Source: Escherichia coli | GTDB taxonomy: Bacteria; Pseudomonadota; Gammaproteobacteria; Enterobacterales; Enterobacteriaceae | Assembly (NCBI RefSeq): GCF_029227855.1 | Contig: NZ_CP074356.1 | Strand: one strand, 5' to 3' | DNA length: 64,000 nt | Shown here: positions 1 to 64,000 of the stretch, piece after piece | How the letters are laid out: every line of letters starts with the position of its first letter | How positions within the stretch are numbered: position 1 is the first letter of the stretch | Translations under genes and position numbers: made by a program | Notes under the pieces: generated by a model | The model's database searches: none | What the model was told of the DNA's origin: nothing | Seen by the model: only the letters and a program-made list of their open reading frames with translations

Positions 1-5656
<5,656 letters not shown>

Positions 5657-5968
5657 GCTTACCTTCCCTGAACGAGCTAACATAAATGCGCCCTTTCTAG
5701 CACAGCGAAAAAATATAAATCCTGATAGCAATATGATTGAAAATTAATAACTTTTCGTTAGGCAGTTTTGGGTGTGAGTTGCAAGAGGGGAGACTACTGA
5801 ATTACTCAAGTTTTATAATCGAGGGGAAAATGGTGATGGCGTCCATAGCAAAACGCCCTCAACCATAAAGGTCGAGGGCGCTTAAGATGTCAAAAACCCG
5901 CTATCCGTTAAAAAGCAATGCTCAACTAAGGTCAGTGACATTGCGCTAAAAAGCAAATTTTTAGAATT

Positions 5969-6044
5969 TGGCTCCTCTGACTGGACTCGAACCAGTGACA
6001 TACGGATTAACAGTCCGCCGTTCTACCGACTGAACTACAGAGGA
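5969..6044 (-). tRNA. asnT: tRNA-Asn (anticodon GUU)
   Basis: Reverse complement reads TCCTCTGTAGTTCAGTCGGTAGAACGGCGGACTGTTAATCCGTATGTCACTGGTTCGAGTCCAGTCAGAGGAGCCA, 76 nt; K-12 order yeeJ-asnT-mtfA-serU. Confidence 0.9.
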
Positions 6045-6144
6045 ATCGTGTGAACGGGGCGCATATTACTTAGCGGTACCTTGTCTGTCAACACTAAATT
6101 TCATAAGTCATTTCAATTGGTTAATTAATCTGCAAAGTTGTTAA

Positions 6145-6942
6145 TTAATGAACATTCGTCGTCGAAAACGAGTCTGTATCATTAGCGTGGTGCAGTCTCT
6201 GCAAAGGATCTTGTTGATAAAATTGGCAGAAACGTTGCCACAATGAAGGGAAACGAGGAGCAAAAAGTTCTGGGGCGCTAAAGAAATATTCAGAAAGTAC
6301 GGCAAAACATTCAGCAGGATCACTGGCAGCATAAGCATCAATGCTCGCCGCATTCTCGCCAACCAATTCGATTTCTTCCTGAATGTTGTTCATTGCAGCA
6401 TGAAGATCGTATTCCCAGCCAGCAACCTCACGCAACGGAATAAAGGGAACTCCGCTGGCGCGATCGCCGTTACGGGTGTCCAGCTTATGAGCGACTTCAT
6501 GAATAATCAGGTTAAAACCAGAAGCATCAAAAGAATCTTGTATATCCAACCAGTTCAAAACGATAGGCCCTTGCTGCCAGCTCTGACCTGACTGAACAAT
6601 ACGTTGGTTATGCACCAGACCGATATCGTCTTCCCATTCATCATCGACCACAAATGGCGCAGGATAAATTAAGACTTCATGAAAACCATCCAGCCATTCC
6701 AGTCCTAACTCCAGAACGGGCAGGCAAAATAGAAGTGCTATCCGGCAGCTTCTTAATGAATCCAGTTCAAAGCCCTGTAAAGGAACAAGCCGCTTTTGCT
6801 GTAAAAAACGTTCGGCAAGAGTGACTAATTTGCTTTGTTCCTGTTCCGTCAGACACGTTAAAAGGGGGATCGATAGTGCTTCCTGCCAGGGAAGGGCAGT
6901 TTGATGTGCTGATTCTTGTACTTTCCAGGGCCACTTAATCAT
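6145..6942 (-). CDS. mtfA: Mlc titration factor MtfA (YeeI), 265 aa
   Basis: Track ORF 6145..6981 contains [23 protein letters not shown]...; start trimmed to the MIKWPWK methionine. Confidence 0.9.
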
Positions 6943-7035
6943 CGTTTTGCTCGCAAACTCGTCACTTGAACAAAATTGCACGGACAGGGACTGTTAAAAT
7001 GCCAAATTTCCTGGCATCATGGCAACCATCTGAAC

Positions 7036-7125
7036 GGAGAGATGCCGGAGCGGCTGAACGGACCGGTCTCGAAAACCGGAGTAGGGGCAACTCTACCGGG
7101 GGTTCAAATCCCCCTCTCTCCGCCA
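7036..7125 (+). tRNA. serU: tRNA-Ser (anticodon CGA); prophage attachment target
   Basis: GGAGAGATGCCGGAGCGGCTGAACGGACCGGTCTCGAAAACCGG...CCCCCTCTCTCCGCCA, 90 nt with long variable arm; its 3' 62 nt are repeated at 63384..63445. Confidence 0.9.
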
Positions 7126-7177
7126 AAATTCAATCACTTATACATCATTAAGTCAGTGACAAAAATCACACTTGGAA

Positions 7178-8203
7178 TTACTTGGAATATTTTCTTGGAA
7201 TATTTTCAGGTAACGGGACATCAAGTGTCGGTGAAACTTTAACCTTCCTGTCATAGATTAGCACTTGCCCCTCGGTTTTGTGACCAGAGAAAAGTTGCTT
7301 ATCCCGACTGCTTCCTTCATAGTCTGAAATTCCTTTCGCCTTCAGATCATGAAAGGTGAAGTCGGTTAAAATACCTGAAATTTTGCCTGCGCGATTTCTT
7401 GCTTCTACCCACATTTCGTTAAAGCCTTTGTACATATATCGGTTGCCGTACTGATTGCTGATTACATAGGCGGATGTTGGTAACTGTTTTGCTTTTTCGA
7501 TCGCCGCCTGTAATCGTGGACTCCATGCTTTTATCTGTTTTTTTCCTGTTTTCCCTTGCTGGATAAAGATCCCGTCGTTTCCAATCTGCTCCCATTTCAG
7601 CGATAACACATCGGAAACCCTCGCTGCACACAGATAGGCAATTTCCATTGCGATAAAAACAGGAAGAGGTGCAACGCTTAATACTGCCTGGTATTCTTTG
7701 TCGGTTACATATCGTTCGCGGTTTTTGGCCTTGAATTTACTTACACCTGCACATGGGTTAGCCTTCACGTACCCTCGCTCATACCCCCAACTGTAAACGC
7801 GGGACATACTGCTTTTTTCATGGTTGGCTTGCGTTTTACTCTGTTCCCCTCTCTTGTCCATGTATCGACGGATGTGTTCTGGTTTTATGGAATCTGCCGG
7901 CACCTTACCGAATACGGCAAGCAACTTTTTTTGATGTTGCAGATAATCTTTTTGTGTTCTTGGACTGAGGTCACTGTAATAGGCGCTGGCGAGGAATTTT
8001 TCCCACAAGCGACCGAATGTCATTGCACGATCGCGATTATTTACAGTTTCCTCATACTTTTTCCATAAAGCAGCTAAACCATCCTTGATGGCGGTTAGTG
8101 TTACAGATTCTCTGGATGTTGGTTTCCATACATAACTATATTTATTTGGGTATACATTTGGAGGTAATTTTTCGTGTTCAGGATTTTTCCTTCGTCTTCC
8201 CAT
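7178..8203 (-). CDS. int: Prophage tyrosine integrase
   Basis: 341-aa ORF next to tRNA-Ser with a lambda-family integrase C-terminal region (..AWSPRLQAAIEKAK.., ..HDLKAKGISDYEGS..). Confidence 0.9.
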   Translation of the reverse strand: MGRRRKNPEHEKLPPNVYPNKYSYVWKPTSRESVTLTAIKDGLAALWKKYEETVNNRDRAMTFGRLWEKFLASAYYSDLSPRTQKDYLQHQKKLLAVFGKVPADSIKPEHIRRYMDKRGEQSKTQANHEKSSMSRVYSWGYERGYVKANPCAGVSKFKAKNRERYVTDKEYQAVLSVAPLPVFIAMEIAYLCAARVSDVLSLKWEQIGNDGIFIQQGKTGKKQIKAWSPRLQAAIEKAKQLPTSAYVISNQYGNRYMYKGFNEMWVEARNRAGKISGILTDFTFHDLKAKGISDYEGSSRDKQLFSGHKTEGQVLIYDRKVKVSPTLDVPLPENIPRKYSK

Positions 8204-8406
8204 CAGATCGCACCAAAATTCGGCTCTACCTCGCGTGGTGGTAAAGTTTTATTGCAGGTAAATAGATCCCGGCTGACAATCGGTTTGCCACTACGATTGG
8301 TATAGAACGGAAGCCCGTTTTCCATTAACCATTTTCGCTGGTGGCTTGCATATTTGCAGCCCGTTAATATTAGCAATTCATCTTCGGTTAAAAATAAGCT
8401 GCTCAT
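8203..8406 (-). CDS. xis: Excisionase-like small protein
   Basis: 67-aa ORF immediately upstream of int with start/stop overlap; the Xis call is positional. Confidence 0.55.
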   Translation of the reverse strand: MSSLFLTEDELLILTGCKYASHQRKWLMENGLPFYTNRSGKPIVSRDLFTCNKTLPPREVEPNFGAI

Positions 8407-8464
8407 AGCTATATCTCATAACCGCCGCTAACTATATACGGTTAGCGGCAATTAGGGTTGAACA

Positions 8465-10906
8465 TTAAAAATCAGCCTGACTCGGGATCAGTTTTTGCCA
8501 GATAGCTGAAACGTATTTTGCCTGGTAACGAGCGTCATCAAGTGCATTATGGCGCTCACCTTCGAATGGAATAGCCGTTCTGGCATCGAAGTCTATGGCT
8601 TTCCCCAGCTCAACGATTGTGCGTACATCGCGATCGTTGTAGTAACGCCACGGGCAGGGGATCCCCTGCCGTTCGTATGAACGGCGCAAAATCGTGTTGT
8701 CGAAGTTGGCTCCATTTCCCCAGACCTGAACAAAAAATTCACCGGAGTTTTCGTCGATAAATTCCCGCAATTGTAACAGTGCATCATCTAACGGGATTTC
8801 ATCGGTCATAATGGCAGATTGCGCTTCGCGTGATTGCTTAAGCCACCATTTAATGGTGTCCCGATCAATGACTCCGCCAGCAGTTTCCAGATCGATAGTC
8901 TTACTAAATTCCGGTCCCATATCTCCGGTTTGCGGATCGAAAAATATTGCACCTATTGAGATGATCGGGGCATCAGGATTTTTTCCCATGGTTTCAAGGT
9001 CGATCATTAGATGGTCACACGTCCTGCTGGTGGATGTGATTTCGTGATGACCATTCACCGTAATTAAGGGATCTGCCGTCTCGCCAGTTTTACTATCGCT
9101 GGCGTGGTCCTGAGCGCTGCCAGCATTCTCCTTGTGTGGATGTTCAGCGCCTTCCATTTCCTCCGGATCATTTTCCTGAACTTCAACCTGATTCTCTTCA
9201 TCGAATGTTTTCTGGTATGTTGCGTCGCCCATCACCGCGCCACAATCAGGGCAGTTGCCGCCACCGCTCTGACCGCAGGCGGAGCAGACTTTTTCCGGTT
9301 CCTGTTGCGCTACTGGTTCGGATTGTTTCGTTTCTGGCTCGTTTTGTAACGCATTTGGGCTGTTTTGTTCCGCTTTTTGGTCGTTCCGTTCCGATTCATG
9401 CTGGTTCTGGTTCACAGAATCGCGAGTCTGGATCCCCTTGACCCATTTCGGATCATTAGGGTCGCTAATCCCCTCAACAAATTCACCACGCGATACAGCA
9501 AGTAACTTATCGGCGTCAGGCTGGCTGATATTGGCTGCCTGCATAATTTTGTTTACTTCGTCAGCGGTGACTTTTACTTGGTTAGCGGAACTCACCTGCG
9601 ACTGAGCATCCAGCGACTGCGCGTTCTGGCAATGTTCAGTTGTATCCGGTTCCATTGTTTCAGTTGTTGCCTGTTCACCTGCCATTGCGTCAGATGGTTG
9701 TGGTTTTTCTTCTTCTGTTTCACGCTCAGTAACCACCTCGCGGTTAATTTCTTCCAGGATATCTTTTTCCGGCGTATGCCGGGCAGCTGTGAGAGTTTCC
9801 TTGCTGGGGTTCTCGTGATCAGTTTCCGTCAAATAGGCGTTGATATACCCCTGAAGGCGTCCCGGGTAGTGATAAAATTCAGGGTGTGCGCTTCGGATAA
9901 GTGCAAAAATAGCGGCGCGGGAATAGTCCAGAATACCCGGGGTTGCACGAAGTGCTGCGGACCATTCTTTGAACGGACTTTCTTTTTTCAGGACTACTTC
10001 TTTTGCGCGACGATAAACGCTGCCCGGAATTTCATAAATATTAAAATCCATCGGAAGTGTGGCTGCTGCAATCTCCACATCCAGTGTGTCGAGGGTGTGT
10101 ACTAAATTCGGACTGCGATCGGTTTTGTTCCCACCGCCAGCATTAGCACCGGAAGCCGTGCGGGTGATGCGTGAAACACGATTTCCTTTCATCCACTCTT
10201 TTGTCAGCAGACCCCGATCAGTGTAGTCAGCGTCCAGGTATGCTTCGAAAAAAGCAGTTATTAGTCCCAGGTCTGAATTACCAGGATTAGGGAAAACTTT
10301 GTCAGTGTCACGAACCAGTTTGTGGAGGTCGCGAATCTCCAGCGAGTCGAGCAGACTGGTTTTATGCGAAATAGCCAGGGCAGTAACAGCCGGTAGTTCT
10401 TCAGCCCGTGCAATGTGTAATGCCTGGAGTTCGTCGCGTGAAACGTGCGTTACTGGTTTTTCGCTGCCGTGTTGAGCAAGCCAACGAATGGGCAGTTCCT
10501 GACCGGAGACAGGTAGAAGCATGCTCTCCTCAATCTCAGTCATGTCTTCGCCGTTGATGTTGGTATTATCAGTGCTGGCTGATTTGTCCTGAACAGAGGG
10601 GGAAGGGCCGATAAATGTCATTGTGATGCCATCTTTCCCGCCTTTTTCATAGCGGTTGCAGAATTCAGTATCAAACACGCCTTCTGGCGGAAGGTCGTCA
10701 ACAACGGGCAAATTGACGCGGACGGGTTTTTTAAAGTCGTCTTCATCATAATCGTTGTCATCCATTGCGGTAATGCAGCGGGAGATTGCAACAGATAATT
10801 TTTTTGCTGTAGTCCAGTAAAAACCACCTTTAATTCCTAGGCGTTTTCTTACTTTGTCATTTTTTGCTTCGCAATATAGTGCAAATTCTTCTTTATCAGT
10901 GCTCAT
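8465..10906 (-). CDS. Phage exonuclease-domain protein (DEDDh 3'-5' exonuclease C-terminal domain), 813 aa
   Basis: C-terminus has [10 protein letters not shown]...[10 protein letters not shown] and ..[16 protein letters not shown] motifs typical of DnaQ-like exonucleases; large acidic linker region. Confidence 0.7.
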
Positions 10907-10999
10907 TATTGATAAACCTCATCACAGATTTAAGGGTGAACAAATCTCTGCCATTGCTGACATATAAGAATGAAACTGGATATTTATTACGGTGCTGTT

Positions 11000-11191
11000 T
11001 TAAAATCCTGCCGGGATTTCGTTATTATCCTGGTGAATAACTTTATCGACCGGATAACAGTTGCCTGGAATTTTCTGTTCGGTTGCTGCTGCCATACATT
11101 CCTGCATTGTTCTGTGAACACTGACTGCAATATCAACTGGCTCTCCGGAAACAAGAAAAACCGTCAGAATAAGTGCAAATACTGGATTCAT
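11000..11191 (-). CDS. ydfD: YdfD-like small secreted/lysis protein (63 aa)
   Basis: MNPVFALILTVFLVSGEPVD..., directly downstream of dicB as in Qin; start chosen at the internal ATG with hydrophobic N-terminus. Confidence 0.5.
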   Translation of the reverse strand: MNPVFALILTVFLVSGEPVDIAVSVHRTMQECMAAATEQKIPGNCYPVDKVIHQDNNEIPAGF

Positions 11192-11376
11192 TGTGCACAT
11201 CCTTTTGGCATCAGACGTAAACGGGCCAGCATTGAAACAATGCATACTTTATTTAATAACTCCCGTTCGTGTTTTCTTTTGTTAATGGCCTCTTCAGTAA
11301 ATACAGGATTACTGATAGTGACACCAATTTCAAAACAACCTTCAGACGTATTAACGTTTGGTAATAACGTTTTCAT
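11188..11376 (-). CDS. dicB: Cell-division inhibitor DicB (62 aa)
   Basis: MKTLLPNVNTSEGCFEIGVTISNPVFTEEAINKRK...LMPKGCAQ matches recalled Qin DicB; DicF lies just upstream. Confidence 0.7.
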   Translation of the reverse strand: MKTLLPNVNTSEGCFEIGVTISNPVFTEEAINKRKHERELLNKVCIVSMLARLRLMPKGCAQ

Positions 11377-11549
11377 TATCGCGCCCCAACAATGAGTTTT
11401 GTGATGCGGTGCCTGGTGCCTCCAGGTGACGTTAACCAGTTAACAATTAACGCCGGATACAGAGAATCCACCCATAACACTGTTTTTGGTTTTAACTGTT
11501 CCGCGTGCGCTTAGCCGCATTCACCGCATCACAAAATTCACTTTAAAAA

Positions 11550-11602
11550 GGGCGGCAGAGCAGTCACGGAGTAAAACTGATACCGCCAAACGTCACCAGA
11601 AA
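11550..11602 (-). ncRNA. dicF: DicF small regulatory RNA (53 nt) with 3' hairpin and U-tract
   Basis: Minus strand reads TTTCTGGTGACGTTTGGCGGTATCAGTTTTACTCCGTGACTGCTCTGCCGCCC followed by TTTTT; matches recalled DicF. Confidence 0.7.
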
Positions 11603-11943
11603 ATTGATAACAGAGGGCGTTGCAGCGGGGTTGTCACTTAAGCGTATGGTCAACCTGACAACCCGGTGTCCTCAACGGGGGAAGGAATAACCCCGCCATA
11701 CTTACCGCCGCGCCATTTCGCGGATTGCCACAACCGGAAGCGCACGGTCGACGAAAATTTAACGACAGGCTATCTATGAACCAGCTACCTCGCCGTGCGC
11801 TTTCGCGTTATGGTCTGACTTTTCAGGGAAATATCCTTTCAGTAAACTGTCAGTGCCGGATGCTCACCCGTGTCCGGCGCACGCACTCCACCTCACCCGT
11901 GGAGAACTCCTTAATTACTAACCTTAGCTTTGTTGATTAGCTA

Positions 11944-12162
11944 CTAACGCGGGTATGTAATCATTCTGGCAATGCTTAATGCCGCTGCTTTTTCCAGATT
12001 GGTGATATCCTGCTCCAGAGCGGACAGATTTTCAGCCTGCTTAGCCCTGGCTTCATTAGCCCATTTCAGATCCTGCGCTGCATTAATTTTCTGGCGCATC
12101 CACTCATAAAGTTCATCATCGGTATAGTCTGGCGCGATGATGACGGGTTCTCGTTTCTGCAC
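11944..12162 (-). CDS. ydfC: YdfC-like protein (72 aa)
   Basis: ORF MQKREPVIIAPDYTDDELYEWMRQKINAAQDLKW...; position and length as ydfC in the Qin dicB operon. Confidence 0.6.
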   Translation of the reverse strand: MQKREPVIIAPDYTDDELYEWMRQKINAAQDLKWANEARAKQAENLSALEQDITNLEKAAALSIARMITYPR

Positions 12163-12191
12163 GCTGATTCCTCGCGGTGCTGTTTCGCTTA

Positions 12192-12320
12192 TCAGCCGTT
12201 AGATTTTGCCGAACTGGAAAGCGCCTGTTTAAATTCGCTGAAGCTGAGAGCTTCTTCGCCTTCGGCAAGGCCTTCGAAGTATTCTTCGTAAGCCTTTTCC
12301 ATGATTGTGTCGAAATCCAT
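12192..12320 (-). CDS. ydfB: YdfB-like small protein (42 aa)
   Basis: Hand-translated MDFDTIMEKAYEEYFEGLAEGEEALSFSEFKQALSSSAKSNG; below track length cutoff. Confidence 0.5.
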   Translation of the reverse strand: MDFDTIMEKAYEEYFEGLAEGEEALSFSEFKQALSSSAKSNG

Positions 12321-12321
12321 A

Positions 12322-12477
12322 TCACCCACCTGAATTTCTTTCCAGCCAGCGACGCGCTCCAGATTCGGTTTTAAACGTTTTGCTTTTGGTATACGTCATT
12401 GCGGTGAAGGTGCCGTCCTGGTTGGGAAACACGCCGTACACCAGAGATTCGTTGTTGCCAAGATCGATAGTATCCAT
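12322..12477 (-). CDS. ydfA: YdfA-like small protein (51 aa)
   Basis: Internal ATG of track ORF 12322..12558 gives the 51-aa MDTIDLGNNESLVYGVFPNQDGTF... product; first gene of the dicB-type operon. Confidence 0.5.
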   Translation of the reverse strand: MDTIDLGNNESLVYGVFPNQDGTFTAMTYTKSKTFKTESGARRWLERNSGG

Positions 12478-12774
12478 GCTGACCTCATTTCCCCTTAACG
12501 CCGGGGTAGCGGAACAAAAACCTGCTGCATAGTTATTAAAGTTGAACCCTGCCGTCATGTTCTTACGCCTCGGGCTGGCTACTTAACCCCTGACCACTGC
12601 CTGGTAACTCGAAGTATTGCCCTGCATTCTGTGGGGCGGGGTGGGTGGTAGGTATATAATGTACTTTTCGTTCATTGTTGTAAAGTACTTTTAGTACATT
12701 TTGTGTGTAAAAAAATGAGATGGGATAAAGTGAAGCACAAACCCGGAGGAAGGCGCTACCGGATTTATGCTGGT

Positions 12775-13194
12775 TTAAGAGGCTTTTTGTTTTTTCTTTC
12801 GTGCTAACTCTTCGTAAATTGCATTGTACTTCTGTTTTTTCTCTTCAAGAGTTTTTAAAAGTTCATCTGTCTCACTGTCAGGGAGCTCGTCCAGAAGGTC
12901 AATGATGATTTTTTGTCTTGGATTTAACTCCTGATAGAAACGTACCTGTCCACTTTCTTCTGTATCCTCTCCCAAAAGATAGGTTGGTGTTGTTCCTATT
13001 AGTGTTGCTAATTCCCTTAATTTCTCCCGGCGAGGAATTGTTTCGCCATTAAACCATTTGCTAACCGCTTTTGGTGTTAATTTCATTCGACGGGCAATTT
13101 CTGCCTGCCTTCCATGTTGTTCATAACCAGCGTTTTCACAGGCTAGCGCAAGCCTACTGGCGAACTCTTTACGCGCTTTATCTTCATGAACCAT
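12775..13194 (-). CDS. Prophage repressor, HTH XRE family (DicA/RacR-like)
   Basis: 139 aa with N-terminal HTH (..QAEIARRMKLTPKAVSKWFNGETIP..); divergent from a Cro-like gene. Confidence 0.8.
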   Translation of the reverse strand: MVHEDKARKEFASRLALACENAGYEQHGRQAEIARRMKLTPKAVSKWFNGETIPRREKLRELATLIGTTPTYLLGEDTEESGQVRFYQELNPRQKIIIDLLDELPDSETDELLKTLEEKKQKYNAIYEELARKKKQKAS

Positions 13195-13273
13195 AAGTTC
13201 AATGATATTCGCTCTTGAATGTACTGTCAGTTCTGTTATAGCATGTACTCAAAGTTCACATTGTGAGGGTGAT

Positions 13274-13528
13274 ATGAACCAGAAAACACTTGAAGATGTA
13301 ATCAAAACTGTTCGCGTTGCTGTTGTGGCCGACGTTTGTGGTGTCAGCCAAAGAGCAATCTATAAATGGATGGATAACGGAAAATTGCCTCGCACAGAAT
13401 ATACCGGCGAAACAAATTACGCTGAAAAAATCGCTCTTGCATCAAACGGATTATTTTCTGCCGATGCAATTTTAACTATTGGCAGGAATAAAACTACTAC
13501 GAAAAAGCTGATGGGAGTTGATTCATGA
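13274..13528 (+). CDS. Cro/DicC-like small HTH regulator (84 aa)
   Basis: MNQKTLEDVIKTVRVAVVADVCGVSQRAIYKWMDNGKLP..; divergent from the repressor; start set at the ATG at 13274. Confidence 0.6.
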   Translation: MNQKTLEDVIKTVRVAVVADVCGVSQRAIYKWMDNGKLPRTEYTGETNYAEKIALASNGLFSADAILTIGRNKTTTKKLMGVDS

Positions 13529-13950
13529 AAATCAAGCATGAACACATCCGCATGGCGATGAATGCCTGGGCGCATCCGGACGGCGAAAAAGTACCGGCTG
13601 TGAAAATTACCAAAGCGTATTTCGAGCTGGGAATGACGTTCCCGGAACTGTATGACGACAGCCATCCGGAAGCCCTGGCTCGCAATACTCAGAAAATTTT
13701 CCGCTGGGTGGAGAAAGACACCCCTGATGCGGTTAAAAAAATTCAGGCGTTGTTACCAGCTATCGAAAAAGCAATGCCACCTCTGCTGGTGGCCCGAATG
13801 CGCAGTCATAGCTCAGCCTATTTTCGGGAACTAGTGGAGACGCGGGAACGACTGGTGAGAGACGCTGATGATTTTGTCGCAGTGGCGATCGCTGGTTTCA
13901 ACCAGATGAATCGTGGTGGCCCTGCAGGAAATATTGTGGCTGTGCATTGA
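13525..13950 (+). CDS. YdaT-like (CII-like) regulator, 141 aa
   Basis: Position after cro-like gene and before the replication gene, start overlapping the upstream stop; family assignment recalled from Rac ydaS-ydaT-ydaU organisation. Confidence 0.65.
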   Translation: MKIKHEHIRMAMNAWAHPDGEKVPAVKITKAYFELGMTFPELYDDSHPEALARNTQKIFRWVEKDTPDAVKKIQALLPAIEKAMPPLLVARMRSHSSAYFRELVETRERLVRDADDFVAVAIAGFNQMNRGGPAGNIVAVH

Positions 13951-14021
13951 CTCGCAATATTCATACCGGATCACTTCCGGCAATTTGTGAGTAAAAAGAT
14001 TCGGTATCAAAAGAGGTGAGT

Positions 14022-15104
14022 ATGGCTAACGCCTGGCTCAGATTATGGCATGACATGCCAAATGACCCTAAGTGGCGAACAATTGCCAGGGTGTCAGGGC
14101 AGCCAATTGCAACAGTGATGGCAGTGTATATCCACCTCCTGGTGAGCGCGTCACGAAATGTCACGCGAGGTCACATTGATGTCACGACAGAAGATTTGGC
14201 AAGTGCGCTCGACGTGACAGAAGAGGTAATTGATTCAATTTTGCAGACGATGCAGGGGCGGGTACTTGATGGTGATTTAATCACTGGATGGGAAAAACGC
14301 CAGGTGCTTAAAGAGGACAACGGCAATATTTCGCAAACCGCAAAATCTCCTGCAGAGCGCAAGAGGGCGCAGCGAGAGAGGGAAAGAAAGCGGGAACAAA
14401 ATGGCGATTGTCACGGCGCGTCACGAAATGTCACGCACATGTCACGACGAGTCACGACAGATAAAGATACAGATAAAGATACAGATAAAGATACAGATCA
14501 AGAAGATCAAAACACTATGGTCCATGGCGTAAAAAACGCCACGAACCAGGCAGGGGATGTTCAGACCGTCAATCTTGGTCAGCCAGCAGGCACGACACCG
14601 GAAGCCGATTCAGCGTATGCGCTGAAAGCCGATTCGGGCGCTGTGCAGCAGGTGATGACCGCAAGGCCGGAGCAATCACACCAACTGCAGCAGCCCGAAG
14701 CCGATTCCGCCATTCAGCGGGAAGCCGATCGGGTAGTCCCGGAAAACACCGGGCAGTCTGTGGGACGAGTGGATTATCCGGATGTGTTCGAACAGGTCTG
14801 GCGGGAGTACCCGTTGCGTGCCGGAGCAAACCCGAAGAAATCCGCTTTCAGTGCCTGGAAGGCCAGATTACGCGAGGGGGTGCCACCAGAGGCCATGCTG
14901 GATGGCGTGAGGCGTTACGCAAGATACTTGGCGGCTACCGGGAAAACGGGAACGGAATTTGTTCAGCGAGCGACGACGTTTTTTGGACCGGACCGGAATT
15001 TTGAGAACCCCTGGTTGCTCCCGGTAAGCGGCACGAACAACCAGCGTTGTGTGAATCATATTTCTGAACCGGATAACGAAATTCCGCCGGGCTTCAGGGG
15101 GTAA
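14022..15104 (+). CDS. Replication initiation protein (lambda O / YdaU-like) with internal origin-like repeats
   Basis: Long ORF after cro/ydaT-like genes; contains GTCACG iteron-like clusters and a DKDTDKDTDKDTD repeat; ATG at 14022 preferred over the upstream GTG because of AAGAGG RBS. Confidence 0.65.
   Translation: MANAWLRLWHDMPNDPKWRTIARVSGQPIATVMAVYIHLLVSASRNVTRGHIDVTTEDLASALDVTEEVIDSILQTMQGRVLDGDLITGWEKRQVLKEDNGNISQTAKSPAERKRAQRERERKREQNGDCHGASRNVTHMSRRVTTDKDTDKDTDKDTDQEDQNTMVHGVKNATNQAGDVQTVNLGQPAGTTPEADSAYALKADSGAVQQVMTARPEQSHQLQQPEADSAIQREADRVVPENTGQSVGRVDYPDVFEQVWREYPLRAGANPKKSAFSAWKARLREGVPPEAMLDGVRRYARYLAATGKTGTEFVQRATTFFGPDRNFENPWLLPVSGTNNQRCVNHISEPDNEIPPGFRG
14149..14500 (+). 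repeat. Putative replication origin: two clusters of ~10-bp-spaced GTCACG iterons plus (GATAAAGATACA)x3-4 tandem repeat, inside the initiator gene
   Basis: 14149..14190 and 14409..14460 carry 4-5 GTCACG copies at ~10-11 bp spacing; 14459..14500 has the 12-bp AT-rich repeat. Confidence 0.5.
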
Positions 15105-15144
15105 GTGTTAATTTCTGGTCATGAGGTAATTTTCAGGAGGGCTT

Positions 15145-15567
15145 GTGGCAAAAGTTTTTACACAAGAAGAGCGGGAAAAAATTAAAGGGCAGGTTGTTGA
15201 ACTCGTACGCCAGAGTGGGCGCGAGACGTTACGACAACTGGAAACTAAAACTGGGGCAACAAGATATCTGATGAGCGTTCTGGCCAGAGAGCTGGTTGCC
15301 AGTGGCGATGTATACAACTCTGGTTACGGGTTATTCCCGTCTGAACAGGCGCGTAAGGACTGGCAAAATGCCCGTAAAAAGCTCTCAAGGGCAAAGCCGA
15401 AGAAACCATCTGCGGTTGATCCGGACCTAATCTGGTCATTACCAGACGGAGAAATACGCCGCTACGACAGGCGCCTGAATATAATCTGTCGCGAGTGCCG
15501 GAAGAGCGAAGCTATGCAGCGTGTACTGGCTTTCTATCAGGGTAATTTTCAGGAGGCGGTACTGTGA
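15145..15567 (+). CDS. Hypothetical phage protein (140 aa)
   Basis: ORF with good spacing after the replication gene; no recognisable domain. Confidence 0.5.
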   Translation: MAKVFTQEEREKIKGQVVELVRQSGRETLRQLETKTGATRYLMSVLARELVASGDVYNSGYGLFPSEQARKDWQNARKKLSRAKPKKPSAVDPDLIWSLPDGEIRRYDRRLNIICRECRKSEAMQRVLAFYQGNFQEAVL

Positions 15568-15981
15568 GTGAAATTAGCTATCAGGCTTCAATTGCCGCTG
15601 GCATTCGCATCAAAGGAGAGGAGCATGGAAATAAAACCAGAGGATTAGTTAAGCAATATCGTTTTATTTCCGATAAAAGAGGATGACCCTCGTAATCAGG
15701 TTAATTTTCTTTATGAGCCATCGGAAAGACCATATTGCCATCACGCTTCTGTCCGGGTTGACGAAAAAGAGCGTCAGGTCCGCTGTAAAATCTGCGGTGC
15801 AGTTGTGGAGCCATTTGACTGGATGCTCTCTGTGGCGAAAAGAGAAACCAGACTGGCAGATGATGTAAGGCTCTTGCGCCAGGAGGAACGGGAAAGGCGA
15901 AAAAATATAGAAAAGCTAATTCAGATTGAGCGTAACGGGAAAGCGCGGATACGCAGGGTGACAAAATCCAAAACTGAATAA
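15564..15981 (+). pseudogene. Frameshifted gene: 40-codon frame (VSEISYQ...) followed in +1 frame by a start-less Cys/His-rich ORF (..RPYCHHASVRVDEKERQVRCKICGAV..)
   Basis: GTG at 15564 overlaps upstream stop with AGGAGG RBS; frame ends at TGA 15684..15686 inside an A-run (GATAAAAGAGGATGA); downstream frame open to 15981 without any start codon. Confidence 0.3.
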
Positions 15982-16074
15982 TTAAATTTAGCACTGTTAA
16001 AAATTTAATCCTTAACCGGAGGGATTTCTGCACCCTCAGAACAGCAGGAGGCCACCCGAAAGGGCGGTAGTGAA

Positions 16075-16257
16075 ATGCGAAAGTTCAAAATAATTATTGA
16101 AACGGGAATGGCTGGTGGAGATTTCGAGGATGAATTCGAAGTGGATGCTGATGCGACGCCTGATGAAATACATGACGAAGCAAAAGATATTTTCTTTAAC
16201 TACTGCAATTACTCATATCACGAAATAAAAGACGAAGAGGAAGAGCAAAATGGCTGA
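16075..16257 (+). CDS. Small acidic hypothetical protein (60 aa)
   Basis: Track ORF; stop overlaps the next ATG. Confidence 0.35.
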   Translation: MRKFKIIIETGMAGGDFEDEFEVDADATPDEIHDEAKDIFFNYCNYSYHEIKDEEEEQNG

Positions 16258-16426
16258 TTTTGGTTCAACTAAATACAACGTCAGTTTTGAAAAATGGCAT
16301 GAACTGTTAATGGACTATGCAGAGTTACGTGGTGGCAGTGCTGCTGATGCTGAAGCATGGCGTGATGATTATGAAGCAGGAAAAAATCCGGTCGAAGCAT
16401 ATTGTGATGAGTGGGGCGATGAATGA
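16250..16426 (+). CDS. Small hypothetical protein (58 aa)
   Basis: Hand-translated MADFGSTKYNVSFEKWHELLMDYAELRGGS...; translationally coupled on both sides. Confidence 0.35.
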   Translation: MADFGSTKYNVSFEKWHELLMDYAELRGGSAADAEAWRDDYEAGKNPVEAYCDEWGDE

Positions 16427-16533
16427 GCGAGATTAATTATCAGGAAGGGTATGAAACGGCGGGGCAAGCAAAACCAGTGGCATGGCGATATCGCTACGTG
16501 AAAAAAGGCGTTACGGACTTTCAGGAGAAGTAG
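16423..16533 (+). CDS. Small hypothetical protein (36 aa)
   Basis: MSEINYQEGYETAGQAKPVAWRYRYVKKGVTDFQEK; ATGA overlap with the upstream gene. Confidence 0.3.
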   Translation: MSEINYQEGYETAGQAKPVAWRYRYVKKGVTDFQEK

Positions 16534-16964
16534 TGGTCTGTTGACTGGAAATATGTACCGAAAAAAGAGGATTGTAACGACAGGCCGAACTATCAAATTC
16601 AGGCCTTATTCACTGCCTCACCAGCCCTGGTTACATCAGAAGAACTGGTTAAAGCTGTGCACTTTTATGAACAACTAAAACGCGAAAATCCACCAACATC
16701 CGGCAACTAGATTAATGGGTTAACTATGTCGGTTAAACGACCAGCCAACTGAAAAAGCGGAAACCTGATTATAGGTTGCCAGATAAGGCAATAAGCTACC
16801 TGGCGCGGAACGGACTGATAAGTATGGGGAATGTTTTACGATGAACCTTTAGACTAAAGAGTTTGTAACGCTATGTAAGTGATTTTTTCTAGTTTAGATA
16901 TTTATATGTCCGGCCAAATTGAGGTGTGTTTAAATGTAATTGCACATTGATTGTAGGAGGAATA

Positions 16965-17144
16965 ATGAAAAACGCATTGCAGTTTTTGTTTGTTGCGTTC
17001 TGGTTGTTCGTATCATGTATGCCCATCATCTTCACAGCAAGGTATATGGAAAAAGTTGATGTTTTGATATTAATATTTGGATATATAAATGCCCTTTTTT
17101 TAGGGGTGTTCATGGCGGTCATGTGCATTGAATACTGGCGGTAA
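16965..17144 (+). CDS. Small hydrophobic membrane protein (59 aa), AT-rich moron
   Basis: MKNALQFLFVAFWLFVSCMPIIFTARYMEK...; AGGAGG 4 nt upstream of the ATG. Confidence 0.4.
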   Translation: MKNALQFLFVAFWLFVSCMPIIFTARYMEKVDVLILIFGYINALFLGVFMAVMCIEYWR

Positions 17145-17401
17145 ATACAGCGAACTCCATTGGTTTAGTTGGATATTTATTGTGCTGGACAAAAACGGTT
17201 TGCGGGGAAATCTTAGTTAAGTAGAATGACTGCGGGTGCTTGAGGCTATCTGCCTCGGGCATGAACACCAACGGCAGATAGAGAAAAGCCCCAGGTAACA
17301 TTACGCGTCCTGCAAGACGTTTAACATTAATCTGAGGCCATATCTATGCGACACATAGAGATTAGCCTCTTACGGACCGAAAGGTCAAGGAGAAGCAGGC
17401 T

Positions 17402-17557
17402 ATGAAGCAGCAAAAGGCGATGTTAATCGCCCTGATCGTCATCTGTTTAACCGTCATAGTGACGGCACTGGTAACGAGGAAAGACCTCTGCGAGGTACGA
17501 ATCCGAACCGGCCAGACGGAGGTCGCTGTCTTCACAGTTTACGAACCTGAGGAGTAA
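17402..17557 (+). CDS. hokD: Hok/Gef-family type I toxin (51 aa), HokD/RelF-like
   Basis: MKQQKAMLIALIVICLTVIVTALVTRKDLCEVRIRTGQTEVAVFTVYEPEE; single TM helix plus conserved Cys pattern. Confidence 0.75.
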   Translation: MKQQKAMLIALIVICLTVIVTALVTRKDLCEVRIRTGQTEVAVFTVYEPEE

Positions 17558-17625
17558 GAGACCCGGCGAGGGAGAAATCCCTCGCCACCTCTGATGTGTC
17601 AGGCATCCTCAATGCACCCGCACTT

Positions 17626-17649
17626 AACCCGCTTCGGCGGGTTTATTTT
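17626..17649 (+). terminator. Rho-independent terminator after hok
   Basis: AACCCGCTTCGGCGGGTT hairpin followed by TTATTTT. Confidence 0.5.
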
Positions 17650-18015
17650 ATCTGTGAATATTTTTATAAAAATAATGCCCACACACAGCATAAAACAAAA
17701 AGTATCACAGATAAAAAAGGAGCGTAATGTGCAGATTTGTTGTTTTCCATATTTACTCACTTTAACATAATCAATATTGATATGGTTGTTGTTTCGGTGG
17801 TTTCAAACGAGATGTTATGATGATCTGGTAAAATTGCATAACATTAAAATTTAATTTATCTAATCGCTTTTAATAATAAGCGTTGTGTTTATCCCAACAA
17901 TCTGTTGTTTGACTTTTATTCCATTAATGTAGGGGCTTTACACTGGAACCAGTTTATTTATACTTTATACGCCAGCCTGAACAACTGGCACCTGCTGCGC
18001 CAGCAGAGACAACCG

Positions 18016-18294
18016 ATGGCGCACGATACCAAATTACACAATTCTGATGATTCTGCCGTCTTTGCCAGCAGGTGCGGACGGCGTTTTCATGCATTCAAAT
18101 CGGACTGGTTCCAGCATCCACCATGCACTGAAGAGCAGGCTGAATGGATAATTCAGTGTTACCGCAGGCGCGGATACGAGGTTAAAAAAGCCCTTAGCCT
18201 CGACTACCGTCACTGGATAATCTCAGTCAGATTGCCTTACTCCGAACGCCCACCGCGTCCATCCCGCACATTCCAGCAACGCATCTGGAGGTAA
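18016..18294 (+). CDS. Hypothetical prophage protein (Rem-like position), 92 aa
   Basis: MAHDTKLHNSDDSAVFASRCGRRFHAFKSDWFQHPPC...; between hok and the DUF968 gene as in Qin. Confidence 0.45.
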   Translation: MAHDTKLHNSDDSAVFASRCGRRFHAFKSDWFQHPPCTEEQAEWIIQCYRRRGYEVKKALSLDYRHWIISVRLPYSERPPRPSRTFQQRIWR

Positions 18295-18295
18295 C

Positions 18296-19345
18296 GTGCG
18301 GGTATTACTTCGACCTGTTCTGGTACCGGAACTCGGGCTGGTGATCGTTAAGCCGGGCCGTGAATCCATGCCGGTATTCCACAATACCCGGTTACTGGTG
18401 GAGCCGGAACCGAAAAGCATGCGTAATCTGCCGTCCGGGGTCGTTCCTGCCGCTCGCCAGCCGCTGGTGGAAGACAAAACATTGCTGCCGTTTTTCAGTA
18501 ACGCACGGGTGATTCGTGCTGCTGGTGGTGCTGGTGCATTGTCTGACTGGCTGTTGCGCCATATTAAATCCTGCCAGTGGCCACACGGCGATTATCATCA
18601 CAGCGAAACCGTCATTCACCGTTATGGTACCGGCGCAATGGTGTTGTGCTGGCACTGCGACAACCAGCTGCGTGACCAGACATCCGAATCACTCGAGCAA
18701 GTTGCTCATCAAAACCTGTCAGCATGGATGATTGACGTCATCGGTCACGCAATAAGCGGTACGCAGGAGCGTGAATTATCTCTGGCTGAATTATCCTGGT
18801 GGGCGGTCCGCAATCAGGTGGCGGACGCGCTACCGGAAGCGGTATTACGTCGTTCGCTGGGGTTGCGTGCGGAAAAAATCCGCTCAATGTACCGTGAAAG
18901 CGACATCGTACCGGGAGAGCAGACCGCCACCAGCATACTGAAACAGCGCACAAAAAATCTTGCGCCGCTGCCTCACGCCCACCAGCAACAGAACCCACCA
19001 CAGGAAAAGACGGTGGTCAGCATTGCCGTTGATCCTGAGTCTCCGGAATCTTTCATGAAACGACCTAAACGTCGCCGCTGGGTTAACGAGAAATACACAC
19101 GCTGGGTGAAGACACAGCCGTGTGCGTGTTGTGGTAAGCCAGCCGACGATCCCCATCACCTGATTGGTCATGGTCAGGGCGGAATGGGGACAAAATCTCA
19201 CGATATTTTCACGCTACCGCTGTGTCGGGAGCATCACAACGAGCTTCATGCGGATCCGCTGGCGTTCGAAGAAAAGCATGGTTCTCAGGTTGATTTAATT
19301 TTTCGTTTTCTTGATCACGCCTTTGCAACTGGCGTGCTTGGGTAA
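18296..19345 (+). CDS. DUF968-family phage protein (YdfU-like), 349 aa
   Basis: GTG start with GGAGG RBS; C-terminal Cys/His cluster (CACCGKPADDPHHLIGHG...CREHHNELH); typical neighbour of rusA and Q. Confidence 0.75.
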   Translation: MRVLLRPVLVPELGLVIVKPGRESMPVFHNTRLLVEPEPKSMRNLPSGVVPAARQPLVEDKTLLPFFSNARVIRAAGGAGALSDWLLRHIKSCQWPHGDYHHSETVIHRYGTGAMVLCWHCDNQLRDQTSESLEQVAHQNLSAWMIDVIGHAISGTQERELSLAELSWWAVRNQVADALPEAVLRRSLGLRAEKIRSMYRESDIVPGEQTATSILKQRTKNLAPLPHAHQQQNPPQEKTVVSIAVDPESPESFMKRPKRRRWVNEKYTRWVKTQPCACCGKPADDPHHLIGHGQGGMGTKSHDIFTLPLCREHHNELHADPLAFEEKHGSQVDLIFRFLDHAFATGVLG

Positions 19346-19357
19346 AAGAGGTGACTG

Positions 19358-19732
19358 ATGCTCATAGATTTGGTTTTACCTTACCCGCCGACGGTGAACA
19401 CTTACTGGCGACGCCGTGGCAGCACATATTTTATCTCGGAGGAGGGAAAGCGTTATCGCCGTGCTGTGGCGCTTATTGTTCGCCAGCAGCGGCTGAAATT
19501 AAGCCTGTCCGGAAGGCTGGCGATAAAGGTGATTGCAGAGCCACAGGATAAGCGTCGTCGCGACCTGGACAATATCCTGAAAGCACCGCTGGATGCGCTG
19601 ACGCATGCGGGAGTGTTAATGGACGATGAGCAGTTTGATGAAATCAATATCGTTCGTGGTCAGCCAGTATCTGGTGGACGTCTGGGGGTGAAGATTTACC
19701 CCATAATGCATGAAGAGCAGGTCAAAAAATGA
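19358..19732 (+). CDS. rusA: Holliday-junction resolvase RusA
   Basis: 124 aa with ..NTYWRRRG..RRRDLDNILKAPLDALT.. RusA motifs. Confidence 0.85.
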   Translation: MLIDLVLPYPPTVNTYWRRRGSTYFISEEGKRYRRAVALIVRQQRLKLSLSGRLAIKVIAEPQDKRRRDLDNILKAPLDALTHAGVLMDDEQFDEINIVRGQPVSGGRLGVKIYPIMHEEQVKK

Positions 19733-20550
19733 AACTGGAAGATTTACCGAAATACTACTCCCCAAAATCCCCTTGCCTGACCGATGCATCGGCCTCAACG
19801 TCAAAAGATGCGCTGAGTATCACTGATGTGATGGCCGCGCAGGGCATGACACAGAATCGGGCTGAGATGGGGTTTTCTGCGTTCCTGGGGAAGATGGGCA
19901 TCAGTATGAATGACAGGGCGCGGGCAACAGAATTACTGGCAGATTATGCACTCAGTCGGTGCGATCGTGTGGCGGCGTTGAGAAAACTTCCGGCAGAAAT
20001 AAAACCGGTAGTGATGCGCATTATGGCTTCGTGCGCTTTTGAGGATTATGCCCGCAGCGCAGCGAGTAAAAAGCTGTGCCCTTGTTGCTATGGGGAAAAA
20101 TTTATTGAAAGCGTAGTTTTTACAAACAAGGTCCAGTATCCGGATGGTAAGCCGCCGGTATGGGCAAAGTGTACGAAAGGTGTGTATCCGTCTTACTGGG
20201 AAGAATGGAAAAAAGTCAGGGAGGTGGTAAAAGTTGCCTGTCCGGAGTGTGGCGGGAAGGGTGAGGTTTCCACCGCCTGTAAGGATTGCCGTGGGCGTGG
20301 TGTCGCCATTCATCGTGAAGAGTCGGTAAAACGTGGTATGCCTGTTATCAGAGACTGCCAGCGTTGTGGTGGTCGTGGCTATGAAAGGCTACCATCAACG
20401 GAGGCATTTAATGCTATATGCGAGGTGACAAACCAGATAACACGCGCGTCATGGGAAAAAACAGTTAAGAAATTCTATGATGCGCTGGTGACCCGGTTTG
20501 ATATTGAAGAAGCATGGGCTGAGCGGCAGTTAAAAAAGGTAACTAGGTAA
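19729..20550 (+). CDS. Late-gene antiterminator Q
   Basis: 273 aa with Cys-rich zinc-binding region (CPECGGKGEVSTACKDCRGRG..CQRCGGRG); immediately upstream of a promoter/terminator pair and the lysis genes. Confidence 0.8.
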   Translation: MKLEDLPKYYSPKSPCLTDASASTSKDALSITDVMAAQGMTQNRAEMGFSAFLGKMGISMNDRARATELLADYALSRCDRVAALRKLPAEIKPVVMRIMASCAFEDYARSAASKKLCPCCYGEKFIESVVFTNKVQYPDGKPPVWAKCTKGVYPSYWEEWKKVREVVKVACPECGGKGEVSTACKDCRGRGVAIHREESVKRGMPVIRDCQRCGGRGYERLPSTEAFNAICEVTNQITRASWEKTVKKFYDALVTRFDIEEAWAERQLKKVTR

Positions 20551-20555
20551 CAAGG

Positions 20556-20583
20556 TTGATTTTTCCGGAATCTGTGGTAAATT
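20556..20583 (+). promoter_or_regulatory. Putative late promoter (PR' analogue)
   Basis: TTGATT, 16-nt spacer, TAAATT directly downstream of Q. Confidence 0.35.
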
Positions 20584-20631
20584 CGTCATAACGATGGGCG
20601 TTTTATGCCTGACGTTAGAAGAGTTTCTACA

Positions 20632-20656
20632 ACCCGCCGCCGAGCGGGTTTTTTAT
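20632..20656 (+). terminator. Rho-independent terminator (tR' analogue, likely Q-antiterminated)
   Basis: ACCCGC-CGCCGA-GCGGGT hairpin followed by TTTTTT. Confidence 0.5.
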
Positions 20657-20692
20657 TGCGGAATTAATTACGGACCGTTATTATTCTGCTCC

Positions 20693-20769
20693 CGGTCCTT
20701 TAGCTCAGTGGTGAGAGCGAGCGACTCATAATCGCCAGGTCGCTGGTTCAAATCCAGCAAGGGCCACCA
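20693..20769 (+). tRNA. Phage-borne tRNA with CAU anticodon (Met or lysidine-Ile2 type)
   Basis: GGTCCTTTAGCTCAGTGGTGAGAGCGAGCGACTCATAATCGCC...GGGCCACCA; cloverleaf folds. Confidence 0.85.
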
Positions 20770-20874
20770 TCACAAACCGCCATTAGCTTATCAGGAAGAG
20801 CAGACGACACGATAACAGGGGTGTTGGTGCGGGGGGGGGGCGGGTCCCCGATGGCGGTCCATTATCGGTATTCA

Positions 20875-20951
20875 GCGTTGTTAGCTCAGCCGGACAGAGC
20901 AATTGCCTTCTAAGCAATCGGTCACTGGTTCGAATCCAGTACAGCGCGCCA
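20875..20951 (+). tRNA. Phage-borne tRNA-Arg (anticodon UCU)
   Basis: GCGTTGTTAGCTCAGCCGGACAGAGCAATTGCCTTCTAAGCAATCGGTCACTGGTTCGAATCCAGTACAGCGCGCCA. Confidence 0.85.
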
Positions 20952-21061
20952 TATTCATTCTTCCAGATTCCTTCCGGCAGAGCCTTATACTGGAATATAC
21001 CTGGCTCAGGATATTGTTGAAAACATTATATGTTTGTCAAAAATAAAAGTTCTGTTAAGTA

Positions 21062-21415
21062 TTGATTGAGTGTTTGTTATACGGTCTAATGGTTTTTTCA
21101 GTATTAAATATTTATCATTCATATGGTGTGGGTAGAGTGAATATTGATGAGGCGTCGGGGTGTTTCATCCTTAGGCAGCGTATTGATATAGTCAATGCAG
21201 CACGAGCAAAGGCCTTCAGCCGTTTGACAGTTTTGTTCTGTACTCCTGATCGTCTTTCGGGAAGAGACGTTATTCTTCTGAATAGTGATGCTATACAGAG
21301 GGTTTGCGATGAGTTCATGGTTGCTAATTCAGAATTATTTGCTCTTGTTCAGGAGTACAACAGAATAGCCAGGACCTGTGGTATGGATGAACTTCGGATT
21401 ACTCATCTGGGGTAG
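21062..21415 (+). CDS. Hypothetical protein in AT-rich moron region
   Basis: Track ORF only; start uncertain. Confidence 0.3.
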   Translation: MIECLLYGLMVFSVLNIYHSYGVGRVNIDEASGCFILRQRIDIVNAARAKAFSRLTVLFCTPDRLSGRDVILLNSDAIQRVCDEFMVANSELFALVQEYNRIARTCGMDELRITHLG

Positions 21416-21862
21416 ATACATATCTGGATTATCACCTGTTACGGTAAAAAGTGATTGCTTACTGTTTTTGTGAATGGCATTGCAGCAGCCGGATAATGTC
21501 AGTGCTGGCTGACGGTGTGCTGGTGGCGGGTGTGGTGGTTGTTGCTTTCCCGTTGCTGAAAAAGAAAACGCCAGACTGTTAGCCGGGTATCAGTTAGCGG
21601 GAGAAATTTTTAAATACTTCACAATTCAGGCGGTTGACTGTTGTCTGGTTTGCGGGGAGTTTGTTAAAAGAAACTGGCATGGTGAATCCCCCTGTGCGGA
21701 GGGGCAATCAGCGAGTAGGTATATGGGATAATCGCGGATTCAGGTGCTGGTACTGAATTCACCGGGAGGCACCCGGCACCATGCAATGGCACATAGCGCC
21801 ACTCTCCAGCCCCTCTCCGGAGGGGCTGTTTATATTGATTTTGTCAGATGTGAGTAAACTCC

Positions 21863-22198
21863 TTATGGACTTTGTTGTTTTAGTCCATAAGGACATATTT
21901 GCAGAGTGCAACGGTTATTAAAGCATTCATTCAATACGTTATCTGTATTTGTAGGGCATTCCTGGCTGTTTTTGATTAAATTCCAGAATGTTTTATTGAA
22001 TGGTACTACGTTGTAAATGGTTACAGGTAGCACTTTGTTATTGAGCATGATACCTGTGTGAGTCAGTGTAAATATACTTTCAGGAGGTAAGAAAGCATCC
22101 GATTGATACCAGATTATTAATTTTACTTTACTCCATATGACTGAAAAAGATATTCCGCATGATGGCTGGATAACTGTATCAATCACAATCCACTTCAT
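21863..22198 (-). CDS. Hypothetical protein in AT-rich moron region
   Basis: Track ORF only. Confidence 0.3.
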
Positions 22199-22458
22199 TT
22201 AGCTTCCTTGTTTATGCCTTGCTGGTGATGTTCTGAAAAGTATAAATGATATTTTTGAATGTAAACCATAGCGCAGAATTATTTTTCTGATGTTGTTTAT
22301 TGTTTATTTAAATGCAGGGTGGTTTATATCTCGTCTTGTAGTTTATCCATGCATATCTGCTTGATAATCAGGTTTTTATTTAAGGTATGGTTTTGTGTTT
22401 TTTCTGTATTACATATCCGGTATTTTAAAGAATTATTTTTCAGATAGTGGAAAGAACC

Positions 22459-22647
22459 ATGGCATTTAAACACTATGATGTTGTCAGGGCGGCGCCGCCG
22501 TCAGATCTTGCGGAAAAGCTGACACATAAACTGAAAGAGGGCGGGCAGCCGTTTGGTAGTCCGGTGGCCATAACCCCTTATACCCTGATGCAGGCGATTG
22601 CAGCAGAAGGTGATGTGGTGGTCAGTGGTGCAACTGAGCCGGAGTGA
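22459..22647 (+). CDS. Small conserved prophage protein upstream of lysis genes (DUF1737-like)
   Basis: MAFKHYDVVRAAPPSDLAEKLTHKLKEGGQPFGSPVAI...; family assignment recalled. Confidence 0.5.
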   Translation: MAFKHYDVVRAAPPSDLAEKLTHKLKEGGQPFGSPVAITPYTLMQAIAAEGDVVVSGATEPE

Positions 22648-22954
22648 TACTACGTCATCGTACTGGCCCGGCATTCCAGGCCATAAAAGACAGTCTGGCA
22701 GTGGGACTAAATGCACTGACGCTGATGGATATTACCAAAAATGTAACGTATGGCGTTGAGATAGAAAGTCTGGCGCTGGAGATAAATGCACCGGCATCAT
22801 CATAAAAAGTGAGCCAGTCAAATGGAAGGTATCGTTAAACTCACCGGTAGTGTCAGTGGGTCGTCTGAGACGCTTGCATGAGTTATCAGAGCCATCAGTA
22901 GTTAACTGGTGGCTTTTTTATTGTTTTCAGCTTCCGGATAACGGGAGACGGGGT

Positions 22955-23170
22955 ATGGACCAGATGGAAAAAATCACAACAGGTGTGTCATACACCACGT
23001 CAGCGGTGGGAACGGGCTACTGGTTCCTGCAGTTGCTGGACAGGGTTTCCCCGTCTCAGTGGGCGGCAATAGGCGTGCTGGGGAGTCTGCTGTTTGGGCT
23101 GCTGACATATCTGACTAACCTGTATTTCAAAATCAGAGAGGACCGTCGTAAGGCGGCACGGGGAGAGTAA
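22955..23170 (+). CDS. S: Holin, phage-21 S (pinholin)-like, 71 aa
   Basis: [71 protein letters not shown]; two TM segments, charged C-terminus. Confidence 0.8.
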
Positions 23171-23174
23171 TTCA

Positions 23175-23519
23175 ATGACTCAAAACTATGAACTGATTGT
23201 GAAAGGGATCCGCAATTTTGAGAATAAAGTTACGGTAACTTTAGCATTACAGGACAAAGAACGCTTTGACGGTGAAATTTTTGACCTGGACATCTCGCTG
23301 GACCGTGTTGAAGGTGCTGCGCTGGAGTTTTATGAGGCAGCGGCCAGAAGGAGCATCAGACAGGTCTTCCTGGATGTCGCTGCCGGGTTATGTGAAGGGG
23401 ATGAGCAGTCGCCGGAAAAGCGCCCCGTAATTTTAGAGGCGCAGAATGTATGGATAACCTACAAAGGAAAGCTACCGGGAAGGATTACTGGTTCCCTGAA
23501 GACTCCGCCGAAATGGTAG
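23175..23519 (+). CDS. Hypothetical protein between holin and endolysin
   Basis: 114-aa ORF starting 5 nt after the holin stop. Confidence 0.5.
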   Translation: MTQNYELIVKGIRNFENKVTVTLALQDKERFDGEIFDLDISLDRVEGAALEFYEAAARRSIRQVFLDVAAGLCEGDEQSPEKRPVILEAQNVWITYKGKLPGRITGSLKTPPKW

Positions 23520-23757
23520 TTTTGCCAGCATAATTTTCTTCCAGCAATGCCGCCAGCCACTTGAAAGAATTTTGTTGTTCCTGGGACCATTTGGGGTTGC
23601 GTGATTCAAAATGAATGGATGCCAGCGTTGGCAGCATTTGCTCCCTGGGAATTGATAAGGCCAGATGTGAAAATGCAACAGTGAGGGCATTTACATCATC
23701 CCGAAGCCTGAAAATGCAGTCGAGCAACTCCTGTAGAGAAATGGTGCTATTGTCCAT
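23485..23757 (-). CDS. Hypothetical protein (antisense orientation within lysis cassette)
   Basis: Track ORF filling the 340-bp gap before the endolysin; may be spurious. Confidence 0.3.
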   Translation of the reverse strand: MDNSTISLQELLDCIFRLRDDVNALTVAFSHLALSIPREQMLPTLASIHFESRNPKWSQEQQNSFKWLAALLEENYAGKTTISAESSGNQ

Positions 23758-23862
23758 AAATAATCCTCTTGATTGTCTTTACCTTTTCCCCGCCTGATTC
23801 AACAGGCCGGGACAGATAAACATATCCAGGGTTCAGAAACCGATAAATCCTGATAAATATCC

Positions 23863-24396
23863 ATGAACGCAAAAATCAAATACGGCCTGTCAGCTGCAGT
23901 TCTGGCGCTGATTGGAGCAGGCGCATCAGCTCCTCAGATACTTGACCAGTTTCTGGATGAAAAAGAGGGTAACCACACTACGGCATACCGCGATGGTTCC
24001 GGCAACTGGACCATCTGTCGGGGGGCCACGATGGTGGATGGAAAACCCGTTTTTCCCGGTATGAAACTGTCGAAGGAAAAATGCGACCAGGTCAACGCCA
24101 TTGAGCGTGATAAGGCGCTGGCATGGGTGGAGAAAAACATCAAAGTGCCATTGAGCGAACCCCAGAAAGCGGGGATCGCGTCATTCTGTCCGTACAACAT
24201 TGGTCCCGGTAAGTGTTTCCCGTCGACGTTTTATAAACGAATTAATGCAGGTGATCGCAGGGGAGCGTGTGAGGCGATTCGCTGGTGGATTAAGGACGGT
24301 GGCAGAGACTGCCGTATTCGTTCAAACAACTGCTACGGTCAGGTATCCCGTCGTGACCAGGAGAGCGCGCTGGCGTGCTGGGGTATCGACAGATAA
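23863..24396 (+). CDS. R: SAR endolysin (phage lysozyme, R21/P1 Lyz type)
   Basis: N-terminal signal-anchor (LSAAVLALIGAGASA) and E..D..T catalytic spacing (EGNHTTAYRDGSGNWT). Confidence 0.9.
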   Translation: MNAKIKYGLSAAVLALIGAGASAPQILDQFLDEKEGNHTTAYRDGSGNWTICRGATMVDGKPVFPGMKLSKEKCDQVNAIERDKALAWVEKNIKVPLSEPQKAGIASFCPYNIGPGKCFPSTFYKRINAGDRRGACEAIRWWIKDGGRDCRIRSNNCYGQVSRRDQESALACWGIDR

Positions 24397-24694
24397 GCAG
24401 AATATTTTGCTGAAAAATAAGGCATGGCCACGCGGGCGGATAACATGAAATCCTGCGAAGTGGCGAAACGTAAGTGAATAAAAGTAAAAACCCCGTTTGT
24501 TGGCACCAAGCGGGGTTTTGTGTTTCCTGACTCCGGAAAAGTCAAAGGAGAAAGTGTGTTTGATTTTAGCAAACTGATTCGGGAGATTCGAGTGATGGCT
24601 GAAAAATTATCCACCTGGAAGTTCATTCTTATCTGGCTGGTGTTTGTGATTATGGCCTCTGGTTATTTCATCGGTCAGATACGCTGGTGGTGAA

Positions 24695-25159
24695 ATGAAC
24701 CGCGTACTGTGCGTGGTCATCATTGCCCTGCTGGTGGCCTGTGGTGCGCTTAGTCTGGGGCTGAATCATTACCGTGATAACGCCATTACCTACAAAGCCC
24801 AGCGCGACAAAAATGTCAGAGAACTGAAGCTGGCGAACGCGGCAATTACTGACATGCAGATGCGTCAGCGTGATGTTGCTGCGCTCGATGCAAAATACAC
24901 GAAGGAGTTAGCTGATGCGAAAGCTGAAAATGATGCTCTGCGTGATGATGTTGCCGCTGGTCGTCGTCGGTTGCACATCAAAGCAGTCTGTCAGTCAGTG
25001 CGTGAAGCCACCACCGCCTCCGGCGTGGATAATGCAGCCTCCCCCCGATTGGCAGACACCGCTGAACGGGATTATTTCACCCTCAGAGCGCGACTGATAA
25101 TAATGCAAAAACAACTTGAAGGGGCACAGCTATACATTCGAGAGCAATGCCTCAGATAA
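24695..25159 (+). CDS. Rz: Spanin inner-membrane subunit Rz
   Basis: N-terminal TM helix and coiled-coil; Rz1 embedded in +1 frame. Confidence 0.85.
24915..25097 (+). CDS. Rz1: Spanin outer-membrane lipoprotein Rz1 (embedded in Rz)
   Basis: Lipobox LVVVGC followed by proline-rich segment ([15 protein letters not shown]). Confidence 0.8.
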
Positions 25160-25466
25160 AAACCGGCCAAGGATAATCCGCTGAAGATTCGCCGGTGGCT
25201 AAAGTGTGCCAAGAGTTCAATTTACGCAATTACTCCTGTCGATGCTATGTACCGTCTTTGTGAAGTCAATGGATACCTGATTTATTTCTGTGCGCTGTAT
25301 CGTCGCTGTACTCTTGCATTAATTATGACTGTAGCCTGACGGGGAACTCCTTCTGCACAAGTGTGGGGGAATAATCAAAAACGATGCACACCGGGGTTAC
25401 CGGGTACACATATTTCATCATGCCAGCGAGTCCGGTTCTGGCACGGAAGAAACCGGACGTTATGAT

Positions 25467-25892
25467 TTAGTGCGGAAATATTTGTGTAGTGTTCTGAATG
25501 TTCTCAGTAAAGAGTAATGAATTATCAAAGGTATAGTAATACCTTTTGTTTTCGTGGATATTTGTAATCCATCTGAAAACCCCTGCTGTAGCAAGATTTT
25601 TCCTGTATTCGTAAAATGATAACTCTCCTGATTTGAATCCTTTTAAGGTGGCTTCTATAAGGCATTTATTTTTTGAAAATCTTACATTTACAACCTTACC
25701 CTGTCCTTTTATTAAAACCGTATTATCGTTTTCAAGAACAAGATGAATATTCTCTGTGGCTAAATAGTAAATGTAATGTGAGACATTGTGACGTTTTAGT
25801 TCAGAATAAAACCAGTGATAGTTTAAATTATTTCGCACTTTATCGAATATTTGTTTAAAAATGGCAATCTGAGCCATTGTAGTACCTTCCAT
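25467..25892 (-). CDS. Hypothetical protein, AT-rich moron
   Basis: Track ORF; likely start at the MAQIAIFKQ methionine. Confidence 0.4.
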
Positions 25893-25934
25893 GTGATATG
25901 AGGGGGCGTAGTCTGCACGATTATCTAAATTGCT

Positions 25935-26168
25935 TCAATCTGGTCTGACCTGTTTTCTGAGCAATTCAGTAATGTCACTCTTTTCTTTGTTTGCTTCAGG
26001 CGAAACTCTTTTTTCTGAGCACAGTCTCCGGCGGCAGGCTTCAATGACCCAGGCTGAGAAATTCCCGGACCCTTTTTGAACAAGAGCGATGTTAATTTGT
26101 TCAATCATTTGGTTAGGAAAGCGGATGTTGCGGGTTGTTGTTCTGCGGGTTCTGTTCTTCGTTGACAT
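25935..26168 (-). CDS. Small basic putative DNA-binding protein (77 aa)
   Basis: MSTKNRTRRTTTRNIRFPNQMIEQINIALVQKG...; RHH-like pattern. Confidence 0.45.
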   Translation of the reverse strand: MSTKNRTRRTTTRNIRFPNQMIEQINIALVQKGSGNFSAWVIEACRRRLCSEKRVSPEANKEKSDITELLRKQVRPD

Positions 26169-26339
26169 GAGGTTGCCCTGTATTCAGTGTCGCTGATTTG
26201 TATTGTCTGAAGTTGTTTTTACGTTAGGTTGATGCAGATCAATTAATACGATACCTGCGTCATAATTGATTATTTGACGTGGTTTGATGGCCTCCACGCA
26301 CGTTGTGATATGTAGATGATAATCATTATCGCTTTACGG

Positions 26340-26540
26340 GTCCTTTCCGGTGATCCGACAGGTTACGGGGCGGCGACCTCGCGGGTTTTCGCTATTTATG
26401 AAAATTTTCTGGGGAAAATCATGTCGGTACTTCTCGAACATAACTATTTGTTTTTTCTAATATCGAATCCGTAAAAGGTCCGACATGAAAACGCCTAAAA
26501 AAGTCATTTTCGGGCACTTTCATGTCGGCCCCTGTATTTA
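26340..26540 (+). other. Prophage cos site: lambda-identical cosN (cohesive end GGGCGGCGACCT at 26369..26380) with a non-lambda cosB (three CATGTCGG-type elements)
   Basis: ACGGGTCCTTTCCGGTGATCCGACAGGTTACG|GGGCGGCGACCT|CGCGGGTTTTCGCTATTTATGAAAATTTTC matches lambda; downstream repeats differ from lambda R sites. Confidence 0.8.
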
Positions 26541-26555
26541 TTGTGAGACTGTTTC

Positions 26556-27075
26556 ATGAAGGTTAATAAAAAGAAACTTGCCGAAATTTTCAACGTGGAT
26601 CCGCGAACGATTGAACGCTGGCAGTCTCAGGGACTCCCTTGCGTCTCCGGAGGTGGTAAGGGCGTTGAATCTGTATTTGATACCGCCATGGCAATTCAGT
26701 GGTATGCGCAGAGGGAAGCTGATATCGAAAATGAAAAACTCCGTAAAGAGGTTGAGGATTACAGGGCTGCCAGTGAGGCAGATCTCCAGCCTGGGACTAT
26801 TGAGTACGAACGCCATCGACTTACGCGTGCGCAGGCCGACGCACAGGAGCTGAAGAATGCCAGAGACTCCGCAGAGGTGGTGGAAACCGCATTCTGTACT
26901 TTCGTGCTGTCACGGATCGCAGGTGAAATTGCCAGTATTCTTGACGGGATCCCTCTCTCGGTACAGCGGCGTTTTCCGGAACTGGAAAACCGACATGTTG
27001 ATTTCCTGAAACGGGATATCATCAAAGCCATGAACAAAGCAGCCGCGCTGGATGAACTGATACCGGGGTTGCTGA

Positions 27076-27101
<26 letters not shown>
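26556..27101 (+). CDS. Nu1: Terminase small subunit
   Basis: 181 aa collinear with lambda Nu1 (C-terminal two-thirds nearly identical; N-terminal DNA-binding region diverged). Confidence 0.9.
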
Positions 27102-30782
<3,681 letters not shown>

Positions 30783-30802
<20 letters not shown>

Positions 30803-32102
30803 TCTCCCGCATATTGCCAGCATGGCCTTTAATGAGCCGCTGATGCTTGAACCCGCCTATGCGCGGGTTTTCTTTTGTGCGCTTGCAGGCCAGCTTGGGA
30901 TCAGCCGCCTGACGGATGCGGTGTCCGGCGACAGCCTGACTGCCCAGGAGGCACTCGCGACGCTGGCATTATCCGGTGATGATGACGGACCACGACAGGC
31001 CCGCAGTTATCAGGTCATGAACGGCATCGCCGTGCTGCCGGTGTCCGGCACGCTGGTCAGCCGGACGCGGGCGCTGCAGCCGTACTCGGGGATGACCGGT
31101 TACAACGGCATTATCGCCCGTCTGCAACAGGCTGCCAGCGATCCGATGGTGGACGGCATTCTGCTCGATATGGACACGCCCGGCGGGATGGTGGCGGGGG
31201 CATTTGACTGCGCTGACATCATCGCCCGTGTGCGTGACATAAAACCGGTATGGGCGCTTGCCAACGACATGAACTGCAGTGCAGGTCAGTTGCTTGCCAG
31301 TGCCGCCTCCCGGCGTCTGGTCACGCAGACCGCCCGGACAGGCTCCATCGGCGTCATGATGGCTCACAGTAATTACGGTGCTGCGCTGGAGAAACAGGGT
31401 GTGGAAATCACGCTGATTTACAGCGGCAGCCATAAGGTGGATGGCAACCCCTACAGCCATCTTCCGGATGACGTCCGGGAGACACTGCAGTACCGGATGG
31501 ACGCAACCCGCCAGATGTTTGCGCAGAAGGTGTCGGCATATACCGGCCTGTCCGTGCAGGCTGTGCTGGATACCGAGGCTGCAGTGTACAGCGGTCAGGA
31601 GGCCATTGATGCCGGACTGGCTGATGAACTTGTTAACAGCACCGATGCGATCACCGTCATGCGTGATGCACTGGATGCACGTAAATCCCGTCTCTCAGGA
31701 GGGCGAATGACCAAAGAGACTCAATCAACAACTGTTTCAGCCACTGCTTCGCAGGCTGACGTTACTGACGTGGTGCCAGCGACGGAGGGCGAAAACGCCA
31801 GCGCGGCGCAGCCGGACGTGAACGCGCAGATCACCGCAGCGGTTGCGGCAGAAAACAGCCGCATTATGGGGATCCTCAACTGTGAGGAGGCTCACGGACG
31901 CGAAGAACAGGCGCGCGTTCTGGCAGAAACCCCCGGTATGACCGTGGAAACGGCCCGCCGCATTCTGGCCGCAGCACCACAGAGTGCACAGGCGCGCAGT
32001 GACACTGCGCTGGATCGTCTGATGCAGGGTGCACCGGCACCGCTGGCTGCAGGTAACCCGGCATCTGATGCCGTTAACGATTTGCTGAACACACCAGTGT
32101 AA
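30783..32102 (+). CDS. C: Head maturation protease / scaffold C
   Basis: GTG start giving VTAELRNLPHIASMAFNEPLMLEP..., 439 aa as lambda gpC; track ORF begins further upstream in the same frame. Confidence 0.9.
31707..32102 (+). CDS. Nu3: Scaffolding protein Nu3 (in-frame internal start within C)
   Basis: Internal ATG giving MTKETQSTTVSATASQ..., 131 aa, same frame as C. Confidence 0.6.
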   Translation: MTKETQSTTVSATASQADVTDVVPATEGENASAAQPDVNAQITAAVAAENSRIMGILNCEEAHGREEQARVLAETPGMTVETARRILAAAPQSAQARSDTALDRLMQGAPAPLAAGNPASDAVNDLLNTPV

Positions 32103-32111
32103 GGGATGTTT

Positions 32112-32444
32112 ATGACGAGCAAAGAAACCTTTACCCATTACCAGCCGCTGGGCAACAGTGACCCGGCTCATACCGCAACCGCGCCAGGCGGATTGAGTGC
32201 GAAAGCGCCTGCAATGACCCCGCTGATGCTGGACACCTCCACCCGTAAGCTGGTTGCGTGGGATGGCACCACCGACGGTGCTGCTGTCGGCATTCTTGCT
32301 GTTGCTGCTGACCAGACCAGCACCACGCTGACGTTCTACAAGTCCGGCACGTTCCGTTATGAGGATGTGCTCTGGCCGGAGGCTGCCAGCGACGAGACGA
32401 AAAAACGGACCGCGTTTGCCGGAACGGCAATCAGCATCGTTTAA
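32112..32444 (+). CDS. D: Head decoration protein D
   Basis: [27 protein letters not shown]...; lambda gpD. Confidence 0.9.
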
Positions 32445-32499
32445 CCTTACCCTTCATCACTAAAGGCCGCCTGTGCGGCTTTTTTTACGGGATTTTTTT

Positions 32500-32775
32500 A
32501 TGTCGATGTACACAACCGCCCAGCTGCTGGCGGCAAATGAGCAGAAATTTAAGTTTGATCCGCTGTTTCTGCGTCTCTTTTTCCGTGAGAGCTATCCCTT
32601 CACCACGGAGAAAGTCTATCTCTCACAAATTCCGGGGCTGGTAAACATGGCGCTGTACGTTTCGCCGATTGTTTCCGGTGAGGTTATCCGCTCCCGTGGC
32701 GGCTCCACCTCTGAATTTACGCCGGGATATGTCAAGCCGAAGCACTTAGCATGGCTTTCTGAGGCTTTCGTGTAG
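32500..32775 (+). pseudogene. E: Major capsid protein E, 5' fragment (codons 1-82) disrupted by insertion
   Basis: MSMYTTAQLLAANEQKFKFDPLFLRLFFRESYPF...EFTPGYVKPKH matches lambda gpE, then reads into foreign sequence (LAWLSEAFV, stop at 32775). Confidence 0.85.
32735..32744 (+). repeat. Left copy of 10-bp direct repeat AGCCGAAGCA (putative att core of the inserted element)
   Basis: Identical 10-mer at 43864..43873 exactly where E homology resumes. Confidence 0.6.
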
Positions 32776-32907
32776 CTGCTGGTTTTTACACTTAATCTTT
32801 TGATAATAAAGAATAAGTTTATCTGGCGCTTTCACTGAATTTTCCTCGTTATCTGTGTGTTGCAATCATCTCTGTATTGCAGCTTGTATTGCTTTTTGGG
32901 GCTAAAA

Positions 32908-34143
32908 ATGGCTGGCGAGAACAAACTGAGCGACAAAGCGCTTAAAGGATATCTGGGGAAACCCAGAGAAAAGCAGATCACCATTGCTGATGGAAAGGGG
33001 CTTTCTATTCGTGTGAGTACTAAAGGGGCTGTGAGCTTTGTTTTCTTCTACAGGTTAGCAGGTGGCCGGGCTGCTCCGGTCTGGCTAACGTTGGGTAAAT
33101 ATCCTGATATGTCACTCAAACAGGCAAGGGAAAAGCGCGACGAGTGCCGTGGTTGGTTGGCTGACAAACGTGATCCGCGTATCCAGATTAAGATTCAGGC
33201 TGAAGAACGCTTAAAGCCGGTCACAGTGGAGGATGCACTAAATTACTGGTATGAAAATTACTGTAAGGTGCGTCGTAAAACTCATGCTGTAACGCTTGGC
33301 AGATTTCGAAAGCATATCTTTCCCTATATCGGTCATTTGCCCGTAAATGACACTCACCTATATGAATAGCTGGACTGTTTTGACCGAATTAAACGTAATG
33401 CACCAGTTATGGCGGCGTATGTTTTTTCTGACACTAAATTAGCTCTTCGTTTTTGTCGGGTACGCCAGTACGCGACGTGTGATGCTTTAAAGGATTTGCG
33501 CATGAGTGATGTGGGGCAGATTGCAGGTAAGCGGGATCGGGTTCTGGATGAGGTCGAACTCGGCCAGCTCTGGAAGGCAATTTTTGTCGAGCCTGATTTA
33601 AAACTAATGTCTGAATACACGCGAAAAATGTTTGTGCTTTGTACAGTATTTGGATGTCGAATGAGTGAAGCCCGATTATCAGAATGGAGCGAATGGGATC
33701 TCGAAAGTTGGGTTTGGACTGTGCCAAAAGATCACTCAAAAACTGGTGTTGAAATCGTCAGACCAGTACCTGAAATTCTACGACAGTGGGTAACGGATGT
33801 TCACGAAGAGACAAAACATACTGGTTATGTGCTGGGAAGTCTGCGAATTAGAGAAAGCGTAAGCAAGATTGGGGGGAAAATCGGTAAACGTTTGGGCCAT
33901 GAAAAACAATGGTCACTACACGACCTTAGAAGAACGCTATCTACTCATCTAAGTGATCTCGGTGTTGAATTTTATGTAGTAGAACAACTGTTAGGCCATG
34001 CGCTACCTGGCGTGGCAGGTGTTTACAACCGGAGTAAGTTTATGGCTAAAAAACTGGATGCTCTGGAACTCTGGACTACATATCTCAATAGCATCGCAGC
34101 TGCTGATTCAAAAGTGACAATCCTCAAACAAAAGGCTGGTTAG
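32908..34143 (+). pseudogene. int: P4-type tyrosine integrase interrupted by an in-frame amber codon (TAG at 33367..33369)
   Basis: Track ORFs 32857..33369 and 33409..34143 are in the same frame; P4-int-like N-terminus (..KGLSIRVSTKGAVSFVFFYR..GKYPDMSLKQAREKRDE..); TAG sits where homologues have Trp. Confidence 0.8.
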
Positions 34144-34144
34144 C

Positions 34145-34375
34145 ATGAAAAAAATGGCAATTGTTGATAAAAAGGGTCTGGAGTACATTCCTAACATTGA
34201 CCGAATGATCCGTGAGAAAGAATGTCGGGAGCTAACTACTCTTGCGAACAGCACACGCTGGAAGCTGGAGAAGGAAGGAAAATTTCCTAAGCGGATCAAG
34301 ATTGGTTCCACTGCTGTTGCATATCGTCTTTCAGAAGTGCAGGCATGGATTCGAGGTGAGTGGGAAACAACTTAA
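34145..34375 (+). CDS. alpA: AlpA-family transcriptional regulator / excisionase-like protein
   Basis: 76 aa, HTH (..CRELTTLANSTRWKLEKEGKFPKRIKIGSTAVAYRLSEVQAWI..) directly after int. Confidence 0.75.
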   Translation: MKKMAIVDKKGLEYIPNIDRMIREKECRELTTLANSTRWKLEKEGKFPKRIKIGSTAVAYRLSEVQAWIRGEWETT

Positions 34376-34382
34376 CTATTAG

Positions 34383-35213
34383 GTGGGCATTGTGGCTATA
34401 TTTCATTATACAGATCTTTTTGGTTTGAAAGGTATATTAGACTCTAATTCTTTATGGGCTACAAACATATATTTCTTAAATGATAAAGAGGAGTCTAACC
34501 ATGGATGTGAATGCTTTCGAAATACAATTAAAATAGTTGATGACAATATCATTCCAAAAGATAAGAAAACTATTTTGCTCAAGTCTCTTGACATGTATGA
34601 GAAAGGGAGGTTACAAAAAGAAAAAGGGATTGATAAACATGTTTATAGCATCTCTTTTTGTAAGGAAAACGATAAGTTAAGTCAGTGGAGAGGTTACGGA
34701 AATAAACAGGGTGTTTGCATTGAGTTTGATGCGGATGAACTTGTGAGCTTTTCTCAAAATATTTATTTAAATTGTGTTGCACATGATGTTATATATTCAA
34801 ATAATAACGATATTACTAAGATGAGTAAGGAGTTGGGAGAGTTTTTTTCTTGTAATGGTATTAATATTAAAGAAATGAATGATCATTTTGTAACAATGGT
34901 CTCTACGTATCAATTTATATCTAAATACATCCCATTTTTTAAACATCCTAGTTTTATCGAAGAGAATGAATTTAGATTGGTATTTACTCCGTGGATGCAA
35001 ATGCCAGATGTGCACTTCAGAATAAATAATAATGGGATCATCCCTTATATCATCATTGATAATAAAGATAATAGAAAGTTACCAATTAAAAGCATTACAA
35101 TTGGCCCGACAAACGATTATGATTTCATTGAGGCTGGTATAAAAATGTTCTTGGATTCAAGAGGATTTAGTTCTGTGGAAATTAAATCCTCATCAATTCC
35201 ATTCAGGGGGTAA
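34383..35213 (+). CDS. DUF2971-like protein (276 aa), AT-rich cargo gene
   Basis: N-terminal IFHYTDLFGLKGILDSNSLWATNIYFLNDKEE resembles the DUF2971 signature; very low GC; start could be GTG 34383 or GTG 34391. Confidence 0.6.
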   Translation: MGIVAIFHYTDLFGLKGILDSNSLWATNIYFLNDKEESNHGCECFRNTIKIVDDNIIPKDKKTILLKSLDMYEKGRLQKEKGIDKHVYSISFCKENDKLSQWRGYGNKQGVCIEFDADELVSFSQNIYLNCVAHDVIYSNNNDITKMSKELGEFFSCNGINIKEMNDHFVTMVSTYQFISKYIPFFKHPSFIEENEFRLVFTPWMQMPDVHFRINNNGIIPYIIIDNKDNRKLPIKSITIGPTNDYDFIEAGIKMFLDSRGFSSVEIKSSSIPFRG

Positions 35214-35258
35214 GGATTAACACTTTTAATCTATGATATTATAAAAATGGTGGATAAA

Positions 35259-35278
35259 GGCGACCAGAATTGGTCGCC
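35259..35278. terminator. Bidirectional hairpin between convergent cargo genes
   Basis: AGGCGACCAGAATTGGTCGCC perfect inverted repeat. Confidence 0.4.
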
Positions 35279-35344
35279 AATGTGAGTATATAGTTAGCCT
35301 TAATCAGAATACGAGGTTATCGCCTGATAGGCAATGTGAACAGT

Positions 35345-35701
35345 TCAATATTTAGGTGGTTCAACAAGAGCGTTTATCATTGCTCTCAAATTATCGCGAA
35401 CACTTATCCAAGTCTGTTCTGCTCGTTCTAACTCATCAGTGTACAACTTTAATGTTTTATCTATGCCATATGTGGCTATTAAATTTATAGCTTCTTGTAA
35501 TTTTTCAGGATTATTCCTTCTTGGGGGAGTGAATATACCACGGATTTTTCCGGTAATTAAAGCTTTACGGTGTCTACATAGAATACCTTTACTTCCTGCT
35601 GGACAATTACAAGTCATGATTAGCGAGCCAGAATCGTTTGATACAGTGACTATGTATACATCCAAACTACTGCTACTTGTTGCGAAGAATTCGTATTTCA
35701 T
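35345..35701 (-). CDS. Small SWIM-type zinc-finger protein (118 aa)
   Basis: CNCPAGSKGILCRH (CxC..CxH) motif; AT-rich. Confidence 0.55.
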   Translation of the reverse strand: MKYEFFATSSSSLDVYIVTVSNDSGSLIMTCNCPAGSKGILCRHRKALITGKIRGIFTPPRRNNPEKLQEAINLIATYGIDKTLKLYTDELERAEQTWISVRDNLRAMINALVEPPKY

Positions 35702-35728
35702 GTGTTAGCTCCTTGACTTCAATTATTC

Positions 35729-35860
35729 TTATCCTTTTGGTTCAATACCGCGCCGTAGCAGCTCTTTGCGCCCTAATTCTTTAAGCCAGTTGGCTAGGCT
35801 TATGCCGTCGCTCTGCGCTTCTTTGTCGAATTGCTCTTTTAGCTCTGGAGAAATTCGCAT
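35729..35860 (-). CDS. Small ribbon-helix-helix-like protein (43 aa; longer in-frame form to 36043 possible)
   Basis: MRISPELKEQFDKEAQSDGISLANWLKELGRKELLRRGIEPKG; immediately upstream of the SWIM gene on the same strand. Confidence 0.45.
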   Translation of the reverse strand: MRISPELKEQFDKEAQSDGISLANWLKELGRKELLRRGIEPKG

Positions 35861-36059
35861 TCTGAATTGTGGAGATTGCCCATCACCCTTAGGACTTTTA
35901 TCGCGTTTGATCGTTGACAAGTGACCACCTATTGAATTAGCCTTTTCATTGTTAGGTGACCACCTTAACACGGGGGCACTTAAAAAAGCAAAGCCCGAAG
36001 GTGCTGGGAACACCAACGGGCTTCTAACCACCAACGATAGCAACAGTATCGAGGTAGCT

Positions 36060-36263
36060 ATGAGAAATCATACCACACACCCGCAAGGGCGGGACCCGCA
36101 CAACCTGAATAAATACATCTGGCGTTTTATCGCCTTGAGTACGGCACAACCGCGCATGATTACCATCGAGGCCATCAGCGAACAGGAAGCCCGCCAGCAA
36201 TCCCCAACTGGCTGCGTGATGGTATTCGCCGCCCGTATTCGTCAGGAGGTGTGCCGTGCTTAA
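36060..36263 (+). CDS. Small hypothetical satellite protein (67 aa)
   Basis: ATG with GAGG RBS; first of five tightly coupled small genes preceding the primase. Confidence 0.4.
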   Translation: MRNHTTHPQGRDPHNLNKYIWRFIALSTAQPRMITIEAISEQEARQQSPTGCVMVFAARIRQEVCRA

Positions 36264-36441
36264 AACCTTCCGTGTATTTGCCCGAGCTGTTAACCCACTG
36301 GGCCACACAATTGGTATCACTCAGAACGTGAAGGCTGTTAATGTTCAGACGGCTATTGCTGCGGTGAGAAGCGAATCATCAGAATATGGCTTATCACAAG
36401 TCATTATTTCAGCAGTGTATGAATTAAAAGAGGTGCATTAA
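36256..36441 (+). CDS. Small hypothetical satellite protein (61 aa)
   Basis: Track ORF, overlaps neighbours by a few nt. Confidence 0.4.
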   Translation: MLKTFRVFARAVNPLGHTIGITQNVKAVNVQTAIAAVRSESSEYGLSQVIISAVYELKEVH

Positions 36442-36632
36442 TGCAGGAAATCACATTACACGAAGCCGCTGAACGTGCGCACCAGACAGAAATTATTTGC
36501 CGCCTTCTTGAGGTATACCCGAACAAAATTACAGATGCTGATATATCCGCGCTGGCGAGCCTACTGGCGCGCCTTTCGGGAAGTGTCGCTAGTTTCCTGA
36601 TTGAGGAAGAAAGTAAGCTGGTGGGGGATTAA
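36441..36632 (+). CDS. Small hypothetical satellite protein (63 aa)
   Basis: Track ORF, start overlaps upstream stop. Confidence 0.4.
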   Translation: MQEITLHEAAERAHQTEIICRLLEVYPNKITDADISALASLLARLSGSVASFLIEEESKLVGD

Positions 36633-36854
36633 ATGAATACAGAACGGGAAGTCTTTTTTAAATTGTTAGCATGTGCAGAAAGTTCATTAACTTTAAATAA
36701 TTCAGCAAAAGCAATATTAAATATGTGGCTTGATTGCATAAATGACAATGAAGATGCAAATATTGCTTATGGCCTGTTGTCACTTATTGATGAATCAGCA
36801 GAAAAACTCAATGACGCAATAAATAGTGCCCTGCTATCAAATAAGTCGAGTTAA
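36633..36854 (+). CDS. Small hypothetical satellite protein (73 aa)
   Basis: Track ORF. Confidence 0.4.
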   Translation: MNTEREVFFKLLACAESSLTLNNSAKAILNMWLDCINDNEDANIAYGLLSLIDESAEKLNDAINSALLSNKSS

Positions 36855-36871
36855 GTCGAGGAATAAATAAT

Positions 36872-37171
36872 ATGGAAATGAAAAATTCTGGCTTTATTGC
36901 CAGCGGCCCCGCTCGGCCTGAATTTATGAACGGCGATATTTACCGCGATAAATACGGCGGCACGGTAACGATTAAAGGCGTGGCAGAACGGCGCATCACT
37001 TACCGCCGTGAGGGGTATAGCTATGACTGCGTGATGCCTGTTTATCAGTTCCGGCGTGATTTTTCCCTGGTATATGCCGCACCCCGCAGTAAGCCCATCA
37101 GCAGGGAAAAAGCGCGGGGAAACATCCAGAAAATGAAAAGCATGATTAACGCATTCAGGGGCAAAAAATGA
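36872..37171 (+). CDS. Small hypothetical satellite protein (99 aa)
   Basis: Track ORF, stop overlaps primase start. Confidence 0.45.
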   Translation: MEMKNSGFIASGPARPEFMNGDIYRDKYGGTVTIKGVAERRITYRREGYSYDCVMPVYQFRRDFSLVYAAPRSKPISREKARGNIQKMKSMINAFRGKK

Positions 37172-38919
37172 AACTGGCACCGAACTTAAAAAAACAGCCA
37201 CGCGACAGACTGACAGAGGTAATCATCTTTGCAGGTAGTGATGCGTGGAGCCATGCGAAAGAGTGGCGGGAATGGGCGGGTAAACATATTGCCGCCGACG
37301 ATGTGCCGCCTGTCGTGCTGGCTGATGAGCAACTGAAAAATATCACCGATTACCGGATCATTGATGAAGATCGTCAGTGTGTGCGTGTTTACCGCGCAGG
37401 ACATATCACAGAGCACAGCATGACGCAGATTGTTACGTTACTGGCTGTGGCTGGAGTGAAGACCGTACACGAATACGCGGGGATTACTGACACCAGCCCA
37501 GTGGATTTATCCGAGCAGTTGCCGCGACTCAAAGAGGAATGCGAGCGTGGGGAAAGTCTGGTGCTTAATCTTCCGACGAAGCAAAAGGCGCAACTTTCAC
37601 AGATGGCAGACAGTGAACGTGCACAACTACTTGCCGATCGCTTTGATGGTGTGTGTGTTCATGCAGAAAGTGAAATCGTCCACGTATGGCGCGGCGGGGT
37701 ATGGTGTCCGGTCAGCACAATGGAGCTGAGCCGCGAAATGGTGGCGATCTATTCAGAGCACAGGGCCACGTTCAGCAAACGTGTAATCAATAACGCCGTG
37801 GAAGCGTTAAAAGTTATTGCCGACCCCATGGGGGAGCCGTCCGGTGATTTGCTACCGTTCACTAATGGTGTGCTTAACCTGAAAACGGGGGAATTTTCTC
37901 CGCACTCGCCGGAGCACTGGAGCACCACGCACAATGGCATTGAGTACACGCCACCAGTAGCAGGGGAAAACATCCGCGATAATGCGCCAAATTTCCATAA
38001 ATGGCTTGAACATGCTGCAAGAAAAGACCCGCGCAAGATGATGCGTATATGTGCCGCGTTATACATGATTATGGCGAACCGCTACGACTGGCAGATGTTC
38101 ATTGAGGCCACCGGAGACGGGGGAAGCGGTAAGAGTACATTTACCCATATTGCCACCCTGCTTGCTGGCAAACAGAACACCGTAAGCGCGGAGATGACAT
38201 CACTCGATGATGCAGGAGGGCGCGCGCAGGTTGTCGGGAGTCGTCTTATCGTCCTTGCCGATCAGCCGAAATATACGGGGGAAGGCACGGGCATCAAGAA
38301 AATCACGGGAGGCGATCCCGTTGAAATTAACCCGAAATATGAGAAGCGATTCACGACGATAATAAGGGCGGTGGTACTGGCAACCAATAACGACCCGATG
38401 ATCTTTACCGAACGGGCCGGAGGTGTGTCACGCCGTCGGGTGATTTTCCGGTTCGACAACATTGTAAGGGAGGACGAAAAAGACAAGGAATTACCGGAAA
38501 AGATAGCGGCAGAAATCCCCGTAATTATCCGCCGCTTGCTGGCTAATTTTGCTGACCCTGAAAAGGCACGGGCTTTATTACTGGAACAGCGTGACGGTGA
38601 TGAAGCTCTGGCAATAAAGCAGCAAACGGATCCGGTTGTTGAGCTTTGCGCGGCGCTGGAGTTTCTGGAGGAAGCTCGTGGGCTAATGATGGGCGGTGGT
38701 GGTGACACCGTGAAGTACACGACCAGAAACAGCCTTTACCGTGTCTATATGGCCTTCATGGCATACACAGGAAAGGGGAAATGTTTGAGCGTGAATGAGT
38801 TCGGAAAGGCTATGAGGTCAGCGGCGAAAGTTTACGGATATGAATATATTACGCGAAAAGTTAAGGGAGTCACGCAGACCAACGCAACGACTACTGATGA
38901 TTGCGATGCGTTTTTATAA
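37168..38919 (+). CDS. Primase/replicase (P4 alpha / D5-type), 583 aa
   Basis: Walker A GDGGSGKST in the C-terminal half; large N-terminal domain; followed by iterons. Confidence 0.8.
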   Translation: MKLAPNLKKQPRDRLTEVIIFAGSDAWSHAKEWREWAGKHIAADDVPPVVLADEQLKNITDYRIIDEDRQCVRVYRAGHITEHSMTQIVTLLAVAGVKTVHEYAGITDTSPVDLSEQLPRLKEECERGESLVLNLPTKQKAQLSQMADSERAQLLADRFDGVCVHAESEIVHVWRGGVWCPVSTMELSREMVAIYSEHRATFSKRVINNAVEALKVIADPMGEPSGDLLPFTNGVLNLKTGEFSPHSPEHWSTTHNGIEYTPPVAGENIRDNAPNFHKWLEHAARKDPRKMMRICAALYMIMANRYDWQMFIEATGDGGSGKSTFTHIATLLAGKQNTVSAEMTSLDDAGGRAQVVGSRLIVLADQPKYTGEGTGIKKITGGDPVEINPKYEKRFTTIIRAVVLATNNDPMIFTERAGGVSRRRVIFRFDNIVREDEKDKELPEKIAAEIPVIIRRLLANFADPEKARALLLEQRDGDEALAIKQQTDPVVELCAALEFLEEARGLMMGGGGDTVKYTTRNSLYRVYMAFMAYTGKGKCLSVNEFGKAMRSAAKVYGYEYITRKVKGVTQTNATTTDDCDAFL

Positions 38920-38935
38920 AAAATGGCAATGGTTA

Positions 38936-39170
38936 TCTACCTTGTCTACCTGACTGAAAGAAAATACTTTTATTTCAATGTATTAATGCAGGTAGATAAC
39001 TATTTTTCACTGTCTACCTGTTATCTACCTTATCTACCCATTTTTGTAGACAGGTAAGGAGACGGGTAGAGATGAGGTAGACAGCTATTTGGGGCTGTCT
39101 ACCTCCCTGAAACCCGCGCCATTACTGGCCTGATAACTAATCAGGTAGACAAGGTAGACAAGGTGGTGGT
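38936..39170. repeat. Iteron array (putative satellite replication origin)
   Basis: About 12 copies of (A/G)TCTACC / GGTAGA(C/T) in both orientations within ~235 bp. Confidence 0.7.
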
Positions 39171-39208
39171 GCACAAAAAACTTTTTAAACGAGGGGGTAA
39201 AAATAAAA

Positions 39209-39466
39209 ATGCACACTTCAGGAAAACTGAACAAACATATAAAGCCACATTACCGCGCCCTTGATATGGCTGAACACTGGCTAAGGGTGGCGATTAAGGC
39301 AATAGACCGCAACGCCGGGGAAGGATACGCGAAAGCACATCCCGAACTGATAAGCGCATTCATGACAACGGCGGCTGCAAACTTTGCCACGCTGACCGAA
39401 CGGGAGATTGCTGAAGCGGAGGAAGTGACAACAATCAATATTAAGTCCGGAGAGCAGGCAGCATGA
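39209..39466 (+). CDS. Hypothetical satellite protein (85 aa)
   Basis: Track ORF, translationally coupled to the SSB gene. Confidence 0.45.
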   Translation: MHTSGKLNKHIKPHYRALDMAEHWLRVAIKAIDRNAGEGYAKAHPELISAFMTTAAANFATLTEREIAEAEEVTTINIKSGEQAA

Positions 39467-39912
39467 CGGCGCAAATATCAGTTTACGGGCGGTTGGTGGA
39501 CGACCCGCAGACAAAACAGACCAGCAAGGGCACCCCCATGACGCTGGCGCGTATGGCGGTATCACTGCCCTGCAGTCAGTCGGATGACGGTCTGGCGACG
39601 TTGTGGTTATCTGTCCTGGCGTTTGGCAGACAAGCCGACGCGCTGGCAAAGCATCACAAAGGCGAACTCCTGAGCGTGGCGGGTAACATGCAGATGAGCC
39701 AGTGGACTGGACAGAACGGCGAAACGCGGCAGGGCTGGCAGGTTATCGCAGACAGCGTAATCAGTGCGCGATCGGTGCGACCGGGCGGCAAAAAAGGCCA
39801 ACAGGGGCAGGCTACTGACGCACTGAACAGAGCAAAACAACAGGCAGATCAGCAAGGAAGCCAGCCACCAGAGGGAGATAATGAGCAATGGGGAGATGAT
39901 ATCCCGTTTTAA
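39463..39912 (+). CDS. ssb: Single-stranded DNA-binding protein
   Basis: OB-fold-like N-terminus, Gly/Gln-rich linker and acidic C-terminal tail ending DDIPF. Confidence 0.8.
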   Translation: MTAQISVYGRLVDDPQTKQTSKGTPMTLARMAVSLPCSQSDDGLATLWLSVLAFGRQADALAKHHKGELLSVAGNMQMSQWTGQNGETRQGWQVIADSVISARSVRPGGKKGQQGQATDALNRAKQQADQQGSQPPEGDNEQWGDDIPF

Positions 39913-40128
39913 ATATTGCCAATAAAAAAAGCCGGAAAAAATAAATTTTCCGGCATGCTACATAAATCCCGACCAAAGGGAGTGAAGATATTAACACTAA
40001 TTGTCCGCACTGAAGTTGTCACACCAAAACTTTATACAACATTGCACTCGGTTGCATGTGTTCGCATGACAAATATCGGTGATAGCATATATCCACAATT
40101 ATTTTTAATGAATGCAAAGAGGATGCGT

Positions 40129-41169
40129 ATGGTTGATTTATATTCGCCTACTCAGCTTGTACAGGTAGTTAATGCTGTAGATGTACAAAAACAACTAAAT
40201 GCGTTGTTTACCAGTTTGTTTTTTACTCGCTCGGTAATGTTTGAATCGCGCGATATTATTCTTGATACAATCGACGATCCAAATATCCCAATTGCAGCGT
40301 TTTGTTCTCCTATGGTGGGTAGTAAAGTTTCACGTGACGAAGGGTACGAATCAAAAACAATTCGTCCAGGCTATATGAAGCCGAAAAGCAGCATTGATCC
40401 AAATAAGTTAGCTGTGCGCCCTGCTGGTGTGTCACCTGAGCAATACAATGCTTTTGGGGCGCGTAATATTAAAGTTAAACAGGCGATTGTAAATCAGGCT
40501 AAAGCTATTCGTGCACGTATTGAATGGCTTGCTGTTCAGGCAATCACAACGGGGAAAAATATCATTGAGGGCGATGGTATTGAACGTTATGAGCTGGACT
40601 GGAATATAAAACCACAAAATATCATCACTCAGTCTGGCGGTACTGAGTGGTCAGGTAAGGATAAAGAAACTTTTGATCCAAATGATGATATTGAGAGCTA
40701 CGCAGAATTTAGTGAGGGCGTCACTAATATCATCATTATGGGTGGTAATGTATGGAAGAAATACCGTTCATTCAGAGCGATAAAAGAGGCTTTGGATACC
40801 CGTCGTGGTTCTAATTCCGAACTGGAAACGGCCCTTAAAGACCTTGGTGATTCGGTGAGTTTTAAAGGGTATATGGGCGATGTTGCGATTGTTGTTTACA
40901 GCGGGCGTTATACCGACGAGGACGGAACAGAAAAACATTTCCTTGATCCTGATTTGATGGTGCTTGGCAATACGGCTCTTCAGGGGATTGTCGCCTATGG
41001 CGGTATTCAGGATCCGGAGCTAATCCGAATGGGGCTGACTAAAGCCGAACTTGCACCGAAAAACTATATTGTGCCTGGTGATCCGGCTATTGAATATGTG
41101 CAGACACATTCAGCACCACAGCCAATACCGGCCCGCATCAATCGTTTTGTTACCGTTCGCATTGGCTAA
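40129..41169 (+). CDS. Satellite-encoded major capsid protein, lambda gpE family (346 aa)
   Basis: Collinear similarity to gpE (ITQSGGTEWSGKDKETFDPNDDIESYA..., ..LDTRRGSNSELETALKDLG..GDVAIVVYSGRY..MVLGNT..); start set at MVDLYSPTQ with AGGA RBS. Confidence 0.8.
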   Translation: MVDLYSPTQLVQVVNAVDVQKQLNALFTSLFFTRSVMFESRDIILDTIDDPNIPIAAFCSPMVGSKVSRDEGYESKTIRPGYMKPKSSIDPNKLAVRPAGVSPEQYNAFGARNIKVKQAIVNQAKAIRARIEWLAVQAITTGKNIIEGDGIERYELDWNIKPQNIITQSGGTEWSGKDKETFDPNDDIESYAEFSEGVTNIIIMGGNVWKKYRSFRAIKEALDTRRGSNSELETALKDLGDSVSFKGYMGDVAIVVYSGRYTDEDGTEKHFLDPDLMVLGNTALQGIVAYGGIQDPELIRMGLTKAELAPKNYIVPGDPAIEYVQTHSAPQPIPARINRFVTVRIG

Positions 41170-41178
41170 GGGGGAGCA

Positions 41179-41520
41179 ATGGCTACTCATTACACTGAAC
41201 TCATGGCTGGCACTGAAGCACTGGTGACTACGCTGGGGATATTTTCAGCTAATAAAGGGGTAATTCCTGCATTTACGCCACTGATGCAGGAAGATGCAAC
41301 AGGTGCACTGGTGGTATGGGATGGTTCGAGCGTAGGTAAAGCGGTTTATGTTTCCGCTGTACAAATCGACACCGCGAAAAAAACACAGGCTCAGGTCTAT
41401 AAGACAGGTGTCTTAAATGTTGATGCTCTGAACTGGCCTGAGTCTGTTAAAGAACTGTCAGTAAAGGTTGCAGCGTTTGTTGGCTCAGGTATTTCTGTTC
41501 AGCCGCTGGCTCGTGTGTAA
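41179..41520 (+). CDS. Satellite-encoded head decoration protein, lambda gpD-like (113 aa)
   Basis: Shares THY, TPLM, LVVWDG, YKTG, WPE, AF.G..IS motifs with gpD at matching positions. Confidence 0.7.
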   Translation: MATHYTELMAGTEALVTTLGIFSANKGVIPAFTPLMQEDATGALVVWDGSSVGKAVYVSAVQIDTAKKTQAQVYKTGVLNVDALNWPESVKELSVKVAAFVGSGISVQPLARV

Positions 41521-41531
41521 AGGGGGATACA

Positions 41532-41915
41532 ATGCAGAATGATTACAATGACCTTAAGCCAATTGCCGAAATGATGTACCCGAATCAAGCTGTAGAGGAA
41601 TTAAAAGCTATCGCTGACAAAATGTGTTTAAGCGAGCGCCTTGTTGATATGAATCAGGTGATGGAAATTACAACCCTGAGTCGTCGTACACTGCTAAACC
41701 TTGAGGCTAGTGGAGAGTTCCCGGAGCGTGTGCAGGTTACGGAAGGGCGTAAGGCCTGGTATTTAAGTGAAGTGATCGACTGGATAAATAATATTCCTCG
41801 CGCTTCTGAATATTGCCGCGTACCTGTCCCAAAAAAGCCAGATGCGGCGCTATGCCTCAAGATTGAGCGTGTACGCCGCAATGCACGGGATGGTCGCTAT
41901 AAGCTGATTGGTTGA
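41532..41915 (+). CDS. AlpA/MerR-like winged-HTH protein immediately upstream of the satellite cos
   Basis: 127 aa with HTH (..MNQVMEITTLSRRTLLNLEASGEFPERVQVTEGRKAWYLSEVIDWINN..). Confidence 0.6.
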   Translation: MQNDYNDLKPIAEMMYPNQAVEELKAIADKMCLSERLVDMNQVMEITTLSRRTLLNLEASGEFPERVQVTEGRKAWYLSEVIDWINNIPRASEYCRVPVPKKPDAALCLKIERVRRNARDGRYKLIG

Positions 41916-41939
41916 TGAAATTAGGACCCGCTCTGGCTG

Positions 41940-42145
41940 GCGGGTCCTTTCCGGCGATCCAGAACGTTACGGGGCGTCAGGCGCGCAGTTTTTCGCTATT
42001 TGTGAAAATTTTCCTGTTTAAGGCGTTTCCGTTCTTCTTCGCCGTAACTTAATGTTTTTATTAAAAACACCCCCTAAAAAGAAAGGAAACGACAGGTGCT
42101 AAAAACAGGCTTTTTGGCCTCTGTCGTTTCCTTTCTCTGGTTTTG
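41940..42145 (+). other. Second cos site, belonging to the satellite: altered cohesive-end sequence (GGGCGTCAGGCG at 41972..41983) with lambda-type cosB elements
   Basis: GGGTCCTTTCCGGCGATCC..GTTACG|GGGCGTCAGGCG|CGCAGTTTTTCGCTATTTGTGAAAATTTTCCTGTTTAAGGCGTTTCCGTTCTTCTTCG..GAAAGGAAACGACAGGTG..TCTGTCGTTTCCTTTCTC tracks lambda cos closely. Confidence 0.75.
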
Positions 42146-42481
42146 TTGCCATCCGTCGCGGTCTATCACCAGAAAAAATCTTATCCCTGAGTTGAATCAG
42201 GCCCTATTCAGAAGCGGCCAATAACGCGCCGCTAGCTTCACTTCATAGTTATGGCCTACTTCTGCGCCATTGCAATTGCTTTATGCGCCTTGATGGTGGA
42301 ATATAGAGCAAGCAGTTTGCGAATAACAAAGTTTCATATGTTTTTTGCTGTGTGGCTAGACAACTTTACAGCAGAGTTTTGTGTCAGTTCTTTATGTGTG
42401 CAAGCAAGCTTGAGGGGGAATTACTTCTGGCTGTATCTTTGCTTAAGAACAGCAATAATTTAATCATAAGGAAATGTATAT

Positions 42482-42504
42482 AAGCCTGATTAAATTTCAG
42501 GCTT
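42482..42504 (-). terminator. Hairpin terminator after the TIR gene
   Basis: AAGCCTGA-TTAAATT-TCAGGCTT just 3' of the stop. Confidence 0.4.
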
Positions 42505-42513
42505 ATTGAAATG

Positions 42514-43656
42514 TTAACTCCTTATTAGAGAGTAAATTCCATCCTCTTTAAGGAAGTCTATTACTTCAAAGAATGAGATAAAGAATTCCCAAGAACCAAA
42601 AGCATATGCATGAATTTCGTAAGGTGCAAAATGGAATCTAAATCCATCACTATTTATTGTGAACGAGTCTAAGTTACTATCCATGATACCCGTTGCAAAC
42701 GTACTAATGTCGTCCTCACTTGGTTTTTCACCAGTTTTCTCCCAAAATTCACGAGCTGATTCAGAGATTATTTTTTGTTTTATCTTATTAATCGCTTCTT
42801 GCTCTTTCCCTTCGGTAAATACATCCCATAAACTAAATTTGTATGCGTAGTCATCCTTGGTTATTACGAAATTACTAGTTTCAAAATGACTGTTAGGGTG
42901 TGCTGCTCCCGCACCATACCAATGTACGGAATGAAGGATGCTCATGACATTTTCGTTACAGTATGAGATGTTATAACTTTCATTATAGGAACTAGTGTAA
43001 GTGTGTTTATATTCTTCATCCCAATATGGTGTTCCTGGCCATAGTGATGTGCGTTCAGAAAAAATATGTAAAGCCGCTTTTCCTGAAAAGTAATCACTAA
43101 TGAGTTTTGCTGATTTCGGTAATGTATGGCTTTCAATTCTTGGATATGCTATTTCAATTTCATGCCCTGGGATCTTGTTATATTCTTCCTTGAAAACCTC
43201 GCTGCTAAAGTTAAATGGCCCATAAGTGATACCTTGAGATATTTCAAGTTTTTGTTGCGATGCTGCTAATCTTAAAGATCTAGATAAAATGTCCCAACCA
43301 TCATTTCTCTTAAAATCAATGAATTGGAGCTTGCTTGATATGTAGGCGGGTACTTCGCAATCATCAATAAGTAATGGTATCACGAACACATCATCTGGTT
43401 TGTAATACTTTAGTTTATCAATGGCGTCATTTATTTCGCGGCGAATATAACCATTTTTCTGAGTGCTCACTTTGCTAAGGATAAGGATTATCAAGTTTGA
43501 ATTAGCGAAGTTTTTTTGGATTTCATAATCCCAGTTTACGCCAGCGGGTATATCTTTTACATCCATCCAAGGGGAATATCCTCCACTTTTTAGCCTTTCA
43601 TAGATTTCTTCAGTTATCGTTTCATCTTCTTTTGCATGAGCAAGAAAAATTTTCAT
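42514..43656 (-). CDS. TIR-domain protein with ~250-aa C-terminal domain of unknown function (380 aa); candidate anti-phage defence gene
   Basis: N-terminus MKIFLAHAKEDE...SNLIILILSKVS..YIRREINDAIDK..VIPLLIDD fits the bacterial TIR pattern; AAGGA RBS; AT-rich; between satellite cos and right att repeat. Confidence 0.75.
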   Translation of the reverse strand: MKIFLAHAKEDETITEEIYERLKSGGYSPWMDVKDIPAGVNWDYEIQKNFANSNLIILILSKVSTQKNGYIRREINDAIDKLKYYKPDDVFVIPLLIDDCEVPAYISSKLQFIDFKRNDGWDILSRSLRLAASQQKLEISQGITYGPFNFSSEVFKEEYNKIPGHEIEIAYPRIESHTLPKSAKLISDYFSGKAALHIFSERTSLWPGTPYWDEEYKHTYTSSYNESYNISYCNENVMSILHSVHWYGAGAAHPNSHFETSNFVITKDDYAYKFSLWDVFTEGKEQEAINKIKQKIISESAREFWEKTGEKPSEDDISTFATGIMDSNLDSFTINSDGFRFHFAPYEIHAYAFGSWEFFISFFEVIDFLKEDGIYSLIRS

Positions 43657-43863
43657 TGAATATTCCTTTATAATTTAACTAATTAAGTGAAGGAGGCTTT
43701 ACTTGGCTGTGTTAGAAAAAATTCGGTTTGTTTTTTGTACGATGCCAAGAAGGCTTTTCCCTAACCATGTATTGCAGCATGTATTGCTACGTAATTCTGC
43801 ACCCTCTCATTTATAAAATAAATCTCTGTTAAATCAAGTATCTTTTTTCTATTTGACTCATGT

Positions 43864-43873
43864 AGCCGAAGCA
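43864..43873 (+). repeat. Right copy of 10-bp direct repeat AGCCGAAGCA
   Basis: Identical to 32735..32744; E reading frame resumes immediately after. Confidence 0.6.
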
Positions 43874-44699
43874 TGAGGTGAATCCGCAGATGACCCTGCG
43901 TCGCCTGCCGGATGAAGATCCGCAGAATCTGGCGGACCCGGCTTACCGCCGCCGTCGCATCATTATGCAGAACATGCGTGACGAAGAGCTGGCCATTGCC
44001 CAGGTCGAAGAGATGCAGGCAGTTTCTGCCGTGCTTAAGGGCAAATACACCATGACCGGTGAAGCCTTCGATCCGGTTGAGGTGGATATGGGCCGCAGTG
44101 AGGCGAATAACATCACGCAGTCCGGCGGCACGGAGTGGAGCAAGCGTGACAAGTCCACGTATGACCCGACCGACGATATCGAAGCCTACGCGCTGAACGC
44201 CAGCGGAGTGGTGAATATCATCGTGTTTGATCCGAAAGGCTGGGCGCTGTTCCGTTCCTTCAAAGCCGTCAAGGAGAAGCTGGATACTCGTCGCGGCTCT
44301 CATTCCGAGCTGGAGACAGCGGTGAAAGACCTGGGCAAAGCGGTGTCCTACAAGGGGATGTATGGCGATGTGGCCATCGTCGTGTATTCCGGACAGTACG
44401 TGGAAAACGGCGTCAAAAAGAACTTCCTGCCGGACAACACGATGGTGCTGGGGAACACTCAGGCACGCGGTCTGCGCACCTATGGCTGCATTCAGGATGC
44501 GGACGCACAGCGCGAAGGCATTAACTCCTCTGCCCGTTACCCGAAAAACTGGGTGACCACCGGCGATCCGGCGCGTGAGTTCACCATGATTCAGTCAGCA
44601 CCGCTGATGCTGCTGGCTGACCCTGATGAGTTCGTGTCCGTACAACTGGCGCAATCGTGGCCCTTCGGGGCCATTTTCTCTCTGTGGAGGAGTCCATGA
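43866..44699 (+). pseudogene. E: Major capsid protein E, 3' fragment (codons ~80-341) plus 15-codon readthrough extension
   Basis: PKHEVNPQMTLRRLPDEDPQNLADPAYRRRRIIMQN... matches lambda gpE to ..DEFVSVQLA; the lambda stop position reads CAA here, so the frame runs to TGA at 44697..44699. Confidence 0.85.
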
Positions 44700-45091
44700 C
44701 GAAAGATGAACTGATTGTCCGTCTCCGGTCGCTGGGTGAGCAACTGAACCGTGATGTCAGCCTGACGGGGACGAAAGAAGAACTGGCGCTCCGTGTGGCA
44801 GAGCTGGAAGAGGAGCTTGATGACACGGATGACGCTGCCGGTCAGGATACCCCTCTCAGACCGGAAAATGCGCTGACCGGACATGAAAATGAGGTGGTAT
44901 CAGAGCAGCCGGATACCATGATTGATACGGCTGCTCTGGTCACGGTCGTGGCACTGGTGACGCTGCATACTGATGCACTTCACGCCACGCGGGATGAACC
45001 TGTGGCATTTGTGCTGCCGGGAACGGCGTTTCGTGTCTCTGTCGGTGTGGCAGCCGAAATGACAGAACGTGGCCTGGCCAGAATGCAATAA
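44696..45091 (+). CDS. FI: DNA-packaging protein FI
   Basis: MTKDELIVRLRSLGEQLNRDVSLTGTKEELALRVAELEEELDD...; lambda FI. Confidence 0.9.
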   Translation: MTKDELIVRLRSLGEQLNRDVSLTGTKEELALRVAELEEELDDTDDAAGQDTPLRPENALTGHENEVVSEQPDTMIDTAALVTVVALVTLHTDALHATRDEPVAFVLPGTAFRVSVGVAAEMTERGLARMQ

Positions 45092-45102
45092 CGGGAGGCG
45101 CT

Positions 45103-45456
45103 GTGGCTGATTTCGATAACCTGTTCGATGCTGCCATTGCCCGCGCCGATGAAACGATACGCGGGTACATGGGAACGTCAGCCACCATGACATCCGGTGA
45201 GCAGTCCGGCGCTGTGATACGTGGTGTTTTTGATGACCCTGAAAATATCAGCTATGCCGGACAGGGCGTACGCGTTGAAGGCTCCAGCCCGTCCCTGTTT
45301 GTCCGGACTGATGATGTGCGGCAACTGCGGCGTGGAGACACGCTGACCATCGGTGAGGAAAACTTCTGGATAGATCGTGTTTCGCCGGATGATGGCGGAA
45401 GCTGTCATCTCTGGCTTGGGCGGGGCGTACCGCCTGCCGTTAACCGTCGCCGCTGA
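45103..45456 (+). CDS. FII: Head completion protein FII
   Basis: 117 aa, lambda FII-like; GTG start. Confidence 0.9.
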   Translation: MADFDNLFDAAIARADETIRGYMGTSATMTSGEQSGAVIRGVFDDPENISYAGQGVRVEGSSPSLFVRTDDVRQLRRGDTLTIGEENFWIDRVSPDDGGSCHLWLGRGVPPAVNRRR

Positions 45457-45467
45457 AAGGGGGATGT

Positions 45468-46046
45468 ATGGCCATAAAAGGTCTTGAGCAGGCCGTTGAA
45501 AACCTCAGCCGTATCAGCAAAACGGCGGTGCCTGGTGCCGCCGCAATGGCCATTAACCGCGTTGCTTCATCCGCGATATCGCAGTCGGCGTCACAGGTTG
45601 CCCGTGAGACAAAGGTACGCCGGAAACTGGTAAAGGAAAGGGCCAGGCTGAAAAGGGCCACGGTTAAAAATCCGCAGGCCAGAATCAGGGTTAACCGGGG
45701 GGATTTGCCCGTAATCAGGCTGGGTAATGCGCGGGTTGTCCTGTCCCGACGCAGGCGTCGTAAAAAGGGGCAGCGTTCATCCCTGAAAGGTGGCGGCAGC
45801 GTGCTTGTGGTGGGAAACCGTCGTATTCCCGGCGCGTTTATTCAGCAACTGAAAAATGGCCGGTGGCATGTTATGCAGCGTGTGGCCGGGAAAAACCGTT
45901 ACCCCATTGATGTGGTGAAAATCCCGATGGCGGTGCCACTGACCACGGCGTTTAAACAGAATATTGAACGGATACGGCGTGAGCGTCTTCCGAAAGAGCT
46001 GGGCTATGCGCTGCAGCATCAACTGAGAATGGTAATAAAGCGATGA
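45468..46046 (+). CDS. Z: Tail completion protein Z
   Basis: 192 aa, lambda gpZ-like. Confidence 0.9.
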   Translation: MAIKGLEQAVENLSRISKTAVPGAAAMAINRVASSAISQSASQVARETKVRRKLVKERARLKRATVKNPQARIRVNRGDLPVIRLGNARVVLSRRRRRKKGQRSSLKGGGSVLVVGNRRIPGAFIQQLKNGRWHVMQRVAGKNRYPIDVVKIPMAVPLTTAFKQNIERIRRERLPKELGYALQHQLRMVIKR

Positions 46047-46438
46047 AACATACTGAACTCCGTGCAGCCGTACTGGATGCACTGGAGAAGCATGACACCG
46101 GGGCGACGCTTTTTGATGGTCGCCCCGCTGTTTTTGATGAGGCGGATTTTCCGGCAATTGCCGTTTATCTCACCGGCGCTGAATACACGGGCGAAGAGCT
46201 GGACAGCGATACCTGGCAGGCGGAGCTGCATATTGAAGTTTTCCTGCCTGCTCAGGTGCCGGATTCAGAGCTGGATTCGTGGATGGAGTCCCGGATTTAT
46301 CCGGTGATGAGCGATGTCCCGGCACTGTCAGATTTGATCACCAGTATGGTGGCCAGTGGCTATGACTACCGGCGCGACGATGATGCGGGCCTGTGGAGTT
46401 CAGCCGATCTGACTTATGTCATTACCTATGAAATGTGA
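46043..46438 (+). CDS. U: Tail terminator protein U
   Basis: 131 aa, lambda gpU-like. Confidence 0.9.
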
Positions 46439-46445
46439 GGACGCT

Positions 46446-47186
46446 ATGCCTGTACCAAATCCAGTAATGCCGGTGAAAGGGGCCGGGACCACACTGTGGG
46501 TTTATAAGGGGAACGGTGACCCTTATGCGAACCCGCTTTCAGACGTTGACTGGTCGCGTCTGGCTAAAGTTAAAGACCTGACGCCCGGCGAACTGACCGC
46601 TGAGTCCTATGACGACAGCTATCTCGATGATGAGGATGCGGACTGGACTGCGACCGGGCAGGGGCAGAAATCTGCCGGAGATACCAGCTTCACGCTGGCG
46701 TGGATGCCCGGAGAGCAGGGGCAGCAGGCGCTGCTGGCGTGGTTTAATGAAGGCGATACCCGTGCCTATAAAATCCGCTTCCCGAACGGCACGGTCGATG
46801 TGTTCCGTGGCTGGGTCAGCAGTATCGGTAAGGCGGTGACGGCGAAGGAAGTGATCACCCGCACGGTGAAAGTCACCAATGTGGGACGTCCGTCGATGGC
46901 AGAAGATCGCAGCATGGTAACAGCGGCAACCGGCATGACCGTGACGCCTGCCAGCACCTCGGTGGTGAAAGGGCAGAGCACCACGCTGACCGTGGCCTTC
47001 CAGCCGGAGGGCGTAACCGACAAGAGCTTTCGTGCGGTGTCTGCGGATAAAACAAAAGCCACCGTGTCGGTCAGTGGTATGACCATCACCGTGAACGGCG
47101 TTGCTGCAGGCAAGGTCAACATTCCGGTTGTATCCGGTAATGGTGAGTTTGCTGCGGTTGCAGAAATTACCGTCACCGCCAGTTAA
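46446..47186 (+). CDS. V: Major tail protein V
   Basis: [22 protein letters not shown]...; lambda gpV with C-terminal Ig-like domain. Confidence 0.9.
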
Positions 47187-47201
47187 TCCGGAGAGTCAGC
47201 G

Positions 47202-47624
47202 ATGTTCCTGAAAACCGAATCATTTGAACATAACGGTGTGACCGTCACGCTTTCTGAACTGTCAGCCCTGCAGCGCATTGAGCATCTCGCCCTGATGAAA
47301 CGGCAGGCAGAACAGGCGGAGTCAGACAGCAACCGGAAGTTTACTGTGGAAGACGCCATCAGAACCGGCGCGTTTCTGGTGGCGATGTCCCTTTGGCATA
47401 ACCATCCGCAGAAGACGCAGATGCCGTCCATGAATGAAGCCGTTAAACAGATTGAGCAGGAAGTGCTTACCACCTGGCCCACGGAGGCAATTTCTCATGC
47501 TGAAAACGTGGTGTACCGGCTGTCCGGTATGTCTGAGTTTGTGGTGAATAATGCCCCTGAACAGACAGAGGACGCCGGGCCCGCAGAGCCTGTTTCTGCG
47601 GGAAAGTGTTCGACGGTGAGCTGA
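47202..47624 (+). CDS. G: Tail assembly chaperone G
   Basis: 140 aa, lambda gpG-like. Confidence 0.9.
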   Translation: MFLKTESFEHNGVTVTLSELSALQRIEHLALMKRQAEQAESDSNRKFTVEDAIRTGAFLVAMSLWHNHPQKTQMPSMNEAVKQIEQEVLTTWPTEAISHAENVVYRLSGMSEFVVNNAPEQTEDAGPAEPVSAGKCSTVS

Positions 47625-48040
47625 GTTTTGCCCTGAAACTGGCGCGTGAGATGGGGCGACCCGACTGGCGTGCCATGCTTGCCGGGATGTCATCCACGGA
47701 GTATGCCGACTGGCACCGCTTTTACAGTACCCATTATTTTCATGATGTTCTGCTGGATATGCACTTTTCCGGGCTGACGTACACCGTGCTCAGCCTGTTT
47801 TTCAGCGATCCGGATATGCATCCGCTGGATTTCAGTCTGCTGAACCGGCGCGAGGCTGACGAAGAGCCTGAAGATGATGTGCTGATGCAGAAAGCGGCAG
47901 GGCTTGCCGGAGGTGTCCGCTTTGGCCCGGACGGGAATGAAGTTATCTCCGCTTCCCCGGATGTGGCGGACATGACGGAGGATGACGTAATGCTGATGAC
48001 AGTATCAGAAGGGATCGCAGGAGGAGTCCGGTATGGCTGA
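47202..48040 (+). CDS. T: Tail assembly chaperone G-T fusion made by programmed -1 frameshift at GGGAAAG (47600..47606)
   Basis: Canonical lambda slippery heptamer near the end of G; T frame open from there to 48040. Confidence 0.75.
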
Positions 48041-50594
48041 ACCGGTAGGCGATCTGGTCGTTGATTTGAGTCTGGATGCGGCCAGATTTGACGAGCAGAT
48101 GGCCAGAGTCAGGCGTCATTTTTCCGGTACGGAAAGTGATGCGAAAAAAACAGCGGCAGTCGTTGAACAGTCGCTGAGCCGACAGGCGCTGGCTGCACAG
48201 AAAGCGGGGATTTCCGTCGGGCAGTATAAAGCCGCCATGCGTATGCTGCCTGCACAGTTCACCGACGTGGCCACGCAGCTTGCAGGGGGGCAGAATCCGT
48301 GGCTCATCCTGCTGCAACAGGGGGGGCAGGTGAAGGACTCCTTCGGCGGGATGATCCCCATGTTCAGGGGGCTTGCCGGTGCGATCACCCTGCCGATGGT
48401 GGGGGCCACCTCGCTGGCGGTGGCGACCGGTGCACTGGCGTATGCCTGGTATCAGGGCAACTCAACCCTGTCCGATTTCAACAAAACGCTGGTCCTTTCC
48501 GGCAATCAGGCGGGACTGACGGCAGATCGTATGCTGGTCCTGTCCAGAGCCGGGCAGGCGGCAGGGCTGACGTTTAACCAGACCAGCGAGTCACTCAGCG
48601 CACTGGTTAAGGCGGGGGTAAGCGGTGAGGCTCAGATTGCGTCCATCAGCCAGAGTGTGGCGCGTTTCTCCTCTGCATCCGGCGTGGAGGTGGACAAGGT
48701 CGCTGAAGCCTTCGGGAAGCTGACCACAGACTCGACGTCGGGGCTGACGGCGATGGCACGCCAGTTCCATAACGTGACGGCGGAGCAGATTGCGTATGTT
48801 GCTCAGTTGCAGCGTTCCGGCGATGAAGCCGGGGCATTGCAGGCGGCGAACGAGGCCGCAACGAAAGGGTTTGATGACCAGACCCGCCGCCTGAAAGAGA
48901 ACATGGGCACGCTGGAGACCTGGGCAGACAGGACTGCGCGGGCATTCAAATCCATGTGGGATGCGGTGCTGGATATTGGTCGTCCTGATACCGCGCAGGA
49001 GATGCTGATTAAGGCAGAGGCTGCGTTTAAGAAAGCAGACGACATCTGGAATCTGCGCAAGGATGATTATTTTGTTAACGATGAAGCGCGGGCGCGTTAC
49101 TGGGATGATCGTGAAAAGGCCCGTCTTGCGCTTGAAGCCGCCCGAAAGAAGGCTGAGCAGCAGACTCAACAGGACAAAAATGCGCAGCAGCAGAGCGATA
49201 CCGAAGCGTCACGGCTGAAATATACCGAAGAGGCGCAGAAGGCTTACGAACGGCTGCAGACGCCGCTGGAGAAATATACCGCCCGTCAGGAAGAACTGAA
49301 CAAGGCACTGAAAGACGGGAAAATCCTGCAGGCGGATTACAACACGCTGATGGCGGCGGCGAAAAAGGATTATGAAGCGACGCTGAAAAAGCCGAAACAG
49401 TCCGGCGTGAAGGTGTCTGCGGGCGATCGTCAGGAAGACAGTGCTCATGCTGCCCTGCTGACGCTTCAGGCAGAACTCCGGACGCTGGAGAAGCATGCCG
49501 GAGCAAATGAGAAAATCAGCCAGCAGCGCCGGGATTTGTGGAAGGCGGAGAGTCAGTTCGCGGTACTGGAGGAGGCGGCGCAACGTCGCCAGCTGTCTGC
49601 ACAGGAGAAATCCCTGCTGGCGCATAAAGATGAGACGCTGGAGTACAAACGCCAGCTTGCTGCACTTGGCGACAAGGTTACGTATCAGGAGCGCCTGAAC
49701 GCGCTGGCGCAGCAGGCGGATAAATTCGCACAGCAGCAACGGGCAAAACGGGCCGCCATTGATGCGAAAAGCCGGGGGCTGACTGACCGGCAGGCAGAAC
49801 GGGAAGCCACGGAACAGCGCCTGAAGGAACAGTATGGCGATAATCCGCTGGCGCTGAATAACGTCATGTCAGAGCAGAAAAAGACCTGGGCGGCTGAAGA
49901 CCAGCTTCGCGGGAACTGGATGGCAGGCCTGAAGTCCGGCTGGAGTGAGTGGGAAGAGAGCGCCACGGACAGTATGTCGCAGGTAAAAAGTGCAGCCACG
50001 CAGACCTTTGATGGTATTGCACAGAATATGGCGGCGATGCTGACCGGCAGTGAGCAGAACTGGCGCAGCTTCACCCGTTCCGTGCTGTCCATGATGACAG
50101 AAATTCTGCTTAAGCAGGCAATGGTGGGGATTGTCGGGAGTATCGGCAGCGCCATTGGCGGGGCTGTTGGTGGCGGCGCATCCGCGTCAGGCAGTACAGC
50201 CATTCAGGCCGCTGCGGCGAAATTCCATTTTGCAACCGGAGGATTTACGGGAACCGGCGGCAAATATGAGCCAGCGGGGATTGTTCACCGTGGTGAGTTT
50301 GTCTTCACGAAGGAGGCAACCAGCCGGATTGGCGTGGGGAATCTTTACCGGCTGATGCGCGGCTATGCCACTGGTGGTTATGTCGGTGGCACCGGAAGTC
50401 CGGCACAAATGCGGCGTTCAGAGGGTATCAGATTTGAGCAGAACAACAACGTGGTGATTCAGAACGACGGTACGAATGGTCTGCCAGGTCCACAGATGCT
50501 GAAGGCGGTGTATGACATGGCCCGCAAGGGTGCCCGTGATGAAATTCAGGCACAGATGCGTGATGGTGGTCTGTTCTCCGGAGGTGGACGATGA
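48033..50594 (+). CDS. H: Tail tape measure protein H
   Basis: 853 aa, lambda gpH-like. Confidence 0.95.
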   Translation: MAEPVGDLVVDLSLDAARFDEQMARVRRHFSGTESDAKKTAAVVEQSLSRQALAAQKAGISVGQYKAAMRMLPAQFTDVATQLAGGQNPWLILLQQGGQVKDSFGGMIPMFRGLAGAITLPMVGATSLAVATGALAYAWYQGNSTLSDFNKTLVLSGNQAGLTADRMLVLSRAGQAAGLTFNQTSESLSALVKAGVSGEAQIASISQSVARFSSASGVEVDKVAEAFGKLTTDSTSGLTAMARQFHNVTAEQIAYVAQLQRSGDEAGALQAANEAATKGFDDQTRRLKENMGTLETWADRTARAFKSMWDAVLDIGRPDTAQEMLIKAEAAFKKADDIWNLRKDDYFVNDEARARYWDDREKARLALEAARKKAEQQTQQDKNAQQQSDTEASRLKYTEEAQKAYERLQTPLEKYTARQEELNKALKDGKILQADYNTLMAAAKKDYEATLKKPKQSGVKVSAGDRQEDSAHAALLTLQAELRTLEKHAGANEKISQQRRDLWKAESQFAVLEEAAQRRQLSAQEKSLLAHKDETLEYKRQLAALGDKVTYQERLNALAQQADKFAQQQRAKRAAIDAKSRGLTDRQAEREATEQRLKEQYGDNPLALNNVMSEQKKTWAAEDQLRGNWMAGLKSGWSEWEESATDSMSQVKSAATQTFDGIAQNMAAMLTGSEQNWRSFTRSVLSMMTEILLKQAMVGIVGSIGSAIGGAVGGGASASGSTAIQAAAAKFHFATGGFTGTGGKYEPAGIVHRGEFVFTKEATSRIGVGNLYRLMRGYATGGYVGGTGSPAQMRRSEGIRFEQNNNVVIQNDGTNGLPGPQMLKAVYDMARKGARDEIQAQMRDGGLFSGGGR

Positions 50595-50920
50595 AAACCT
50601 TCCGCTGGAAAGTGAAACCCGGTATGGATGTGGCTTCGGCCCCTTCCGTAAGAAAGGTGCGCTTTGGTGATGGCTATTCCCAGCGAGCGCCTGCCGGGCT
50701 GAACGCTGACCTGAAAACGTACAGCGTGACGCTTTCTGTTCACCGTTGGGAGGCCACGGCGCTGGAGTCGTTTCTGGCTGAGCACGGGGGCTGGAAGGCC
50801 TTTCTGTGGACGCCGCCTTATGAGTGGCGGCAGATAAAGGTGACCTGCGCAAAATGGACGTCGCGGGTCAGTATGCTGCGTGTTGAGTTCAGCGCAGAGT
50901 TTGAACAGGTGGTGAACTGA
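50591..50920 (+). CDS. M: Minor tail protein M
   Basis: 109 aa, lambda gpM-like. Confidence 0.9.
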   Translation: MKTFRWKVKPGMDVASAPSVRKVRFGDGYSQRAPAGLNADLKTYSVTLSVHRWEATALESFLAEHGGWKAFLWTPPYEWRQIKVTCAKWTSRVSMLRVEFSAEFEQVVN

Positions 50921-51618
50921 TGCAGGATATCCGGCAGGAAACACTGAATGAATGCACCCGTGCGGAGCAGTCGGCCAGCGTGGTGCTCTGGGAAATCGAT
51001 CTGACAGAGGTCGGTGGAGAACGTTATTTTTTCTGTAATGAGCAGAACGAAAAAGGTGAGCCGGTCACCTGGCAGGGGCGGCAGTATCTGGCGTATCCCA
51101 TTCAGGGGAGTGGTTTTGAACTGAATGGCAAAGGCACCAGTACGCGCCCCATGCTGGCAGTCTCTAACCTGTACGGCATGGTCACCGGGATGGCGGAAGA
51201 CCTGCAGAGTCTGGTCGGCGGAACGGTGGTCAGGCGTAAGGTTTACGCCCGTTTTCTGGATGCGGTGAACTTCGTCAACGGAAACAGCGATGCCGATCCG
51301 GAGCAGGAGGTGATCAGCCGCTGGCGCATCGAACAGTGCAGCGAACTGAGCGCGGTCAGTGCCTCTTTTGTACTGTCCACACCGACGGAAACGGACGGCG
51401 CTGTTTTTCCGGGGCGCATCATGCTGGCCAACACCTGCACCTGGACCTATCGCGGTGATGAGTGCGGTTATAACGGTCCGGCGGTCGCGGATGAATATGA
51501 CCAGCCGACGTCCGATATCACGAAGGATAAATGCAGCAAATGCCTGAGTGGCTGTAAGTTTCGCAATAATGTCGGCAACTTTGGCGGCTTCCTTTCCATT
51601 AACAAACTTTCGCAGTAA
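50920..51618 (+). CDS. L: Minor tail protein L
   Basis: 232 aa, lambda gpL-like. Confidence 0.9.
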   Translation: MQDIRQETLNECTRAEQSASVVLWEIDLTEVGGERYFFCNEQNEKGEPVTWQGRQYLAYPIQGSGFELNGKGTSTRPMLAVSNLYGMVTGMAEDLQSLVGGTVVRRKVYARFLDAVNFVNGNSDADPEQEVISRWRIEQCSELSAVSASFVLSTPTETDGAVFPGRIMLANTCTWTYRGDECGYNGPAVADEYDQPTSDITKDKCSKCLSGCKFRNNVGNFGGFLSINKLSQ

Positions 51619-51623
51619 ATCCC

Positions 51624-52367
51624 ATGACAGAGACAGAATCAGCGATTCTGGCGCACGCCCGGCGATGTGCGCCAGCGGAGTCGTGCGGCTTCGTGGTGAG
51701 AACGCCGGAAGGGGAAAGATATTTTCCCTGCGTGAATATCTCCGGTGAGCCGGAGGCGTATTTCCGGATGTCGCCGGAGGACTGGCTGCGGGCAGAGATG
51801 CAGGGTGAGATTGTGGCGCTGGTCCACAGCCACCCCGGTGGCCTGCCCTGGCTGAGTGAGGCTGACAGGCGGCTGCAGGTGCAGAGCGATTTGCCTTGGT
51901 GGCTGGTCTGCCGGGGTGAGATTCATAAATTCCGCTGTGTGCCGCATCTTACCGGGCGGCGCTTTGAGCACGGGGCGACGGACTGTTACACGCTGTTCCG
52001 GGATGCTTATCATCTGGCGGGGATTGAGATGCCGGACTTTCATCGTGAGGATGACTGGTGGTGTAACGGCCAGAATCTCTATCTGGATAATCTGGAGGCC
52101 ACAGGGCTGTATCAGGTGCCGTTGTCAGCGGCGCAGCCGGGCGATGTGCTGCTGTGCTGTTTTGGTTCATCGGTGCCGAATCATGCCGCCATTTACTGCG
52201 GCGACGGTGAGCTGTTGCACCATATTCCTGAACAACTGAGCAAACGAGAGAGGTATACCGACAAATGGCAGCGACGCACACACTCCCTCTGGCGTCACCG
52301 GGCATGGCACGCATCTGCCTTTACGGGGATTTACAACGATTTGGCCGCCGCATCGACCTTCGTGTAA
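51624..52367 (+). CDS. K: Tail assembly protein K
   Basis: 247 aa, lambda gpK-like. Confidence 0.9.
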   Translation: MTETESAILAHARRCAPAESCGFVVRTPEGERYFPCVNISGEPEAYFRMSPEDWLRAEMQGEIVALVHSHPGGLPWLSEADRRLQVQSDLPWWLVCRGEIHKFRCVPHLTGRRFEHGATDCYTLFRDAYHLAGIEMPDFHREDDWWCNGQNLYLDNLEATGLYQVPLSAAQPGDVLLCCFGSSVPNHAAIYCGDGELLHHIPEQLSKRERYTDKWQRRTHSLWRHRAWHASAFTGIYNDLAAASTFV

Positions 52368-52912
52368 AAACGGGGGCTGAAGCCATCCGGGCGTTGTCCA
52401 CACAGCTCCCGGCGTTTCGTCAGGAACTGAATGACGGCTGGTATCAGGTGCGCATTGCCGGGCGTGATGCAGGTGAAACCGAATTATCTGCCCGTCTTAA
52501 TGAGCCGCTGGCAAATGGTGCCGTGATCCACATCGTGCCGCGTCTGGCGGGAGCTAAAAGTGGCGGTGTGTTTCAGGTGGTGCTGGGGGCGGCGCTGATT
52601 GCGGTGGCATGGTGGAACCCTGTGGGCTGGCTGGGAGCCGCGGCTGTATCGGGTATGTATGCGGCAGGGGCCAGTATGATCCTGGGCGGAGTGGCGCAGA
52701 TGCTGGCACCGAAAGCCAGGACGCCCACGGCAGCAAGTACAGATAACGGCAAACAGAACACCTATTTCTCCTCACTGGATAACATGGTTGCCCAGGGCAA
52801 TGTTCTGCCCGTTCTGTACGGTGAAATGCGCGTGGGGTCGCGGGTGGTCTCTCAGGAGATCAGCACGGCAGACGAAGGGGATGGTGGTCAGGTTGTGGTG
52901 ATTGGCCGCTGA
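52265..52912 (+). CDS. I: Tail assembly protein I
   Basis: 215 aa, overlaps K as in lambda. Confidence 0.85.
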   Translation: MAATHTLPLASPGMARICLYGDLQRFGRRIDLRVKTGAEAIRALSTQLPAFRQELNDGWYQVRIAGRDAGETELSARLNEPLANGAVIHIVPRLAGAKSGGVFQVVLGAALIAVAWWNPVGWLGAAAVSGMYAAGASMILGGVAQMLAPKARTPTAASTDNGKQNTYFSSLDNMVAQGNVLPVLYGEMRVGSRVVSQEISTADEGDGGQVVVIGR

Positions 52913-52972
52913 TGCAAAATATTTCATGTGAAACCGCCTCCGGGCGGTTTTGTCGTTTATGGAGTATGACGA

Positions 52973-55900
52973 ATGGGCAAAGGAAGCAGTAAGGGGCATA
53001 CCCCGCGCGAAGCGAAGGACAACCTGAAGTCCACGCAACTGCTGAGTGTGATTGATGCCATCAGCGAAGGGCCGATTGAAGGTCCGGTGGATGGATTAAA
53101 AAGCGTGCTGCTGAACAGTACGCCAGTGCTGGACACTGAGGGGAATACCAACATCTCCGGCGTCACGGTGGTGTTCCGGGCCGGTGAGCAGGAGCAGACA
53201 CCGCCGGAGGGATTTGAATCCTCCGGCTCCGAGACGGTGCTGGGTACGGAAGTGAAATACGACACGCCGATCACCCGGACCATCACGTCGGCAAACATTG
53301 ACCGACTGCGTTTTACCTTCGGCGTGCAGGCACTGGTGGAAACCACCTCAAAGGGGGACAGGAATCCGTCGGAAGTCCGCCTGCTGGTTCAGATACAACG
53401 TAACGGTGGCTGGGTGACGGAAAAAGACATCACCATTAAAGGCAAAACCACCTCACAGTATCTGGCCTCGGTGGTGGTGGGTAACCTGCCGCCGCGCCCG
53501 TTCAATATCCGGATGCGCAGGATGACGCCGGACAGCACCACAGACCAACTGCAGAACAAAACGCTCTGGTCGTCATACACCGAAATCATCGATGTGAAAC
53601 AGTGCTACCCGAACACGGCACTGGTTGGCGTGCAGGTGGACTCGGAGCAGTTCGGCAGCCAGCAGGTGAGCCGTAATTATCATCTTCGCGGGCGCATTCT
53701 GCAGGTGCCGTCGAACTATAACCCGCAGACGCGGCAATACAGCGGTATCTGGGACGGAACGTTAAAACCGGCATACAGCAACAACATGGCCTGGTGTCTG
53801 TGGGATATGCTGACCCATCCGCGCTACGGCATGGGGAAACGTCTTGGTGCGGCGGATGTGGATAAATGGGCGCTGTATGTCATCGGCCAGAATTGCGACC
53901 AGTCAGTGCCGGACGGCTTTGGCGGCACGGAGCCACGCATCACCTGTAATGCATACCTGGCCACACAGCGCAAGGCGTGGGATGTGCTCAGTGATTTCTG
54001 CTCGGCGATGCGCTGTATGCCGGTATGGAACGGGCAGACGCTGACGTTCGTGCAGGACCGACCGTCCGATAAGGTGTGGACCTATAACCGCAGTAATGTG
54101 GTGATGCCGGATGATGGCGCGCCGTTCCGCTACAGCTTCAGCGCCCTGAAGGACCGCCATAATGCCGTTGAGGTGAACTGGATTGACCCGGATAACGGCT
54201 GGGAGACGGCGACAGAGCTTGTGGAGGACACGCAGGCCATTGCCCGTTACGGTCGTAACGTCACGAAAATGGATGCTTTTGGCTGTACCAGCCGGGGGCA
54301 GGCACACCGCGCCGGGCTGTGGCTGATTAAAACGGAGCTGCTGGAAACGCAGACCGTGGACTTCAGCGTGGGCGCAGAAGGGCTGCGCCATGTACCGGGT
54401 GATGTTATTGAAATCTGCGATGATGACTATGCGGGGATCAGCATTGGCGGGCGCGTGCTGGCGGTGAACAGCCAGACCCGGACGCTGACGCTCGACCGTG
54501 AAATCACGCTGCCATCCTCCGGTACCACGCTGATAAGCCTGGTTGACGGAAGTGGCAATCCGGTCAGCGTGGAGGTTCAGTCCGTCACCGACGGCGTGAA
54601 GGTAAAAGTGAGCCGTGTTCCTGACGGCGTTGCCGGATACAGCGTATGGGGGCTGAAGCTGCCGACGCTGCGCCAGCGCCTGTTCCGCTGCGTGAGTATC
54701 CGTGAGAACGACGACGGCACGTATGCCATCACCGCCGTGCAGCATGTGCCGGAAAAAGAGGCCATCGTGGATAACGGGGCGCACTTTGACGGCGAACAGA
54801 GTGGCACGGTGAATGGTGTCACGCCGCCAGCGGTGCAGCACCTGACCGCAGAAGTCACTGCAGACAGCGGGGAATATCAGGTGCTGGCGCGATGGGACAC
54901 ACCGAAGGTGGTGAAGGGCGTGAGCTTCCTGCTCCGTCTGACCGTAACAGCGGACGACGGCAGTGAGCGGCTGGTCAGCACGGCCCGGACGACGGAAACA
55001 ACATACCGCTTCAGGCAGCTGGCGCTGGGGAACTACAGGCTGACAGTCCGGGCAGTAAATGCCTGGGGGCAGCAGGGAGACCCGGCGTCGGTATCGTTCC
55101 GGATTGCCGCACCGGCAGCGCCGTCACAGATTGAGCTGACTCCGGGCTATTTTCAGATAACCGCCACGCCGCATCTTGCGGTTTATGATCCGACGGTACA
55201 GTTTGAGTTCTGGTTCTCGGAAAAGCGGATTGCGGATATCAGGCAGGTTGAAACCACAGCACGCTATCTTGGCACGGCGCTGTACTGGATAGCCGCCAGT
55301 ATCAATATCAAACCGGGCCATGATTATTATTTTTACATCCGCAGTGTGAACACCGTTGGCAAATCGGCATTTGTGGAGGCTGTTGGCCAGCCGAGTGATG
55401 ATGCATCCGGCTATCTGAATTTTTTCAAAGGAGAGATAGGGAAAACCCATCTGGCTCAGGAGCTGTGGACGCAGATTGATAACGGTCAGCTTGCGCCTGA
55501 CCTGGCGGAAATCAGAACGTCCATCACGGATGTCAGTAATGAAATCACGCAGACCGTCAATAAGAAACTGGAAGACCAGAGTGCGGCAATCCAGCAGATA
55601 CAGAAGGTTCAGGTTGATACAAATAATAACCTGAACAGCATGTGGGCTGTGAAGCTGCAGCAGATGCAGGACGGACGCCTTTATATCGCGGGTATTGGTG
55701 CCGGTATTGAGAATACCCCTGACGGTATGCAGAGTCAGGTGCTGCTGGCGGCGGACAGGATTGCGATGATTAATCCTGCGAATGGCAACACAAAACCGAT
55801 GTTTGTTGGTCAGGGCGATCAGATATTCATGAACGAAGTGTTCCTGAAATATCTGACGGCTCCCACCATTACCAGCGGCGGTAATCCTCCGGCATTTTCC

Positions 55901-56452
55901 CTGACACCGGACGGGCGGCTGACGGCGAAAAATGCCGATATTAGCGGTAACGTGAATGCGAACTCCGGGACGCTCAACAACGTCACGATTAACGAGAACT
56001 GCCGGGTTCTGGGAAAACTGTCCGCGAACCAGATTGAAGGCGATCTCGTTAAAACAGTGGGCAAAGCTTTCCCCCGGGACTCCCGTGCACCGGAACGGTG
56101 GCCATCAGGGACCATTACCGTCAGGGTTTATGACGATCAGCCGTTTGACCGGCAGATTGTTATTCCGGCGGTGGCATTCAGCGGCGCTAAACATGAGAGA
56201 GAGCATACTGATATTTACTCCTCATGCCGTCTGATAGTGCGGAAAAACGGTGCTGAAATTTATAACCGTACCGCGCTGGATAATACGCTGATTTACAGTG
56301 GCGTTATTGATATGCCTGCCGGTCACGGTCACATGACGCTGGAGTTTTCGGTGTCAGCATGGCTGGTAAATGACTGGTATCCCACAGCAAGTATCAGCGA
56401 TCTGCTGGTTGTGGTGATGAAGAAAGCCACCGCAGGCATCAGTATCAGCTGA
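52973..56452 (+). CDS. J: Central tail fibre / host specificity protein J
   Basis: 1159 aa, lambda gpJ-like. Confidence 0.95.
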
Positions 56453-56519
56453 ATTTTATAACCCATATACGGGCGCCAGAAATGGCGCCTTTTTTATTGC
56501 AGAAAAGCGAGAGGTAATT

Positions 56520-57119
56520 ATGCGTAAAGTTTGTGCCGCCATTTTTTCCGCAGCCATTTGTCTGGCCGTATCCGGTGCGCCTGCATGGGCATCTGAACAT
56601 CAGTCCACGCTGAGCGCGGGGTATCTTCATGCCTCGACGAACGTTCCCGGCAGCGATGATCTGAACGGGATTAACGTGAAATACCGTTATGAGTTTACGG
56701 ACACACTGGGGATGGTGACGTCATTCAGCTATGCAGGAGACAAGAATCGCCAGCTTACCCGTTACAGCGATACCCGCTGGCATGAAGATTCCGTGCGTAA
56801 CCGCTGGTTCAGCGTGATGGTGGGGCCGTCTGTGCGCGTGAATGAATGGTTCAGCGCGTATGCGATGGCGGGTATGGCTTACAGCCGTGTTTCGACTTTC
56901 TCCGGAGATTATATCCGCGTAACTGACAACAAGGGGAAAACGCACGATGTGCTGACCGGAAGTGATGACGGTCGCCACAGCGACACGTCTCTGGCATGGG
57001 GGGCTGGCGTGCAGTTTAACCCGACCGAATCCGTGGCCATTGATATTGCTTATGAAGGTTCCGGCAGTGGCGACTGGCGCACTGACGGTTTCATCGTGGG
57101 TGTCGGTTATAAATTCTGA
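56520..57119 (+). CDS. lom: Outer-membrane protein Lom (Ail/Lom family)
   Basis: 199 aa with signal peptide and beta-barrel ending ..GVGYKF. Confidence 0.85.
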
Positions 57120-57177
57120 TTAGCCAGATAACACAGTGTTATGACAGCCCGCCGGTTCAGGCGGGCTTTTTTGTGGA

Positions 57178-59583
57178 GTGGATATGGCAGCAGTAAAAAT
57201 CTCAGGTGTGCTGAAAGATGGTGCGGGAAAACCAATACAGAACTGCACTATTCAACTGAAGGCAAAGCGTAACAGCACCACGGTACTGGTGAACACGGTG
57301 GCCTCTGAAAATCCGGATGAAGCCGGGCGTTACAGCATGGATGTTGAGTATGGCCAGTACAGCGTCACCCTGCTGGTTGAAGGTTTTCCGCCTTCGCATG
57401 CCGGGACCATTACCGTCTATGAAGGTTCCAGACCAGGTACGCTGAATGATTTTCTCGGTGCCATGACGGAAGAGGATGTCATGCCGGAGGCATTGCGCCG
57501 TTTTGAGGAAATGGTGGAAGAAGCGGCACGCAACGCCGAAGCCGCCTCTCAGAGCGCAGCGGCGGCAAAGAAATCCGAAACGGCTGCGGCATCATCGAAG
57601 AACGCGGCGAAAACCTCAGAAACGAATGCAGCTAATAGTGCACAGGCGGCAGCGACCTCAAAGACTGCATCGGCAAACTCCGCGACAGCAGCCAAAAAAT
57701 CAGAAACCAACGCGAAAAATAGCGAGACAGCCGCAAAGACGAGCGAAACCAACGCAAAGTCCAGCCAGACGGCAGCGAAAACCAGCGAAACGAATGCCAA
57801 AGCCAGTGAAACTGCGGCAAAAAACAGCCAGGTTGCAGCAGCCCAAAGCGAGAGCGCGGCAGCCGGTTCTGCGACTTCAGCAGCTGGATCAGCAACTGCT
57901 GCGGCTAACAGCCAGAAAGCTGCGAAGACGAGTGAAACTAACGCAAAGTCCAGCCAGACGGCAGCGAAGACCAGCGAAACGAATGCCAAAGCCAGCGAAA
58001 CTGCGGCGAAAAACAGCCAGGTTGCAGCAGCCCAAAGCGAGAGCGCGGCAGCTGGTTCTGCAAGCGCGGCGGCTGCTTCTGCCACTGCATCAGCCAACAG
58101 TCAAAAAGCGGCAAAAACCAGTGAAACCAATGCAAAGACAAGCGAGACTGCAGCGGCGAACTCGGCGAAAGCATCGGCAGCAAGCCAGACAGCAGCTAAA
58201 GCAAGTGAAGACGCAGCCAGAGAGTATGCAAGTCAGGCAGCAGAGCCGTATAAATATGTCTTACAGCCACTGCCTGATGTGTGGATACCGTTTAACGATT
58301 CACTGGATATGATTACGGGCTTTTCGCCGTCATATAAAAAAATTGTTATTGGTGATGATGAAATAACGATGCCTGGCGACAAGGTTGTTAAGTTTAAACG
58401 CGCATCAACTGCCACATATATCAATAAATCAGGCGTATTTAGTGTTGCTAAAATTGATGAGCCACGATTTGAAAAAGAAGGTTTATTGATTGAAGGACAG
58501 CGCACTAACTATTTTGTTAAATCCAATACTCCCGCTGAATGGACGAGTACCAGCAATATCGATAAAACTAATAATGGTGTTGATGAATTTGGTTTTTCAT
58601 ATGCCAAAATGCGAACAAAAGATAATATGACAGGACAATCATCTGCACTTAGTCTGCATACATGCAGTGCATCCCGGGGGATTGATGTTAGTGGCGATAA
58701 TAAGTATTGCACTGTTTCATGCAGGGTTAAAGCTCCTGATGGTCTTCGTTGTCGTTTGCGTTTTGAAAAATACGATGGGTCGGTTTATACATTTTTAGGA
58801 GATGCTTATTTAACTTTCGGAACTCTGATAATAGAAAAAACTGGCGGAGCAGCCAATAGAATAGCAGCTACTGCAACTAAAGATCCGGTTACAGGGTGGA
58901 TTTTCTATGAGGCAACTATAGAAGCTGTTGAAGGTGAAGCCTTAATTGGCGCAATGATTCAGTATGCGCCGAAAAAAGGTGGTATAACTGAAGCGGGAGA
59001 TTATATTTACCTTGCAACACCACAATTTGAAAACGGCGGATGTGCTTCATCTTTTGTTATTACGACAACTGCACCCGCAACCCGCTCCAGTGATATGGTG
59101 ACGATCCCAACTGAAAATAATATCTATAATAGACCGCTTACGTGTCTTGTCGAGGTCAATAGAAATTGGGGCGATATTCCTCCTAATGTAGCACCGCGTA
59201 TTTTTGATTTTTCTGGTGTGCCACCTATTGAGTCAATTACATACGCTTTTAACACAACTGAGAAATATTACGGTCAGCTTTATATACAAACTTATAAAGC
59301 GTCGACAAGTACTTACGTTTCTAGTGTGTTTGCTGGTCGAACTGATGTTCGAAAATTCATTGGTGGTTTTAATATTTATTCTGATGGTACTAAACGAGTA
59401 GTTTCTAACGGTGAGGCTACTAAAACTATGAAAACGGAGTGGACGGGCGTAAAAACACGGACCTTTATTCGAATTGGAGGTCAAGCCACATCGGGAACTC
59501 GTCATCTATTCGGCCATTTGAGAAATCTTCGTCTCTGGCATAAAGAATTAACTGATGCGCAAATGGGGGAGAGTATTAAATGA
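57178..59583 (+). CDS. stf: Side tail fibre protein with internal tandem repeats
   Basis: 801 aa; lambda Stf-like N-terminus; Ser/Ala/Thr-rich repeats; lower-GC C-terminal domain. Confidence 0.8.
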   Translation: MDMAAVKISGVLKDGAGKPIQNCTIQLKAKRNSTTVLVNTVASENPDEAGRYSMDVEYGQYSVTLLVEGFPPSHAGTITVYEGSRPGTLNDFLGAMTEEDVMPEALRRFEEMVEEAARNAEAASQSAAAAKKSETAAASSKNAAKTSETNAANSAQAAATSKTASANSATAAKKSETNAKNSETAAKTSETNAKSSQTAAKTSETNAKASETAAKNSQVAAAQSESAAAGSATSAAGSATAAANSQKAAKTSETNAKSSQTAAKTSETNAKASETAAKNSQVAAAQSESAAAGSASAAAASATASANSQKAAKTSETNAKTSETAAANSAKASAASQTAAKASEDAAREYASQAAEPYKYVLQPLPDVWIPFNDSLDMITGFSPSYKKIVIGDDEITMPGDKVVKFKRASTATYINKSGVFSVAKIDEPRFEKEGLLIEGQRTNYFVKSNTPAEWTSTSNIDKTNNGVDEFGFSYAKMRTKDNMTGQSSALSLHTCSASRGIDVSGDNKYCTVSCRVKAPDGLRCRLRFEKYDGSVYTFLGDAYLTFGTLIIEKTGGAANRIAATATKDPVTGWIFYEATIEAVEGEALIGAMIQYAPKKGGITEAGDYIYLATPQFENGGCASSFVITTTAPATRSSDMVTIPTENNIYNRPLTCLVEVNRNWGDIPPNVAPRIFDFSGVPPIESITYAFNTTEKYYGQLYIQTYKASTSTYVSSVFAGRTDVRKFIGGFNIYSDGTKRVVSNGEATKTMKTEWTGVKTRTFIRIGGQATSGTRHLFGHLRNLRLWHKELTDAQMGESIK

Positions 59584-59861
59584 AAGATTTAACACTCAAA
59601 TTTGCAGACAGGGCCGACTTTTCGGCCTTTATGGAGAGCATTGGCTATTATGATGACGAGTCGATGCAGGATGATATTCTTATTGACGTGATAGGTAATG
59701 TGTACAAAGAAACCGGAGAACTGACTGAAGATGGCGAACCGGTATGTGTTAAGGAAGACGGATATTTTGTAAACGTGCGCATCATTAATGATTCGCAAAT
59801 ATCGTCAATATTCGATGAATACGTGGTTGCTGTTGAGCATCAACTTCGTGGCTGGATGTGA
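59580..59861 (+). CDS. Hypothetical tail-fibre-associated protein (93 aa)
   Basis: Start overlaps the stf stop. Confidence 0.45.
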   Translation: MKDLTLKFADRADFSAFMESIGYYDDESMQDDILIDVIGNVYKETGELTEDGEPVCVKEDGYFVNVRIINDSQISSIFDEYVVAVEHQLRGWM

Positions 59862-59870
59862 GGAAGAAAA

Positions 59871-60911
59871 ATGGCTACATCGACAGTAATTCCTGATGAC
59901 ATCAAAACGCTAAAATCCGACGTTAGCAAATTAAAAAACGATCAAGGAAGCTACGCAACAAAATTATATGTAGACAGCAAAGATGAAATCGTTGGTGACT
60001 GGTCTGTTTCATGGTATCAGCAGGTATTGCCAACTAGCGGAGCTATATTTGGGAGAAAACTCCGCTCAACTCACAGGACGGCAGGTGTTGAGGATGCGTA
60101 TTGCGAACTATACCTCAAAAAATGGATAGACAGTCCAGGTAACGCAATGGCGCGCCTTAACCTGAACGATAACGGGACAAACATTTGCTGGGACTTTACC
60201 AACCTTTATGGCGGTACGATGATTTTTCCCGGTGACAGCGGATACCTCAAAATGGGTAACTGCCTTATGTCATACAGCAAGCGTGGAAGTAACGCGCTTA
60301 TTAAATTTGATTACACCGACACATTACAGATCAAATATGCCAATCATGGGTCAACCATGACATTAAACACACAGGGAACCGCTTATGCTGGTGTTACTGC
60401 TCAATTGTGGGGCAACTCCAGCCGTCCTGTTGTTTATGAAGTCGGTGTTGATGGTGGCGCTTATATGTTCTATGCGCAGAAAAATACCGATAACACCTAT
60501 ATGTTAAGCGTTAATGGTGCATGTCATGCCACCGCATTTAACCAGCATTCCGACCGGGATCTGAAAGACAACATTCAGGTGATCGATAATGCAACCGACC
60601 GCATCCGTAAAATGAACGGCTATACATACACGCTTAAAGAAAACGGTATGCCCTATGCTGGTGTCATTGCACAGGAAGCTCTGGAAGCAATCCCAGAAGT
60701 TGTAGGTTCCGCAATGAAATATCAGGACGGTGCGAGCGGATCGGAAGGTGAAGAAGGTGAACGTTATTACACAGTAGATTATTCTGGTGTTACTGGCTTG
60801 CTTGTTCAGGTAGCCAGAGAGTCAGACGACAGAATAACAGCACTGGAAGAAGAAAACGCAGAATTAAGACAAAGATTATCTGCAATTGATGCGGCGCTTG
60901 CGTCTAAATAA
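59871..60911 (+). CDS. Second tail fibre/spike protein with C-terminal intramolecular-chaperone (S74-like) domain
   Basis: C-terminus ..HQHSDRDLKDNIQVIDNATDRIRKMNGYTYTLKENGMPYAGVIAQEALEAIPEVV.. resembles the autoproteolytic chaperone module. Confidence 0.65.
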   Translation: MATSTVIPDDIKTLKSDVSKLKNDQGSYATKLYVDSKDEIVGDWSVSWYQQVLPTSGAIFGRKLRSTHRTAGVEDAYCELYLKKWIDSPGNAMARLNLNDNGTNICWDFTNLYGGTMIFPGDSGYLKMGNCLMSYSKRGSNALIKFDYTDTLQIKYANHGSTMTLNTQGTAYAGVTAQLWGNSSRPVVYEVGVDGGAYMFYAQKNTDNTYMLSVNGACHATAFNQHSDRDLKDNIQVIDNATDRIRKMNGYTYTLKENGMPYAGVIAQEALEAIPEVVGSAMKYQDGASGSEGEEGERYYTVDYSGVTGLLVQVARESDDRITALEEENAELRQRLSAIDAALASK

Positions 60912-60938
60912 TATTAAGGGGCCGAGCGCCCCGTTTTA

Positions 60939-61247
60939 TTGGGTAGGATGAAAATGGATATAACACCTTTCCTTCATGCGCTTTGTGCTGTGGCTGCGCA
61001 GCTACTGATTGGTCTTTTTACCGGGAACTGGGCTTACGGGGCGATAGCCGGTTGTACGTTCTTCATTGCGCGTGAACACACCCAGGCAGAATATCGCTGG
61101 ATCGAAATGTTCGGGCATGGCAAGCGAATGAATATGCCGTGGTGGGGCGGTTTTGATCCACGCGCGTGGGATGTGGCAAGCCTGATGGATTTTGCTGTGC
61201 CGGTGGTGGCGTGTCTGCTGGTCTGGCTGTTGGTTAATCGTGGGTGA
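60939..61247 (+). CDS. Hypothetical membrane protein (102 aa)
   Basis: Two predicted TM helices. Confidence 0.4.
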
Positions 61248-61386
61248 AAAAAGGTGGGCTGTATATGCAACGGAGGAAGAAACCACGTTGCTGGAAGCCT
61301 GGAAGAAGTATCGGGTGTTGCTGAACCGTGTTAATACAACAACTGCACCGGATATTGAATGGCCAACAGTACCCATTATCGAATAG
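61240..61386 (+). pseudogene. tfa: Tail fibre assembly protein (Tfa) C-terminal remnant
   Basis: ..[34 protein letters not shown] matches the conserved Tfa C-terminus; no N-terminal region. Confidence 0.5.
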
Positions 61387-61459
61387 TGCATTACGAACTG
61401 CAGGATATTATATGGGATAATATTCTGCAGTTTATTGGGGCTGTATTTTAAAAAGGTGT

Positions 61460-62791
61460 TTATTTTGAGTGAATTATCACCTTGTTTTTTCCGGTTCTTT
61501 TGGCTTGATATAACGCTTTGTCGGCATTGACTAACATTTCAGATGGACTGAGATTATTCTCTTTTGAAGCAAAGCAACCAATACTGACAGTTATTTTCTC
61601 AGGTCCATGCGATAATAATTTTTCCGAGCATTGCTCTTCAATGTTTTTTCTGATTCGCTCTGCAATTGATAGCAAGAGTTTTTGAGTATTACCTTTAATG
61701 ATAATACCGAACTCCTCACCGCCTAAGCGCCCTAATATATCCTCTTTCCTGATGGATTTTTTTATTATTCTGGTAACCATTACTATGACTTGATCACCCA
61801 TATGATGCCCCCATTTGTCATTGATGCTTTTGAAACTGTCAATATCTAACATTATTACTGAGAAATCATGGTGTTTTGATATATTCTTCAATGAGTCAAT
61901 AAAGTATCTTCTATTGTATGTATTCGTTAGTGGATCATGAATTGCCATATGATTAGCATGATTTAATTTCCTGAAAACATAATACATGAGTGTTGAAATG
62001 ATATAAATCATTGATATCAATTCAAGAAATTTTGTCATGTACCATGCAGGATGGGATTTATCAATAAAATACAATAAAATTAGATTATTGCATACTGACA
62101 CTATACTAATAAGTATTATACACAACCATATTTTTGAGTAATTACGTATGCTGATGCATGAGCTGATAAGTAATACAAGCCAAAATACTGATATTATTTT
62201 GGTGTACACGATATTCCACGTCGACAAATGACGATTCAGCGAGTATTGTATAATATTAAGACTATATTTTATATGGTCACTGCTTAGATTTTTTGCTACA
62301 AACGGAGTAATAAAAAGAATTAATATTGACAAAACAACAATTATTATGTTTCTTTTATCTTCTAAAATACTTTTATTTTTAACATTGGTGGAATAAACAG
62401 CCAGAAAGATTATAGATATAAAGCTGAACTGACGGAATAGATAATATATTGCGATATCATTTGATTTCTGATAGATTGTAGATAAATCGTTACCTAACGG
62501 AGATAAAGAAATAATAGCCACTTCTAATAAATAATACGTGTTGCTCAAAAACGCGAATGAAAGAATTAAGAGATAACTTTGTCTCTGATTAGAAACATAG
62601 TAAAGCAATAGAAAAATAAAAATCATCAGGTTTATGAAAAAAAGCCCAATAATGAAAACACTATAACTTATTTGTGTTGTTTGTGTTATGTATATTCCAT
62701 TATTTTCATGCAGTAACAAAAATATAATAGAGATGCATGAAAATAAAAAGATGAAGATTTTTATTTTTATAGGTACCTGGTTGATAATCAT
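61460..62791 (-). CDS. Membrane-anchored diguanylate cyclase (GGDEF domain), AT-rich moron at prophage right end
   Basis: N-terminal multi-TM region; C-terminal GGDEF with RLGGEEFGII active-site motif. Confidence 0.8.
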   Translation of the reverse strand: MIINQVPIKIKIFIFLFSCISIIFLLLHENNGIYITQTTQISYSVFIIGLFFINLMIFIFLLLYYVSNQRQSYLLILSFAFLSNTYYLLEVAIISLSPLGNDLSTIYQKSNDIAIYYLFRQFSFISIIFLAVYSTNVKNKSILEDKRNIIIVVLSILILFITPFVAKNLSSDHIKYSLNIIQYSLNRHLSTWNIVYTKIISVFWLVLLISSCISIRNYSKIWLCIILISIVSVCNNLILLYFIDKSHPAWYMTKFLELISMIYIISTLMYYVFRKLNHANHMAIHDPLTNTYNRRYFIDSLKNISKHHDFSVIMLDIDSFKSINDKWGHHMGDQVIVMVTRIIKKSIRKEDILGRLGGEEFGIIIKGNTQKLLLSIAERIRKNIEEQCSEKLLSHGPEKITVSIGCFASKENNLSPSEMLVNADKALYQAKRTGKNKVIIHSK

Positions 62792-63383
62792 GTACGCACC
62801 TGAGAATGATATATATATAATATGTATCGCTACAAATAACGATAATTTCTTACTGGTGATAGTATACTATTATTCTGGTTAATCGCTGTCAAATTGATGA
62901 TTTTGGTTAGTATTGCAATAGCGAAGGGTTTGATCCGGTAAGACTGGCTAGGCAAGGCTATACCAAAAAATCAGTGTAGGTTCAGAAAACGATGCACCAT
63001 ACAATCATCAATAATTTCAAATTGTCCATTGTGCATAAATCATAAAGAAAACCGCAGCACGTCGTATGCAAGAACGTGCTGCGGTTGGCTGGTGAGCTTT
63101 CGATAGTGCGAGTATTGAATGATTTCCAGACGTTACCGATTTTATATAACTGCAGTGGAATTATTCAACACACAGGCAAAACGGAATAAGCTGAGAAAAA
63201 AGCGTGCTTTCCCAATCTGGGGCAAATCACGTCTGAATGACACCTGAAAACAGGTGGTAGCCTCAAGAAGGCTTGGAATATTCTTCTTTAATGTTATGTA
63301 ATTCATTGATTTTTCTTGTACGATTTTAAGACATTTATTCCAAGAAAAATTTTTAACTCTTTGATTTTTCGACTCTGTATCAT

Positions 63384-63445
63384 CGGTCTCGAAAACCGGA
63401 GTAGGGGCAACTCTACCGGGGGTTCAAATCCCCCTCTCTCCGCCA
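63384..63445 (+). repeat. Prophage right attachment site: 62-bp copy of the serU 3' end
   Basis: CGGTCTCGAAAACCGGAGTAGGGGCAACTCTACCGGGGGTTCAAATCCCCCTCTCTCCGCCA identical to 7064..7125. Confidence 0.85.
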
Positions 63446-64000
63446 CTTTATCAATGACTTATCTCCCGACTTCCCGCCTTGCTTTTCCTAAACAGAACAA
63501 TCGTAGAATATTCTTGAAGGGTTAGATCGTCACTGTTTTCTGTTCGATACTGTGACATTCAGCACTTGATTCGCTATGGATCTGACAGGAAGGTTTCGAG
63601 CGAAAATCTGCAATTATTCAGTCGTTTTCTTATCGGTCACCATTATTCTTTTAGACATTGATCCTACAAAGCTGCCGCAAAGTTGGTGGTGGGAACTGAA
63701 GTTGCGTAGAGAAGGGGGCAATAATTGAGCAAAAAAAGGAACGCGGCCGTCAGATTAAAGCCGCGGGACAAAGTCCATAATTTCCAAGAGTTGTTGAATT
63801 TCCCAGCTTTTTTGAAAGCCTTTGTATCATACTAACAAGTAAAAAAGGTTTAAATACCAAAATTAACCTATATTTCTGGTTAGCTTTACCATGACAGATG
63901 ACTTGCTCCTGGAGACATTGGCGCAGCCAGTCTGTATTGGTGAGTTGTGTATTTATTGTTCGCCGTTTTCTCAGTTTTTTTCTACAGACGTAATAAAAAA

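Follow-up and report, generated by a model that had tools for sequence, protein, structure and literature searches.

The window (the whole stretch of Escherichia coli DNA that was analysed, 64,000 nucleotides) holds a lambda-like prophage in a tRNA-Ser gene adjoining mtfA, and the gene E of this prophage is interrupted by a satellite of 11,129 bp. The satellite is co-oriented with E, which it splits after codon 82, and it is bounded by a 10-bp direct repeat, AGCCGAAGCA (32735-32744 and 43864-43873); both E fragments and nearly all satellite genes lie on the + strand. The prophage, referred to here as the helper, has its cos at 26338-26560 and carries intact-length Nu1, A, W, B, C, D, FI, FII, Z, U, V, G, T, H, M, L, K, I, and J genes. 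Satellite genes are arranged in four zones, for integration (int and alpA), accessory functions, replication (primase, repeats, and SSB) and late functions, an order that is the same in annotated relatives. At the left end, int and alpA point inward; at the right end, SSB is followed by the E-like gene, the D-like gene, a second alpA, cos, and then the cargo gene. The features, including helper gene D for comparison, are as follows:

32112-32444, + strand: helper gene D
32500-32744, + strand: 5' fragment of helper gene E (codons 1-82), ending in the attL core; its translation matches lambda-type E up to ...GYVKPKH
32735-32744, no strand: attL core AGCCGAAGCA, a 10-bp identity block of the same length as that of 11capE (PMC10111431)
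32873-32893, + strand: doubled TGTATTGC-N4-TGTATTGC motif, ~133 bp from the core centre
32908-34143, + strand: satellite tyrosine integrase with an amber codon at 33367-33369 (W154*); both halves match PHROG integrases
34145-34375, + strand: AlpA-family excisionase/regulator (PHROG 2790; Pfam Phage_AlpA in relatives)
34383-35213, + strand: DUF2971 protein, accessory (annotation of relatives; PHROG 1762)
35345-35701, - strand: SWIM zinc-finger protein (PHROG screen; annotation of relatives)
35949-37171, + strand: Icd-like protein, three small ORFs and a DUF4222 protein (NCBIfam phage_ICD_like; PHROGs; annotation of relatives)
37168-38919, + strand: primase/replication protein of the D5_N/DUF5906 type (PHROG 864 DNA primase, E = 2.9e-161; Pfam in relatives)
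38932-39104, no strand: iterated repeats 3' of pri, a likely ori judging from the repeat families and from the position at which GN-PICI origins were mapped
39209-39912, + strand: 85-aa protein (PHROG 1231) and SSB (PHROG 44)
40129-41169, + strand: satellite E-like major capsid protein, 346 aa (PHROG, PDB sequence matches, AlphaFold model)
41179-41520, + strand: satellite D-like head decoration protein, 113 aa (PHROG, PDB sequence matches)
41532-41915, + strand: second AlpA-family protein, 127 aa (PHROG 2790, E = 3e-49; PDB 8c3t, AlpA family)
41942-42150, + strand: cos-like site with a cosQ-like box, the cohesive-end equivalent GGGCGTCAGGCG at 41972-41983 and cosB (alignment to the helper cos and to EcCICFT073 cos sites)
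42514-43656, - strand: TIR-domain cargo gene, lying in the variable stretch that separates cos from attR (PADLOC and NCBIfam TIR matches)
43768-43788, + strand: second copy of the doubled TGTATTGC motif, ~81 bp from the core centre
43864-43873, no strand: attR core AGCCGAAGCA, 10-bp repeat
43874-44699, + strand: 3' fragment of helper gene E, in which the stop position 44653-44655 reads CAA and the frame runs on

In relatives, the place of the TIR gene is taken by terS, Abi_C, DUF2971, or some other gene.

By criteria that Fillol-Salom et al. reportedly set out in 2018, the satellite qualifies as a Gram-negative PICI: its 11,129 bp fall within the range of 10-20 kb, it has int, alpA, pri-rep, and cos, and it possesses neither lysis genes nor a full structural set. 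Its ends are more specific. In helper-embedded PICIs (HE-PICIs), the attP has a doubled TGTATTGC motif on each side of its centre, the upstream one at 81 ± 2 bp and the downstream one at 132 ± 2 bp (PMC10111431), a geometry that the window distances fit. Since its core repeat, these motifs, and its gene order match the published description, the satellite is shown to be an HE-PICI of the site group E:Phage_cap_E_80, whose prototype is 11capE. At the DNA level, its int shares 98-99% identity with that of other E-site elements. This is no new kind of element, because the arrangement was published in 2023 with 201 instances (Tommasini et al., 2023; PMC10111431). Like the window satellite, 11capE of E. 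coli NRG857c is an 11-kb element co-oriented inside a lambda-type capsid gene E, with a 10-bp block, doubled motifs at equal distances, and int-alpA, pri, SSB, its own capsid gene, and cos, in the absence of terS. The two differ in that the helper of Eco567.11capE resides in icd; in that the cargo of the window satellite is a TIR gene; and in that 11capE and its helper 50icd have cos regions matching at 90% over 258 bp, whereas those of the window satellite and its helper match less closely. After induction, 11capE has been shown by qPCR and sequencing to excise precisely and to restore E, although the attempt of the authors to recover its virions failed (PMC10111431).

Two lesions further distinguish the window copy from 11capE. 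Codon 154 of int is TAG in the window only and TGG in 13 relatives, so that excision of this copy is probably blocked. In addition, loss of the helper E stop extends the frame by 15 codons. Taken together, the amber codon and the lost stop make it likely that the composite of helper and satellite (~56.3 kb) in this window is immobile. As a separate observation, helper E in this window cannot be restored intact.

The protein encoded at 40129-41169 is preceded by the ribosome-binding site AAGAGG, 6 nt 5' of its start. It matches the PHROG "major head protein" (E = 2e-89) and shares 42% identity with helper E once the latter is rejoined (E = 6e-86). Its PDB sequence matches include 3bqw (2.7e-121) and lambda gpE, 7vi9 (4.7e-77); its AlphaFold model (pLDDT 78) superposes on the same two structures with TM of 0.85 and 0.82, respectively, and PF03864 is recorded for a cluster 99% identical to it. 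By these sequence and model comparisons, the protein is assigned to the lambda gpE family of HK97-fold capsid proteins (PF03864). Compared with gpE, neither the alignment nor the model reveals an insertion or an additional domain. Clade-specific residues at 12 positions set the satellite clade apart from phage E; W308, which does not vary among phage E proteins, is changed in half of the members and is Y in the window protein, and PDB entry 7sj5 carries a W308A mutation. The neighboring 113-aa protein matches PHROG 49 "head decoration" (E = 1.3e-25) and is 38% identical to helper D (E = 1e-17). Its PDB sequence matches are the head-decoration structures 1td0/1td3 (which we take to be the SHP of phage 21), 1c5e, and 7vii, lambda gpD being among them, and relatives have PF02924 recorded on their D-like genes (identity of 95% in loci L009-L011 and of 50-58% in L003-L008); the sequence thus places it in the gpD/SHP head decoration family (PF02924). 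The original prediction is borne out in these respects: both genes have the identity, length, and position that it gave, they are homologous to helper E and D and yet diverged from them, the capsid fold is upheld by alignment and structure prediction against gpE, and the satellite does sit within helper E.

No match to terminase, portal, protease, or tail families was obtained among the 18 satellite ORFs screened, as had also been anticipated, and for these functions the satellite must rely on the helper. Close relatives do have a Nu1-type small terminase directly after the cos-like site, and in a single, more distant relative there is an S49 protease. The presence of an RppA/B/C homologue adjoining the cos of a PICI is reportedly (in work of Fillol-Salom et al. 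from 2019) a mark of Rpp-type packaging redirection. The 127-aa protein adjoining cos in the window is an AlpA-family protein and not an Rpp homologue; none was found by a PDB sequence search of this protein or by tblastn of CFT073 RppA against the window (best E = 1.9). The satellite cohesive end GGGCGTCAGGCG differs from that of the helper, GGGCGGCGACCT, at 6 of 12 positions. Its cosB is not of the helper's type, being presumably lambda-type, and the DNA-binding half of helper Nu1 differs from the type that this cosB represents. Because of both discrepancies, efficient cutting by the terminase of this helper is not assured. A search for a phage with the altered cohesive end, as the true helper, returned none: all 23 exact IMG/VR matches lie within this satellite family. 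Four satellite copies, at 10,785-11,129 bp each, would make 43.1-44.5 kb, which falls within the packaging range of lambda (roughly 78-105% of 48.5 kb).

The origin of the pair is older than its present location. Among 50,697 phage records, no homologue of the E-like protein exceeds 42.3% identity, and its homologues in protein databases are split into a clade at 50-99% (44 clusters) and a phage clade at 38-43%. Every sampled context of the former is a PICI with the order E-then-D, the opposite of that of phages. In three independent cases, satellite and own helper share only 43.5-45.6% identity in E and 37.5-40.4% in D. Recent capture of the pair from the present helper was considered and is ruled out by the 43-46% identity of E in these three cases and the reversed gene order. 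The values of dN/dS are 0.09 for E (dS 1.06) and 0.095 for D, and the intact full-length pair extends across Escherichia, Salmonella, Serratia, Edwardsiella, Cedecea, and Lelliottia; within E. coli, the module is present in 394 of 5,426 complete genomes (~7%). The same pair, in the same order, is also found in PICIs that do not interrupt helper E (integrated at roxA/phoQ, at fis, or within the gene for a portal protein), and is therefore not tied to the interruption of E. All identified helpers, from three lineages, have E/D-type heads. The pair is thereby shown to be an old satellite-only lineage, always E-then-D and under strong purifying selection. What the present analysis adds to the published arrangement is this satellite-only lineage, its reversed order, the dN/dS of ~0.09, and the occurrence in PICIs not interrupting E.

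Several known systems bear on the role of such a pair. The closest is EcCICFT073, which has the same E-then-D genes between SSB and cos, with c1499 and c1500 being 55 and 54% identical to the window E-like and D-like proteins, and a helper with a lambda-type head; c1499 is the protein of crystal structure 3BQW. Unlike the window satellite, EcCICFT073 is chromosomal (roxA/phoQ site) and has the canonical cohesive end and the packaging redirector RppA. In this element, the loss of c1499 or c1500 by deletion left both transfer and interference unchanged, and the DNA packaged was all of phage size (PMC6092414). Another example is Ccm of SaPIbov5, also a homologue of the helper major capsid protein in the satellite of a cos-type helper, which fills pentamers and turns the prolate helper head into a small isometric one (Hawkins et al., 2021; PMC8569155). 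No decoration partner accompanies Ccm, which belongs to an unrelated sequence lineage, and no such size shift has been seen for the E. coli relative. The cf-PICIs of the EcCIEDL933 type share the int, alpA, and pri backbone and a capsid gene of their own lineage, apart from phage homologues, but their capsid is HK97-type whereas that of the window is lambda-E-type; they steal only tails, encoding portal, protease, head-tail adaptor, connector, HNH, terS, and terL, none of which is in the window satellite (Alqurainy et al., 2023). Finally, P4 likewise has its own capsid-associated proteins, Sid and Psu, the latter a decoration protein. However, it carries no capsid-protein homologue and uses only the major capsid protein of its helper P2, with Sid as an external scaffold that sets the small size.

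The original prediction went further and proposed capsid-protein replacement, that is, a shell of satellite E and D built on helper portal, scaffold, and terminase and setting a smaller capsid for one 11-kb genome, in a minimal variant of capsid-forming satellites. The last part fails, since cf-PICIs are set apart from PICIs by their own portal, maturation protease, head-tail adaptor, connector, and terL/terS (PMC10085698); these were looked for and are absent, and the possession of a major capsid protein does not suffice for membership. The remainder is very improbable. It has in its favor that satellite E and D are intact and under purifying selection while helper E is split (and, in this window, beyond intact restoration), that Ccm redirects size in SaPIbov5 (PMC8569155), and that small heads are made by PmCI172, another element with a capsid homologue. 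Nevertheless, only phage-sized DNA was packaged with EcCICFT073, and its transfer and interference were unaffected by deletion of c1499 or c1500 (PMC6092414), the pair is equally present where E is uninterrupted, precise excision of 11capE restores E, the E-like protein has gained nothing over gpE in the way of an insertion or domain, and satellite lengths suit four copies per normal head. A broader version, in which satellite E and D are a real shell source or an obligatory co-subunit of the satellite particles of E-site HE-PICIs, is improbable too. If it were true, these heads and, through the private cohesive end GGGCGTCAGGCG as opposed to GGGCGGCGACCT, their DNA ends would be distinct from those of the helper, and the elements would represent a partial capsid take-over, intermediate between classical and capsid-forming PICIs. 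The reading that we place ahead, in which we have about as much belief as doubt, is that of the late module of a known E-site HE-PICI, likely immobile in this copy, whose pair provides an auxiliary shell subunit and its matching cement protein for helper heads of normal size. The pair would be made late, by read-through from the helper late operon and/or under AlpA-type control by the satellite, and would enter the lambda-type head pathway of the helper at T=7 size, being dispensable for transfer in laboratory conditions and without redirecting capsid size. Helper terminase would cut satellite DNA at the satellite's own cos-like site, about four copies would fill a head (4 x 11.13 = 44.5 kb), and helper E would normally be restored through precise excision. 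This auxiliary-shell role is consistent with the E/D-type heads of all identified helpers, with four copies fitting the packaging range of lambda, and with EcCICFT073, where both deletion mutants are transferred normally and keep their interference, and DNA of phage size is packaged (PMC6092414). It is weakened by the cohesive end differing at half of its positions and the mismatched Nu1 half, by the change of W308 to Y, and by the failure to recover virions of a helper-embedded satellite; the knock-outs without phenotype would equally fit a role unrelated to transfer.

Proteins of the gpD/SHP type bind only expanded shells, a property that agrees with a cement function and makes a matching decoration protein hard to explain in a pure assembly poison. 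The latter is the core of an alternative in which E and D act in interference or defence, as a poison or decoy subunit that would disturb the heads of the helper or of rival lambda-type phages as they assemble, or by masking capsid sensing. Dispensable for transfer and yet strongly conserved, with 12 clade-specific positions and W308 changed in half of the clade, the genes could behave in this way, and anti-phage functions are common in satellites, a TIR cargo gene being nearby. However, interference with lambda was not lifted by the loss of c1499 or c1500 (though Rpp may mask such an effect), and we regard this alternative as unlikely while taking it seriously. Somewhat unlikelier still is that the pair is only a back-up copy, supplying capsid protein to the composite before satellite excision, an idea suggested in the Discussion of Tommasini et al. 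(PMC10111431). Helper E is indeed unusable until excision, the satellite is co-oriented with the late operon, and the composite of ~56.3 kb exceeds the capacity of a lambda head, so that timing would matter. Against this, the pair is older than the E insertion and independent of it; chromosomal PICIs carry it as well, a portal-inserted satellite has E and D but no portal copy, and satellite E is far from the E of its own helper in all three cases. That the pair is a decaying remnant of captured late genes, now without function, is hardly credible: the absence of phenotype in EcCICFT073 and the description of the PICI late zone as dynamic, with captured late genes, would allow it, but dN/dS is ~0.09 at dS of ~1, gene order is fixed, and the genes are intact at full length in six enterobacterial genera and in the 394 E. 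coli genomes.

Most enterobacterial PICIs have retained a pair of capsid and decoration genes for which no phenotype has been seen. A satellite-only lineage, reversed order, strong constraint, a prevalence of ~7% in complete E. coli genomes, and independence of the integration site argue that the pair has a function under selection to which transfer assays in the laboratory have been blind, and E-site HE-PICIs, in which helper E is off until excision, are a natural place to seek it.

As for the element as a whole, no known RNA families (P4-type CI/seqA, C4, isrK) were found in the satellite at gathering thresholds, and a promoter and terminator scan, which gave sites no commoner than in shuffled sequence, was uninformative on the expression of the pair. 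Contigs of ~11 kb in IMG/VR were considered as excised or packaged satellite genomes; this was ruled out, as they are integrated copies with helper flanks. At least 25 complete E. coli genomes have the whole element within a gene for a major capsid protein. The exact mosaic of the window was found in none of the complete E. coli genomes searched: the best matches cover 86% at 99.4% identity, and the left and right parts match different variants.

A lambda-like prophage (the helper) lies in the window, integrated at a tRNA-Ser (cga) gene (7036-7125) beside mtfA, with the 3' part of the tRNA repeated at 63384-63445 (~63.4 kb). The helper gene E is in two pieces, codons 1-82 ending at 32744 and the remainder starting at 43874, and between them is an 11,129-bp satellite bordered by the 10-bp direct repeat AGCCGAAGCA. 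The satellite genes are nearly all co-oriented with the helper late operon.

Order of features in the helper late operon and the satellite
Up to ~32.4 kb, plus strand: left part of the helper late operon (Nu1, A, W, B, C, D)
Satellite, first genes: integrase, AlpA, DUF2971 protein, SWIM protein (minus strand), Icd-like protein and small ORFs, DUF4222 protein
Satellite, next: primase, iterated repeats, 85-aa protein, SSB
Satellite, then: 40129-41169, 346-aa capsid-like protein (E-like); 41179-41520, 113-aa decoration-like protein (D-like)
Satellite, last: second AlpA-family protein, cos-like site, TIR-domain gene (minus strand)
From ~44.7 kb: right part of the helper late operon (FI, FII, Z, U, V, G, T, H, M, L, K, I, J)

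The 216-bp gap between the SSB and capsid-like genes contains a perfect hairpin with a 9-bp stem (39931-39954, GCCGGAAAA...TTTTCCGGC), with a T-run on the minus strand.

The arrangement of helper and satellite is already known and is not a new finding. Tommasini, Mageeney and Williams (2023; PMC10111431) described 'Eco567.11capE' (11capE), an 11-kb island that interrupts a prophage's lambda-type capsid gene, runs in the same direction as that gene, itself carries a capsid gene of this family and has an attL/attR identity block of 10 bp. The class was named helper-embedded PICIs (HE-PICIs), with 201 instances at the E site (PMC10111431). Diagnostic for the attP of HE-PICIs is a doubled TGTATTGC motif that occurs twice, once 81 ± 2 bp upstream of the crossover centre and once 132 ± 2 bp downstream of it (PMC10111431), and the window shows both copies exactly so (43768-43788 and 32873-32893). 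The four-zone gene order also agrees with the published one. The published helper sits in icd, a different site from that of the helper described here. Complete E. coli genomes contain further copies of the whole element, and the match always covers 'major capsid protein (x3)', that is, the two helper E fragments and the satellite's own gene. Of 29 reference Gram-negative PICIs, 21 have a capsid gene (PMC10111431). The gene pair has been published too: in the chromosomal island EcCICFT073, retrieved from the CFT073 genome, a pair (c1499/c1500) has the same place and order as that of the window and is 55% (E-like) and 54% (D-like) identical to it.

The original prediction described the E-like protein as a lambda-E-family capsid protein diverged from the helper E, and this has been borne out. 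Over its whole length it shares 42% identity with the rejoined helper E (E = 6e-86); it matches PHROG major-head families and lambda gpE structures (4.7e-77), and its AlphaFold model (pLDDT 78) superposes on gpE with a TM of 0.82, with no extra domain and no large indel. Its top match in both structure and sequence is 3BQW, the 'putative capsid protein of prophage (E. coli CFT073)'. Similarly, the D-like protein is a diverged gpD-like decoration protein, 38% identical to the helper D, that matches the lambda gpD structure and, in a PDB sequence search, the head-decoration-protein structures 1td0/1td3, which we take to be phage 21 SHP. Terminase, portal, protease and tail genes had been predicted to be missing, and none of these families was matched by any of the satellite ORFs screened. 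It was correct to call the element a satellite that has E/D genes of its own but lacks any other morphogenetic gene.

The composite of helper and satellite measures ~56.3 kb from tRNA-Ser to the repeated tRNA end, which exceeds the capacity of a lambda head. Codon 154 of the satellite integrase is an amber TAG (33367-33369) where TGG is found elsewhere (13 of 13 related copies examined); the change is a nonsense mutation private to this copy, which would block excision, or else a sequencing error. The helper E stop codon (44653-44655) is changed from TAA, as in two relatives, to CAA, and the frame extends 15 codons into the start of FI, so a rejoined E would still bear 15 extra residues. Unless these changes are sequencing errors, the composite is probably immobile. 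Barring such errors, no lambda-type capsid gene of the composite is intact except the E-like gene, which is more a sign of decay than an argument for replacement. Genes for tRNA-Met and tRNA-Arg (tct) are also found within the helper (20694-20951).

The proposal that the satellite protein replaces the helper shell, possibly setting a smaller capsid, finds no support in the nearest experiments or in the distribution of the pair. In EcCICFT073, lambda plaque formation was not regained when c1499 or c1500 was deleted, and island transfer stayed unchanged (Table 1 in PMC6092414). The DNA extracted from particles was all phage-sized, 'ruling out' size redirection, and packaging of the island is stated to occur in full-size heads (PMC6092414). 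After induction of 11capE, the composite excised precisely and then replicated; at 2 h the satellite had itself been excised (42-98%), restoring E. No particles were recoverable (PMC10111431). These results, which come from particles of the chromosomal island EcCICFT073 and from the excision of 11capE, argue against small heads and against a capsid replacement that would be obligatory. The element does not belong to the capsid-forming PICIs, and the suggestion of a capsid-forming satellite is rejected. What remains of interest is the strongly conserved, satellite-specific capsid/decoration pair, along with an odd cohesive-end sequence.

Among 50,697 phage records, the best match of the E-like protein is lambda E itself (42.3% identical). 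A large protein collection contains a continuum of 346-352-aa E-like relatives at 50-99% identity (44 clusters) and a separate phage-type clade at 38-43%. All sampled members of the former lie in PICIs, with SSB or primase on one side and a cos, terS or cargo region on the other. In the E-like protein, residue Y307 (41047-41049) is equivalent to lambda gpE W308, mutated in PDB 7sj5 (W308A); this position is W in 61/61 phage-clade clusters and Y in 21/44 satellite-clade clusters, the window's included. PICIs with the pair occupy roxA/phoQ, fis (Serratia, Lelliottia), another chromosomal site, the inside of a portal gene (Edwardsiella) and the inside of E. The order is capsid then decoration in every PICI examined (window 40129-41520 and relatives' loci L003-L011 and L015), and D then E in lambda-type phages. 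Purifying selection is strong on both genes (dN/dS 0.095 for D, and 0.09 for E, where dS is 1.06). Across three satellite-helper pairs that are independent of each other, all with helpers having E/D-type heads, the satellite proteins are 43.5-45.6% (E) and 37.5-40.4% (D) identical to those of their own helper. The E/D module, counted as present at a coverage of at least 80%, is found in 394 of 5,426 complete E. coli genomes. Taken together, the satellite-only lineage, context, order, selection, helper distance and frequency rule out both a recent capture and a relic. An S49 (gpC-like) protease gene comes after the E-then-D pair in a Lelliottia fis-site PICI (L008:10409-11752), so some relatives carry more of the head module. 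A 4.4-kb metagenome scaffold has a chimeric capsid gene (L013:2801-3829) followed by the satellite D-like gene; its protein, P0043, is helper/lambda-type E from residue 1 to ~225 and identical to the satellite E-like protein thereafter, and is either a true recombinant at a conserved LDTRRGSNSELETA segment or an assembly chimera.

Proteins of the gpD type bind the expanded shell only. Since a matched decoration protein has been kept, the E-like protein is best explained as a true lambda-type shell subunit and not a mere poison; this also counts against the main rival, in which the pair would act in interference or as a decoy, as an assembly poison would fit the decoration protein less well. 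Satellites at the E site are 10.8-11.1 kb long, and four copies (43-44.5 kb) fall in the lambda packaging range. This four-copy fit resembles the concatemer packaging reported for EcCICFT073 (PMC6092414). Together with the lack of an extra domain in the E-like protein, these arguments favor, with moderate confidence at best, a model in which the pair would provide an auxiliary shell subunit and a cement protein at normal head size. Read-through from the late operon of the helper would bring about its late expression, and the pair would be dispensable in laboratory conditions. A back-up copy of the interrupted gene is less likely, because the portal-splitting satellite carries E/D but no portal, and the pair is thus not tied to E interruption. 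The small capsid originally proposed is also less likely, given the phage-sized DNA of EcCICFT073 particles, the unchanged transfer after deletion of c1499 or c1500, and an E-like protein with no additional domain.

The cos-like site of the satellite (41942-42150) is at the position of the EcCICFT073 cos sites, with a conserved cosQ-like box and conserved bases flanking the nick sites. Its 12-nt cohesive-end equivalent (41972-41983) is GGGCGTCAGGCG, whereas the helper, lambda and EcCICFT073-type islands have GGGCGGCGACCT and the relative L010 has GGGCGGAAGGCG. The 23 exact matches of GGGCGTCAGGCG in IMG/VR all belong to this satellite family, and not one of them is the cos of a phage itself. 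The satellite cosB presumably resembles that of lambda; the helper cosB and the DNA-binding half of the helper Nu1 are of another type. In the helper Nu1 (26556-27101) the N-terminal, DNA-binding half is non-lambda and the C-terminal half lambda-like. Close relatives of the satellite (e.g., L001:15562-16113) have a small terminase gene directly after cos with the opposite halves, the C-terminal one being diverged and the N-terminal one, we assume, identical to lambda Nu1. In the window this gene is replaced by TIR cargo. No Rpp homologue was found in the satellite by a PDB sequence search with its 127-aa protein or by tblastn of CFT073 RppA against the window. The variable cargo region from cos to attR (42147-43860) encodes here a 380-aa TIR-domain protein (42514-43656, minus strand), whose place is taken in relatives by terS with DUF2971, by Abi_C, by DUF262 or by another gene; the region has the look of a hotspot for defence genes.

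Follow-up and report, generated by a model that had tools for sequence, protein, structure and literature searches.

A PICI-like satellite embedded in gene E, the major capsid gene, of its lambdoid helper prophage in Escherichia coli, and its own copy of the target site

The stretch analyzed here, called the window, is 64,000 nucleotides of Escherichia coli DNA and carries a helper prophage that adjoins tRNA-Ser. The prophage genes form a lambda-type late operon: terminase, W, portal, protease, and D, then FI, FII, Z, U, V, G/T, and H, on to J. An 11,129-bp element lies within this operon, with lambda-type head and tail genes on either side, and splits the lambda-E-type major capsid gene in two. 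The 5′ fragment of helper E (32500–32744, plus strand) holds codons 1–81 and the CA of His82, as judged from its translation, its identity to the gene of an IMG/VR locus (L002), and its match to Pfam Phage_cap_E. This left-hand reading frame starts MSMYTTAQLL, reads TPGYVKPKH, and then continues into unrelated sequence, where it meets a stop codon 10 codons into the satellite DNA. The 3′ fragment (43874–44699, plus strand) resumes at the T of His82 and runs to Ala341 and beyond. The element is bracketed by direct repeats of AGCCGAAGCA, a 10-mer that has only two copies in the 64-kb window, at 32735–32744 (plus strand; the attL copy) and 43864–43873. The sequence directly after the right copy is EVNPQMTLRRLPDED. 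The initial annotation had the repeat overlapping the K-P-K-H codons of helper E, and the left copy of AGCCGAAGCA indeed covers K79-P80-K81-H82. The repeat is not a chance match, as 0.10 copies are expected per window and two or more copies were found in 0 of 100 dinucleotide-preserving shuffles.

When 32500–32744 and 43874–44651 are joined, they encode a 341-amino acid lambda-E-type capsid protein. This protein matches Pfam PF03864 (Phage_cap_E), with residues 5–339 aligned to model positions 1–328, which places K79–H82 at about profile position 75–80. Compared with the uninterrupted gene of L002, the rejoined helper E shows 100% identity over residues 1–341. Because the rejoined gene is intact at this identity, the 11,129 bp between the repeats represent an insertion. 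Deleting the element together with one copy of the repeat precisely regains the E reading frame; this restoration, like the anatomy of the locus, is directly observed. We also searched 5426 complete E. coli genomes with a junction probe, and matches to uninterrupted E genes stop exactly at 32744 in about 3200 of them.

The left end of the element encodes a tyrosine integrase (32908–34143, plus strand), for which Pfam recognizes Arm-DNA-bind_3, SAM-like, central, and catalytic domains in an intact homologue. It is followed on the plus strand by an AlpA-type excisionase/transcriptional regulator (34145–34375; PHROG 2790, E 5.8e-18) and by a variable zone with a DUF2971 accessory protein (34383–35213, plus strand; PHROG 1762 and the RefSeq annotation of the homologue in a related element, L001). 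A SWIM-domain protein and small ORFs are also encoded. The replication module consists of a satellite DNA primase/replication protein (37168–38919, plus strand; PHROG 864, E 2.9e-161), whose relatives are annotated as DNA primase family proteins, and a single-stranded DNA-binding protein (SSB; 39463–39912, plus strand; PHROG 44, E 1.9e-37). Next on the plus strand is the satellite's own major capsid gene (40129–41169), which encodes 346 amino acids and, like helper E, matches Pfam PF03864 Phage_cap_E; the protein is WP_000228111.1 in L001 and in strain NRG857c. The neighboring gene (41179–41520, plus strand) encodes a lambda D-like head-decoration protein of the HDPD family (PHROG 49, E 1.3e-25; PF02924 on homologues), and the late zone also holds a second AlpA-like helix-turn-helix protein (41532–41915, plus strand; PHROG 2790, E 3.2e-49). 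The genes int, alpA, and pri are all on the plus strand, co-oriented with helper genes A to J, including the interrupted E.

Several non-coding features also mark the element. When the element was compared by blastn with the remainder of the window, a 73-bp cos-like segment (41941–42013, plus strand) showed 82% identity to helper positions 26337–26409, which lie upstream of the helper terminase genes. A doubled TGTATTGC motif, presumed to be an arm-type site, lies on the plus strand at 32873–32892, about 132 bp downstream of the attP center (its start is 133 bp from the core center). A second doubled motif (43768–43787, plus strand) ends about 81 bp upstream of that center. The doubled motif, TGTATTGCnnnnTGTATTGC, has only these two copies in the window, where 0.01 are expected.

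A 380-amino acid ORF on the minus strand (42514–43656) was considered as the integrase and rejected: it encodes a TIR-domain protein (PADLOC TIR models, E 1.6e-17; annotation of L001), variable cargo and a probable defense gene, and the integrase is at the left end. Two other satellite classes were rejected as well. The head module has the capsid and decoration proteins only, and none of the element's ORFs is a portal, protease, or large terminase subunit, which does not fit a capsid-forming PICI (cf-PICI). A P4-like satellite was set aside, even with an integrase and a primase present, as Psu, Sid, and Delta were not found among the ten of the element's ORFs taken into our PHROGs scan or among the RefSeq annotations of relatives. 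The arrangement itself was already published in 2023 by Tommasini, Mageeney & Williams, as the helper-embedded PICI (HE-PICI) “11capE” with site E:Phage_cap_E:80. The element in the window has the features of the 11capE type, namely a late gene E that is disrupted, no replacement sequence in attP, an integrase, co-orientation, the doubled motif, and the identity block. Assignment of the integrase to the 11capE clade is by 99.4% nucleotide identity to that of the NRG857c element and the same domain architecture.

The satellite and helper capsid genes can be compared directly at the target site. BLASTP aligns the satellite capsid protein with the rejoined helper E at 42% identity (E 7e-86), pairing helper PGYVKPKH with satellite PGYMKPKS, gap-free nearby. 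The initial annotation had read AAGCCGAAAAGCA (M-K-P-K-S) at the position of the satellite gene homologous to helper AAGCCGAAGCAT (K-P-K-H), and had noted that it differs from the core; both readings are correct. In the window AAGCCGAAAAGCA is a single copy, at 40378–40390 on the plus strand, in frame with the satellite capsid ORF as (ATG) AAG CCG AAA AGC A. Codon alignment sets helper AAG CCG AAG CAT GAG against satellite AAG CCG AAA AGC AGC. This self-site equals the 10-mer at positions 1–7 (AGCCGAA) and differs at positions 8–10 (AAG versus GCA) and beyond, with the His-Glu codons gone. At codon 78, the satellite gene has ATG where helper E has GTS. The by-eye alignment of the self-site in the initial annotation amounts to a 2-nt AA insertion relative to the codon alignment. 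Over their full length, the two genes have 50% nucleotide identity, and codons 75–81, the left half of the site, reach 76%, which ranks 21 of 332 windows of the comparison.

An 8-nt stretch, AAGCCGAA, matches exactly between the two capsid genes at these homologous codons, and homologous recombination through it might be supposed to have produced the insertion. We give this almost no credence. The junctions are non-coding att arms, one 7.6 kb upstream of 40378 and the other 3.5 kb downstream of it; the satellite capsid gene itself is unbroken, and 8 nt is too short for RecA-dependent recombination. The anatomy of the element thus refutes this origin.

Next, we looked at how widely the target is conserved. 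The E genes fetched from IMG/VR with a protein seed were all relatives at least 97% identical and thus uninformative on family-wide conservation; a protein homologue search, an alignment, and a degenerate DNA pattern were used in their place. The homologue search with the satellite capsid, in which P0001 and P0002 are 99% identical, yielded a sample of 104 full-length homologues that are 38–99% identical to the satellite capsid. Residues P75, G76, Y77, and K79 are invariant in this sample, P80 and K81 are each present in 103 of the 104 sequences, and H82 is present in 78. At the DNA level, at least 13 versions of the 10-mer occur among IMG/VR genes that encode PGYxKPKH, and the wobble positions vary freely.

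The insertion site is equally constant. This integrase gene, at coverage of at least 80%, is present in 174 of the 5426 complete E. coli genomes, and 172 of these 174 have the E/satellite junction. The two integrase-carrying genomes without a full-length E junction may hold off-target copies, diverged E alleles, or truncations. A left-end-only probe of IMG/VR found 56 satellite left ends, all at the K-P-K codon and all already found by the K-P-K context probe. Furthermore, Scandinavium and Cedecea hold satellites whose capsids are related, again inserted at this codon of E-family genes; the prophages concerned have contractile-type tail genes. This recurrence is directly observed, and it supports the proposal of the initial annotation that the tyrosine integrase targets a conserved capsid-gene motif: P-G-Y-x-K-P-K is near-invariant in the 104 homologues, insertions recur at the same codon, and the E junctions found place the element in the capsid gene rather than at unrelated, non-capsid sites.

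It also bears on whether the 10-bp repeat could be a chance repeat or a transposase target-site duplication, with the element a transposon or random insertion. Short direct repeats are also typical of transposition, and target-site duplications can be 10 bp long. However, no transposase is encoded, and a tyrosine integrase and AlpA stand at the left end; 172 genomes and 56 viral contigs have the insertion at one and the same codon, and the satellite ends are conserved. In the Cedecea element the repeat is only 7 bp, which fits an attP/attB identity block rather than a duplication, and precise excision to attP and attB has been measured experimentally (PMC10111431). A chance repeat is opposed by the expected count given above. 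We consider this origin exceedingly improbable, and the recurrence of the same site refutes it.

To delimit the crossover region, we used att variants from 58 attL and 50 attR junctions in IMG/VR, in which variation of the core is directly observed. Core positions 2 and 5, the wobble bases of K79 and P80, are variable. Of 27 contigs with both junctions, 21 have the same bases at these positions in attL and attR, with five variants represented, so the satellite attP usually matches the helper's synonymous codons. In four contigs one side has AACCC and the other AGCCG, with each of the two orientations seen twice. Mixed pairs of this kind are what would be expected of heteroduplex across a mismatched overlap, segregating at replication; homologous recombination among E alleles, once the satellite had integrated, could likewise produce them. 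At position 8, all 58 attL junctions, on the satellite side, have G, and 7 of the 50 attR junctions, on the helper side, have A. In the Cedecea element, attL and attR share only AACCAAA. Because positions 2 and 5 vary, position 8 differs between attL and attR, and only 7 bp are shared in Cedecea, the strand-exchange region is most simply, and probably, core positions 1–7 (AGCCGAA).

The attR core (43857–43879, plus strand) places this 7-mer within a perfect inverted repeat, CTCATG-T-AGCCGAA-G-CATGAG, the right arm of which is the His-Glu codons of E. RCAYGAR follows the 7-mer in 56 of 56 attR-like junctions, a count that is partly circular, as most loci were fetched by a pattern requiring CAYGA. 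The left (B) arm of attB has little similarity to the left arm of attP. From these comparisons, the recognition element may be the overlap A-R-C-C-N-A-A together with CAYGAR as a right-hand core-type site.

We propose the following mechanism for this family. The attP site on the satellite would pair with attB in E, and the satellite's own P4-like tyrosine integrase would act at codons 79–82. Strand exchange would occur inside the 7-bp overlap A-R-C-C-N-A-A, here AGCCGAA, the position of which we infer from the att variants. The overlap would be flanked by CTCATGT on the satellite side and by R-CAY-GAR on the E side (the K81 wobble base and the His and Glu codons), and the two flanks together would make an inverted pair of core-type sites, with the doubled TGTATTGC motifs serving as arm sites at about −81 and +132 from the attP center. 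With E split, the helper would have no capsid protein until precise excision of the satellite regains the reading frame. Since the satellite is co-oriented with the late operon, it would be replicated, and probably transcribed, passively with the helper. That the window holds an 11capE-type helper-embedded PICI, integrated in E codons 79–82 by its own integrase in this way, is very probable in our judgment.

The particular copy in the window appears to be degraded. Integrase codon W154, upstream of the catalytic domain, is an amber TAG here (33367–33369) and TGG in L001 and other relatives. Additionally, the stop of helper E, which is TAA in 59 of 59 comparison genes, is CAA at 44652–44654, and the 3′ fragment therefore runs on for 16 codons. 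Given the integrase amber and the lost E stop, the copy is probably immobile, and we read the window copy as probably a decaying, immobile composite. As the sequence stands, without complementation in trans the satellite would be unable to excise and the helper unable to make capsid protein. Because the integrase of the window carries a nonsense codon, the proposed mechanism is one for the family and not for a copy shown to be active.

We then turned to the satellite's own capsid gene as a possible target. The initial annotation suggested protection of this copy from self-insertion, an idea already put forward in PMC10111431 and one that we find plausible on comparative grounds. PGYMKPKSS is encoded by 17 of 17 satellites, of which 15 are complete elements (that of the window, that of L001, and those of 13 IMG/VR loci) and two are those of Scandinavium and Cedecea, and the wobble bases of these sites vary independently of the att cores. 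A junction between the satellite's own capsid gene and a satellite end occurs in 0 of the 5426 complete E. coli genomes. Under the proposed mechanism, the satellite gene keeps the whole 7-bp overlap and would not be used as a target because its right-hand core site is missing, with AGC AGC in place of CAY GAR. The 10-mer is thus probably not what sets the self-site apart, as the probable 7-bp crossover region appears intact there.

A second satellite-type capsid gene shows that the core is only part of the matter. The capsid gene of a chromosomal PICI (P0041 type, L292), a very common one, encodes PGYMKPKHE, and its sequence, AGCCAAAGCACGAA, holds a complete used core variant plus CAYGAR. A junction between this gene and a satellite end was found in 0 of about 590 matching genomes among the 5426 searched. 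Since a perfect core followed by His-Glu is unoccupied, a matching core is not sufficient, and something beyond the core contributes to specificity or to selection acting once integration has occurred: either the left arm has a role, or insertions are lost when they lie outside a helper.

The divergence of the self-site may have arisen in two ways. E-targeting satellites may be under selection to keep Ser-Ser at 82–83 as immunity to self or sibling integration. The other reading is passive, unselected drift of a paralogue, in which failure of self-insertion is incidental or such insertions are simply lost, and we would give it an even chance of being right. At the 50% overall nucleotide identity of the helper and satellite genes, mismatched codons 82–83 are unremarkable, with no demonstrable excess over chance, and the 76% over codons 75–81 is explained by PGY-KPK constraint. 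Ser-Ser is common to one group (P0001–P0008, 72–99% identity), and residue 82 is H, N, or K in related satellite-type capsids. The unoccupied PICI site adds to this, as non-use there does not require loss of His-Glu. Selection does predict the pattern found, Ser-Ser in all 17 E-site satellites versus His-Glu in the chromosomal PICI examined, but this pattern is inseparable from shared ancestry in these data. Because the Ser-Ser capsids are closely related, they are probably one clade, and the correlation is effectively a single evolutionary event.

A further possibility concerns the overlap itself. Repeated integration and excision with mismatched overlaps may lead the attP overlap to track the synonymous variants of the helper. 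We put forward jointly, and only tentatively, (a) recognition of the 7-bp overlap plus CAYGAR, with Ser-Ser as selected immunity, and (b) tracking of helper codons by attP; the two together seem to us rather unlikely to be correct in full. If (b) is true, satellite and helper co-evolve in site affinity at the wobble positions of an essential capsid motif.

A helper-embedded satellite is a parasite of a virus that sits inside an essential late gene of its helper. Its excision gates production of the helper capsid, and the satellite shares in the helper's replication and, probably, its transcription. This gating has been in print since 2023, and the window is a further instance. What we add is that the target may be better described as a 7-bp overlap with flanking His-Glu codons than as a 10-mer, that the presence of a perfect core does not suffice to make a satellite-type capsid gene a target, and that the window copy appears to be decaying. 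The refinements (the 7-bp overlap, the CAYGAR half-site, and the unused perfect PICI core) are incremental and inferential. For genome scans, this class of element can be recognized by “major capsid protein ×3” where an integrase separates the fragments.

The closest known system is Eco567.11capE of E. coli NRG857c, an 11-kb PICI-like element in the capsid gene of a lambdoid prophage, with a 10-bp attL/attR identity block (PMC10111431). Figure 1A of that paper sets the att site against lambda E and the capsid homolog encoded within 11capE, and its self-site comparison gives the same conclusion on self-integration as the initial annotation (PMC10111431). The same insertion codon of a lambda-E-type capsid gene is occupied in the window. 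The two elements have the same AlpA and share a backbone of primase, SSB, capsid, decoration, and HTH proteins, and the backbone is 97.5–99% identical over the integrase/AlpA end and the replication/capsid region. Self-site AAGCCGAAAAGCA is identical in the two satellite capsid genes. The published HE-PICI doubled motif, tgTGTATTGCantgTGTATTGCa, lies on both sides of the attP center, 81 bp upstream of it and 132 bp downstream (PMC10111431), and the doubled TGTATTGC motifs of the window have this spacing. Shared cos-region sequence was also reported at the same place (PMC10111431).

The window differs from NRG857c in several respects. The identity block is AACCCAAGCA there and AGCCGAAGCA here, a synonymous variant listed in the supplement, which gives aacccaagca, agccgaagca, and agcccaagca as identity blocks for the site group (PMC10111431). 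In the window, 7 contiguous positions of the 10-bp core are shared with the self-site; with the NRG857c variant, which departs from the self-site also at positions 2 and 5, 5 of 10 are shared. The cargo is TIR, DUF2971, and SWIM proteins here and DUF262 and HEPN proteins in NRG857c, and the helper is beside tRNA-Ser rather than icd. Furthermore, in comparison with NRG857c, the integrase of the window has a nonsense codon and its helper E is without its stop. On induction of NRG857c, precise excision of both the satellite and the composite was seen, with the satellite leaving after the composite had excised and replicated; no virions of helper or satellite were recovered in that system (PMC10111431). 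The paper's instances number 201, and it notes a truncated or abandoned appearance for many helpers (PMC10111431).

Chromosomal PICIs such as EcCICFT073 (Fillol-Salom et al. 2018, 2019, as relayed in PMC10111431) resemble the window element, to the extent that they are described there, in size (about 10–11 kb), in having lambdoid helpers, and in the order int, alpA, variable zone, pri/SSB, capsid, decoration, and cos region. In that description, they differ in being integrated in chromosomal genes away from the helper, with which they interact only in trans. Our chromosomal PICI example, L292, is flanked by a JmjC-family gene and phoQ, not far from icd, and its capsid paralogue retains K-P-K-H-E, unlike the capsids of the E-site satellites.

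The recombination system can also be set beside that of phage lambda. In attP-attB recombination by lambda Int, the 7-bp overlap must largely match between the partners and shows site-affinity (saf) behavior. Like lambda, the window element has a tyrosine integrase with an arm-binding domain and arm-type repeats on either side of the core. The mixed attL/attR pairs described above, found in both orientations, also fit such a system. No IHF-like motif is reported for HE-PICIs (PMC10111431), and the overlap position here is a proposed one. A further difference is the target, which in lambda is a chromosomal intergenic site and here is a phage late gene that integration inactivates.

The satellite's right junction in the helper capsid gene E, attR, contains a perfect inverted repeat at 43857–43879, CTCATG-T-AGCCGAA-G-CATGAG, in which the His and Glu codons of E make up the right arm. 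Judged from the sequence, this arrangement suggests core-type integrase binding sites around a central 7-bp overlap. The cores at attL and attR are not always equal, as they differ at wobble positions in 6 of the 27 composites of helper prophage and satellite (IMG/VR: L208, L253, and two more contigs, as well as L202). Among the IMG/VR composites, AACCC/AGCCG attL-attR pairs were found in both orientations, and some pairs show a G/A difference at core position 8. Such unequal cores fit either an integration event in which the overlaps were mismatched or subsequent recombination among alleles of E.

The capsid gene is the satellite's target irrespective of tail type. E-family capsid genes are split by the same satellite type in prophages of Scandinavium (L295) and Cedecea (L296), both of which have lambda-like head genes alongside baseplate, sheath, and tail-fibre genes of the contractile-tail type. 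A capsid gene that is very common among E. coli PICIs carries AGCCAAAGCACGAA (10250–10290 of the chromosomal-PICI locus L292), which comprises a full used variant of the att core plus the His-Glu codons. The L292 PICI is located between a JmjC-family gene and phoQ, and no junction of a helper-embedded PICI with a capsid gene of this type was found among 5426 genomes. One IMG/VR contig (L120) has two PGYxKPKH-encoding sites on one strand (4245–4268 and 8827–8850), separated by 4.6 kb, which could reflect either a pair of E-family genes or a nested element.

Within the satellite, a 73-bp segment (41941–42013) is 82% identical to helper positions 26337–26409, upstream of the helper's small terminase gene. 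This segment presumably serves the satellite as a cos site at which the helper terminase packages its DNA.

Two signs of decay were observed in the window's composite. In the satellite integrase gene, an amber codon interrupts the reading frame ahead of the catalytic domain (TGG to TAG, W154*, 33367–33369); the gene is intact in the relatives from L001 and E. coli NRG857c. Self-driven excision of this satellite copy is probably not possible. The second sign is the lost stop codon of helper E, where CAA replaces TAA (44652–44654), so the open reading frame is extended by 16 codons and ends at a TGA that overlaps the start of FI. The stop is TAA in each of the 59 IMG/VR E genes used for comparison.

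The variable cargo of the satellite consists of genes for a DUF2971 protein (34383–35213, plus strand), a SWIM zinc-finger protein (35345–35701, minus strand), and a TIR-domain protein (42514–43656, minus strand; PADLOC TIR models, E 1.6e-17). In their place, the type element 11capE of NRG857c has DUF262 and HEPN genes. A similar TIR/DUF3298 gene is present in a Cedecea relative. The cargo genes are likely exchangeable anti-phage defence cassettes.

The late-regulatory region of the helper prophage contains tRNA-Met(cat) and tRNA-Arg(tct) genes (20694–20951; ARAGORN). RefSeq labels the tRNA-Met(cat) counterpart in the near-identical Ec-U3 prophage as tRNA-Ile, presumably reflecting a lysidine-modified CAT anticodon. 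tRNA-Ser(cga) (7036–7125) adjoins the prophage end (region 5969–8406), where the helper also encodes an apparently intact 341-aa integrase (7178–8203, minus strand); tRNA-Asn and mtfA lie immediately outside the prophage. The published composite (PMC10111431) is located in icd, whereas the window's composite is at tRNA-Ser(cga), and one satellite type is therefore carried by lambdoid helpers at differing chromosomal sites.

Follow-up and report, generated by a model that had tools for sequence, protein, structure and literature searches.

Satellites of the helper-embedded PICI (HE-PICI) kind have been described at the site E:Phage_cap_E (Tommasini, Mageeney and Williams, 2023; PMC10111431). 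One of them, 11capE, lies in gene E of prophage 50icd in NRG857c, where the cos sites of helper and satellite share 258 bp at 90% identity (PMC10111431). A solution is known from E. coli PICIs that encode Rpp directly after cos, a protein that forms a heterodimer with the helper TerS (PMC6739421, PMC9026076). In EcCICFT073, cos1 is located beside capsid and decoration genes, its cosB is unreadable by the resident helper TerS, and RppA is encoded directly after it (Fillol-Salom et al., 2019; PMC6739421). Within R3, bp 56, 58, and 59 have published roles (PMC4669245 and PMC9026076), bp 56 being the known base that discriminates lambda from phage 21, while TerS residues 17-24 correspond to the published TerS-lambda recognition helix, with specificity roles for E20 and S24 (PMC4669245). 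In helper-packaging tests, a 21-specific helper with cosB-21, a 21/Nu1 chimeric TerS, and lambda TerL packaged lambda-specific DNA at 8.1e-4, and cognate pairs in the same tests yielded 1.24-1.75 per cell (PMC4669245, Table 6).

The locus compared here with these systems lies in a window of 64,000 nucleotides of Escherichia coli DNA (contig NZ_CP074356.1). An HE-PICI satellite of 11,129 bp, delimited by its junction cores and by comparison with relatives, occupies 32745-43873 (+ strand) within a helper prophage's major capsid gene E. The 10-bp core AGCCGAAGCA is found at both junctions (32735-32744 and 43864-43873), and a lambda-like reading frame of E is regained when its two fragments are joined. 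According to PHROG assignments, the satellite encodes, in order, integrase, AlpA, a variable zone, primase, SSB, capsid, decoration, and a second AlpA-family HTH protein, followed by cos and cargo. These junction cores, the restored E, and the int/alpA/primase-ori/late-zone gene order are the features that define an HE-PICI at the site E:Phage_cap_E. An earlier note on this DNA had described two cos sites in one prophage. Both sites were correctly located and are on the + strand, but they belong to two nested elements, and the second cos belongs to the nested satellite, outside the prophage proper.

The satellite genes for the major capsid and head decoration proteins (40129-41520, + strand; PHROG 29 and PHROG 49) encode products with 42% and 38% identity to the E and D proteins of the helper, respectively. 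The 127-aa AlpA-family HTH protein (41532-41915, + strand; phrog_2790, 3e-49; PDB 8c3t, 2e-9) is encoded directly upstream of cos. On the other side of cos, a TIR-domain cargo gene (42514-43656, - strand) lies in the position where relatives have terS, rpp, or other cargo. Its 380-aa product has an N-terminal TIR domain, and the best PADLOC hits, to Aga_TIR-PNTD models, cover this domain alone; in the same position, immediately after cos, relatives have Abi, HEPN/DUF262, or DUF2971 genes or genes of unknown kind. Direct and inverted repeats 3′ of the primase gene (38932-39104), in which GTTATCTACCTTGTCTACC and AGGTAGA...TCTACCT each occur twice, are probably iterons of the satellite replication origin. 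A doubled motif, TGTATTGCAGCNTGTATTGCT, close to both satellite ends (32873-32893 and 43768-43788) is probably the arm-type integrase site, reported as the "doubled DNA sequence motif" of HE-PICI attP regions.

The best matches to the full satellite reach 86% coverage at 99.4% identity. Comparison with 11capE of NRG857c (PMC10111431) reveals the same gene E site, a 10-bp identity block, and collinear integration and late zones comprising integrase, AlpA, capsid, decoration, HTH, and cos. The 12-mer GGGCGTCAGGCG and a lambda-type cosB are also shared. The two elements differ in their middle (Bro, replication) zones and cargo and in a stop codon in the window integrase. They differ also in their surroundings, since the helper cos of NRG857c is lambda-type and matches its satellite, whereas the window helper has a cosB and a TerS DNA-binding domain of the 21 type.

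The satellite possesses a complete lambda-type cos at 41942-42146 (+ strand), in which cosQ, cosN, I2, R3, I1, R2, and R1 are all present in lambda order, orientation, and spacing. The extent of the site was set by gap-free alignment to the cos of lambda, DE3, and YDC107_1, which covers everything from cosQ to R1 in full. The site shares 92% identity with phages YDC107_1 and PhiR46_1 and 88% with lambda/DE3 (E = 4e-80). In the numbering used here, lambda bp 1, the first cohesive-end base, is 41972. The cosQ heptamer GGGTCCT (41942-41948, + strand) begins 30 bp and ends 24 bp to the left of the nick in the top strand, at the same offset as in lambda, and does not vary across all cos sites aligned. 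The predicted 12-base cohesive end GGGCGTCAGGCG (41972-41983, + strand), read directly and placed by the lambda alignment, stands in the context ACG-GGGCGTCAGGCG-CGC (41969-41986), with a conserved CG on both sides and predicted nicks 12 bp apart. The canonical cohesive end GGGCGGCGACCT is thus absent, though the canonical 12-mer is not a strictly defining trait. I2 and the cosN-R3 spacer (41984-42020, + strand) have the lambda length with 4 substitutions. R3 (AGGCGTTTCCGTTCTT; 42021-42036, + strand), the inverted R2 with its GGAAACG core (42082-42097, - strand), and R1 with its CGTTTCC core (42121-42136, + strand) are identical to their lambda counterparts; the earlier note had described both the elements and their spacing as lambda-type. 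R3 retains the lambda-type T at bp 56 (base 42027) and C at bp 58 and 59. The I1 region between R3 and R2 (42041-42075, + strand) is a putative IHF site by position and lambda similarity.

In contrast to lambda cos, the satellite site differs at 5 of the 12 cohesive-end bases, is not followed by a Nu1 gene after R1, and is found in a satellite behind an HTH gene. Similarity between satellites stops at 42146, which is 10 bp beyond R1, in some relatives and at 42275 in others, with different cargo beyond. Judged from its sequence, 41942-42146 is the packaging site of the HE-PICI and a cos of ordinary lambda specificity. A 10-bp GC-rich hairpin whose 3′ arm is cosQ, followed by TTTCC (41923-41948; fold -19.5 kcal/mol, z-score only -1.7), may serve as a late-operon terminator at the packaging site.

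The earlier note was also correct that the satellite 12-mer is changed. Relative to lambda, GGGCGTCAGGCG has changes at positions 6, 8, 9, 10, and 12 and keeps G2 and C11. A private mutation of the window was considered as its source and rejected, since 53 viral contigs in an exact scan and most related E. coli satellites carry it. About 48 of the 53 contigs (~90%) are satellite-type, with an AlpA-like gene upstream, and 3-4 are of the phage type and encode a lambda Nu1 of 181 aa; a large terminase gene is seen in one of these as well. The satellites of the E. coli composites have GGGCGTCAGGCG in 9 of 12 cases, GGGCGGAAGGCG in 1, and the canonical 12-mer in 2, and all helpers have the canonical form. 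The related variant GGGCGGAAGGCG is also found in phage YDC107_1 and several viral contigs. GGGCGTCAGGCG persists across satellite cosB types. Changes at cosN positions 7-12 have little effect on cutting, and lambda TerL cuts N15 cosN as well as its own (PMC4669245). Natural variants of the 12-mer differ at positions 9 and 12 in N15 and phiD326 and at positions 8, 9, and 11 in Gifsy-1 (PMC4669245). Four of the five GGGCGTCAGGCG changes fall at positions reported to be tolerant, and position 6 is the only left-half change. GGGCGTCAGGCG differs from these natural variants in having five changes, position 6 included, and in that ~90% of its occurrences are in satellites. The simplest reading is that GGGCGTCAGGCG represents a marker of the satellite lineage that is tolerated by cutting, and a cohesive-end sequence characteristic of a satellite family appears not to have been described previously.

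The helper cos (26338-26540, + strand) begins with a lambda-type cosQ-cosN-I2 block, which extends to 26409 and is followed by a phage-21-type cosB. Its 12-mer at 26368-26379 is the canonical GGGCGGCGACCT, so that the cohesive end is lambda-identical, as had been claimed. The repeats that the earlier note had called non-lambda are indeed not those of lambda, though they are already known: the three CATGTCGG boxes (26420-26427, 26480-26487, inverted, and 26521-26528) are labeled R3, R2, and R1 in the annotated phage 21 cos (M81255), to which the helper site is 86% identical. At R3 bp 56, the helper has the 21-type G (base 26423). The cosN starts of the helper (26368) and the satellite (41972) are 15,604 bp apart in the same orientation. 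The alignments of both sites, to lambda and to phage 21, bear out the claim that the two differ in cosB specificity.

The 21-type sequence of the helper is confined to a specificity cassette at 26410-26770 (+ strand), which comprises cosB and approximately the first 72 codons of terS and was recognized by sequence identity. Identity of the cassette to phage 21 is 80-93%, against only 53-68% to lambda, and its flanks are 96-100% lambda-type over 26300-26900 (97-100% at 26300-26409 and 96-97% from 26771 on). The helper TerS of 181 aa (26556-27101, + strand) therefore has a 21 recognition helix on a lambda-type C-terminal half. Its residues 17-24, RTIERWQS, are those of phage 21 gp1 (E20, S24), while lambda has RTIQNWQE (Q20, E24), in agreement with the earlier observation of a non-lambda N-terminal DNA-binding region. 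The helper large terminase (27076-29001, + strand; 641 aa, from the ORF list) is intact and lambda-type, and window positions 26700-34364, which include it, match the helper of DSM 103246, which is lambda-type, at 97.8% identity. The small terminase is thus a natural chimera, created by a 21-type cassette within an otherwise lambda-type head module. The helper has the architecture of the laboratory hybrid lambda-21hy51 (Feiss laboratory; PMC4669245) in the lambda-type C-terminal half of its TerS and its lambda-type TerL, and resembles phage 21 and lambda-21hy51 alike in the three CATGTCGG boxes, the bp-56 G, and the E20/S24 recognition helix. The helper departs from phage 21 in that identity within the cassette is 80-93% (86% over the cos region) and in that the recombinant is a natural one, the rest of the prophage being unlike phage 21. 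The proposal of swapped specificity elements is not upheld, as the exchange is not reciprocal: the helper gained a 21-type cassette, and the satellite family has its own cosN variant independently, whatever its cosB.

Gene names can mislead in this matter. RefSeq calls lambda-type Nu1 genes nohA or nohD (loci L001, L005, L006, L007, and L008) and 21-type genes "terminase small subunit". An initial view that all helpers were 21-type, drawn from the names nohA and nohD, was dropped, since lambda-type Nu1 sequences carry those names too; gene names are therefore no guide to packaging specificity.

From the yields in PMC4669245, a laboratory terminase of the same design as that of the helper uses lambda-cosB DNA ~2000-fold worse than cognate DNA. 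Given these 21hy51 yields, together with T in the satellite and G in the helper at bp 56, the cosB mismatch between satellite and helper is judged to be real and, by the published genetics, severe for initiation. For the same reason, it is very unlikely that the helper terminase binds lambda-type R sites equally well. With a cognate helper, a lambda-type TerS dimer and IHF would be expected to bind R3-I1-R2-R1. The bound TerS would position the lambda-type large terminase, which would then nick 12 bp apart at cosN to leave 5′ ends of GGGCGTCAGGCG. Concatemers of the 11.1-kb element would be packaged rightwards, with internal cos sites skipped until the head is full at four units (44.5 kb), and packaging would terminate via cosQ, cosN, and I2. 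With the resident helper, initiation at the satellite cos would be weaker by approximately a thousand-fold than with a lambda-specific helper because of the 21-type cosB and TerS DNA-binding domain, and neither a satellite TerS nor Rpp would be available to offset the mismatch. If binding, nicking, and packaging efficiency follow these predictions, the window satellite is probably poorly mobilized by its own helper, though packaging at ~1e-3 could still be useful for transfer.

The distribution of such pairs was surveyed with a query extending from the helper cos into the satellite integrase, by which composites were grouped. The survey is a sample of 11 fetched loci and 60 listed rows, not a census, and its counts ignore shared ancestry. 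Among the best 60 E. coli records, 10 are continuous through the 21-type cassette and 50 break there; at 10 of 60, the mismatch is a minority state. Five composites were fetched from the 50 (DSM 103246, PRO_A-1443, 382634_2f, 2015C-4136CT1, and NRG857c), and in all five the helper has a cosB of the lambda type together with lambda Nu1 and thus fits its satellite. The suggestion of a different preferred helper is supported on both counts, by the lambda-type helper cos in 5 of 5 checked composites that lack the window's cassette and by the divergence of the helper at the cassette in at least 50 of the best 60 E. coli records.

Composites with a 21-type helper present a more varied picture. Of the seven examined, including the window, four are mismatched, one is matched, and two have another cosB. 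The mismatched satellites (the window, MLI106K3, S1bESBLb, and UID2309220033) are without a functional satellite terS. The matched satellite, that of E. coli A37, contains a 527-bp copy of the helper cos-terS cassette that is 97.9% identical to it. In A37 (L130, 27540-28308), the satellite cosN, cosB, and 5′ part of terS are replaced by this copy, leaving an intact chimeric terS of 183 aa. The SCU-101 and N1420 satellites have yet another cosB and their own 180-aa TerS-like gene. In these two (L135, 26808-27525; L136, 27051-27768) and in viral contigs L056 and L075, a cosB with the GGTGGTGGTTTTGTTGTTCG region is followed by the 180-aa TerS-like protein (MKLHLMNKKNMA...). The post-cos protein of L056 and L075 (156-180 aa) was considered as an Rpp and rejected, as it has no match to 6hlk; given this and a C-terminal half that is TerS-like by eye, it is treated as a satellite TerS-like protein. 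Among the relatives, terS is carried by A37, SCU-101, N1420, and 4 viral contigs, and the post-cos terS gene can be intact, nonsense-mutated, truncated, or absent.

Satellite and helper modules also appear to be distributed independently of one another. The cos/cargo junction of the window (41700-42400) is 99.6% identical to that of DSM 103246, which has a lambda-type helper, and the same Nu1 W22* pseudogene is found in 382634_2f, with a lambda-type helper, and in MLI106K3, with a 21-type helper. These patterns point to an independent assortment of modules and not to a designed mismatch. It is therefore probable, and is held here with reasonable confidence, that the pair represents a mismatch left by module shuffling, in which the satellite cos is otherwise of an ordinary lambda type. 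A by-product of modular exchange is the most likely explanation, and the mismatch is probably not an adaptive redirection device. Its history may have followed one of two routes: the satellite may have inserted into the conserved gene E attB of a prophage that was not its cognate, or a later replacement may have changed the cos cassette of the helper. The occurrence of the mismatch in 4 of the 7 examined 21-type-helper composites, however, means that it is not rare in this subgroup, which could hint at tolerance or function.

An adaptive history is the alternative that fares best, though it is considered improbable. According to this explanation, helpers would escape embedded satellites that use their cos by swapping cosB together with the TerS DNA-binding domain, and satellites would respond with a copy of the new cassette or with a TerS and cosB of their own. 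The segment exchanged in the helper approximates the specificity unit itself, cosB and ~72 terS codons including the DNA-binding domain, within flanks that are lambda-type on either side. The captured cassette of A37, with its intact terS among 21-type helpers, the different cosB and own TerS-like gene of SCU-101 and N1420, and the varied state of Nu1 in other satellites could each be viewed as a satellite countermove. A consideration against this explanation is derived from ordinary phage contigs. A pattern scan of viral contigs uncovered one conserved cosQ-cosN-I2 block combined with at least six cosB classes, the 12-mer being nearly always canonical and the break point lying immediately right of I2, so cassette swapping is common irrespective of satellites. 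Among the classes (L012, L033, L047, L056, L102, and others) are those with CAGATCC, CATGTCCGG, or GGTTGTTGT repeats, and the TerS N-terminus differs from class to class. The composite counts are in addition small and ignore shared ancestry. The same low probability is given to the extended proposal that GGGCGTCAGGCG is an adaptive, private sticky end that counters annealing to helper ends, with cassette swapping and capture recording an arms race over packaging specificity. If true, lambdoid prophages and the satellites lodged in their capsid genes would be engaged in such a race to this day.

The condition of the window copy raises a different alternative, in which the satellite cos is a relic without function, or serves solely in cis to end helper packaging too early, the element being no longer able to excise. 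The satellite integrase gene (32908-34143, + strand) contains a premature stop, W154* (TAG at 33367-33369), identified by comparison with relatives; it is otherwise nearly identical to an intact relative (1232/1236, 99.7%), in which the codon is TGG. Given this single lesion, the window copy is probably unable to excise by itself. The helper E stop codon is also missing at 44652-44654, where DSM 103246 has TAA and the window CAA, such that the restored E gains 15 C-terminal residues and ends at TGA (44697-44699). Termination at a downstream cos is independent of cosB (PMC4669245); the helper terminase would accordingly encounter, 15.6 kb downstream of the helper cos, a second cos competent for termination. 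Against premature termination, cutting at a downstream cos in lambda depends on head filling: a cos only 15.6 kb downstream is far too close and should be skipped. Without satellite excision, E would not be restored, and the composite would have two co-oriented cos sites and, with its 11.1-kb insert, may well exceed head capacity. For these reasons the window copy looks stranded. All cos subsites are nevertheless intact and match mobile relatives at 98-99%, and one nonsense codon is a very recent lesion that is uninformative on how the site originally worked. The relic or terminator explanation is accordingly regarded as quite unlikely for the site, whatever the fate of this copy.

The earlier note had also allowed for a redirection factor. 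In this reading, a satellite protein would adapt the 21-type terminase to lambda R sites in the manner of Rpp. The candidate would be the 127-aa HTH protein or another small ORF: every family member examined has the HTH gene 27 bp upstream of cosQ, and PICIs are known to redirect TerS through a cos-adjacent wHTH protein (PMC6739421). RppA of EcCICFT073 (L137:27660-28094), its identity verified by a match to the RppC structure (6hlk, E = 5e-31), served as the query. No RppA homolog was found with it in either the satellite or the remainder of the window (best phmmer --max score 3 bits; best tblastn E = 3.4). No satellite-borne TerS was found either, as lambda Nu1 matches only the helper gene (26556-27095) in the window, and the slot after R1 that holds rpp or terS in relatives contains neither gene here and is taken by the opposite-strand TIR gene. 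The HTH protein was considered as an Rpp and rejected, since a structure search matched only an AlpA-family protein, outside the TerS/Rpp family. Moreover, it does not covary with cosB type: satellites with lambda-type cosB and SCU-101, with a third cosB type, have the protein at 100% identity, and the A37 satellite with a 21-type cosB differs from it by one residue. EcCICFT073 and the window satellite share a cos beside capsid and decoration genes whose cosB is not of the type read by the resident helper TerS. EcCICFT073, however, combines a canonical 12-mer with a lack of phage R sites and has RppA directly behind cos, whereas in the window satellite the 12-mer is a variant, the lambda R3/R2/R1 are complete, and Rpp is missing. 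The marks of an Rpp-type PICI are thus lacking, as no rpp follows cos and cosB has phage R sequences, and the SaPI-like strategy of an own TerS is likewise lacking, as no terS is located at the packaging site. EcCICFT073 also has a second, inverted cos (L137, ~28290-28390, - strand) with CATGTCCGG-type repeats, a cosB class of many phage contigs, e.g., L033. Most relatives reside in lambda-type helpers, where redirection is unnecessary. A redirection factor that has escaped recognition is the least probable of the explanations and is given very little credence.

The most likely explanation thus remains a mismatch produced by modular exchange. The components of the locus are all of known kinds, namely an HE-PICI, a cos of the lambda class, and a helper cassette of the 21 class, and it is their combination, a helper/satellite cosB mismatch without Rpp or TerS, that appears not to have been described previously. 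HE-PICIs have been presumed to be packaged via a cos shared with the surrounding prophage, and the window is a natural counter-example. Its relatives display every intermediate, from matched cos through captured cassette, own TerS, and decaying TerS to no TerS. Because every intermediate is present, the satellite family therefore provides a ready-made series for testing how packaging specificity is gained and lost, how Rpp-like proteins could originate from TerS, and whether a satellite-specific cohesive end serves any function.

Follow-up and report, generated by a model that had tools for sequence, protein, structure and literature searches.

A TIR-DUF3298 protein carried as single-gene cargo by a phage satellite of Escherichia coli: a candidate abortive-infection system

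Introduction

TIR domains are an immune currency common to bacteria, plants and animals, and each new sensor found coupled to a TIR domain reveals what cells take as a sign of infection. In the TIR-SAVED proteins of CBASS, in Cat1 of type III CRISPR and in TIR-STING, a sensor or ligand-binding domain is fused to a TIR NADase, assembly takes place upon ligand binding, and a co-encoded partner synthesising the nucleotide is needed. In SPARTA, the TIR-APAZ chain has an Argonaute partner, and target recognition is guided by nucleic acid. In Thoeris, ThsB is a TIR protein that stands alone and has been linked to infection sensing. Outside this circle is RsiV of Bacillus subtilis (PDB 5JEN), a lysozyme receptor and the anti-sigma-V factor, which has the DUF4163/DUF3298 fold and is membrane-anchored and extracytoplasmic, its output being regulated proteolysis.

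Here, we consider a gene from a 64-kb window of E. coli DNA (by the window we mean the whole stretch analysed), whose product has features of both groups. The TIR part is nearest to that of SPARTA TIR-APAZ by both sequence and structure, including an aligned catalytic glutamate (E74 versus E77) and an aromatic residue in the BB loop, and by this analogy the protein may be an oligomerisation-activated NAD(P)ase. Unlike SPARTA, however, it has neither an APAZ domain nor an Argonaute partner, and, since its C-terminal half is a DUF4163/DUF3298 domain, nucleic-acid-guided target recognition of the SPARTA type would not be expected. With TIR-SAVED, Cat1 and TIR-STING it shares the general design, but no conserved partner is present, and the presumed sensor has a fold unrelated to SAVED, CARF or STING. 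With RsiV it shares the same two-lobed fold, but here the domain is predicted to be cytoplasmic and has a TIR domain as its output. In the reading that we favour, with a probability of about 0.55, the protein would carry out abortive infection by itself, with the RsiV-like domain as the infection sensor and the TIR domain as the NAD+-depleting effector.

Results and Discussion

The gene and its expression signals

The open reading frame is intact, with an ATG start and a TAA stop (Table 1), and its product is 100% identical to WP_000688840.1 (UniProt A0A0H3MIF0), which bears the database label 'TIR domain-containing protein'. An earlier note on this DNA, made from the sequence alone, had described the gene as having a GC content far below that of its flanks, and as equipped with its own ribosome-binding site and terminator. 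The first statement holds, the GC content being 0.356 in the frame versus 0.479 in the satellite core (36000-42150) and 0.575 in the prophage downstream. As for the second, the ribosome-binding site is indeed there, while the terminator is plausible rather than shown, because the 3' hairpin, in spite of its 10-bp stem (RNAfold of the 3' flank), has a poor U-tract and is missing from the strict terminator scan. No strong sigma-70 promoter for the gene was found in the strict consensus scan. The protein begins straight at TIR strand beta-A and has neither a signal peptide nor a membrane segment (the top 19-residue Kyte-Doolittle mean is 1.27); judging from these properties, it is predicted to be soluble and cytoplasmic.

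Table 1. Positions of the features discussed in the text, in coordinates of the window.
Feature	Position	Strand	Basis or comment
CDS, TIR-DUF3298 protein, 380 aa	42514..43656, stop included	-	ORF list, identity to WP_000688840.1
TIR domain, residues 1-122	43291..43656	-	Pfam TIR_2, E 5.3e-21
Codon of invariant W30	43567-43569	-	
Codon of BB-loop W42	43531-43533	-	
Codon of E74, predicted catalytic glutamate	43435-43437	-	aligned to SPARTA E77
Linker, residues 123-156	43189..43290	-	one helix and a lower-confidence stretch; AF2 secondary structure
DUF4163/DUF3298 (RsiV-like) domain, presumed sensor, residues 157-380	42517..43188	-	Pfam, profile, Foldseek
Motif W-Y-G-A-G-A-A-H-P-N, residues 246-255	about 42892-42921	-	conserved
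Motif F-x-P-Y-x-x-x-x-Y-A-x-G, residues 343-354	42595-42630	-	conserved
Ribosome-binding site AAGGA	43664..43668	-	7 nt upstream of ATG; read from sequence
Candidate sigma-70 promoter TTGATT-N16-TATAAA, weak	43810..43837	-	relaxed script scan
Hairpin AAGCCTGA-N7-TCAGGCTT, possible terminator	42482..42504	-	directly 3' of the stop codon
Putative lambda-type cos region of the satellite	41940..42146	+	88-92% identical to lambdoid intergenic stretch
Variable cargo cassette, 1.7 kb	42138..43845	.	TIR-DUF3298 gene is its only sizeable ORF
Right att core AGCCGAAGCA, 10 bp	43864..43873	.	left copy 32735-32744

The carrier satellite and its cargo slot

The carrier is an element of 11,129 bp, bounded by AGCCGAAGCA and sitting in the major capsid gene of the helper prophage. 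Within the 64-kb window this block is found at the two att positions only, and excision in silico of the 11,129 bp between them yields an intact lambda-E-like capsid ORF. The satellite contains an integrase gene at the left end, a primase, an AlpA-like regulator and a lambda-E-like capsid gene. Its length of about 11 kb, its co-orientation with the helper capsid gene in which it lies and its 10-bp identity block fit the 11capE type. For satellites of this type a 10-bp identity block at integration has been described, in an account that is limited to integration biology and does not mention cargo or defence (PMC10111431). On the sequence features listed, we assign the carrier to the known helper-embedded PICIs, 11capE type. 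In the window, the satellite integrase is interrupted by an in-frame stop. The helper prophage, for its part, appears to use an exported signal-anchor-release (SAR) endolysin, assigned by eye from the sequence.

At the right end of the satellite lies a stretch resembling an intergenic region of lambdoid phages and prophages, present in 3185 E. coli genomes, which we take to be cos on the strength of the lambda cosN-cosB sequence as we know it; in sister satellites it is followed by a small-terminase gene. Homology to the sister satellites ends at 42012-42137 and restarts at 43846-43853, and the TIR-DUF3298 gene lies alone in between, that is, between cos and the right att, as had been noticed earlier. 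The slot is variable: sister satellites fill it with different genes, one of them AbiJ-like (E 2e-21), and the TIR-DUF3298 gene is present in just 15 of the roughly 400 genomes that have the satellite backbone, which agrees with the proposal of a cargo hotspot at the satellite end. The situation is similar to that of P4/P2 hotspots and PICI-encoded immune systems: next to the satellite att lies a gene that is variable, rich in AT and opposite in strand, and, as in defence hotspots, its place is taken by other defence genes in elements that are almost identical otherwise. The named hotspot systems, however, do not include the TIR-DUF3298 family, and the carrier here is of the helper-embedded kind. 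Such PICIs, residing in a prophage capsid gene, bear exchangeable candidate defence cargo at both ends, and therefore would join phage-phage competition besides parasitising the helper.

The TIR domain

Pfam TIR_2 (PF13676) spans residues 3-122, and the AF2 model of the protein matches the TIR domains of SPARTA, Cat1, SARM1 and Hydra TRR-2. Thus, the N-terminal TIR-like domain suggested earlier is present, the profile search having returned a TIR fold and the catalytic glutamate being conserved. The closest solved relatives are the SPARTA TIR-APAZ chains (phmmer 4e-8, family profile 2.5e-12, Foldseek 3e-7), and, as the nearest solved and PADLOC relatives are taken together (SPARTA TIR-APAZ, TIR-SAVED, Cat1 and retron-TIR), these are NAD+-degrading effectors, whereas the matches to ThsB, which makes a signal, are weaker. 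E74 lines up with the E77 position of SPARTA TIR-APAZ, the catalytic residue of SPARTA, and both E74 and W30 are unchanged in all 102 diverse members aligned. The domain is a predicted NADase.

There is another way in which such a domain could act. It could be a signal generator that, once infection is sensed, makes a nucleotide from ADPR in the manner of Thoeris ThsB, or could ADP-ribosylate a target, the executor being encoded elsewhere or being a phage or host protein. Bacterial TIR domains are able to cyclise or transfer ADPR, and the ThsB models of PADLOC (8.5e-5) and the NCBIfam Thoeris III model ThcB4 (16.4 bits) are weakly matched. But these matches are far under the family cut-offs (220 bits in the case of ThcB4; Pfam ThsB_TIR gives E 0.27), the matches to SPARTA-type NADases are much stronger, the cassette travels as one gene, and a ThsA-like or other conserved neighbour is lacking in more than 10 independent contexts. 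Hence we consider a signal-generating TIR unlikely.

Several assignments to described systems were tried and rejected, as the defining partners or domains of Thoeris, SPARTA and CBASS are absent. For SPARTA and short pAgo, the PADLOC Aga_TIR match covers residues 2-118 only, and there is no Argonaute gene in the cassette. For CBASS, Pycsar and type III CRISPR, the TIR part alone matches (PADLOC SAVED_TIR, 9e-8, residues 2-82; Cat1 was matched in the PDB searches), and no cyclase or Cas10 partner is seen in the contexts examined. For Thoeris, the ThsB matches are sub-threshold, and no ThsA-type effector adjoins the gene in any context.

The C-terminal domain

Confidence in the AF2 model is high (pLDDT 93.6), falling to 77-83 around residues 131-150 in the linker, which is also the least conserved segment (16% all-pairs identity). 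The modelled C-terminal domain matches DUF3298 structures and RsiV. Pfam DUF3298 spans residues 278-362 (E 2.5e-10), so that the faint resemblance to DUF3298-type domains, pointed out in the earlier note for a short motif, turned out to be real, and the domain can now be named. The N-terminal DUF4163/PdaC lobe, weak in Pfam on the single sequence (E 0.024), is present by the family profile and Foldseek. The profile matches 3s5t (2e-18), 3cyg (3e-17), RsiV 5jen (2.6e-8) and MPT64 (5.8e-7) in the PDB, pairing residues 157-376 with 11-213 of 3cyg and residues 170-368 with RsiV; Foldseek gives 3cyg at 1.8e-12 and 5jen at 6.6e-10 (TM 0.65 on the target), with both lobes covered. In addition, the F-x-x-Y-x-x-x-P-Y-x-x-G motif of the DUF3298 lobe aligns with 3s5t, 3cyg, MPT64 and RsiV. 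The HMM and structure searches that had been proposed for both domains have, in sum, recovered a TIR fold and an RsiV-like fold.

Taken together, the profile and the model assign the C-terminal domain to the DUF4163/DUF3298 fold (RsiV, MPT64, PdaC N-terminal domain, BF2082), as a predicted cytoplasmic member. To our knowledge, all characterised or solved DUF3298 relatives are extracytoplasmic. The present protein departs from this location, and, since it has no membrane segment or signal peptide, is a cytoplasmic offshoot of the fold; given where its known relatives are placed, a sensor role in the cytoplasm would be an extrapolation.

The residues of RsiV that contact lysozyme are S169 and P259/Y261 (PMC5014341). 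In the alignment they fall in the two loops that vary least within the TIR-DUF3298 family, and the domain seems to have the fold and the binding face in common with RsiV. The residues themselves, however, are replaced by A252, A350 and A352, and the GAAH motif is absent from RsiV. Orthology to RsiV was rejected: the contact residues are not kept, and the N-terminus is TIR, not anti-sigma. Both loops are also conserved in DUF3298 proteins without a TIR domain, hence they may be structural rather than ligand-binding.

Proposed mechanism

If the protein is an abortive-infection system, its C-terminal domain would be the sensor of a signal arising in phage infection, which may be a phage protein or an infection-derived molecule. 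The signal would probably be bound at the face made by the GAGAAH and PY....YA.G loops, and the binding would cause the TIR domains to gather, like in other sensor-TIR fusions. Association of the TIR domains would complete a composite active site around E74, the TIR would then hydrolyse NAD(P)+, and growth of the infected cell would stop before the competing phage matures. A defensive protein of this kind would constitute a compact 1.1-kb system, possibly with a new type of trigger, which could be traced via phage escape mutants.

The family couples a predicted SPARTA-like NADase to a fold with one understood member, a lysozyme receptor. In a narrower version of the mechanism, the cytoplasmic RsiV-like domain would be the receptor for a phage muralytic enzyme, or for a cell-wall molecule freed by that enzyme: the phage's lysis machinery, be it an endolysin of the lysozyme type or a lysin that is injected, would be detected, and the TIR would deplete NAD+. 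We hold this version to be rather improbable. The apparent SAR endolysin of the helper, being exported, could escape such a sensor. Were muralytic enzymes sensed in this way, bacterial immunity would gain a new principle of sensing, and the DUF3298 fold its first function in the cytoplasm.

Genomic context of the family

In an island hotspot of Yersinia, Gabija plus dGTPase, DRT3, PDC-S06 or Tmn are found beside a family member; in Cronobacter the neighbour is AbiTii; in a Burkholderia prophage the gene occurs with PDC-S73, and in Pantoea it adjoins GmrSD, HEPN and RelA-SpoT genes. The Gabija, dGTPase, DRT3 and AbiTii neighbours were verified, and this company supports the suggestion, made already from the sequence, of a candidate defence system. 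Family members also occupy moron slots of prophages and a satellite of another type, and they recur as stand-alone cassettes where satellites and prophages end. A conserved partner gene was looked for in more than 10 independent contexts and not found, the neighbours differing in every one, and nucleotide homology to orthologues elsewhere is restricted to the ORF: the gene moves as a single-gene cassette. Copies were not found by tblastn in 50,697 deposited phage genomes, and tblastn of plasmids gave only two distant full-length members, on megaplasmids of Agrobacterium and Rhizobium.

Since the gene is always on mobile elements, it might serve the satellite or prophage itself, being an addiction-type toxin, a modulator of helper development via the NAD+ level, or a counter-defence enzyme that destroys immune nucleotides of the host. 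In one lambdoid prophage the gene is situated among the late genes, with Q on one side and the endolysin gene on the other, and in the window, where it runs antisense to the late operon of the helper, its expression could follow helper induction. However, it has no antitoxin-like partner, the family also occurs in non-phage islands dense with defence genes, an AbiJ-like gene alternates with it in the slot, and a sensor joined to a predicted NADase with a conserved catalytic glutamate follows the logic of known abortive-infection effectors. Therefore, a role in the service of the element appears distinctly unlikely, and abortive infection is retained as the preferred reading.

Distribution and conservation

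Homologues, typically of about 380 aa, number in the thousands across Proteobacteria, Bacteroidota and Cyanobacteria; 79 representative clusters (50% identity) are obtained at E<=1e-30, and thousands of matches lie below that threshold. The architecture is thus a widespread family without a name. PADLOC v2 and NCBIfam (June 2026) hold no full-length model for it, and the matches in PADLOC v2, NCBIfam and PHROGs are partial and confined to the TIR part. Full-text literature searches returned neither the accession WP_000688840 nor any pairing of DUF3298 or RsiV with TIR, anti-phage or defence terms, and the protein and DUF3298 are not listed in the accessible parts of the DefensePredictor paper and its supplements.

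The TIR domain is more conserved than the C-terminal domain, both among orthologues (79% versus 61% identity) and overall (40% versus 26%), as would be expected if the TIR domain is a constant effector and the C-terminal domain a sensor that evolves faster. Swapping of the effector was not seen, as the best 120 of the 318 matches to the C-terminal profile all carry TIR_2. Of 5426 complete E. coli genomes, 15 encode the identical protein.

The carriers include extraintestinal pathogenic strains of E. coli, for example IAI39, and TIR proteins of bacterial pathogens may dampen host immunity; hence one may think of a Tcp-like virulence factor (TcpC, TcpB) disturbing eukaryotic TLR/MyD88 signalling. 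But family members come from bacteria of soil, water and plants as well as from metagenomes (Burkholderia, Xanthomonas, Collimonas, Azonexus, Sphingomonas, Rhizobium, cyanobacteria), the protein has no secretion signal, its TIR domain, which is of the TIR_2/SPARTA type, lies at the N-terminus, and its genomic company is phage-defence genes, so such a role is very improbable. Least credible of all is the view that the gene is a passenger, inert or in decay, that does nothing at present. The N-terminally truncated copies (e.g. Salmonella Derby, 307 aa, 379 member sequences) and the in-frame stop in the satellite integrase could point to it, but the ORF here is intact, and in 61 member sequences and 15 complete genomes it is conserved at 100%. 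Selection on this very large family is obviously purifying, with little or no variation at the catalytic and motif residues.

The TIR-DUF3298 gene as the sole cargo of a variable satellite end

The gene encoding the TIR-DUF3298 protein is located in a satellite of 11,129 bp, flanked by 10-bp direct repeats (AGCCGAAGCA) and inserted into the helper prophage's lambda-E-like major capsid gene, with which it is co-oriented; in-silico removal of the satellite yields an uninterrupted capsid ORF. The satellite encodes an integrase, a primase, an SSB and an AlpA-like regulator, together with capsid (E-like) and decoration (D-like) proteins of its own, and it is of the '11capE' type of helper-embedded PICI, the 10-bp identity block included (PMC10111431). 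Neither cargo, nor TIR, nor defence is mentioned in PMC10111431. Thus, the satellite is of a known kind; the cargo gene is not.

The earlier note had described an AT-rich single-gene cargo at the right end of the satellite, and this is what we observed. Sister satellites from other genomes are homologous to the window up to 42012-42137 and again from 43846-43853, a few bases before the att core, and the TIR-DUF3298 gene is the sole content of the 1.7 kb between these blocks. Its ORF has a GC content of 35.6%, compared to 47.9% in the rest of the satellite (36000-42150) and 57.5% in the downstream prophage genes; opposite-strand ORFs inside the gene are short and lack support. The gene was said to have its own ribosome-binding site, which was found, and its own terminator, which was recovered only in part, as a hairpin with a poor U-tract. 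A strict scan listed neither a promoter nor a terminator for the gene; there is a sole promoter candidate (Table).

The satellite backbone is present in approximately 400 of 5426 complete E. coli genomes (114 at at least 99% identity), and the TIR-DUF3298 gene and protein in only 15. In the sisters, the same slot is occupied by an AbiJ-like gene (PADLOC AbiJ, E = 2.2e-21), by a gene for a 438-aa hypothetical protein, by a DUF3892 gene with small ORFs, or by nothing sizeable. The annotated sister cargo genes nearest to the right att core (AbiJ-like, 438-aa and DUF3892) are, like TIR-DUF3298, oriented against the late genes of satellite and helper, and we may speculate that during helper induction late read-through transcription is antisense to the right-slot cargo. 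At the left end, an AT-rich island (GC ~0.34) encodes a DUF2971 protein (Pfam, 3e-11; weak PADLOC match to PDC-S31) and a SWIM zinc-finger protein (weak match to PDC-S62). As the left-end slot of one sister (L016) is occupied by a PDC-S35 TIR protein, both ends look like exchangeable cargo sites.

Table. Features of the satellite, its cargo and the helper prophage (window coordinates unless a locus is named)
Feature	Position	Strand	Remark
Satellite, whole span	32735-43873		direct repeats at 32735 and 43864
Satellite integrase frame	32857-34143		in-frame stop at 33367-33369
Left-end cargo island, first gene	34383-35213	+	3' of integrase gene
Left-end cargo island, second gene	35345-35701	-	3' of integrase gene
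cos region of satellite	41940-42146		88-92% identity to the corresponding intergenic stretch of lambdoid phages/prophages
Hairpin AAGCCTGA-N7-TCAGGCTT	42482-42504	-	3' of TIR-DUF3298 stop codon
TIR-DUF3298 ORF	42514..43656	-	intact, 380 codons
Ribosome-binding site AAGGA	7 nt 5' of TIR-DUF3298 ATG	-	
Promoter candidate TTGATT-N16-TATAAA	43810-43837	-	TIR-DUF3298 gene
Sister cargo genes nearest to attR	L015 7500-8816, L016 8451-9212, L019 5950-6711, L020 6159-6446	opposite to late genes	
Helper endolysin gene	23863-24396	+	

Domain architecture and the candidate sensor face

The protein is identical (100%) to WP_000688840.1 / UniProt A0A0H3MIF0, whose sole annotation is 'TIR domain-containing protein'. 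The N-terminal TIR domain noticed earlier corresponds to Pfam TIR_2 (residues 3-122, E = 5.3e-21), and the suspected DUF3298-type domain to Pfam DUF3298 (residues 278-362, E = 2.5e-10), with a weak match to PdaC/DUF4163 at residues 166-256 (Pfam, 0.024). The nearest solved relatives of the TIR domain are the TIR-APAZ subunits of SPARTA, a short prokaryotic Argonaute system (4e-8 for the single sequence and 2.5e-12 for the family profile); AbTir, Cat1 and SARM1 come next. Residue E74 aligns with E77 of TIR-APAZ, the catalytic glutamate of the SPARTA NADase; among 102 diverse family members, only E74 and W30 are invariant, and W42 of the BB-loop is 99% conserved.

The AlphaFold2 model, built from this 102-sequence alignment, is confident (mean pLDDT 93.6, pTM 0.70). 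Foldseek matched the N-terminal half to SPARTA and Cat1, the C-terminal half to 3cyg, 5jen, 3s5t and 4e72, and the whole TIR + DUF3298 architecture to no solved structure. As the orientation of the halves differs between our model and the AFDB one (TM 0.66 at 100% identity), the linker is probably flexible. Neither a signal peptide nor a membrane segment was found, in contrast to RsiV, PdaC, MPT64 and the remaining DUF3298 proteins with a characterised function or a solved structure; its sequence places it in the cytoplasm.

With the family profile, all of residues 157-376 aligns with the DUF3298 structures 3s5t (2e-18) and 3cyg (3e-17), with the complex of lysozyme and its Bacillus subtilis receptor, the anti-sigma factor RsiV (5jen, 2.6e-8), and with MPT64 (5.8e-7). 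Mutation of the lysozyme-contact residues of RsiV (S169, P259, Y261) abolishes binding (PMC5014341). In the profile alignment these positions lie in the two motifs that are best conserved across the TIR family: S169 aligns with A252 of G-A-G-A-A-H, and P259 and Y261 with A350 and A352 of F-x-P-Y-x-x-x-x-Y-A-x-G. The only binding face of this fold that has been mapped by experiment coincides with the conserved face of the family. As the contact residues themselves are not kept, orthology to RsiV is ruled out. Both motifs are also found in DUF3298 proteins without a TIR domain, and hence may be partly structural. Outside the motifs, the C-terminal domain diverges faster than the TIR domain (61% vs 79% identity in enterobacterial orthologues; 26% vs 40% overall in the family), as would be expected for a sensor joined to a fixed effector.

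Family and genomic company

Proteins of ~380 aa with the TIR_2 + DUF3298 architecture are widespread. When representative clusters were searched exhaustively, 79 had E<=1e-30 and thousands passed weaker thresholds, many of the latter via the TIR domain only. The members, all unnamed, come from Enterobacterales, Burkholderiales, Xanthomonadales, Pseudomonas, Rhizobiales, Sphingomonas, Bacteroidota and one cyanobacterium.

In Yersinia, the family gene lies in one integrative element beside Gabija and a dGTPase, or DRT3, or PDC-S06, or Tmn (PADLOC-verified, E from 1e-65 to 1e-246); it adjoins AbiTii in Cronobacter, and GmrSD, HEPN and RelA-SpoT genes in Pantoea. In Sphingomonas it shares a mobilisable element with genes for an MmeI-type methylase and a DUF2971 protein, and in Burkholderia and Xanthomonas it is found within prophages. 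In IMG/VR, an orthologue of 67% identity lies at the end of a different satellite-like element (L026, 11,131 bp), which encodes a primase and a protease-capsid fusion, and another adjoins an integrase gene at a prophage end (L027). A lambdoid prophage contig (L032, 5034-8078) has a member with 36% identity in the moron slot between the Q antiterminator and endolysin genes, the position of the toxin genes in Stx phages. As nucleotide similarity between the window and the orthologue loci is confined to the ORF, the gene travels alone.

Two variants were also observed. A Salmonella Derby protein (P0019, 307 aa, 379 member sequences), common there, lacks approximately the first 70 TIR residues, and may be a decayed copy or a contig-end artefact. 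Another family member (P0205, 653 aa) has an extra right-handed beta-helix (Pfam Beta_helix, 1.6e-10) C-terminal to the DUF3298 domain, a fold frequent in carbohydrate-binding proteins and phage tailspikes.

Proposed function

Given the predicted sensor-NADase anatomy and residence where mobile elements keep anti-phage genes, we read the protein as a single-protein abortive-infection system, with a probability of roughly 0.55. The RsiV-like domain would recognise an infection signal, recognition would lead to TIR-TIR association, and E74-dependent hydrolysis of NAD(P)+ would arrest the cell. Association of TIR domains is a common catalytic requirement in SPARTA, TIR-SAVED, Cat1 and SARM1. The observation of the earlier note is confirmed and, within the reach of sequence analysis, its interpretation as a candidate defence system is supported.

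No conserved neighbour gene was found across the contexts examined (Yersinia, Cronobacter, Pantoea, Sphingomonas, Burkholderia, Xanthomonas and IMG/VR contigs); that the TIR domain makes a signal for an unlinked effector seems unlikely. That the gene serves the element itself (by addiction, helper modulation or counter-defence) has a slightly smaller chance than an unlinked effector. A Tcp-like virulence factor is highly improbable, and an inert passenger still more so. A speculative point agrees with the layout: transcripts of the helper late operon, which reads through the embedded satellite, run antisense to the gene, so that inducing the helper could turn the gene off and protect the helper.

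For the abortive-infection reading, an attractive trigger would be a lysozyme-type enzyme of the phage or a molecule derived from the cell wall, the sole basis being the RsiV homology; we consider this unlikely. Against it, the RsiV contact residues are not kept in the family and the lambdoid prophage of L032 has its family member right beside its own endolysin gene. Compatible with such a trigger, the window's helper apparently has a signal-anchor-release endolysin, which would be exported and not accumulate in the cytoplasm. Read by eye, this endolysin looks like a phage-21-type lysozyme, with an E...D...T catalytic pattern behind a hydrophobic stretch at the N-terminus.

The protein is thus read as working like the ligand-gated TIR effectors, with a TIR domain of the SPARTA type and a sensor half of the RsiV/DUF3298 fold. 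Membership in Thoeris, SPARTA or the CBASS/Pycsar effectors was rejected by their defining tests. There is no full-length model in PADLOC v2 (2023) or NCBIfam (June 2026), no paper in the searchable literature joins DUF3298 or RsiV to TIR or anti-phage terms, and the accessible parts of the DefensePredictor paper and its supplements do not list the protein. We rate it as a putative TIR-effector abortive-infection module whose sensor fold would be new to bacterial immunity; conceptually, it does not go beyond the sensor-TIR fusions already established. The candidate is well defined, compact and widespread, and its putative sensor is unusual.

State of the carrier satellite

The integrase frame of the satellite is broken by one in-frame stop (...THLYE*LDCFDRIK...), hence this copy may be unable to excise, and the helper capsid gene would then stay permanently disrupted. 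In most sisters compared (L016, L018, L019, L021, L022) a small-terminase (Nu1-like) gene directly follows cos; it is absent from the window's satellite and from SX45 (L015), where the cargo cassette starts instead (42012-42137 in the window), so that packaging would rely wholly on the helper terminase. In E. coli IAI39 (L001, 3665-6147 and 8713-10533), the same satellite lies beside tRNA-Arg, with an IS3 element abutting its integrase gene; its primase annotation contains an internal stop, and the helper prophage lacks its left half. That copy is degraded, and its TIR-DUF3298 gene is nevertheless intact.

Follow-up and report, generated by a model that had tools for sequence, protein, structure and literature searches.

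Loss of the capsid gene stop codon in a lambdoid prophage of Escherichia coli carrying a helper-embedded PICI with an interrupted integrase

A lambda-like capsid gene split by a helper-embedded PICI

The DNA analysed here is a stretch of 64,000 nucleotides from an Escherichia coli genome (GCF_029227855.1, contig NZ_CP074356.1), referred to below as the window. It contains a composite of ~56.4 kb, a lambdoid helper prophage with a PICI of the helper-embedded kind (HE-PICI) inside it, that extends from a tRNA-Ser gene (7036-7125) to a partial repeat near 63384-63462. Lambda 1-6379 aligns to window positions 26368-32744 and lambda 6370-18002 to 43864-55469, and the major capsid gene E is interrupted at codon 82 by 11,129 bp lying between two copies of AGCCGAAGCA. 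The left side of the PICI has the lambda genes Nu1 to D and the 5' part of E, and its right side has the 3' part of E, then FI and the following genes as far as J; all of these lie on the (+) strand. The features of this region are:

32500..32744 (+), 5' fragment of E, the helper major capsid gene, codons 1-82 (MSMYTTAQ...PGYVKPKH), ending in the attL identity block
32735..32744 (+), attL identity block AGCCGAAGCA, 10 bp, recognised as a core match and as a 10-bp block in E like that of PMC10111431
32745..43863 (+), helper-embedded PICI, 11,129 bp from repeat to repeat
32908..34143 (+), PICI tyrosine integrase gene, with an amber codon at 33367-33369 (TGG to TAG, W154*)
40129..41169 (+), the PICI's own major capsid gene, 346 aa, intact (PF03864; a 1041-bp CDS in relatives)
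41984..42146 (+), PICI cos-like site, 91.5% identical to lambda 13-176
42514..43656 (-), TIR-domain cargo gene (PF13676 TIR_2 and PF11738 DUF3298) in the variable slot of the PICI
43864..43873 (+), attR identity block AGCCGAAGCA, from the core match and the lambda alignment
43864..44651 (+), 3' fragment of E, to codon 341 (..VQLA), from the lambda alignment and the ORF list

From left to right, the PICI encodes a tyrosine integrase, an AlpA protein, a DUF2971 protein, a primase (annotated in relatives that are 99% identical), an SSB, and its own capsid and decoration proteins. A second AlpA-like gene and the cos-like site follow, and then the TIR-domain gene on the opposite strand. The core genes share the (+) strand with the helper late genes, and the Pfam matches include Arm-DNA-bind_3, Phage_integrase, Phage_AlpA, Phage_cap_E, and HDPD. 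At the protein level, the PICI capsid is 42% identical to helper E.

This arrangement belongs to a described class. The founding HE-PICI, 11capE, occupies a lambdoid prophage's capsid gene, is bounded by a 10-bp identity block, and has its own capsid gene (PMC10111431), and E is the most frequent of 14 late-gene sites occupied by HE-PICIs (Tommasini, Mageeney and Williams, 2023, PMC10111431). As in the capE group, the element in the window has an attL/attR identity block that would restore the target gene, together with integration, replication, and late zones. With a coverage of 80% or higher required, 25 or more complete E. coli genomes have an E-embedded PICI of the same layout, and further E. 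coli genomes have the E-embedded layout with different cargo. All six composites that we examined have an intact 1236-bp integrase and a normal E stop; their E remnants measure 246 and 789 bp, FI lies at its normal distance, and E came to 341 aa in those where our script rebuilt it. Judged by its sequence, the insertion in E is a site-specific and normally reversible satellite integration of the published 11capE type, and it is no decay by itself. The earlier note had read the insertion and the missing stop codon together as a sign that E is decaying; for the insertion, this reading does not hold, given a reversible HE-PICI of a published kind whose layout recurs in those 25 or more genomes.

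The variable slot of the PICI (42150-43860) lies between its cos-like site and attR, and its contents differ among PICIs that are otherwise 99% identical. In relatives, the slot holds terS-like and DUF2971 genes, a hypothetical gene that is either 936 or 1317 bp long, or genes annotated as abortive infection or DUF262. From these gene contents, it looks like a site for swappable defence cargo.

When the two flanks are joined in silico, E becomes one continuous frame of 356 aa that is about 98% identical to lambda E at the nucleotide level. Without its last 15 aa, the rebuilt E is exactly the uninterrupted 341-aa gene, with a normal stop, that is found on seven PICI-free contigs. When both E fragments are compared with a PICI-free relative (GCA_023869285.1), the sole DNA difference is T/C at 44652, which amounts to one change in 1,029 nt of E as against two in about 3,000 nt downstream. 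The E remnant matches Pfam PF03864 (Phage_cap_E), and gene callers start its ORF at ATG 43890, 3' of GAGGTGA. This motif and, nine nt later, the ATG (Met86 of E) lie within window positions 43875-43892, and E-embedded PICI composites account for over 2,000 database entries in which a 254-aa ORF with this start is annotated. A single uninterrupted E of ~341 codons, with its stop ahead of the FI spacer, is not what the window contains.

A glutamine codon in place of the E stop

The second departure from lambda lies at the 3' end of E, where the following features are found:

44652-44654 (+), E stop site, where CAA (Gln) replaces TAA through a T-to-C change at 44652 (direct read and alignment)
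44652-44699 (+), read-through of the E-FI spacer, 15 codons (QSWPFGAIFSLWRSP) followed by TGA at 44697-44699 (ORF list)
44657..44674 (+), GC stem, TTCG loop, and then a T-rich tail, terminator-like, with invariant columns, now inside the extended frame
44696..45091 (+), FI, DNA-packaging chaperone, 131 aa, intact (PF14000), whose ATG overlaps the new TGA

Window positions 44640-44699 (+) read GTA CAA CTG GCG (the ..VQLA codons, 44640-44651), directly followed by CAA at the stop site, and then by TCG TGG, CCC TTC GGG GCC, ATT TTC TCT CTG, TGG AGG AGT CCA, and TGA. The open frame at 43878-44699 consequently ends in ..VQLAQSWPFGAIFSLWRSP. The new TGA (44697-99) overlaps the FI ATG (44696-98), the four letters ATGA being common to both genes, and a sister contig, for which genes were called independently, shows the same 4-nt overlap (3001-3810 and 3807-4202). 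In lambda (NC_001416 7158-7204), the junction has the same gene order, the same ..VQLA end of E, and the same Shine-Dalgarno sequence and start of FI, as well as the GGCCC-TTCG-GGGCC stem-loop, and it is 95.8% identical to the window over 118 nt. The two differ in what follows ..VQLA: in lambda, this is TAA and a 41-nt untranslated spacer, whereas in the window it is CAA, and the spacer has become 15 codons. The stop column has T in all five aligned relatives (lambda, phages 2H10 and PhiR49_1, and E. coli CFSAN064036 and CB9615), and in the alignment the CFSAN064036 and CB9615 prophages are the same as the window over 121 nt save for this base. The earlier note had described the change, its position, the 15 additional codons, and the overlap with the FI start correctly, and the comparison with related lambdoid E genes that it proposed bears this out, with TAA after ..VQLA in lambda and in the four other relatives. 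Programmed read-through of a stop codon was ruled out, as the stop has been swapped for a sense codon and none is retained to be read through.

The Shine-Dalgarno sequence of FI (GGAGGAG, 44686-44692) and its start are unchanged in the alignment. Folding of the 66-nt spacer is no better than that of shuffled sequences (z = -0.74), and the significance of the stem-loop comes from its invariance and not from its energy. The overlapping stop and start (ATGA) have the geometry expected if translation of FI were coupled to that of E, as far as nucleotide positions can tell. On where in the capsid the C-terminus of gpE lies, a literature search returned nothing usable.

Distribution of the CAA allele

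Neither 5,426 complete E. coli genomes nor 50,697 phage records gave a match to a 40-nt probe that has the C at its centre and is unable to seed on TAA copies. The surrounding 121-nt region has 4,513 copies, spread over 3,198 of the 5,426 complete genomes, and none of these copies is identical to the window. The nearest 28 are one base off, and in both of the copies that were aligned this base is the T-to-C site. The exact pattern GTACAACTGGCGCAATCNTGGCCC, which permits TCA or TCG as the next codon, gave 0 matches in IMG/VR, JGI metagenomes, and GTDB representative genomes; its TAA version is present on at least 120 IMG/VR contigs. The exact 356-aa extended E is absent among about 15 billion proteins. 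We relied on these probes rather than on a count of private alleles over 128 homologues, because that count is biased at the stop site, its IMG/VR loci having been fetched with the TAA pattern.

Carriers were nevertheless found. An exact-protein look-up showed that the 269-aa extended ORF is HAY0110855.1, present on six contigs from at least two separate sequencing runs. Among them are contigs of the Logan assemblies for SRR5866348 and SRR24058701, which match the window at 99.97% identity and have C at the site; since one or two other positions differ from the window, these contigs are not copies of one record. In every carrier contig that reaches upstream of the remnant, E is split by the PICI. 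The CAA codon is a real, heritable allele, and it is confined to one small clone. For annotation, this means that the 269-aa “major capsid protein” HAY0110855.1 should be taken as a read-through remnant and not as a capsid variant.

An amber codon in the PICI integrase

The integrase gene of the PICI matches that of E. coli strain 10, which encodes an intact protein of 411 aa, at 1232 of 1236 nt, and one of the four differences creates the TAG. The W154 amber lies upstream of the catalytic (Phage_integrase) domain and splits the protein into an arm-binding piece of 153 aa and a catalytic piece of 244 aa. At 99.7% identity to the integrases of other E-embedded elements, it very likely belongs to the single HE-PICI clade. 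The capE group is also characterised by a functional integrase and by excision once the composite is induced; here, the frame is broken at codon 154, and the protein is predicted to be non-functional. Its function might be supplied in trans by a related integrase encoded elsewhere in the genome.

A 41-nt probe on the TAG allele had no match in the 5,426 complete E. coli genomes. Two other sequencing runs, SRR5866348 and SRR18105866, do have it. CAA and TAG are found together in SRR5866348, and each is also found in one further run, CAA in SRR24058701 and TAG in SRR18105866. Contigs L137-L139, considered as additional carriers of a truncated integrase, were rejected, as they just end at this point and two of them show the TG of the normal TGG. 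The 254-aa TAA version of this exact E remnant, sought in order to place the two mutations in sequence, is not on record.

State of the rest of the prophage

The frames of the remaining late genes are full length all the way from Nu1 to the tail fibre. Among the private substitutions in the sampled genes A, B, C, V, G, T, and H, 10 of 16 are synonymous. Together with the full-length late genes, this proportion indicates that the rest of the prophage has been under purifying selection. E itself has diverged no faster than its neighbours; this level of divergence gives no sign of accelerated decay, and “decay” here refers to one base.

Several other features of the composite and its relatives deserve mention. 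Two cos-like sites in the same orientation, that of the helper at 26368 and that of the PICI at 41984-42146, are about 15.6 kb apart. If the PICI is unable to excise, cleavage at the two sites would yield one fragment of about 15.6 kb and another of about 40.8 kb; the 40.8-kb fragment is inside the lambda packaging range and without head genes. Just downstream of a Q-like antiterminator gene (19729-20550) are two prophage tRNA genes (20694-20951), identified by ARAGORN as tRNA-Met (CAT) and tRNA-Arg (TCT); the first is annotated as tRNA-Ile in a relative, as expected for a lysidine-modified CAT anticodon.

The closest relative among complete genomes, E. coli Ec-U3 (NZ_CM192149.1), is 99.3% identical over window positions 3-32560 and has no PICI. 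At 14667-17494 of the Ec-U3 locus, the IS66-family element ISCro1 separates the decoration gene from a shortened capsid gene, a second and independent strike on the capsid gene. In E. coli strain 10, the E-embedded PICI has an intact integrase, and helper FII and Z (14347-15284 of that locus) are annotated as frameshifted; helper decay elsewhere is therefore possible while the PICI stays intact.

Origin of the stop loss

An error of sequencing or assembly in a single record can scarcely be credited. Such a reading could appeal to the single-base difference from 28 otherwise identical 121-nt copies, but the same base is present in the separate assemblies of SRR5866348 and SRR24058701 and in HAY0110855.1, six contigs in total, and its recurrence in separate runs identifies a heritable allele. 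The earlier note had also allowed for a natural variant and had named intact, functional phages with the same extended E as the finding that would overturn its view; these were searched for, and none was found. A functional capsid protein of 356 rather than 341 aa in working lambdoid phages is very improbable. The added codons keep the frame and stop neatly at the FI start, and a C-terminal tail on a capsid protein of the HK97 fold is conceivable a priori. However, centred 40-nt probes and exact patterns had no match across six collections: no phage record, intact prophage, IMG/VR or other metagenomic contig, GTDB representative, or complete E. coli genome searched has the CAA, the exact 356-aa protein is missing from the protein collection as well, and the carriers that extend upstream of the remnant all have a PICI-split E.

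We think it likely that the stop loss is neutral drift in an E remnant stranded by a dead satellite integrase. A lineage-private T-to-C transition has put a Gln codon where E had its ochre stop, and the frame now crosses the 41-nt E-FI spacer with its conserved hairpin and the FI RBS before ending at the TGA that overlaps the FI ATG. With the integrase amber ahead of the catalytic domain, the PICI presumably no longer excises. With the PICI stuck, E would not be rebuilt and would stay permanently in two pieces, and its stop codon would be under no selection. In the simplest version, the knock-out of the integrase would have come first, and a chance transition would then have struck a stop that had ceased to matter. 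E is probably split for good in this lineage, because the PICI integrase has the private W154 amber. The amber should lock E in two pieces and would in that way make the stop loss selectively invisible. Under this account, the change would have been fixed by drift in a small clone with little or no phenotypic effect, and any remaining capsid function would fall to the PICI's own intact E-like and D-like genes. We infer that the E remnant is no longer needed and that the change is neutral.

Selection for the stop loss is unlikely. It might have acted in one of two ways. Read-through could couple translation of FI to that of E, with ribosomes on the E remnant, or on a rebuilt E, crossing the terminator-like hairpin and halting on the FI start (ATGA); alternatively, the hydrophobic 15-aa tail could cripple the helper capsid protein, leaving the PICI's own capsid protein to take over assembly. 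In keeping with selection, E departs from an intact copy nowhere but at its stop codon, the TGA that now ends the frame overlaps the FI ATG, and the spacer has an invariant stem-loop and a T-rich tail. The remnant is also called by gene callers, with the good Shine-Dalgarno-like GAGGTGA nine nucleotides 5' of ATG 43890, and the PICI has intact E-like and D-like genes. The allele, however, is limited to one small clone and does not recur among thousands of E loci or dozens of E-embedded PICI composites, the RBS and start codon of FI are unchanged, and the spacer shows no sign of evolution as coding sequence; both the coupling and the tail idea are built on geometry and assume that the remnant is translated. 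It is also quite unlikely that the integrase amber and the E stop loss are domestication steps of the helper/PICI composite and not drift. In that case, the amber would lock the TIR-carrying PICI in place, the stop loss would couple FI to the remnant or poison a rebuilt helper capsid protein, and particles, if any form, would be built from the PICI's own capsid protein. The chance that one random change in 1,029 nt abolishes the stop is about 0.2%, a post hoc figure, as no other kind of change would have caught the eye in the earlier note. Both disruptive private mutations in the composite concern stop codons, a coincidence that was likewise noticed post hoc and is unexplained. With drift as the preferred explanation, the stop-loss half of the earlier claim of decay in E survives in a narrow form, as the sole change relative to an uninterrupted E in a composite whose integrase has a private amber.

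Comparison with known systems and significance

The capsid gene, the spacer, and FI are those of an ordinary lambda, and the insertion is of a published class. Like the element in the window, Eco567.11capE (in prophage 50icd of E. coli NRG857c; PMC10111431) is a PICI of ~11 kb in a lambdoid E, with late-operon orientation, a 10-bp attL/attR block, int-alpA on the left, a primase, and its own capsid gene, and in both cases excision would rebuild E. The helper of 11capE occupies icd, whereas the helper here is at a tRNA-Ser next to mtfA. The PICI in the window further differs from 11capE in its TIR-domain cargo, the amber in its integrase, and an E remnant without a stop, and it looks immobilised. 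The main text of PMC10111431 does not contain the words “pseudogene”, “degraded”, or “decay”, and its two uses of “stop codon” are not about E. With respect to the locus examined here, the “insertion” in E is, as a by-product of this analysis, read correctly as a helper-embedded PICI with TIR cargo and a presumably dead integrase.

In grounded or cryptic lambdoid prophages of E. coli, such as DLP12, Rac, and Qin, the late genes gather point mutations and insertions. This decay of late genes starts once the lytic cycle cannot be completed. In comparison, decay in the window is at its very start, with two private stop-related point mutations and intact other late genes that are still evolving mostly by synonymous change. 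What is new is that this copy of a helper/HE-PICI composite would carry the first marks of immobilisation. The stop loss is of little importance in itself, but it may serve as a clean example of the first mutations to appear after a nested helper/satellite pair has been immobilised.

Follow-up and report, generated by a model that had tools for sequence, protein, structure and literature searches.

Among side tail fibers of the lambda type, Ur-lambda Stf has been described by cryo-EM/ET, which shows residues 102-393 as a trimeric proximal coiled coil, and its PfN or collar domain attaches the fiber to the tail tip (PMC12617516; PDB 9e7m/9mgh). Fibers of Escherichia coli prophages display a related architecture. 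In EPclA and EPclB, the PF08400 domain immediately precedes a low-complexity, Ala/Ser/Glu-rich stretch of seven-residue periodicity. SEC-MALLS, CD, and EM show the PfN-PCoil portion of such fibers to be alpha-helical and trimeric; PCoil lengths among them differ by multiples of seven, and the study does not address the specific 63-aa duplication described below (Ghosh et al. 2012, PMC3368898). A more distant parallel is DpK2 of Klebsiella phage RAD2 (7LZJ, PMC8552709), which possesses an extended N-terminal triple-helical bundle, seen at low resolution and without an atomic model. Residues 131-170 of this bundle hold heptads near-identical to those described below, a match of 40 residues only (E ~1e-3). 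Unlike the present protein, DpK2 is a tailspike, and its depolymerase body is a beta-helix.

The window analyzed here is a stretch of 64,000 nucleotides of E. coli contig NZ_CP074356.1, all positions being counted from its first letter. It carries a 189-bp in-frame tandem duplication, very probably an old one, in what is probably the trimeric coiled-coil rod of a side tail fiber of the lambda type, within a lambdoid prophage. The fiber gene and its domains are as follows.

57184-59583, plus strand: stf, the side tail fiber gene, 799 aa from the ATG (PF08400; RefSeq WP_167784518.1 in an identical locus; phrog_1419)
57196-57585, plus strand: N-terminal collar or PfN domain, aa 5-134 (PF08400, E=2.2e-66)
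57490-58245, plus strand: PCoil, the proximal coiled-coil shaft, 36 uninterrupted heptads, aa 103-354 (heptad print-out)
58246-59580, plus strand: distal half, presumed receptor-binding, aa 355-799 (NF048003, AF2 model, Foldseek)

The initial annotation had placed the repeat in a side tail fiber gene, and this identity is borne out by three lines of evidence. With 222 bits, the PF08400 match exceeds its cut-off of 26.6. Aa 3-95 of the product match the solved collar of Ur-lambda Stf (residues 2-94) with E=8.6e-49 (phmmer), and the Foldseek alignment of the model with 9e7m shows 88% identity. Finally, as in lambda, the gene lies after J and lom: gpJ at 52973-56452 and Ail/Lom at 56520-57119 precede stf. 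The identical RefSeq locus is annotated in the order L, C40 peptidase, tail assembly protein, J, Lom, and tail fiber, and phrog_1419 ('tail protein') matches the product over its full length with 1431 bits. An in-frame GTG occurs at 57178, upstream of the ATG. By analogy with lambda and with the biochemistry of PfN-PCoil, the product would form a homotrimeric fiber attached to the virion.

Resemblance to lambda is greatest in the proximal part of the gene. DNA identity to lambda stf is about 86% over the first third, whereas the shaft sequences diverge past approximately aa 170 and lambda Stf lacks the 63-aa unit. The distal half belongs to another type. NF048003 matches aa 435-635, and the AF2 model of this half contains ConA-like jelly-roll domains with Foldseek matches to CBM40, BoNT Hc, and laminin G, in place of the gp37-like distal fiber of lambda. 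Neither a lambda-like gp37-type distal domain nor an intact tfa chaperone gene downstream was found; only a tfa remnant is annotated after stf in the identical RefSeq locus. Given this C-terminal half, the end of lambda similarity within the shaft, and the tfa remnant, the fiber is a mosaic in which a Stf-type collar and rod carry a different tip. EPclA and EPclB differ in this region as well, as they possess collagen triple helices and PfC, whereas the present protein has no collagen and another C-terminal module.

Between collar and tip lies the shaft. Directly after PfN, as is characteristic of PCoil, a low-complexity, Ala/Ser-rich sequence of seven-residue periodicity begins, comparable to the Ala/Ser/Thr-rich heptad rod that starts near residue 102 in Ur-lambda Stf. 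The heptad consensus is S-[EAQ]-T-[AN]-A-[KA]-x, with Ser at position 1 in 32 of the 36 heptads, Ala at position 5 in 32, and Ala at position 4 in 25. By analogy with the described fibers, this rod is probably a coiled coil, alpha-helical and trimeric. The full-length AF2 monomer model predicts helices at 102-223 and 240-353; with a mean pLDDT of 61, low values for the collar, and only 35-67 in the rod, it is informative for helix propensity and the C-terminal fold only.

The duplication resides within this rod, and its components are listed below.

57727-57915, plus strand: copy 1 of the 189-bp unit (63 aa, 9 heptads)
57730-57873, plus strand: 48-aa core AAKTSETNAKSSQTAAKTSETNAKASETAAKNSQVAAAQSESAAAGSA of copy 1, identical in protein to the copy 2 core
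57916-58104, plus strand: copy 2 of the 189-bp unit (63 aa, 9 heptads), 86.8% identical to copy 1 overall
57919-58062, plus strand: 48-aa core AAKTSETNAKSSQTAAKTSETNAKASETAAKNSQVAAAQSESAAAGSA of copy 2, identical in protein to the copy 1 core
58105-58155, plus strand: partial third copy, the head of the unit (KAAKTSETNAK...), from the copy number given by Tandem Repeats Finder and the positions of the AAKTSETNAK motif

Tandem Repeats Finder reports a period of 189 bp over 57721-58155, with 2.3 copies, 85% matches, and no indels, and stretches encoding AAKTSETNAK recur at the same spacing. The tandem duplication of about 190 bp described initially, at 57740-58070, is thus real; those coordinates fall inside the array and span most of both copies, and the repeated peptide is indeed encoded twice. 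The description of the copies as near-identical holds for roughly three quarters of the unit and fails for the rest, and the array comprises 2.3 copies rather than two. At an offset of 189, the best segment pairs 57736-57872 with 57925-58061 (137 nt, 95.6% identical), whereas the final 52 nt of the two copies share only about 65% identity. The two cores show no amino-acid differences, and the nine differences among their 144 nt are all synonymous and at third-codon positions. Background heptad periodicity was considered as a cause of the repeat and rejected: identity over the 137 nt is at most 68% at the best of all other in-frame offsets and at most 57% under 200 codon shuffles. The partial third copy lies downstream and, as a flanking repeat, frames the array.

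Arrays of tandem repeats are sometimes assembled wrongly, and many database proteins of the stf family are incomplete, terminating at contig breaks. A second copy could in principle derive from a mis-assembled single-copy repeat or, conversely, a true array could have been collapsed. This reading is effectively refuted and its probability is negligible. The 2406-bp gene is present as a single piece, at 99-100% identity, in dozens of genomes that were finished independently, and an identical gene also occurs in isolated phages; the two-copy 661-bp shaft is found in complete genomes and also in isolated phages, and fixed differences between the copies recur at the same positions across phages. 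Moreover, ordinary reads resolve the copies easily, since the longest exact match between them is only 44 nt.

The same differences speak to the age of the duplication. Across five phages or prophages with two copies, identity is 94-100% between copies that share a position in different phages and only 83-87% between copies within one genome. Relatives vary at 71 sites, and third positions of the stf frame account for 52 of these. The duplication most likely originated at direct repeats that code for heptads, by either replication slippage or unequal homologous recombination, after which it would have passed on stably under purifying selection. A simple recent duplication is insufficient, because the last 52 nt of the units are so divergent. 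Their divergence would reflect either an ancient duplication whose core was conserved or homogenized by gene conversion, or later replacement of the tail by recombination. Simple duplication of the present one-copy allele was also considered and rejected, as it cannot yield the distinct tail of copy 1. One-copy DNA (L010) is itself chimeric, resembling copy 1 at unit positions 2-81 and copy 2 from position 93, which fits a crossover in the core. Deletion from a two-copy allele explains this chimera. Occasional loss through crossing-over in the near-identical core would thereby produce rare one-copy alleles.

The comparison of copy number among related prophages proposed with the initial annotation reveals variation that is rare and not rapid. 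Approximately 1,002 of 5,426 complete E. coli genomes, in which stf has 16,868 places in all, carry the two-copy shaft and about 10 the one-copy shaft. Phages PhiR49_1, 2G7b, and HannyBb are of the two-copy kind, phage IdasGreatGrand holds a single copy of the unit, and the shafts of PhiR40_1 and Lambda_2E9 lack 15 heptads relative to the present one. No paper on the PhiR (ECOR13) phages turned up in a literature search. Of 111 protein-cluster representatives, 48 have a shaft of 198 aa and 45 one of 261 aa. The major length classes are therefore 63 aa apart, phage alleles differ by 63 or 105 aa, and minor classes of the same set differ by 7, 14, 28, or 77 aa. Off-register lengths occur in 7 of 13 length classes, all singletons except for a class 13 aa shorter (7 representatives) whose shaft ends differently. 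Outside the gap, certain one-copy proteins share 99% identity with the stf product, and three one-copy proteins (P0049, P0051, and P0055) differ from it by only 8-10 substitutions and an exact 63-aa gap.

Alleles with at least three copies are absent from the 170 retrieved proteins. A synthetic three-copy protein query against a collection of 5.8 billion proteins, in which 8,000 word-sharing candidates were scored in a search that was not exhaustive, gave best matches covering at most 73% of the query, corresponding to two copies. The equivalent DNA query of complete genomes from E. coli is uninformative, because overlapping target pieces are joined and two-copy records then score as 100% covered; every record listed spans 661 bp, or two copies.

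These data also bear on whether the array acts as a hypervariable contingency repeat, expanding and contracting fast enough to switch fiber length at high frequency. One- and two-copy alleles do occur on backgrounds that are 98-99% identical, and length classes lie 1, 2, 4, 9, 11, and 15 heptads apart. Such behavior is nevertheless highly improbable for an array of only 2.3 diverged copies (86.8% identity overall), with same-position copies conserved between phages, some 100 two-copy alleles for each one-copy allele in complete genomes, and no allele of three or more copies among the retrieved proteins or atop the three-copy query matches. The locus does not present the many near-identical units, variable among close relatives, that define a VNTR. 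On/off switching of expression by the unit is excluded, since its length is a multiple of three. An old duplication with occasional deletion remains the preferred account.

The duplicated unit inserts exactly nine heptads into the Ala/Ser-rich rod that joins the collar to the distal, presumably receptor-binding half. With no fractional heptad inserted, the coiled-coil register continues unbroken. The sole structural effect expected is a rod about 9.4 nm longer; a two-copy rod would measure roughly 37 nm and a one-copy rod roughly 28 nm. The initial proposal that a change in repeat number would alter fiber length is hence supported by inference from the sequence, namely from the in-register nine-heptad unit and from natural alleles with one copy or without 15 heptads. 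In T4 fibritin, tape-measure proteins, and the stalks of trimeric autotransporter adhesins, in-register coiled-coil insertions or deletions alter length and leave the end domains undisturbed. These belong to other protein families, and the sole sequence tie found is a distant match (P0164) with a YadA-stalk Pfam domain. Closer to the present gene, homologs of EPclA and EPclB likewise differ in length by multiples of seven.

An alternative reads AAAGSATSAAGSATAAAN, the Ala/Gly-rich tail within the duplicated unit, as a flexible hinge in place of rigid rod, in which case the duplication would add a joint and not simply length. All three Gly residues of the shaft fall inside the duplicated unit, the AF2 monomer breaks the helix at 224-239 (pLDDT ~35) in the Gly-containing tail of copy 1, and lambda Stf does possess a hinge. 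The latter, however, is located at residues 394-422, after the coiled coil. Here the register passes unbroken through AAAGSATSAAGSATAAAN, with Gly at the variable position 7, and the counterpart in copy 2 is predicted to be helical. A fold-back somewhere is also expected when a trimeric rod is modeled as a monomer. A hinge is for these reasons improbable, and a longer, continuous rod is the favored reading. A more speculative proposal, which we consider unlikely, is that shaft-length alleles of about 22, 28, and 37 nm (21, 27, and 36 heptads) are adaptive, matching fiber reach to the thickness of the host's O-antigen or capsule or to a particular receptor-binding tip. The nine-heptad unit would then serve as a natural length cassette that recombination among the several stf-bearing prophages within a cell adds or removes.

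Two further reading frames stay open across the shaft.

57549-58097, minus strand: antisense ORF, 182 aa, TTG start, Ala/Leu/Phe/Val-rich, judged a by-product of composition
57476-58312, plus strand: +1-frame ORF, 278 aa, Arg/Gln/Lys/Pro-rich, judged spurious

Were either of them a second, overlapping gene, the repeat might be conserved on its behalf. The antisense ORF shows a weak match to phrog_560 (function unknown; E=1.7e-7) and, among relatives, 77 synonymous to 35 non-synonymous changes in its frame. This excess is automatic and does not discriminate, because the wobble positions are shared with stf, and it stays below that of the stf frame (87 to 25). The open length of the antisense frame falls from 183 to 155 codons in a phage 98.5% identical, its low-complexity A/L/F/V composition mirrors the GCN/AAR/AGC codons of the sense strand, its start is a TTG, and RefSeq leaves it unannotated in the identical locus. 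The +1 frame displays 10 synonymous to 102 non-synonymous changes among relatives and has no PHROG match. An overlapping gene is consequently extremely improbable. The antisense ORF, dismissed as spurious from the outset, looks like a composition by-product, a view that these observations support and do not prove.

Much of this picture is already described, including the gene, the RefSeq-identical protein, the Ala/Ser heptad rod, and length variation quantized in heptads. The nine-heptad duplication is an ordinary kind of fiber length variation, and its significance beyond annotation is slight. Antisense and +1 ORFs that remain open across a low-complexity rod should go unreported by gene callers. 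Since deletions may occasionally arise at the near-identical core of 137 bp, short-read assemblies need checking for copy number. The string SASAAA, examined as a possible Stf fusion site in the Eligo base-editing paper, is absent from that paper. For chimeric lambda Stf delivery particles, these alleles offer natural evidence that the rod tolerates the gain or loss of 9 or 15 heptads with its end domains unchanged.

Within the coiled-coil rod of a lambda-type side tail fibre lies an old tandem duplication of nine heptads, stable and in register. The surrounding features are as follows, in window coordinates.

52973-56452: gpJ, 1159 aa, upstream of stf
56520-57119: Ail/Lom protein, between gpJ and stf
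57184-59583 (+): stf, side tail fibre gene, 799 aa; ATG at 57184 is the RefSeq start, with an in-frame GTG at 57178
57476-58312 (+): spurious +1-frame ORF, 278 aa, rich in Arg, Gln, Lys and Pro, open across the whole rod
57549-58097 (-): antisense ORF, 182 aa
57727-57915 (+): copy 1, in-frame 189-bp unit
57916-58104 (+): copy 2, in-frame 189-bp unit
58105-58155 (+): partial third unit, directly after copy 2
59580-59861 (+): 93-aa ORF, overlapping the stf stop codon (ATGA)
59871-60911 (+): second fibre protein, 346 aa, with a Peptidase_S74 intramolecular-chaperone domain at aa 227-278 and a phrog_4563 match
~61267-61386 (+): tfa (tail fibre assembly) remnant, partial
61460-62791 (-): AT-rich 443-aa ORF, just past the tail-fibre module

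The Stf protein is already present in RefSeq. According to its annotation, the E. coli YZLc1-3 locus, identical over stf, closes a lambdoid prophage tail module and adjoins zinT and msrQ. PF08400 (prophage tail fibre N-terminal) matches Stf residues 5-134 (E=2e-66), the solved collar of the Ur-lambda side tail fibre (PDB 9e7m/9mgh) matches residues 3-95 (E=9e-49), and phrog_1419 (tail protein) matches the entire length. On these grounds, the name side tail fibre is right for the collar and rod.

The initial annotation placed a ~190-bp tandem duplication at 57740-58070 within stf, and this is borne out. Tandem Repeats Finder reports 2.3 copies of period 189 at 57721-58155, with 85% matches and zero indels, together with nested periodicities of 21 and 42 bp. 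Self-comparison at offset 189 gives a best segment of 95.6% identity over 137 nt (57736-57872 versus 57925-58061). Other in-frame offsets reach at most 68% over 137 nt and the maximum in 200 codon shuffles was 57%, so regional background periodicity does not explain the signal. Over the full unit the copies are 86.8% identical, unevenly so, as the first ~140 nt are near-identical and the last 52 nt share ~65% identity. The repeated peptide quoted in the same annotation is also there: positions 57730-57873 and 57919-58062 both encode one and the same 48-residue string, with 9 nucleotide differences, all synonymous and at third-codon positions, and 0 non-synonymous ones. Elsewhere within the window, no additional copies of the 189-bp unit were found.

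The unit sits in a rod of 36 consecutive, uninterrupted heptads (Stf residues 103-354; consensus S-[EAQ]-T-[AN]-A-[KA]-x). Position 1 is Ser in 32/36 heptads, position 5 is Ala in 32/36 and position 4 is Ala in 25/36, so that small residues would line one helix face. Because 189 bp encode 63 residues, exactly nine heptads, the register was kept intact through the duplication. The rod matches the PCoil of E. coli prophage fibres that start with the same PfN domain, a low-complexity, Ala/Ser/Glu-rich segment of loose seven-residue periodicity, which SEC-MALLS, CD and rotary-shadowing EM show to be an alpha-helical trimer and which differs in length by multiples of seven (Ghosh et al., PMC3368898). 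In Ur-lambda Stf, residues 102-393 form a proximal trimeric coiled coil by cryo-EM/ET, connected to the collar via a flexible linker (PMC12617516). Near-identical heptads also occur at residues 131-170 of the Klebsiella phage depolymerase DpK2 (7LZJ), within an N-terminal part described as an extended triple-helical bundle (PMC8552709). The AF2 monomer model places helix at Stf residues 102-223 and 240-353 with low confidence. Taking a rise of about 0.1485 nm per residue, one 63-residue unit would lengthen the rod by about 9.4 nm; predicted rod lengths are ~37 nm for two-copy alleles, ~28 nm for one-copy alleles and ~22 nm for those 15 heptads shorter.

Comparison among related prophages, proposed with the initial annotation, recovered two-copy, one-copy and other heptad-quantised variants. 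The full 2406-bp gene occurs as one contiguous, same-length piece at 99-100% identity in dozens of finished E. coli genomes, and phage PhiR49_1 is 98.5% identical over it. Phages 2G7b, PhiR46_1, HannyBb and PhiR49_1 carry two copies and IdasGreatGrand one (minus 63 aa), while PhiR40_1 and Lambda_2E9 are 15 heptads shorter than the window; in PhiR47_1 the second unit's tail is 7 aa shorter and a different rod end follows, making it 13 aa shorter overall. Among 111 protein-cluster representatives with both flanking markers, 48 have a 198-aa shaft and 45 a 261-aa shaft; offsets in the minor classes are 7, 14, 28 or 77 residues. Seven classes are off-register; six are singletons, and the seventh (7 representatives) is 13 aa shorter with a different shaft end. 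The two-copy shaft (661 bp) is contiguous in ~1,002 of 5,426 complete genomes, the one-copy shaft (472-bp query) in only 10. No allele with at least three copies appeared in three non-exhaustive searches: among 170 retrieved proteins, among the best matches to a synthetic three-copy protein query, or in 60 evenly sampled genome records. That copy-number change alters fibre length is supported by inference.

Same-position copies share 94-100% identity across phages and the two copies inside one genome 83-87%, so the duplication is older than the split between these phages and has been stably inherited since. The exclusively synonymous core differences, together with 52 of 71 variable sites among two-copy relatives falling at third positions of the stf frame, indicate purifying selection on the Stf protein. 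Identity within the 137-nt core is higher in the window (95.6%) than in relatives (90.5-92.7%), which is compatible with, but not proof of, a small gene-conversion patch.

Apart from an exact 63-residue gap, three one-copy proteins (P0049, P0051, P0055) are 8-10 substitutions away from the window protein. The DNA of one such allele (L010), 98.1% identical outside the gap, has a single unit that resembles copy 1 over unit positions 2-81 and copy 2 from position 93 on. Such a chimera is what a crossover within the near-identical core leaves behind when the parent has two copies. Copy 1's distinct tail could not come from simple duplication of the present one-copy allele, so the one-copy form on this genetic background is best interpreted as a rare derivative formed by deletion. 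The original duplication may plausibly have arisen by unequal exchange between direct repeats coding for AAKTSETNAK, which lie 189 bp apart and are ~80% identical over ~45 nt in the one-copy allele. Two histories could account for the divergent 52-nt tails: recombination may have replaced them later, or the duplication may be ancient, its core having been conserved or homogenised.

The shaft is free of stop codons in both the stf and +1 frames, and the antisense ORF had been called spurious. Its wobble positions coincide with those of stf, which is why it is open and its substitutions are mostly synonymous (77 to 35 non-synonymous, against 87 to 25 in the stf frame). Its A/L/F/V composition mirrors the sense codons, it starts with TTG, it is unannotated at the identical RefSeq locus, and its open length is not constant among close relatives (183 to 155 codons); these properties point to a by-product, not a gene. 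Its weak match to phrog_560 (unknown function, E=1.7e-7) suggests that this family may, at least partly, contain antisense mis-calls over Ala-rich fibre rods. The +1-frame ORF, a second long spurious frame absent from the initial annotation, has no protein-family match and shows 10 synonymous to 102 non-synonymous substitutions among relatives.

The distal half (58490-59580, aa ~435-799) is unlike that of lambda Stf. NCBIfam NF048003 (phage head spike fiber domain) matches aa 435-635, and the AF2 model, with pLDDT 75-94 for aa 450-620, is similar to jelly rolls of the ConA-like/LamG type (CBM40 sialic-acid-binding modules, botulinum toxin Hc, laminin G, pentraxin and the Pa193 tail fibre 9b45), which suggests a glycan-binding tip. 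The 93-aa ORF has no Pfam match, matches phrog_1361 (function unknown), lies directly 3' of stf in every relative examined and occupies lambda's tfa position; it is a candidate chaperone or adaptor for the fibre. In some relatives a 234-aa version replaces the second fibre protein. The tfa remnant, annotated without its N-terminus in YZLc1-3 RefSeq, suggests that an earlier lambda-like stf-tfa module was replaced. The 443-aa ORF combines a multi-pass membrane region at its N-terminus with a GGDEF-type diguanylate cyclase sequence at its C-terminus (its YZLc1-3 equivalent is a frameshifted "sensor domain-containing diguanylate cyclase" in RefSeq), and may be prophage cargo or adjacent host DNA.

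Matches to parts of stf occur at 16,868 places, spread over 4,844 of 5,426 complete E. coli genomes (median 2 per genome, up to 14), so several stf-bearing prophages coexist in one cell. Similarity to some relatives stops at shaft positions, for example window 58074 (PhiR47_1, H102/H103). From such alignments, the rod is consistent with a recombination joint between collar and tip modules. Observation and interpretation in the initial annotation were both essentially right, and the finding is real but ordinary; the rod type and the type of length variation are already in the literature. The one mildly novel possibility is that rod length might be an adaptive match to the surface layers of the host or to the tip of the fibre.
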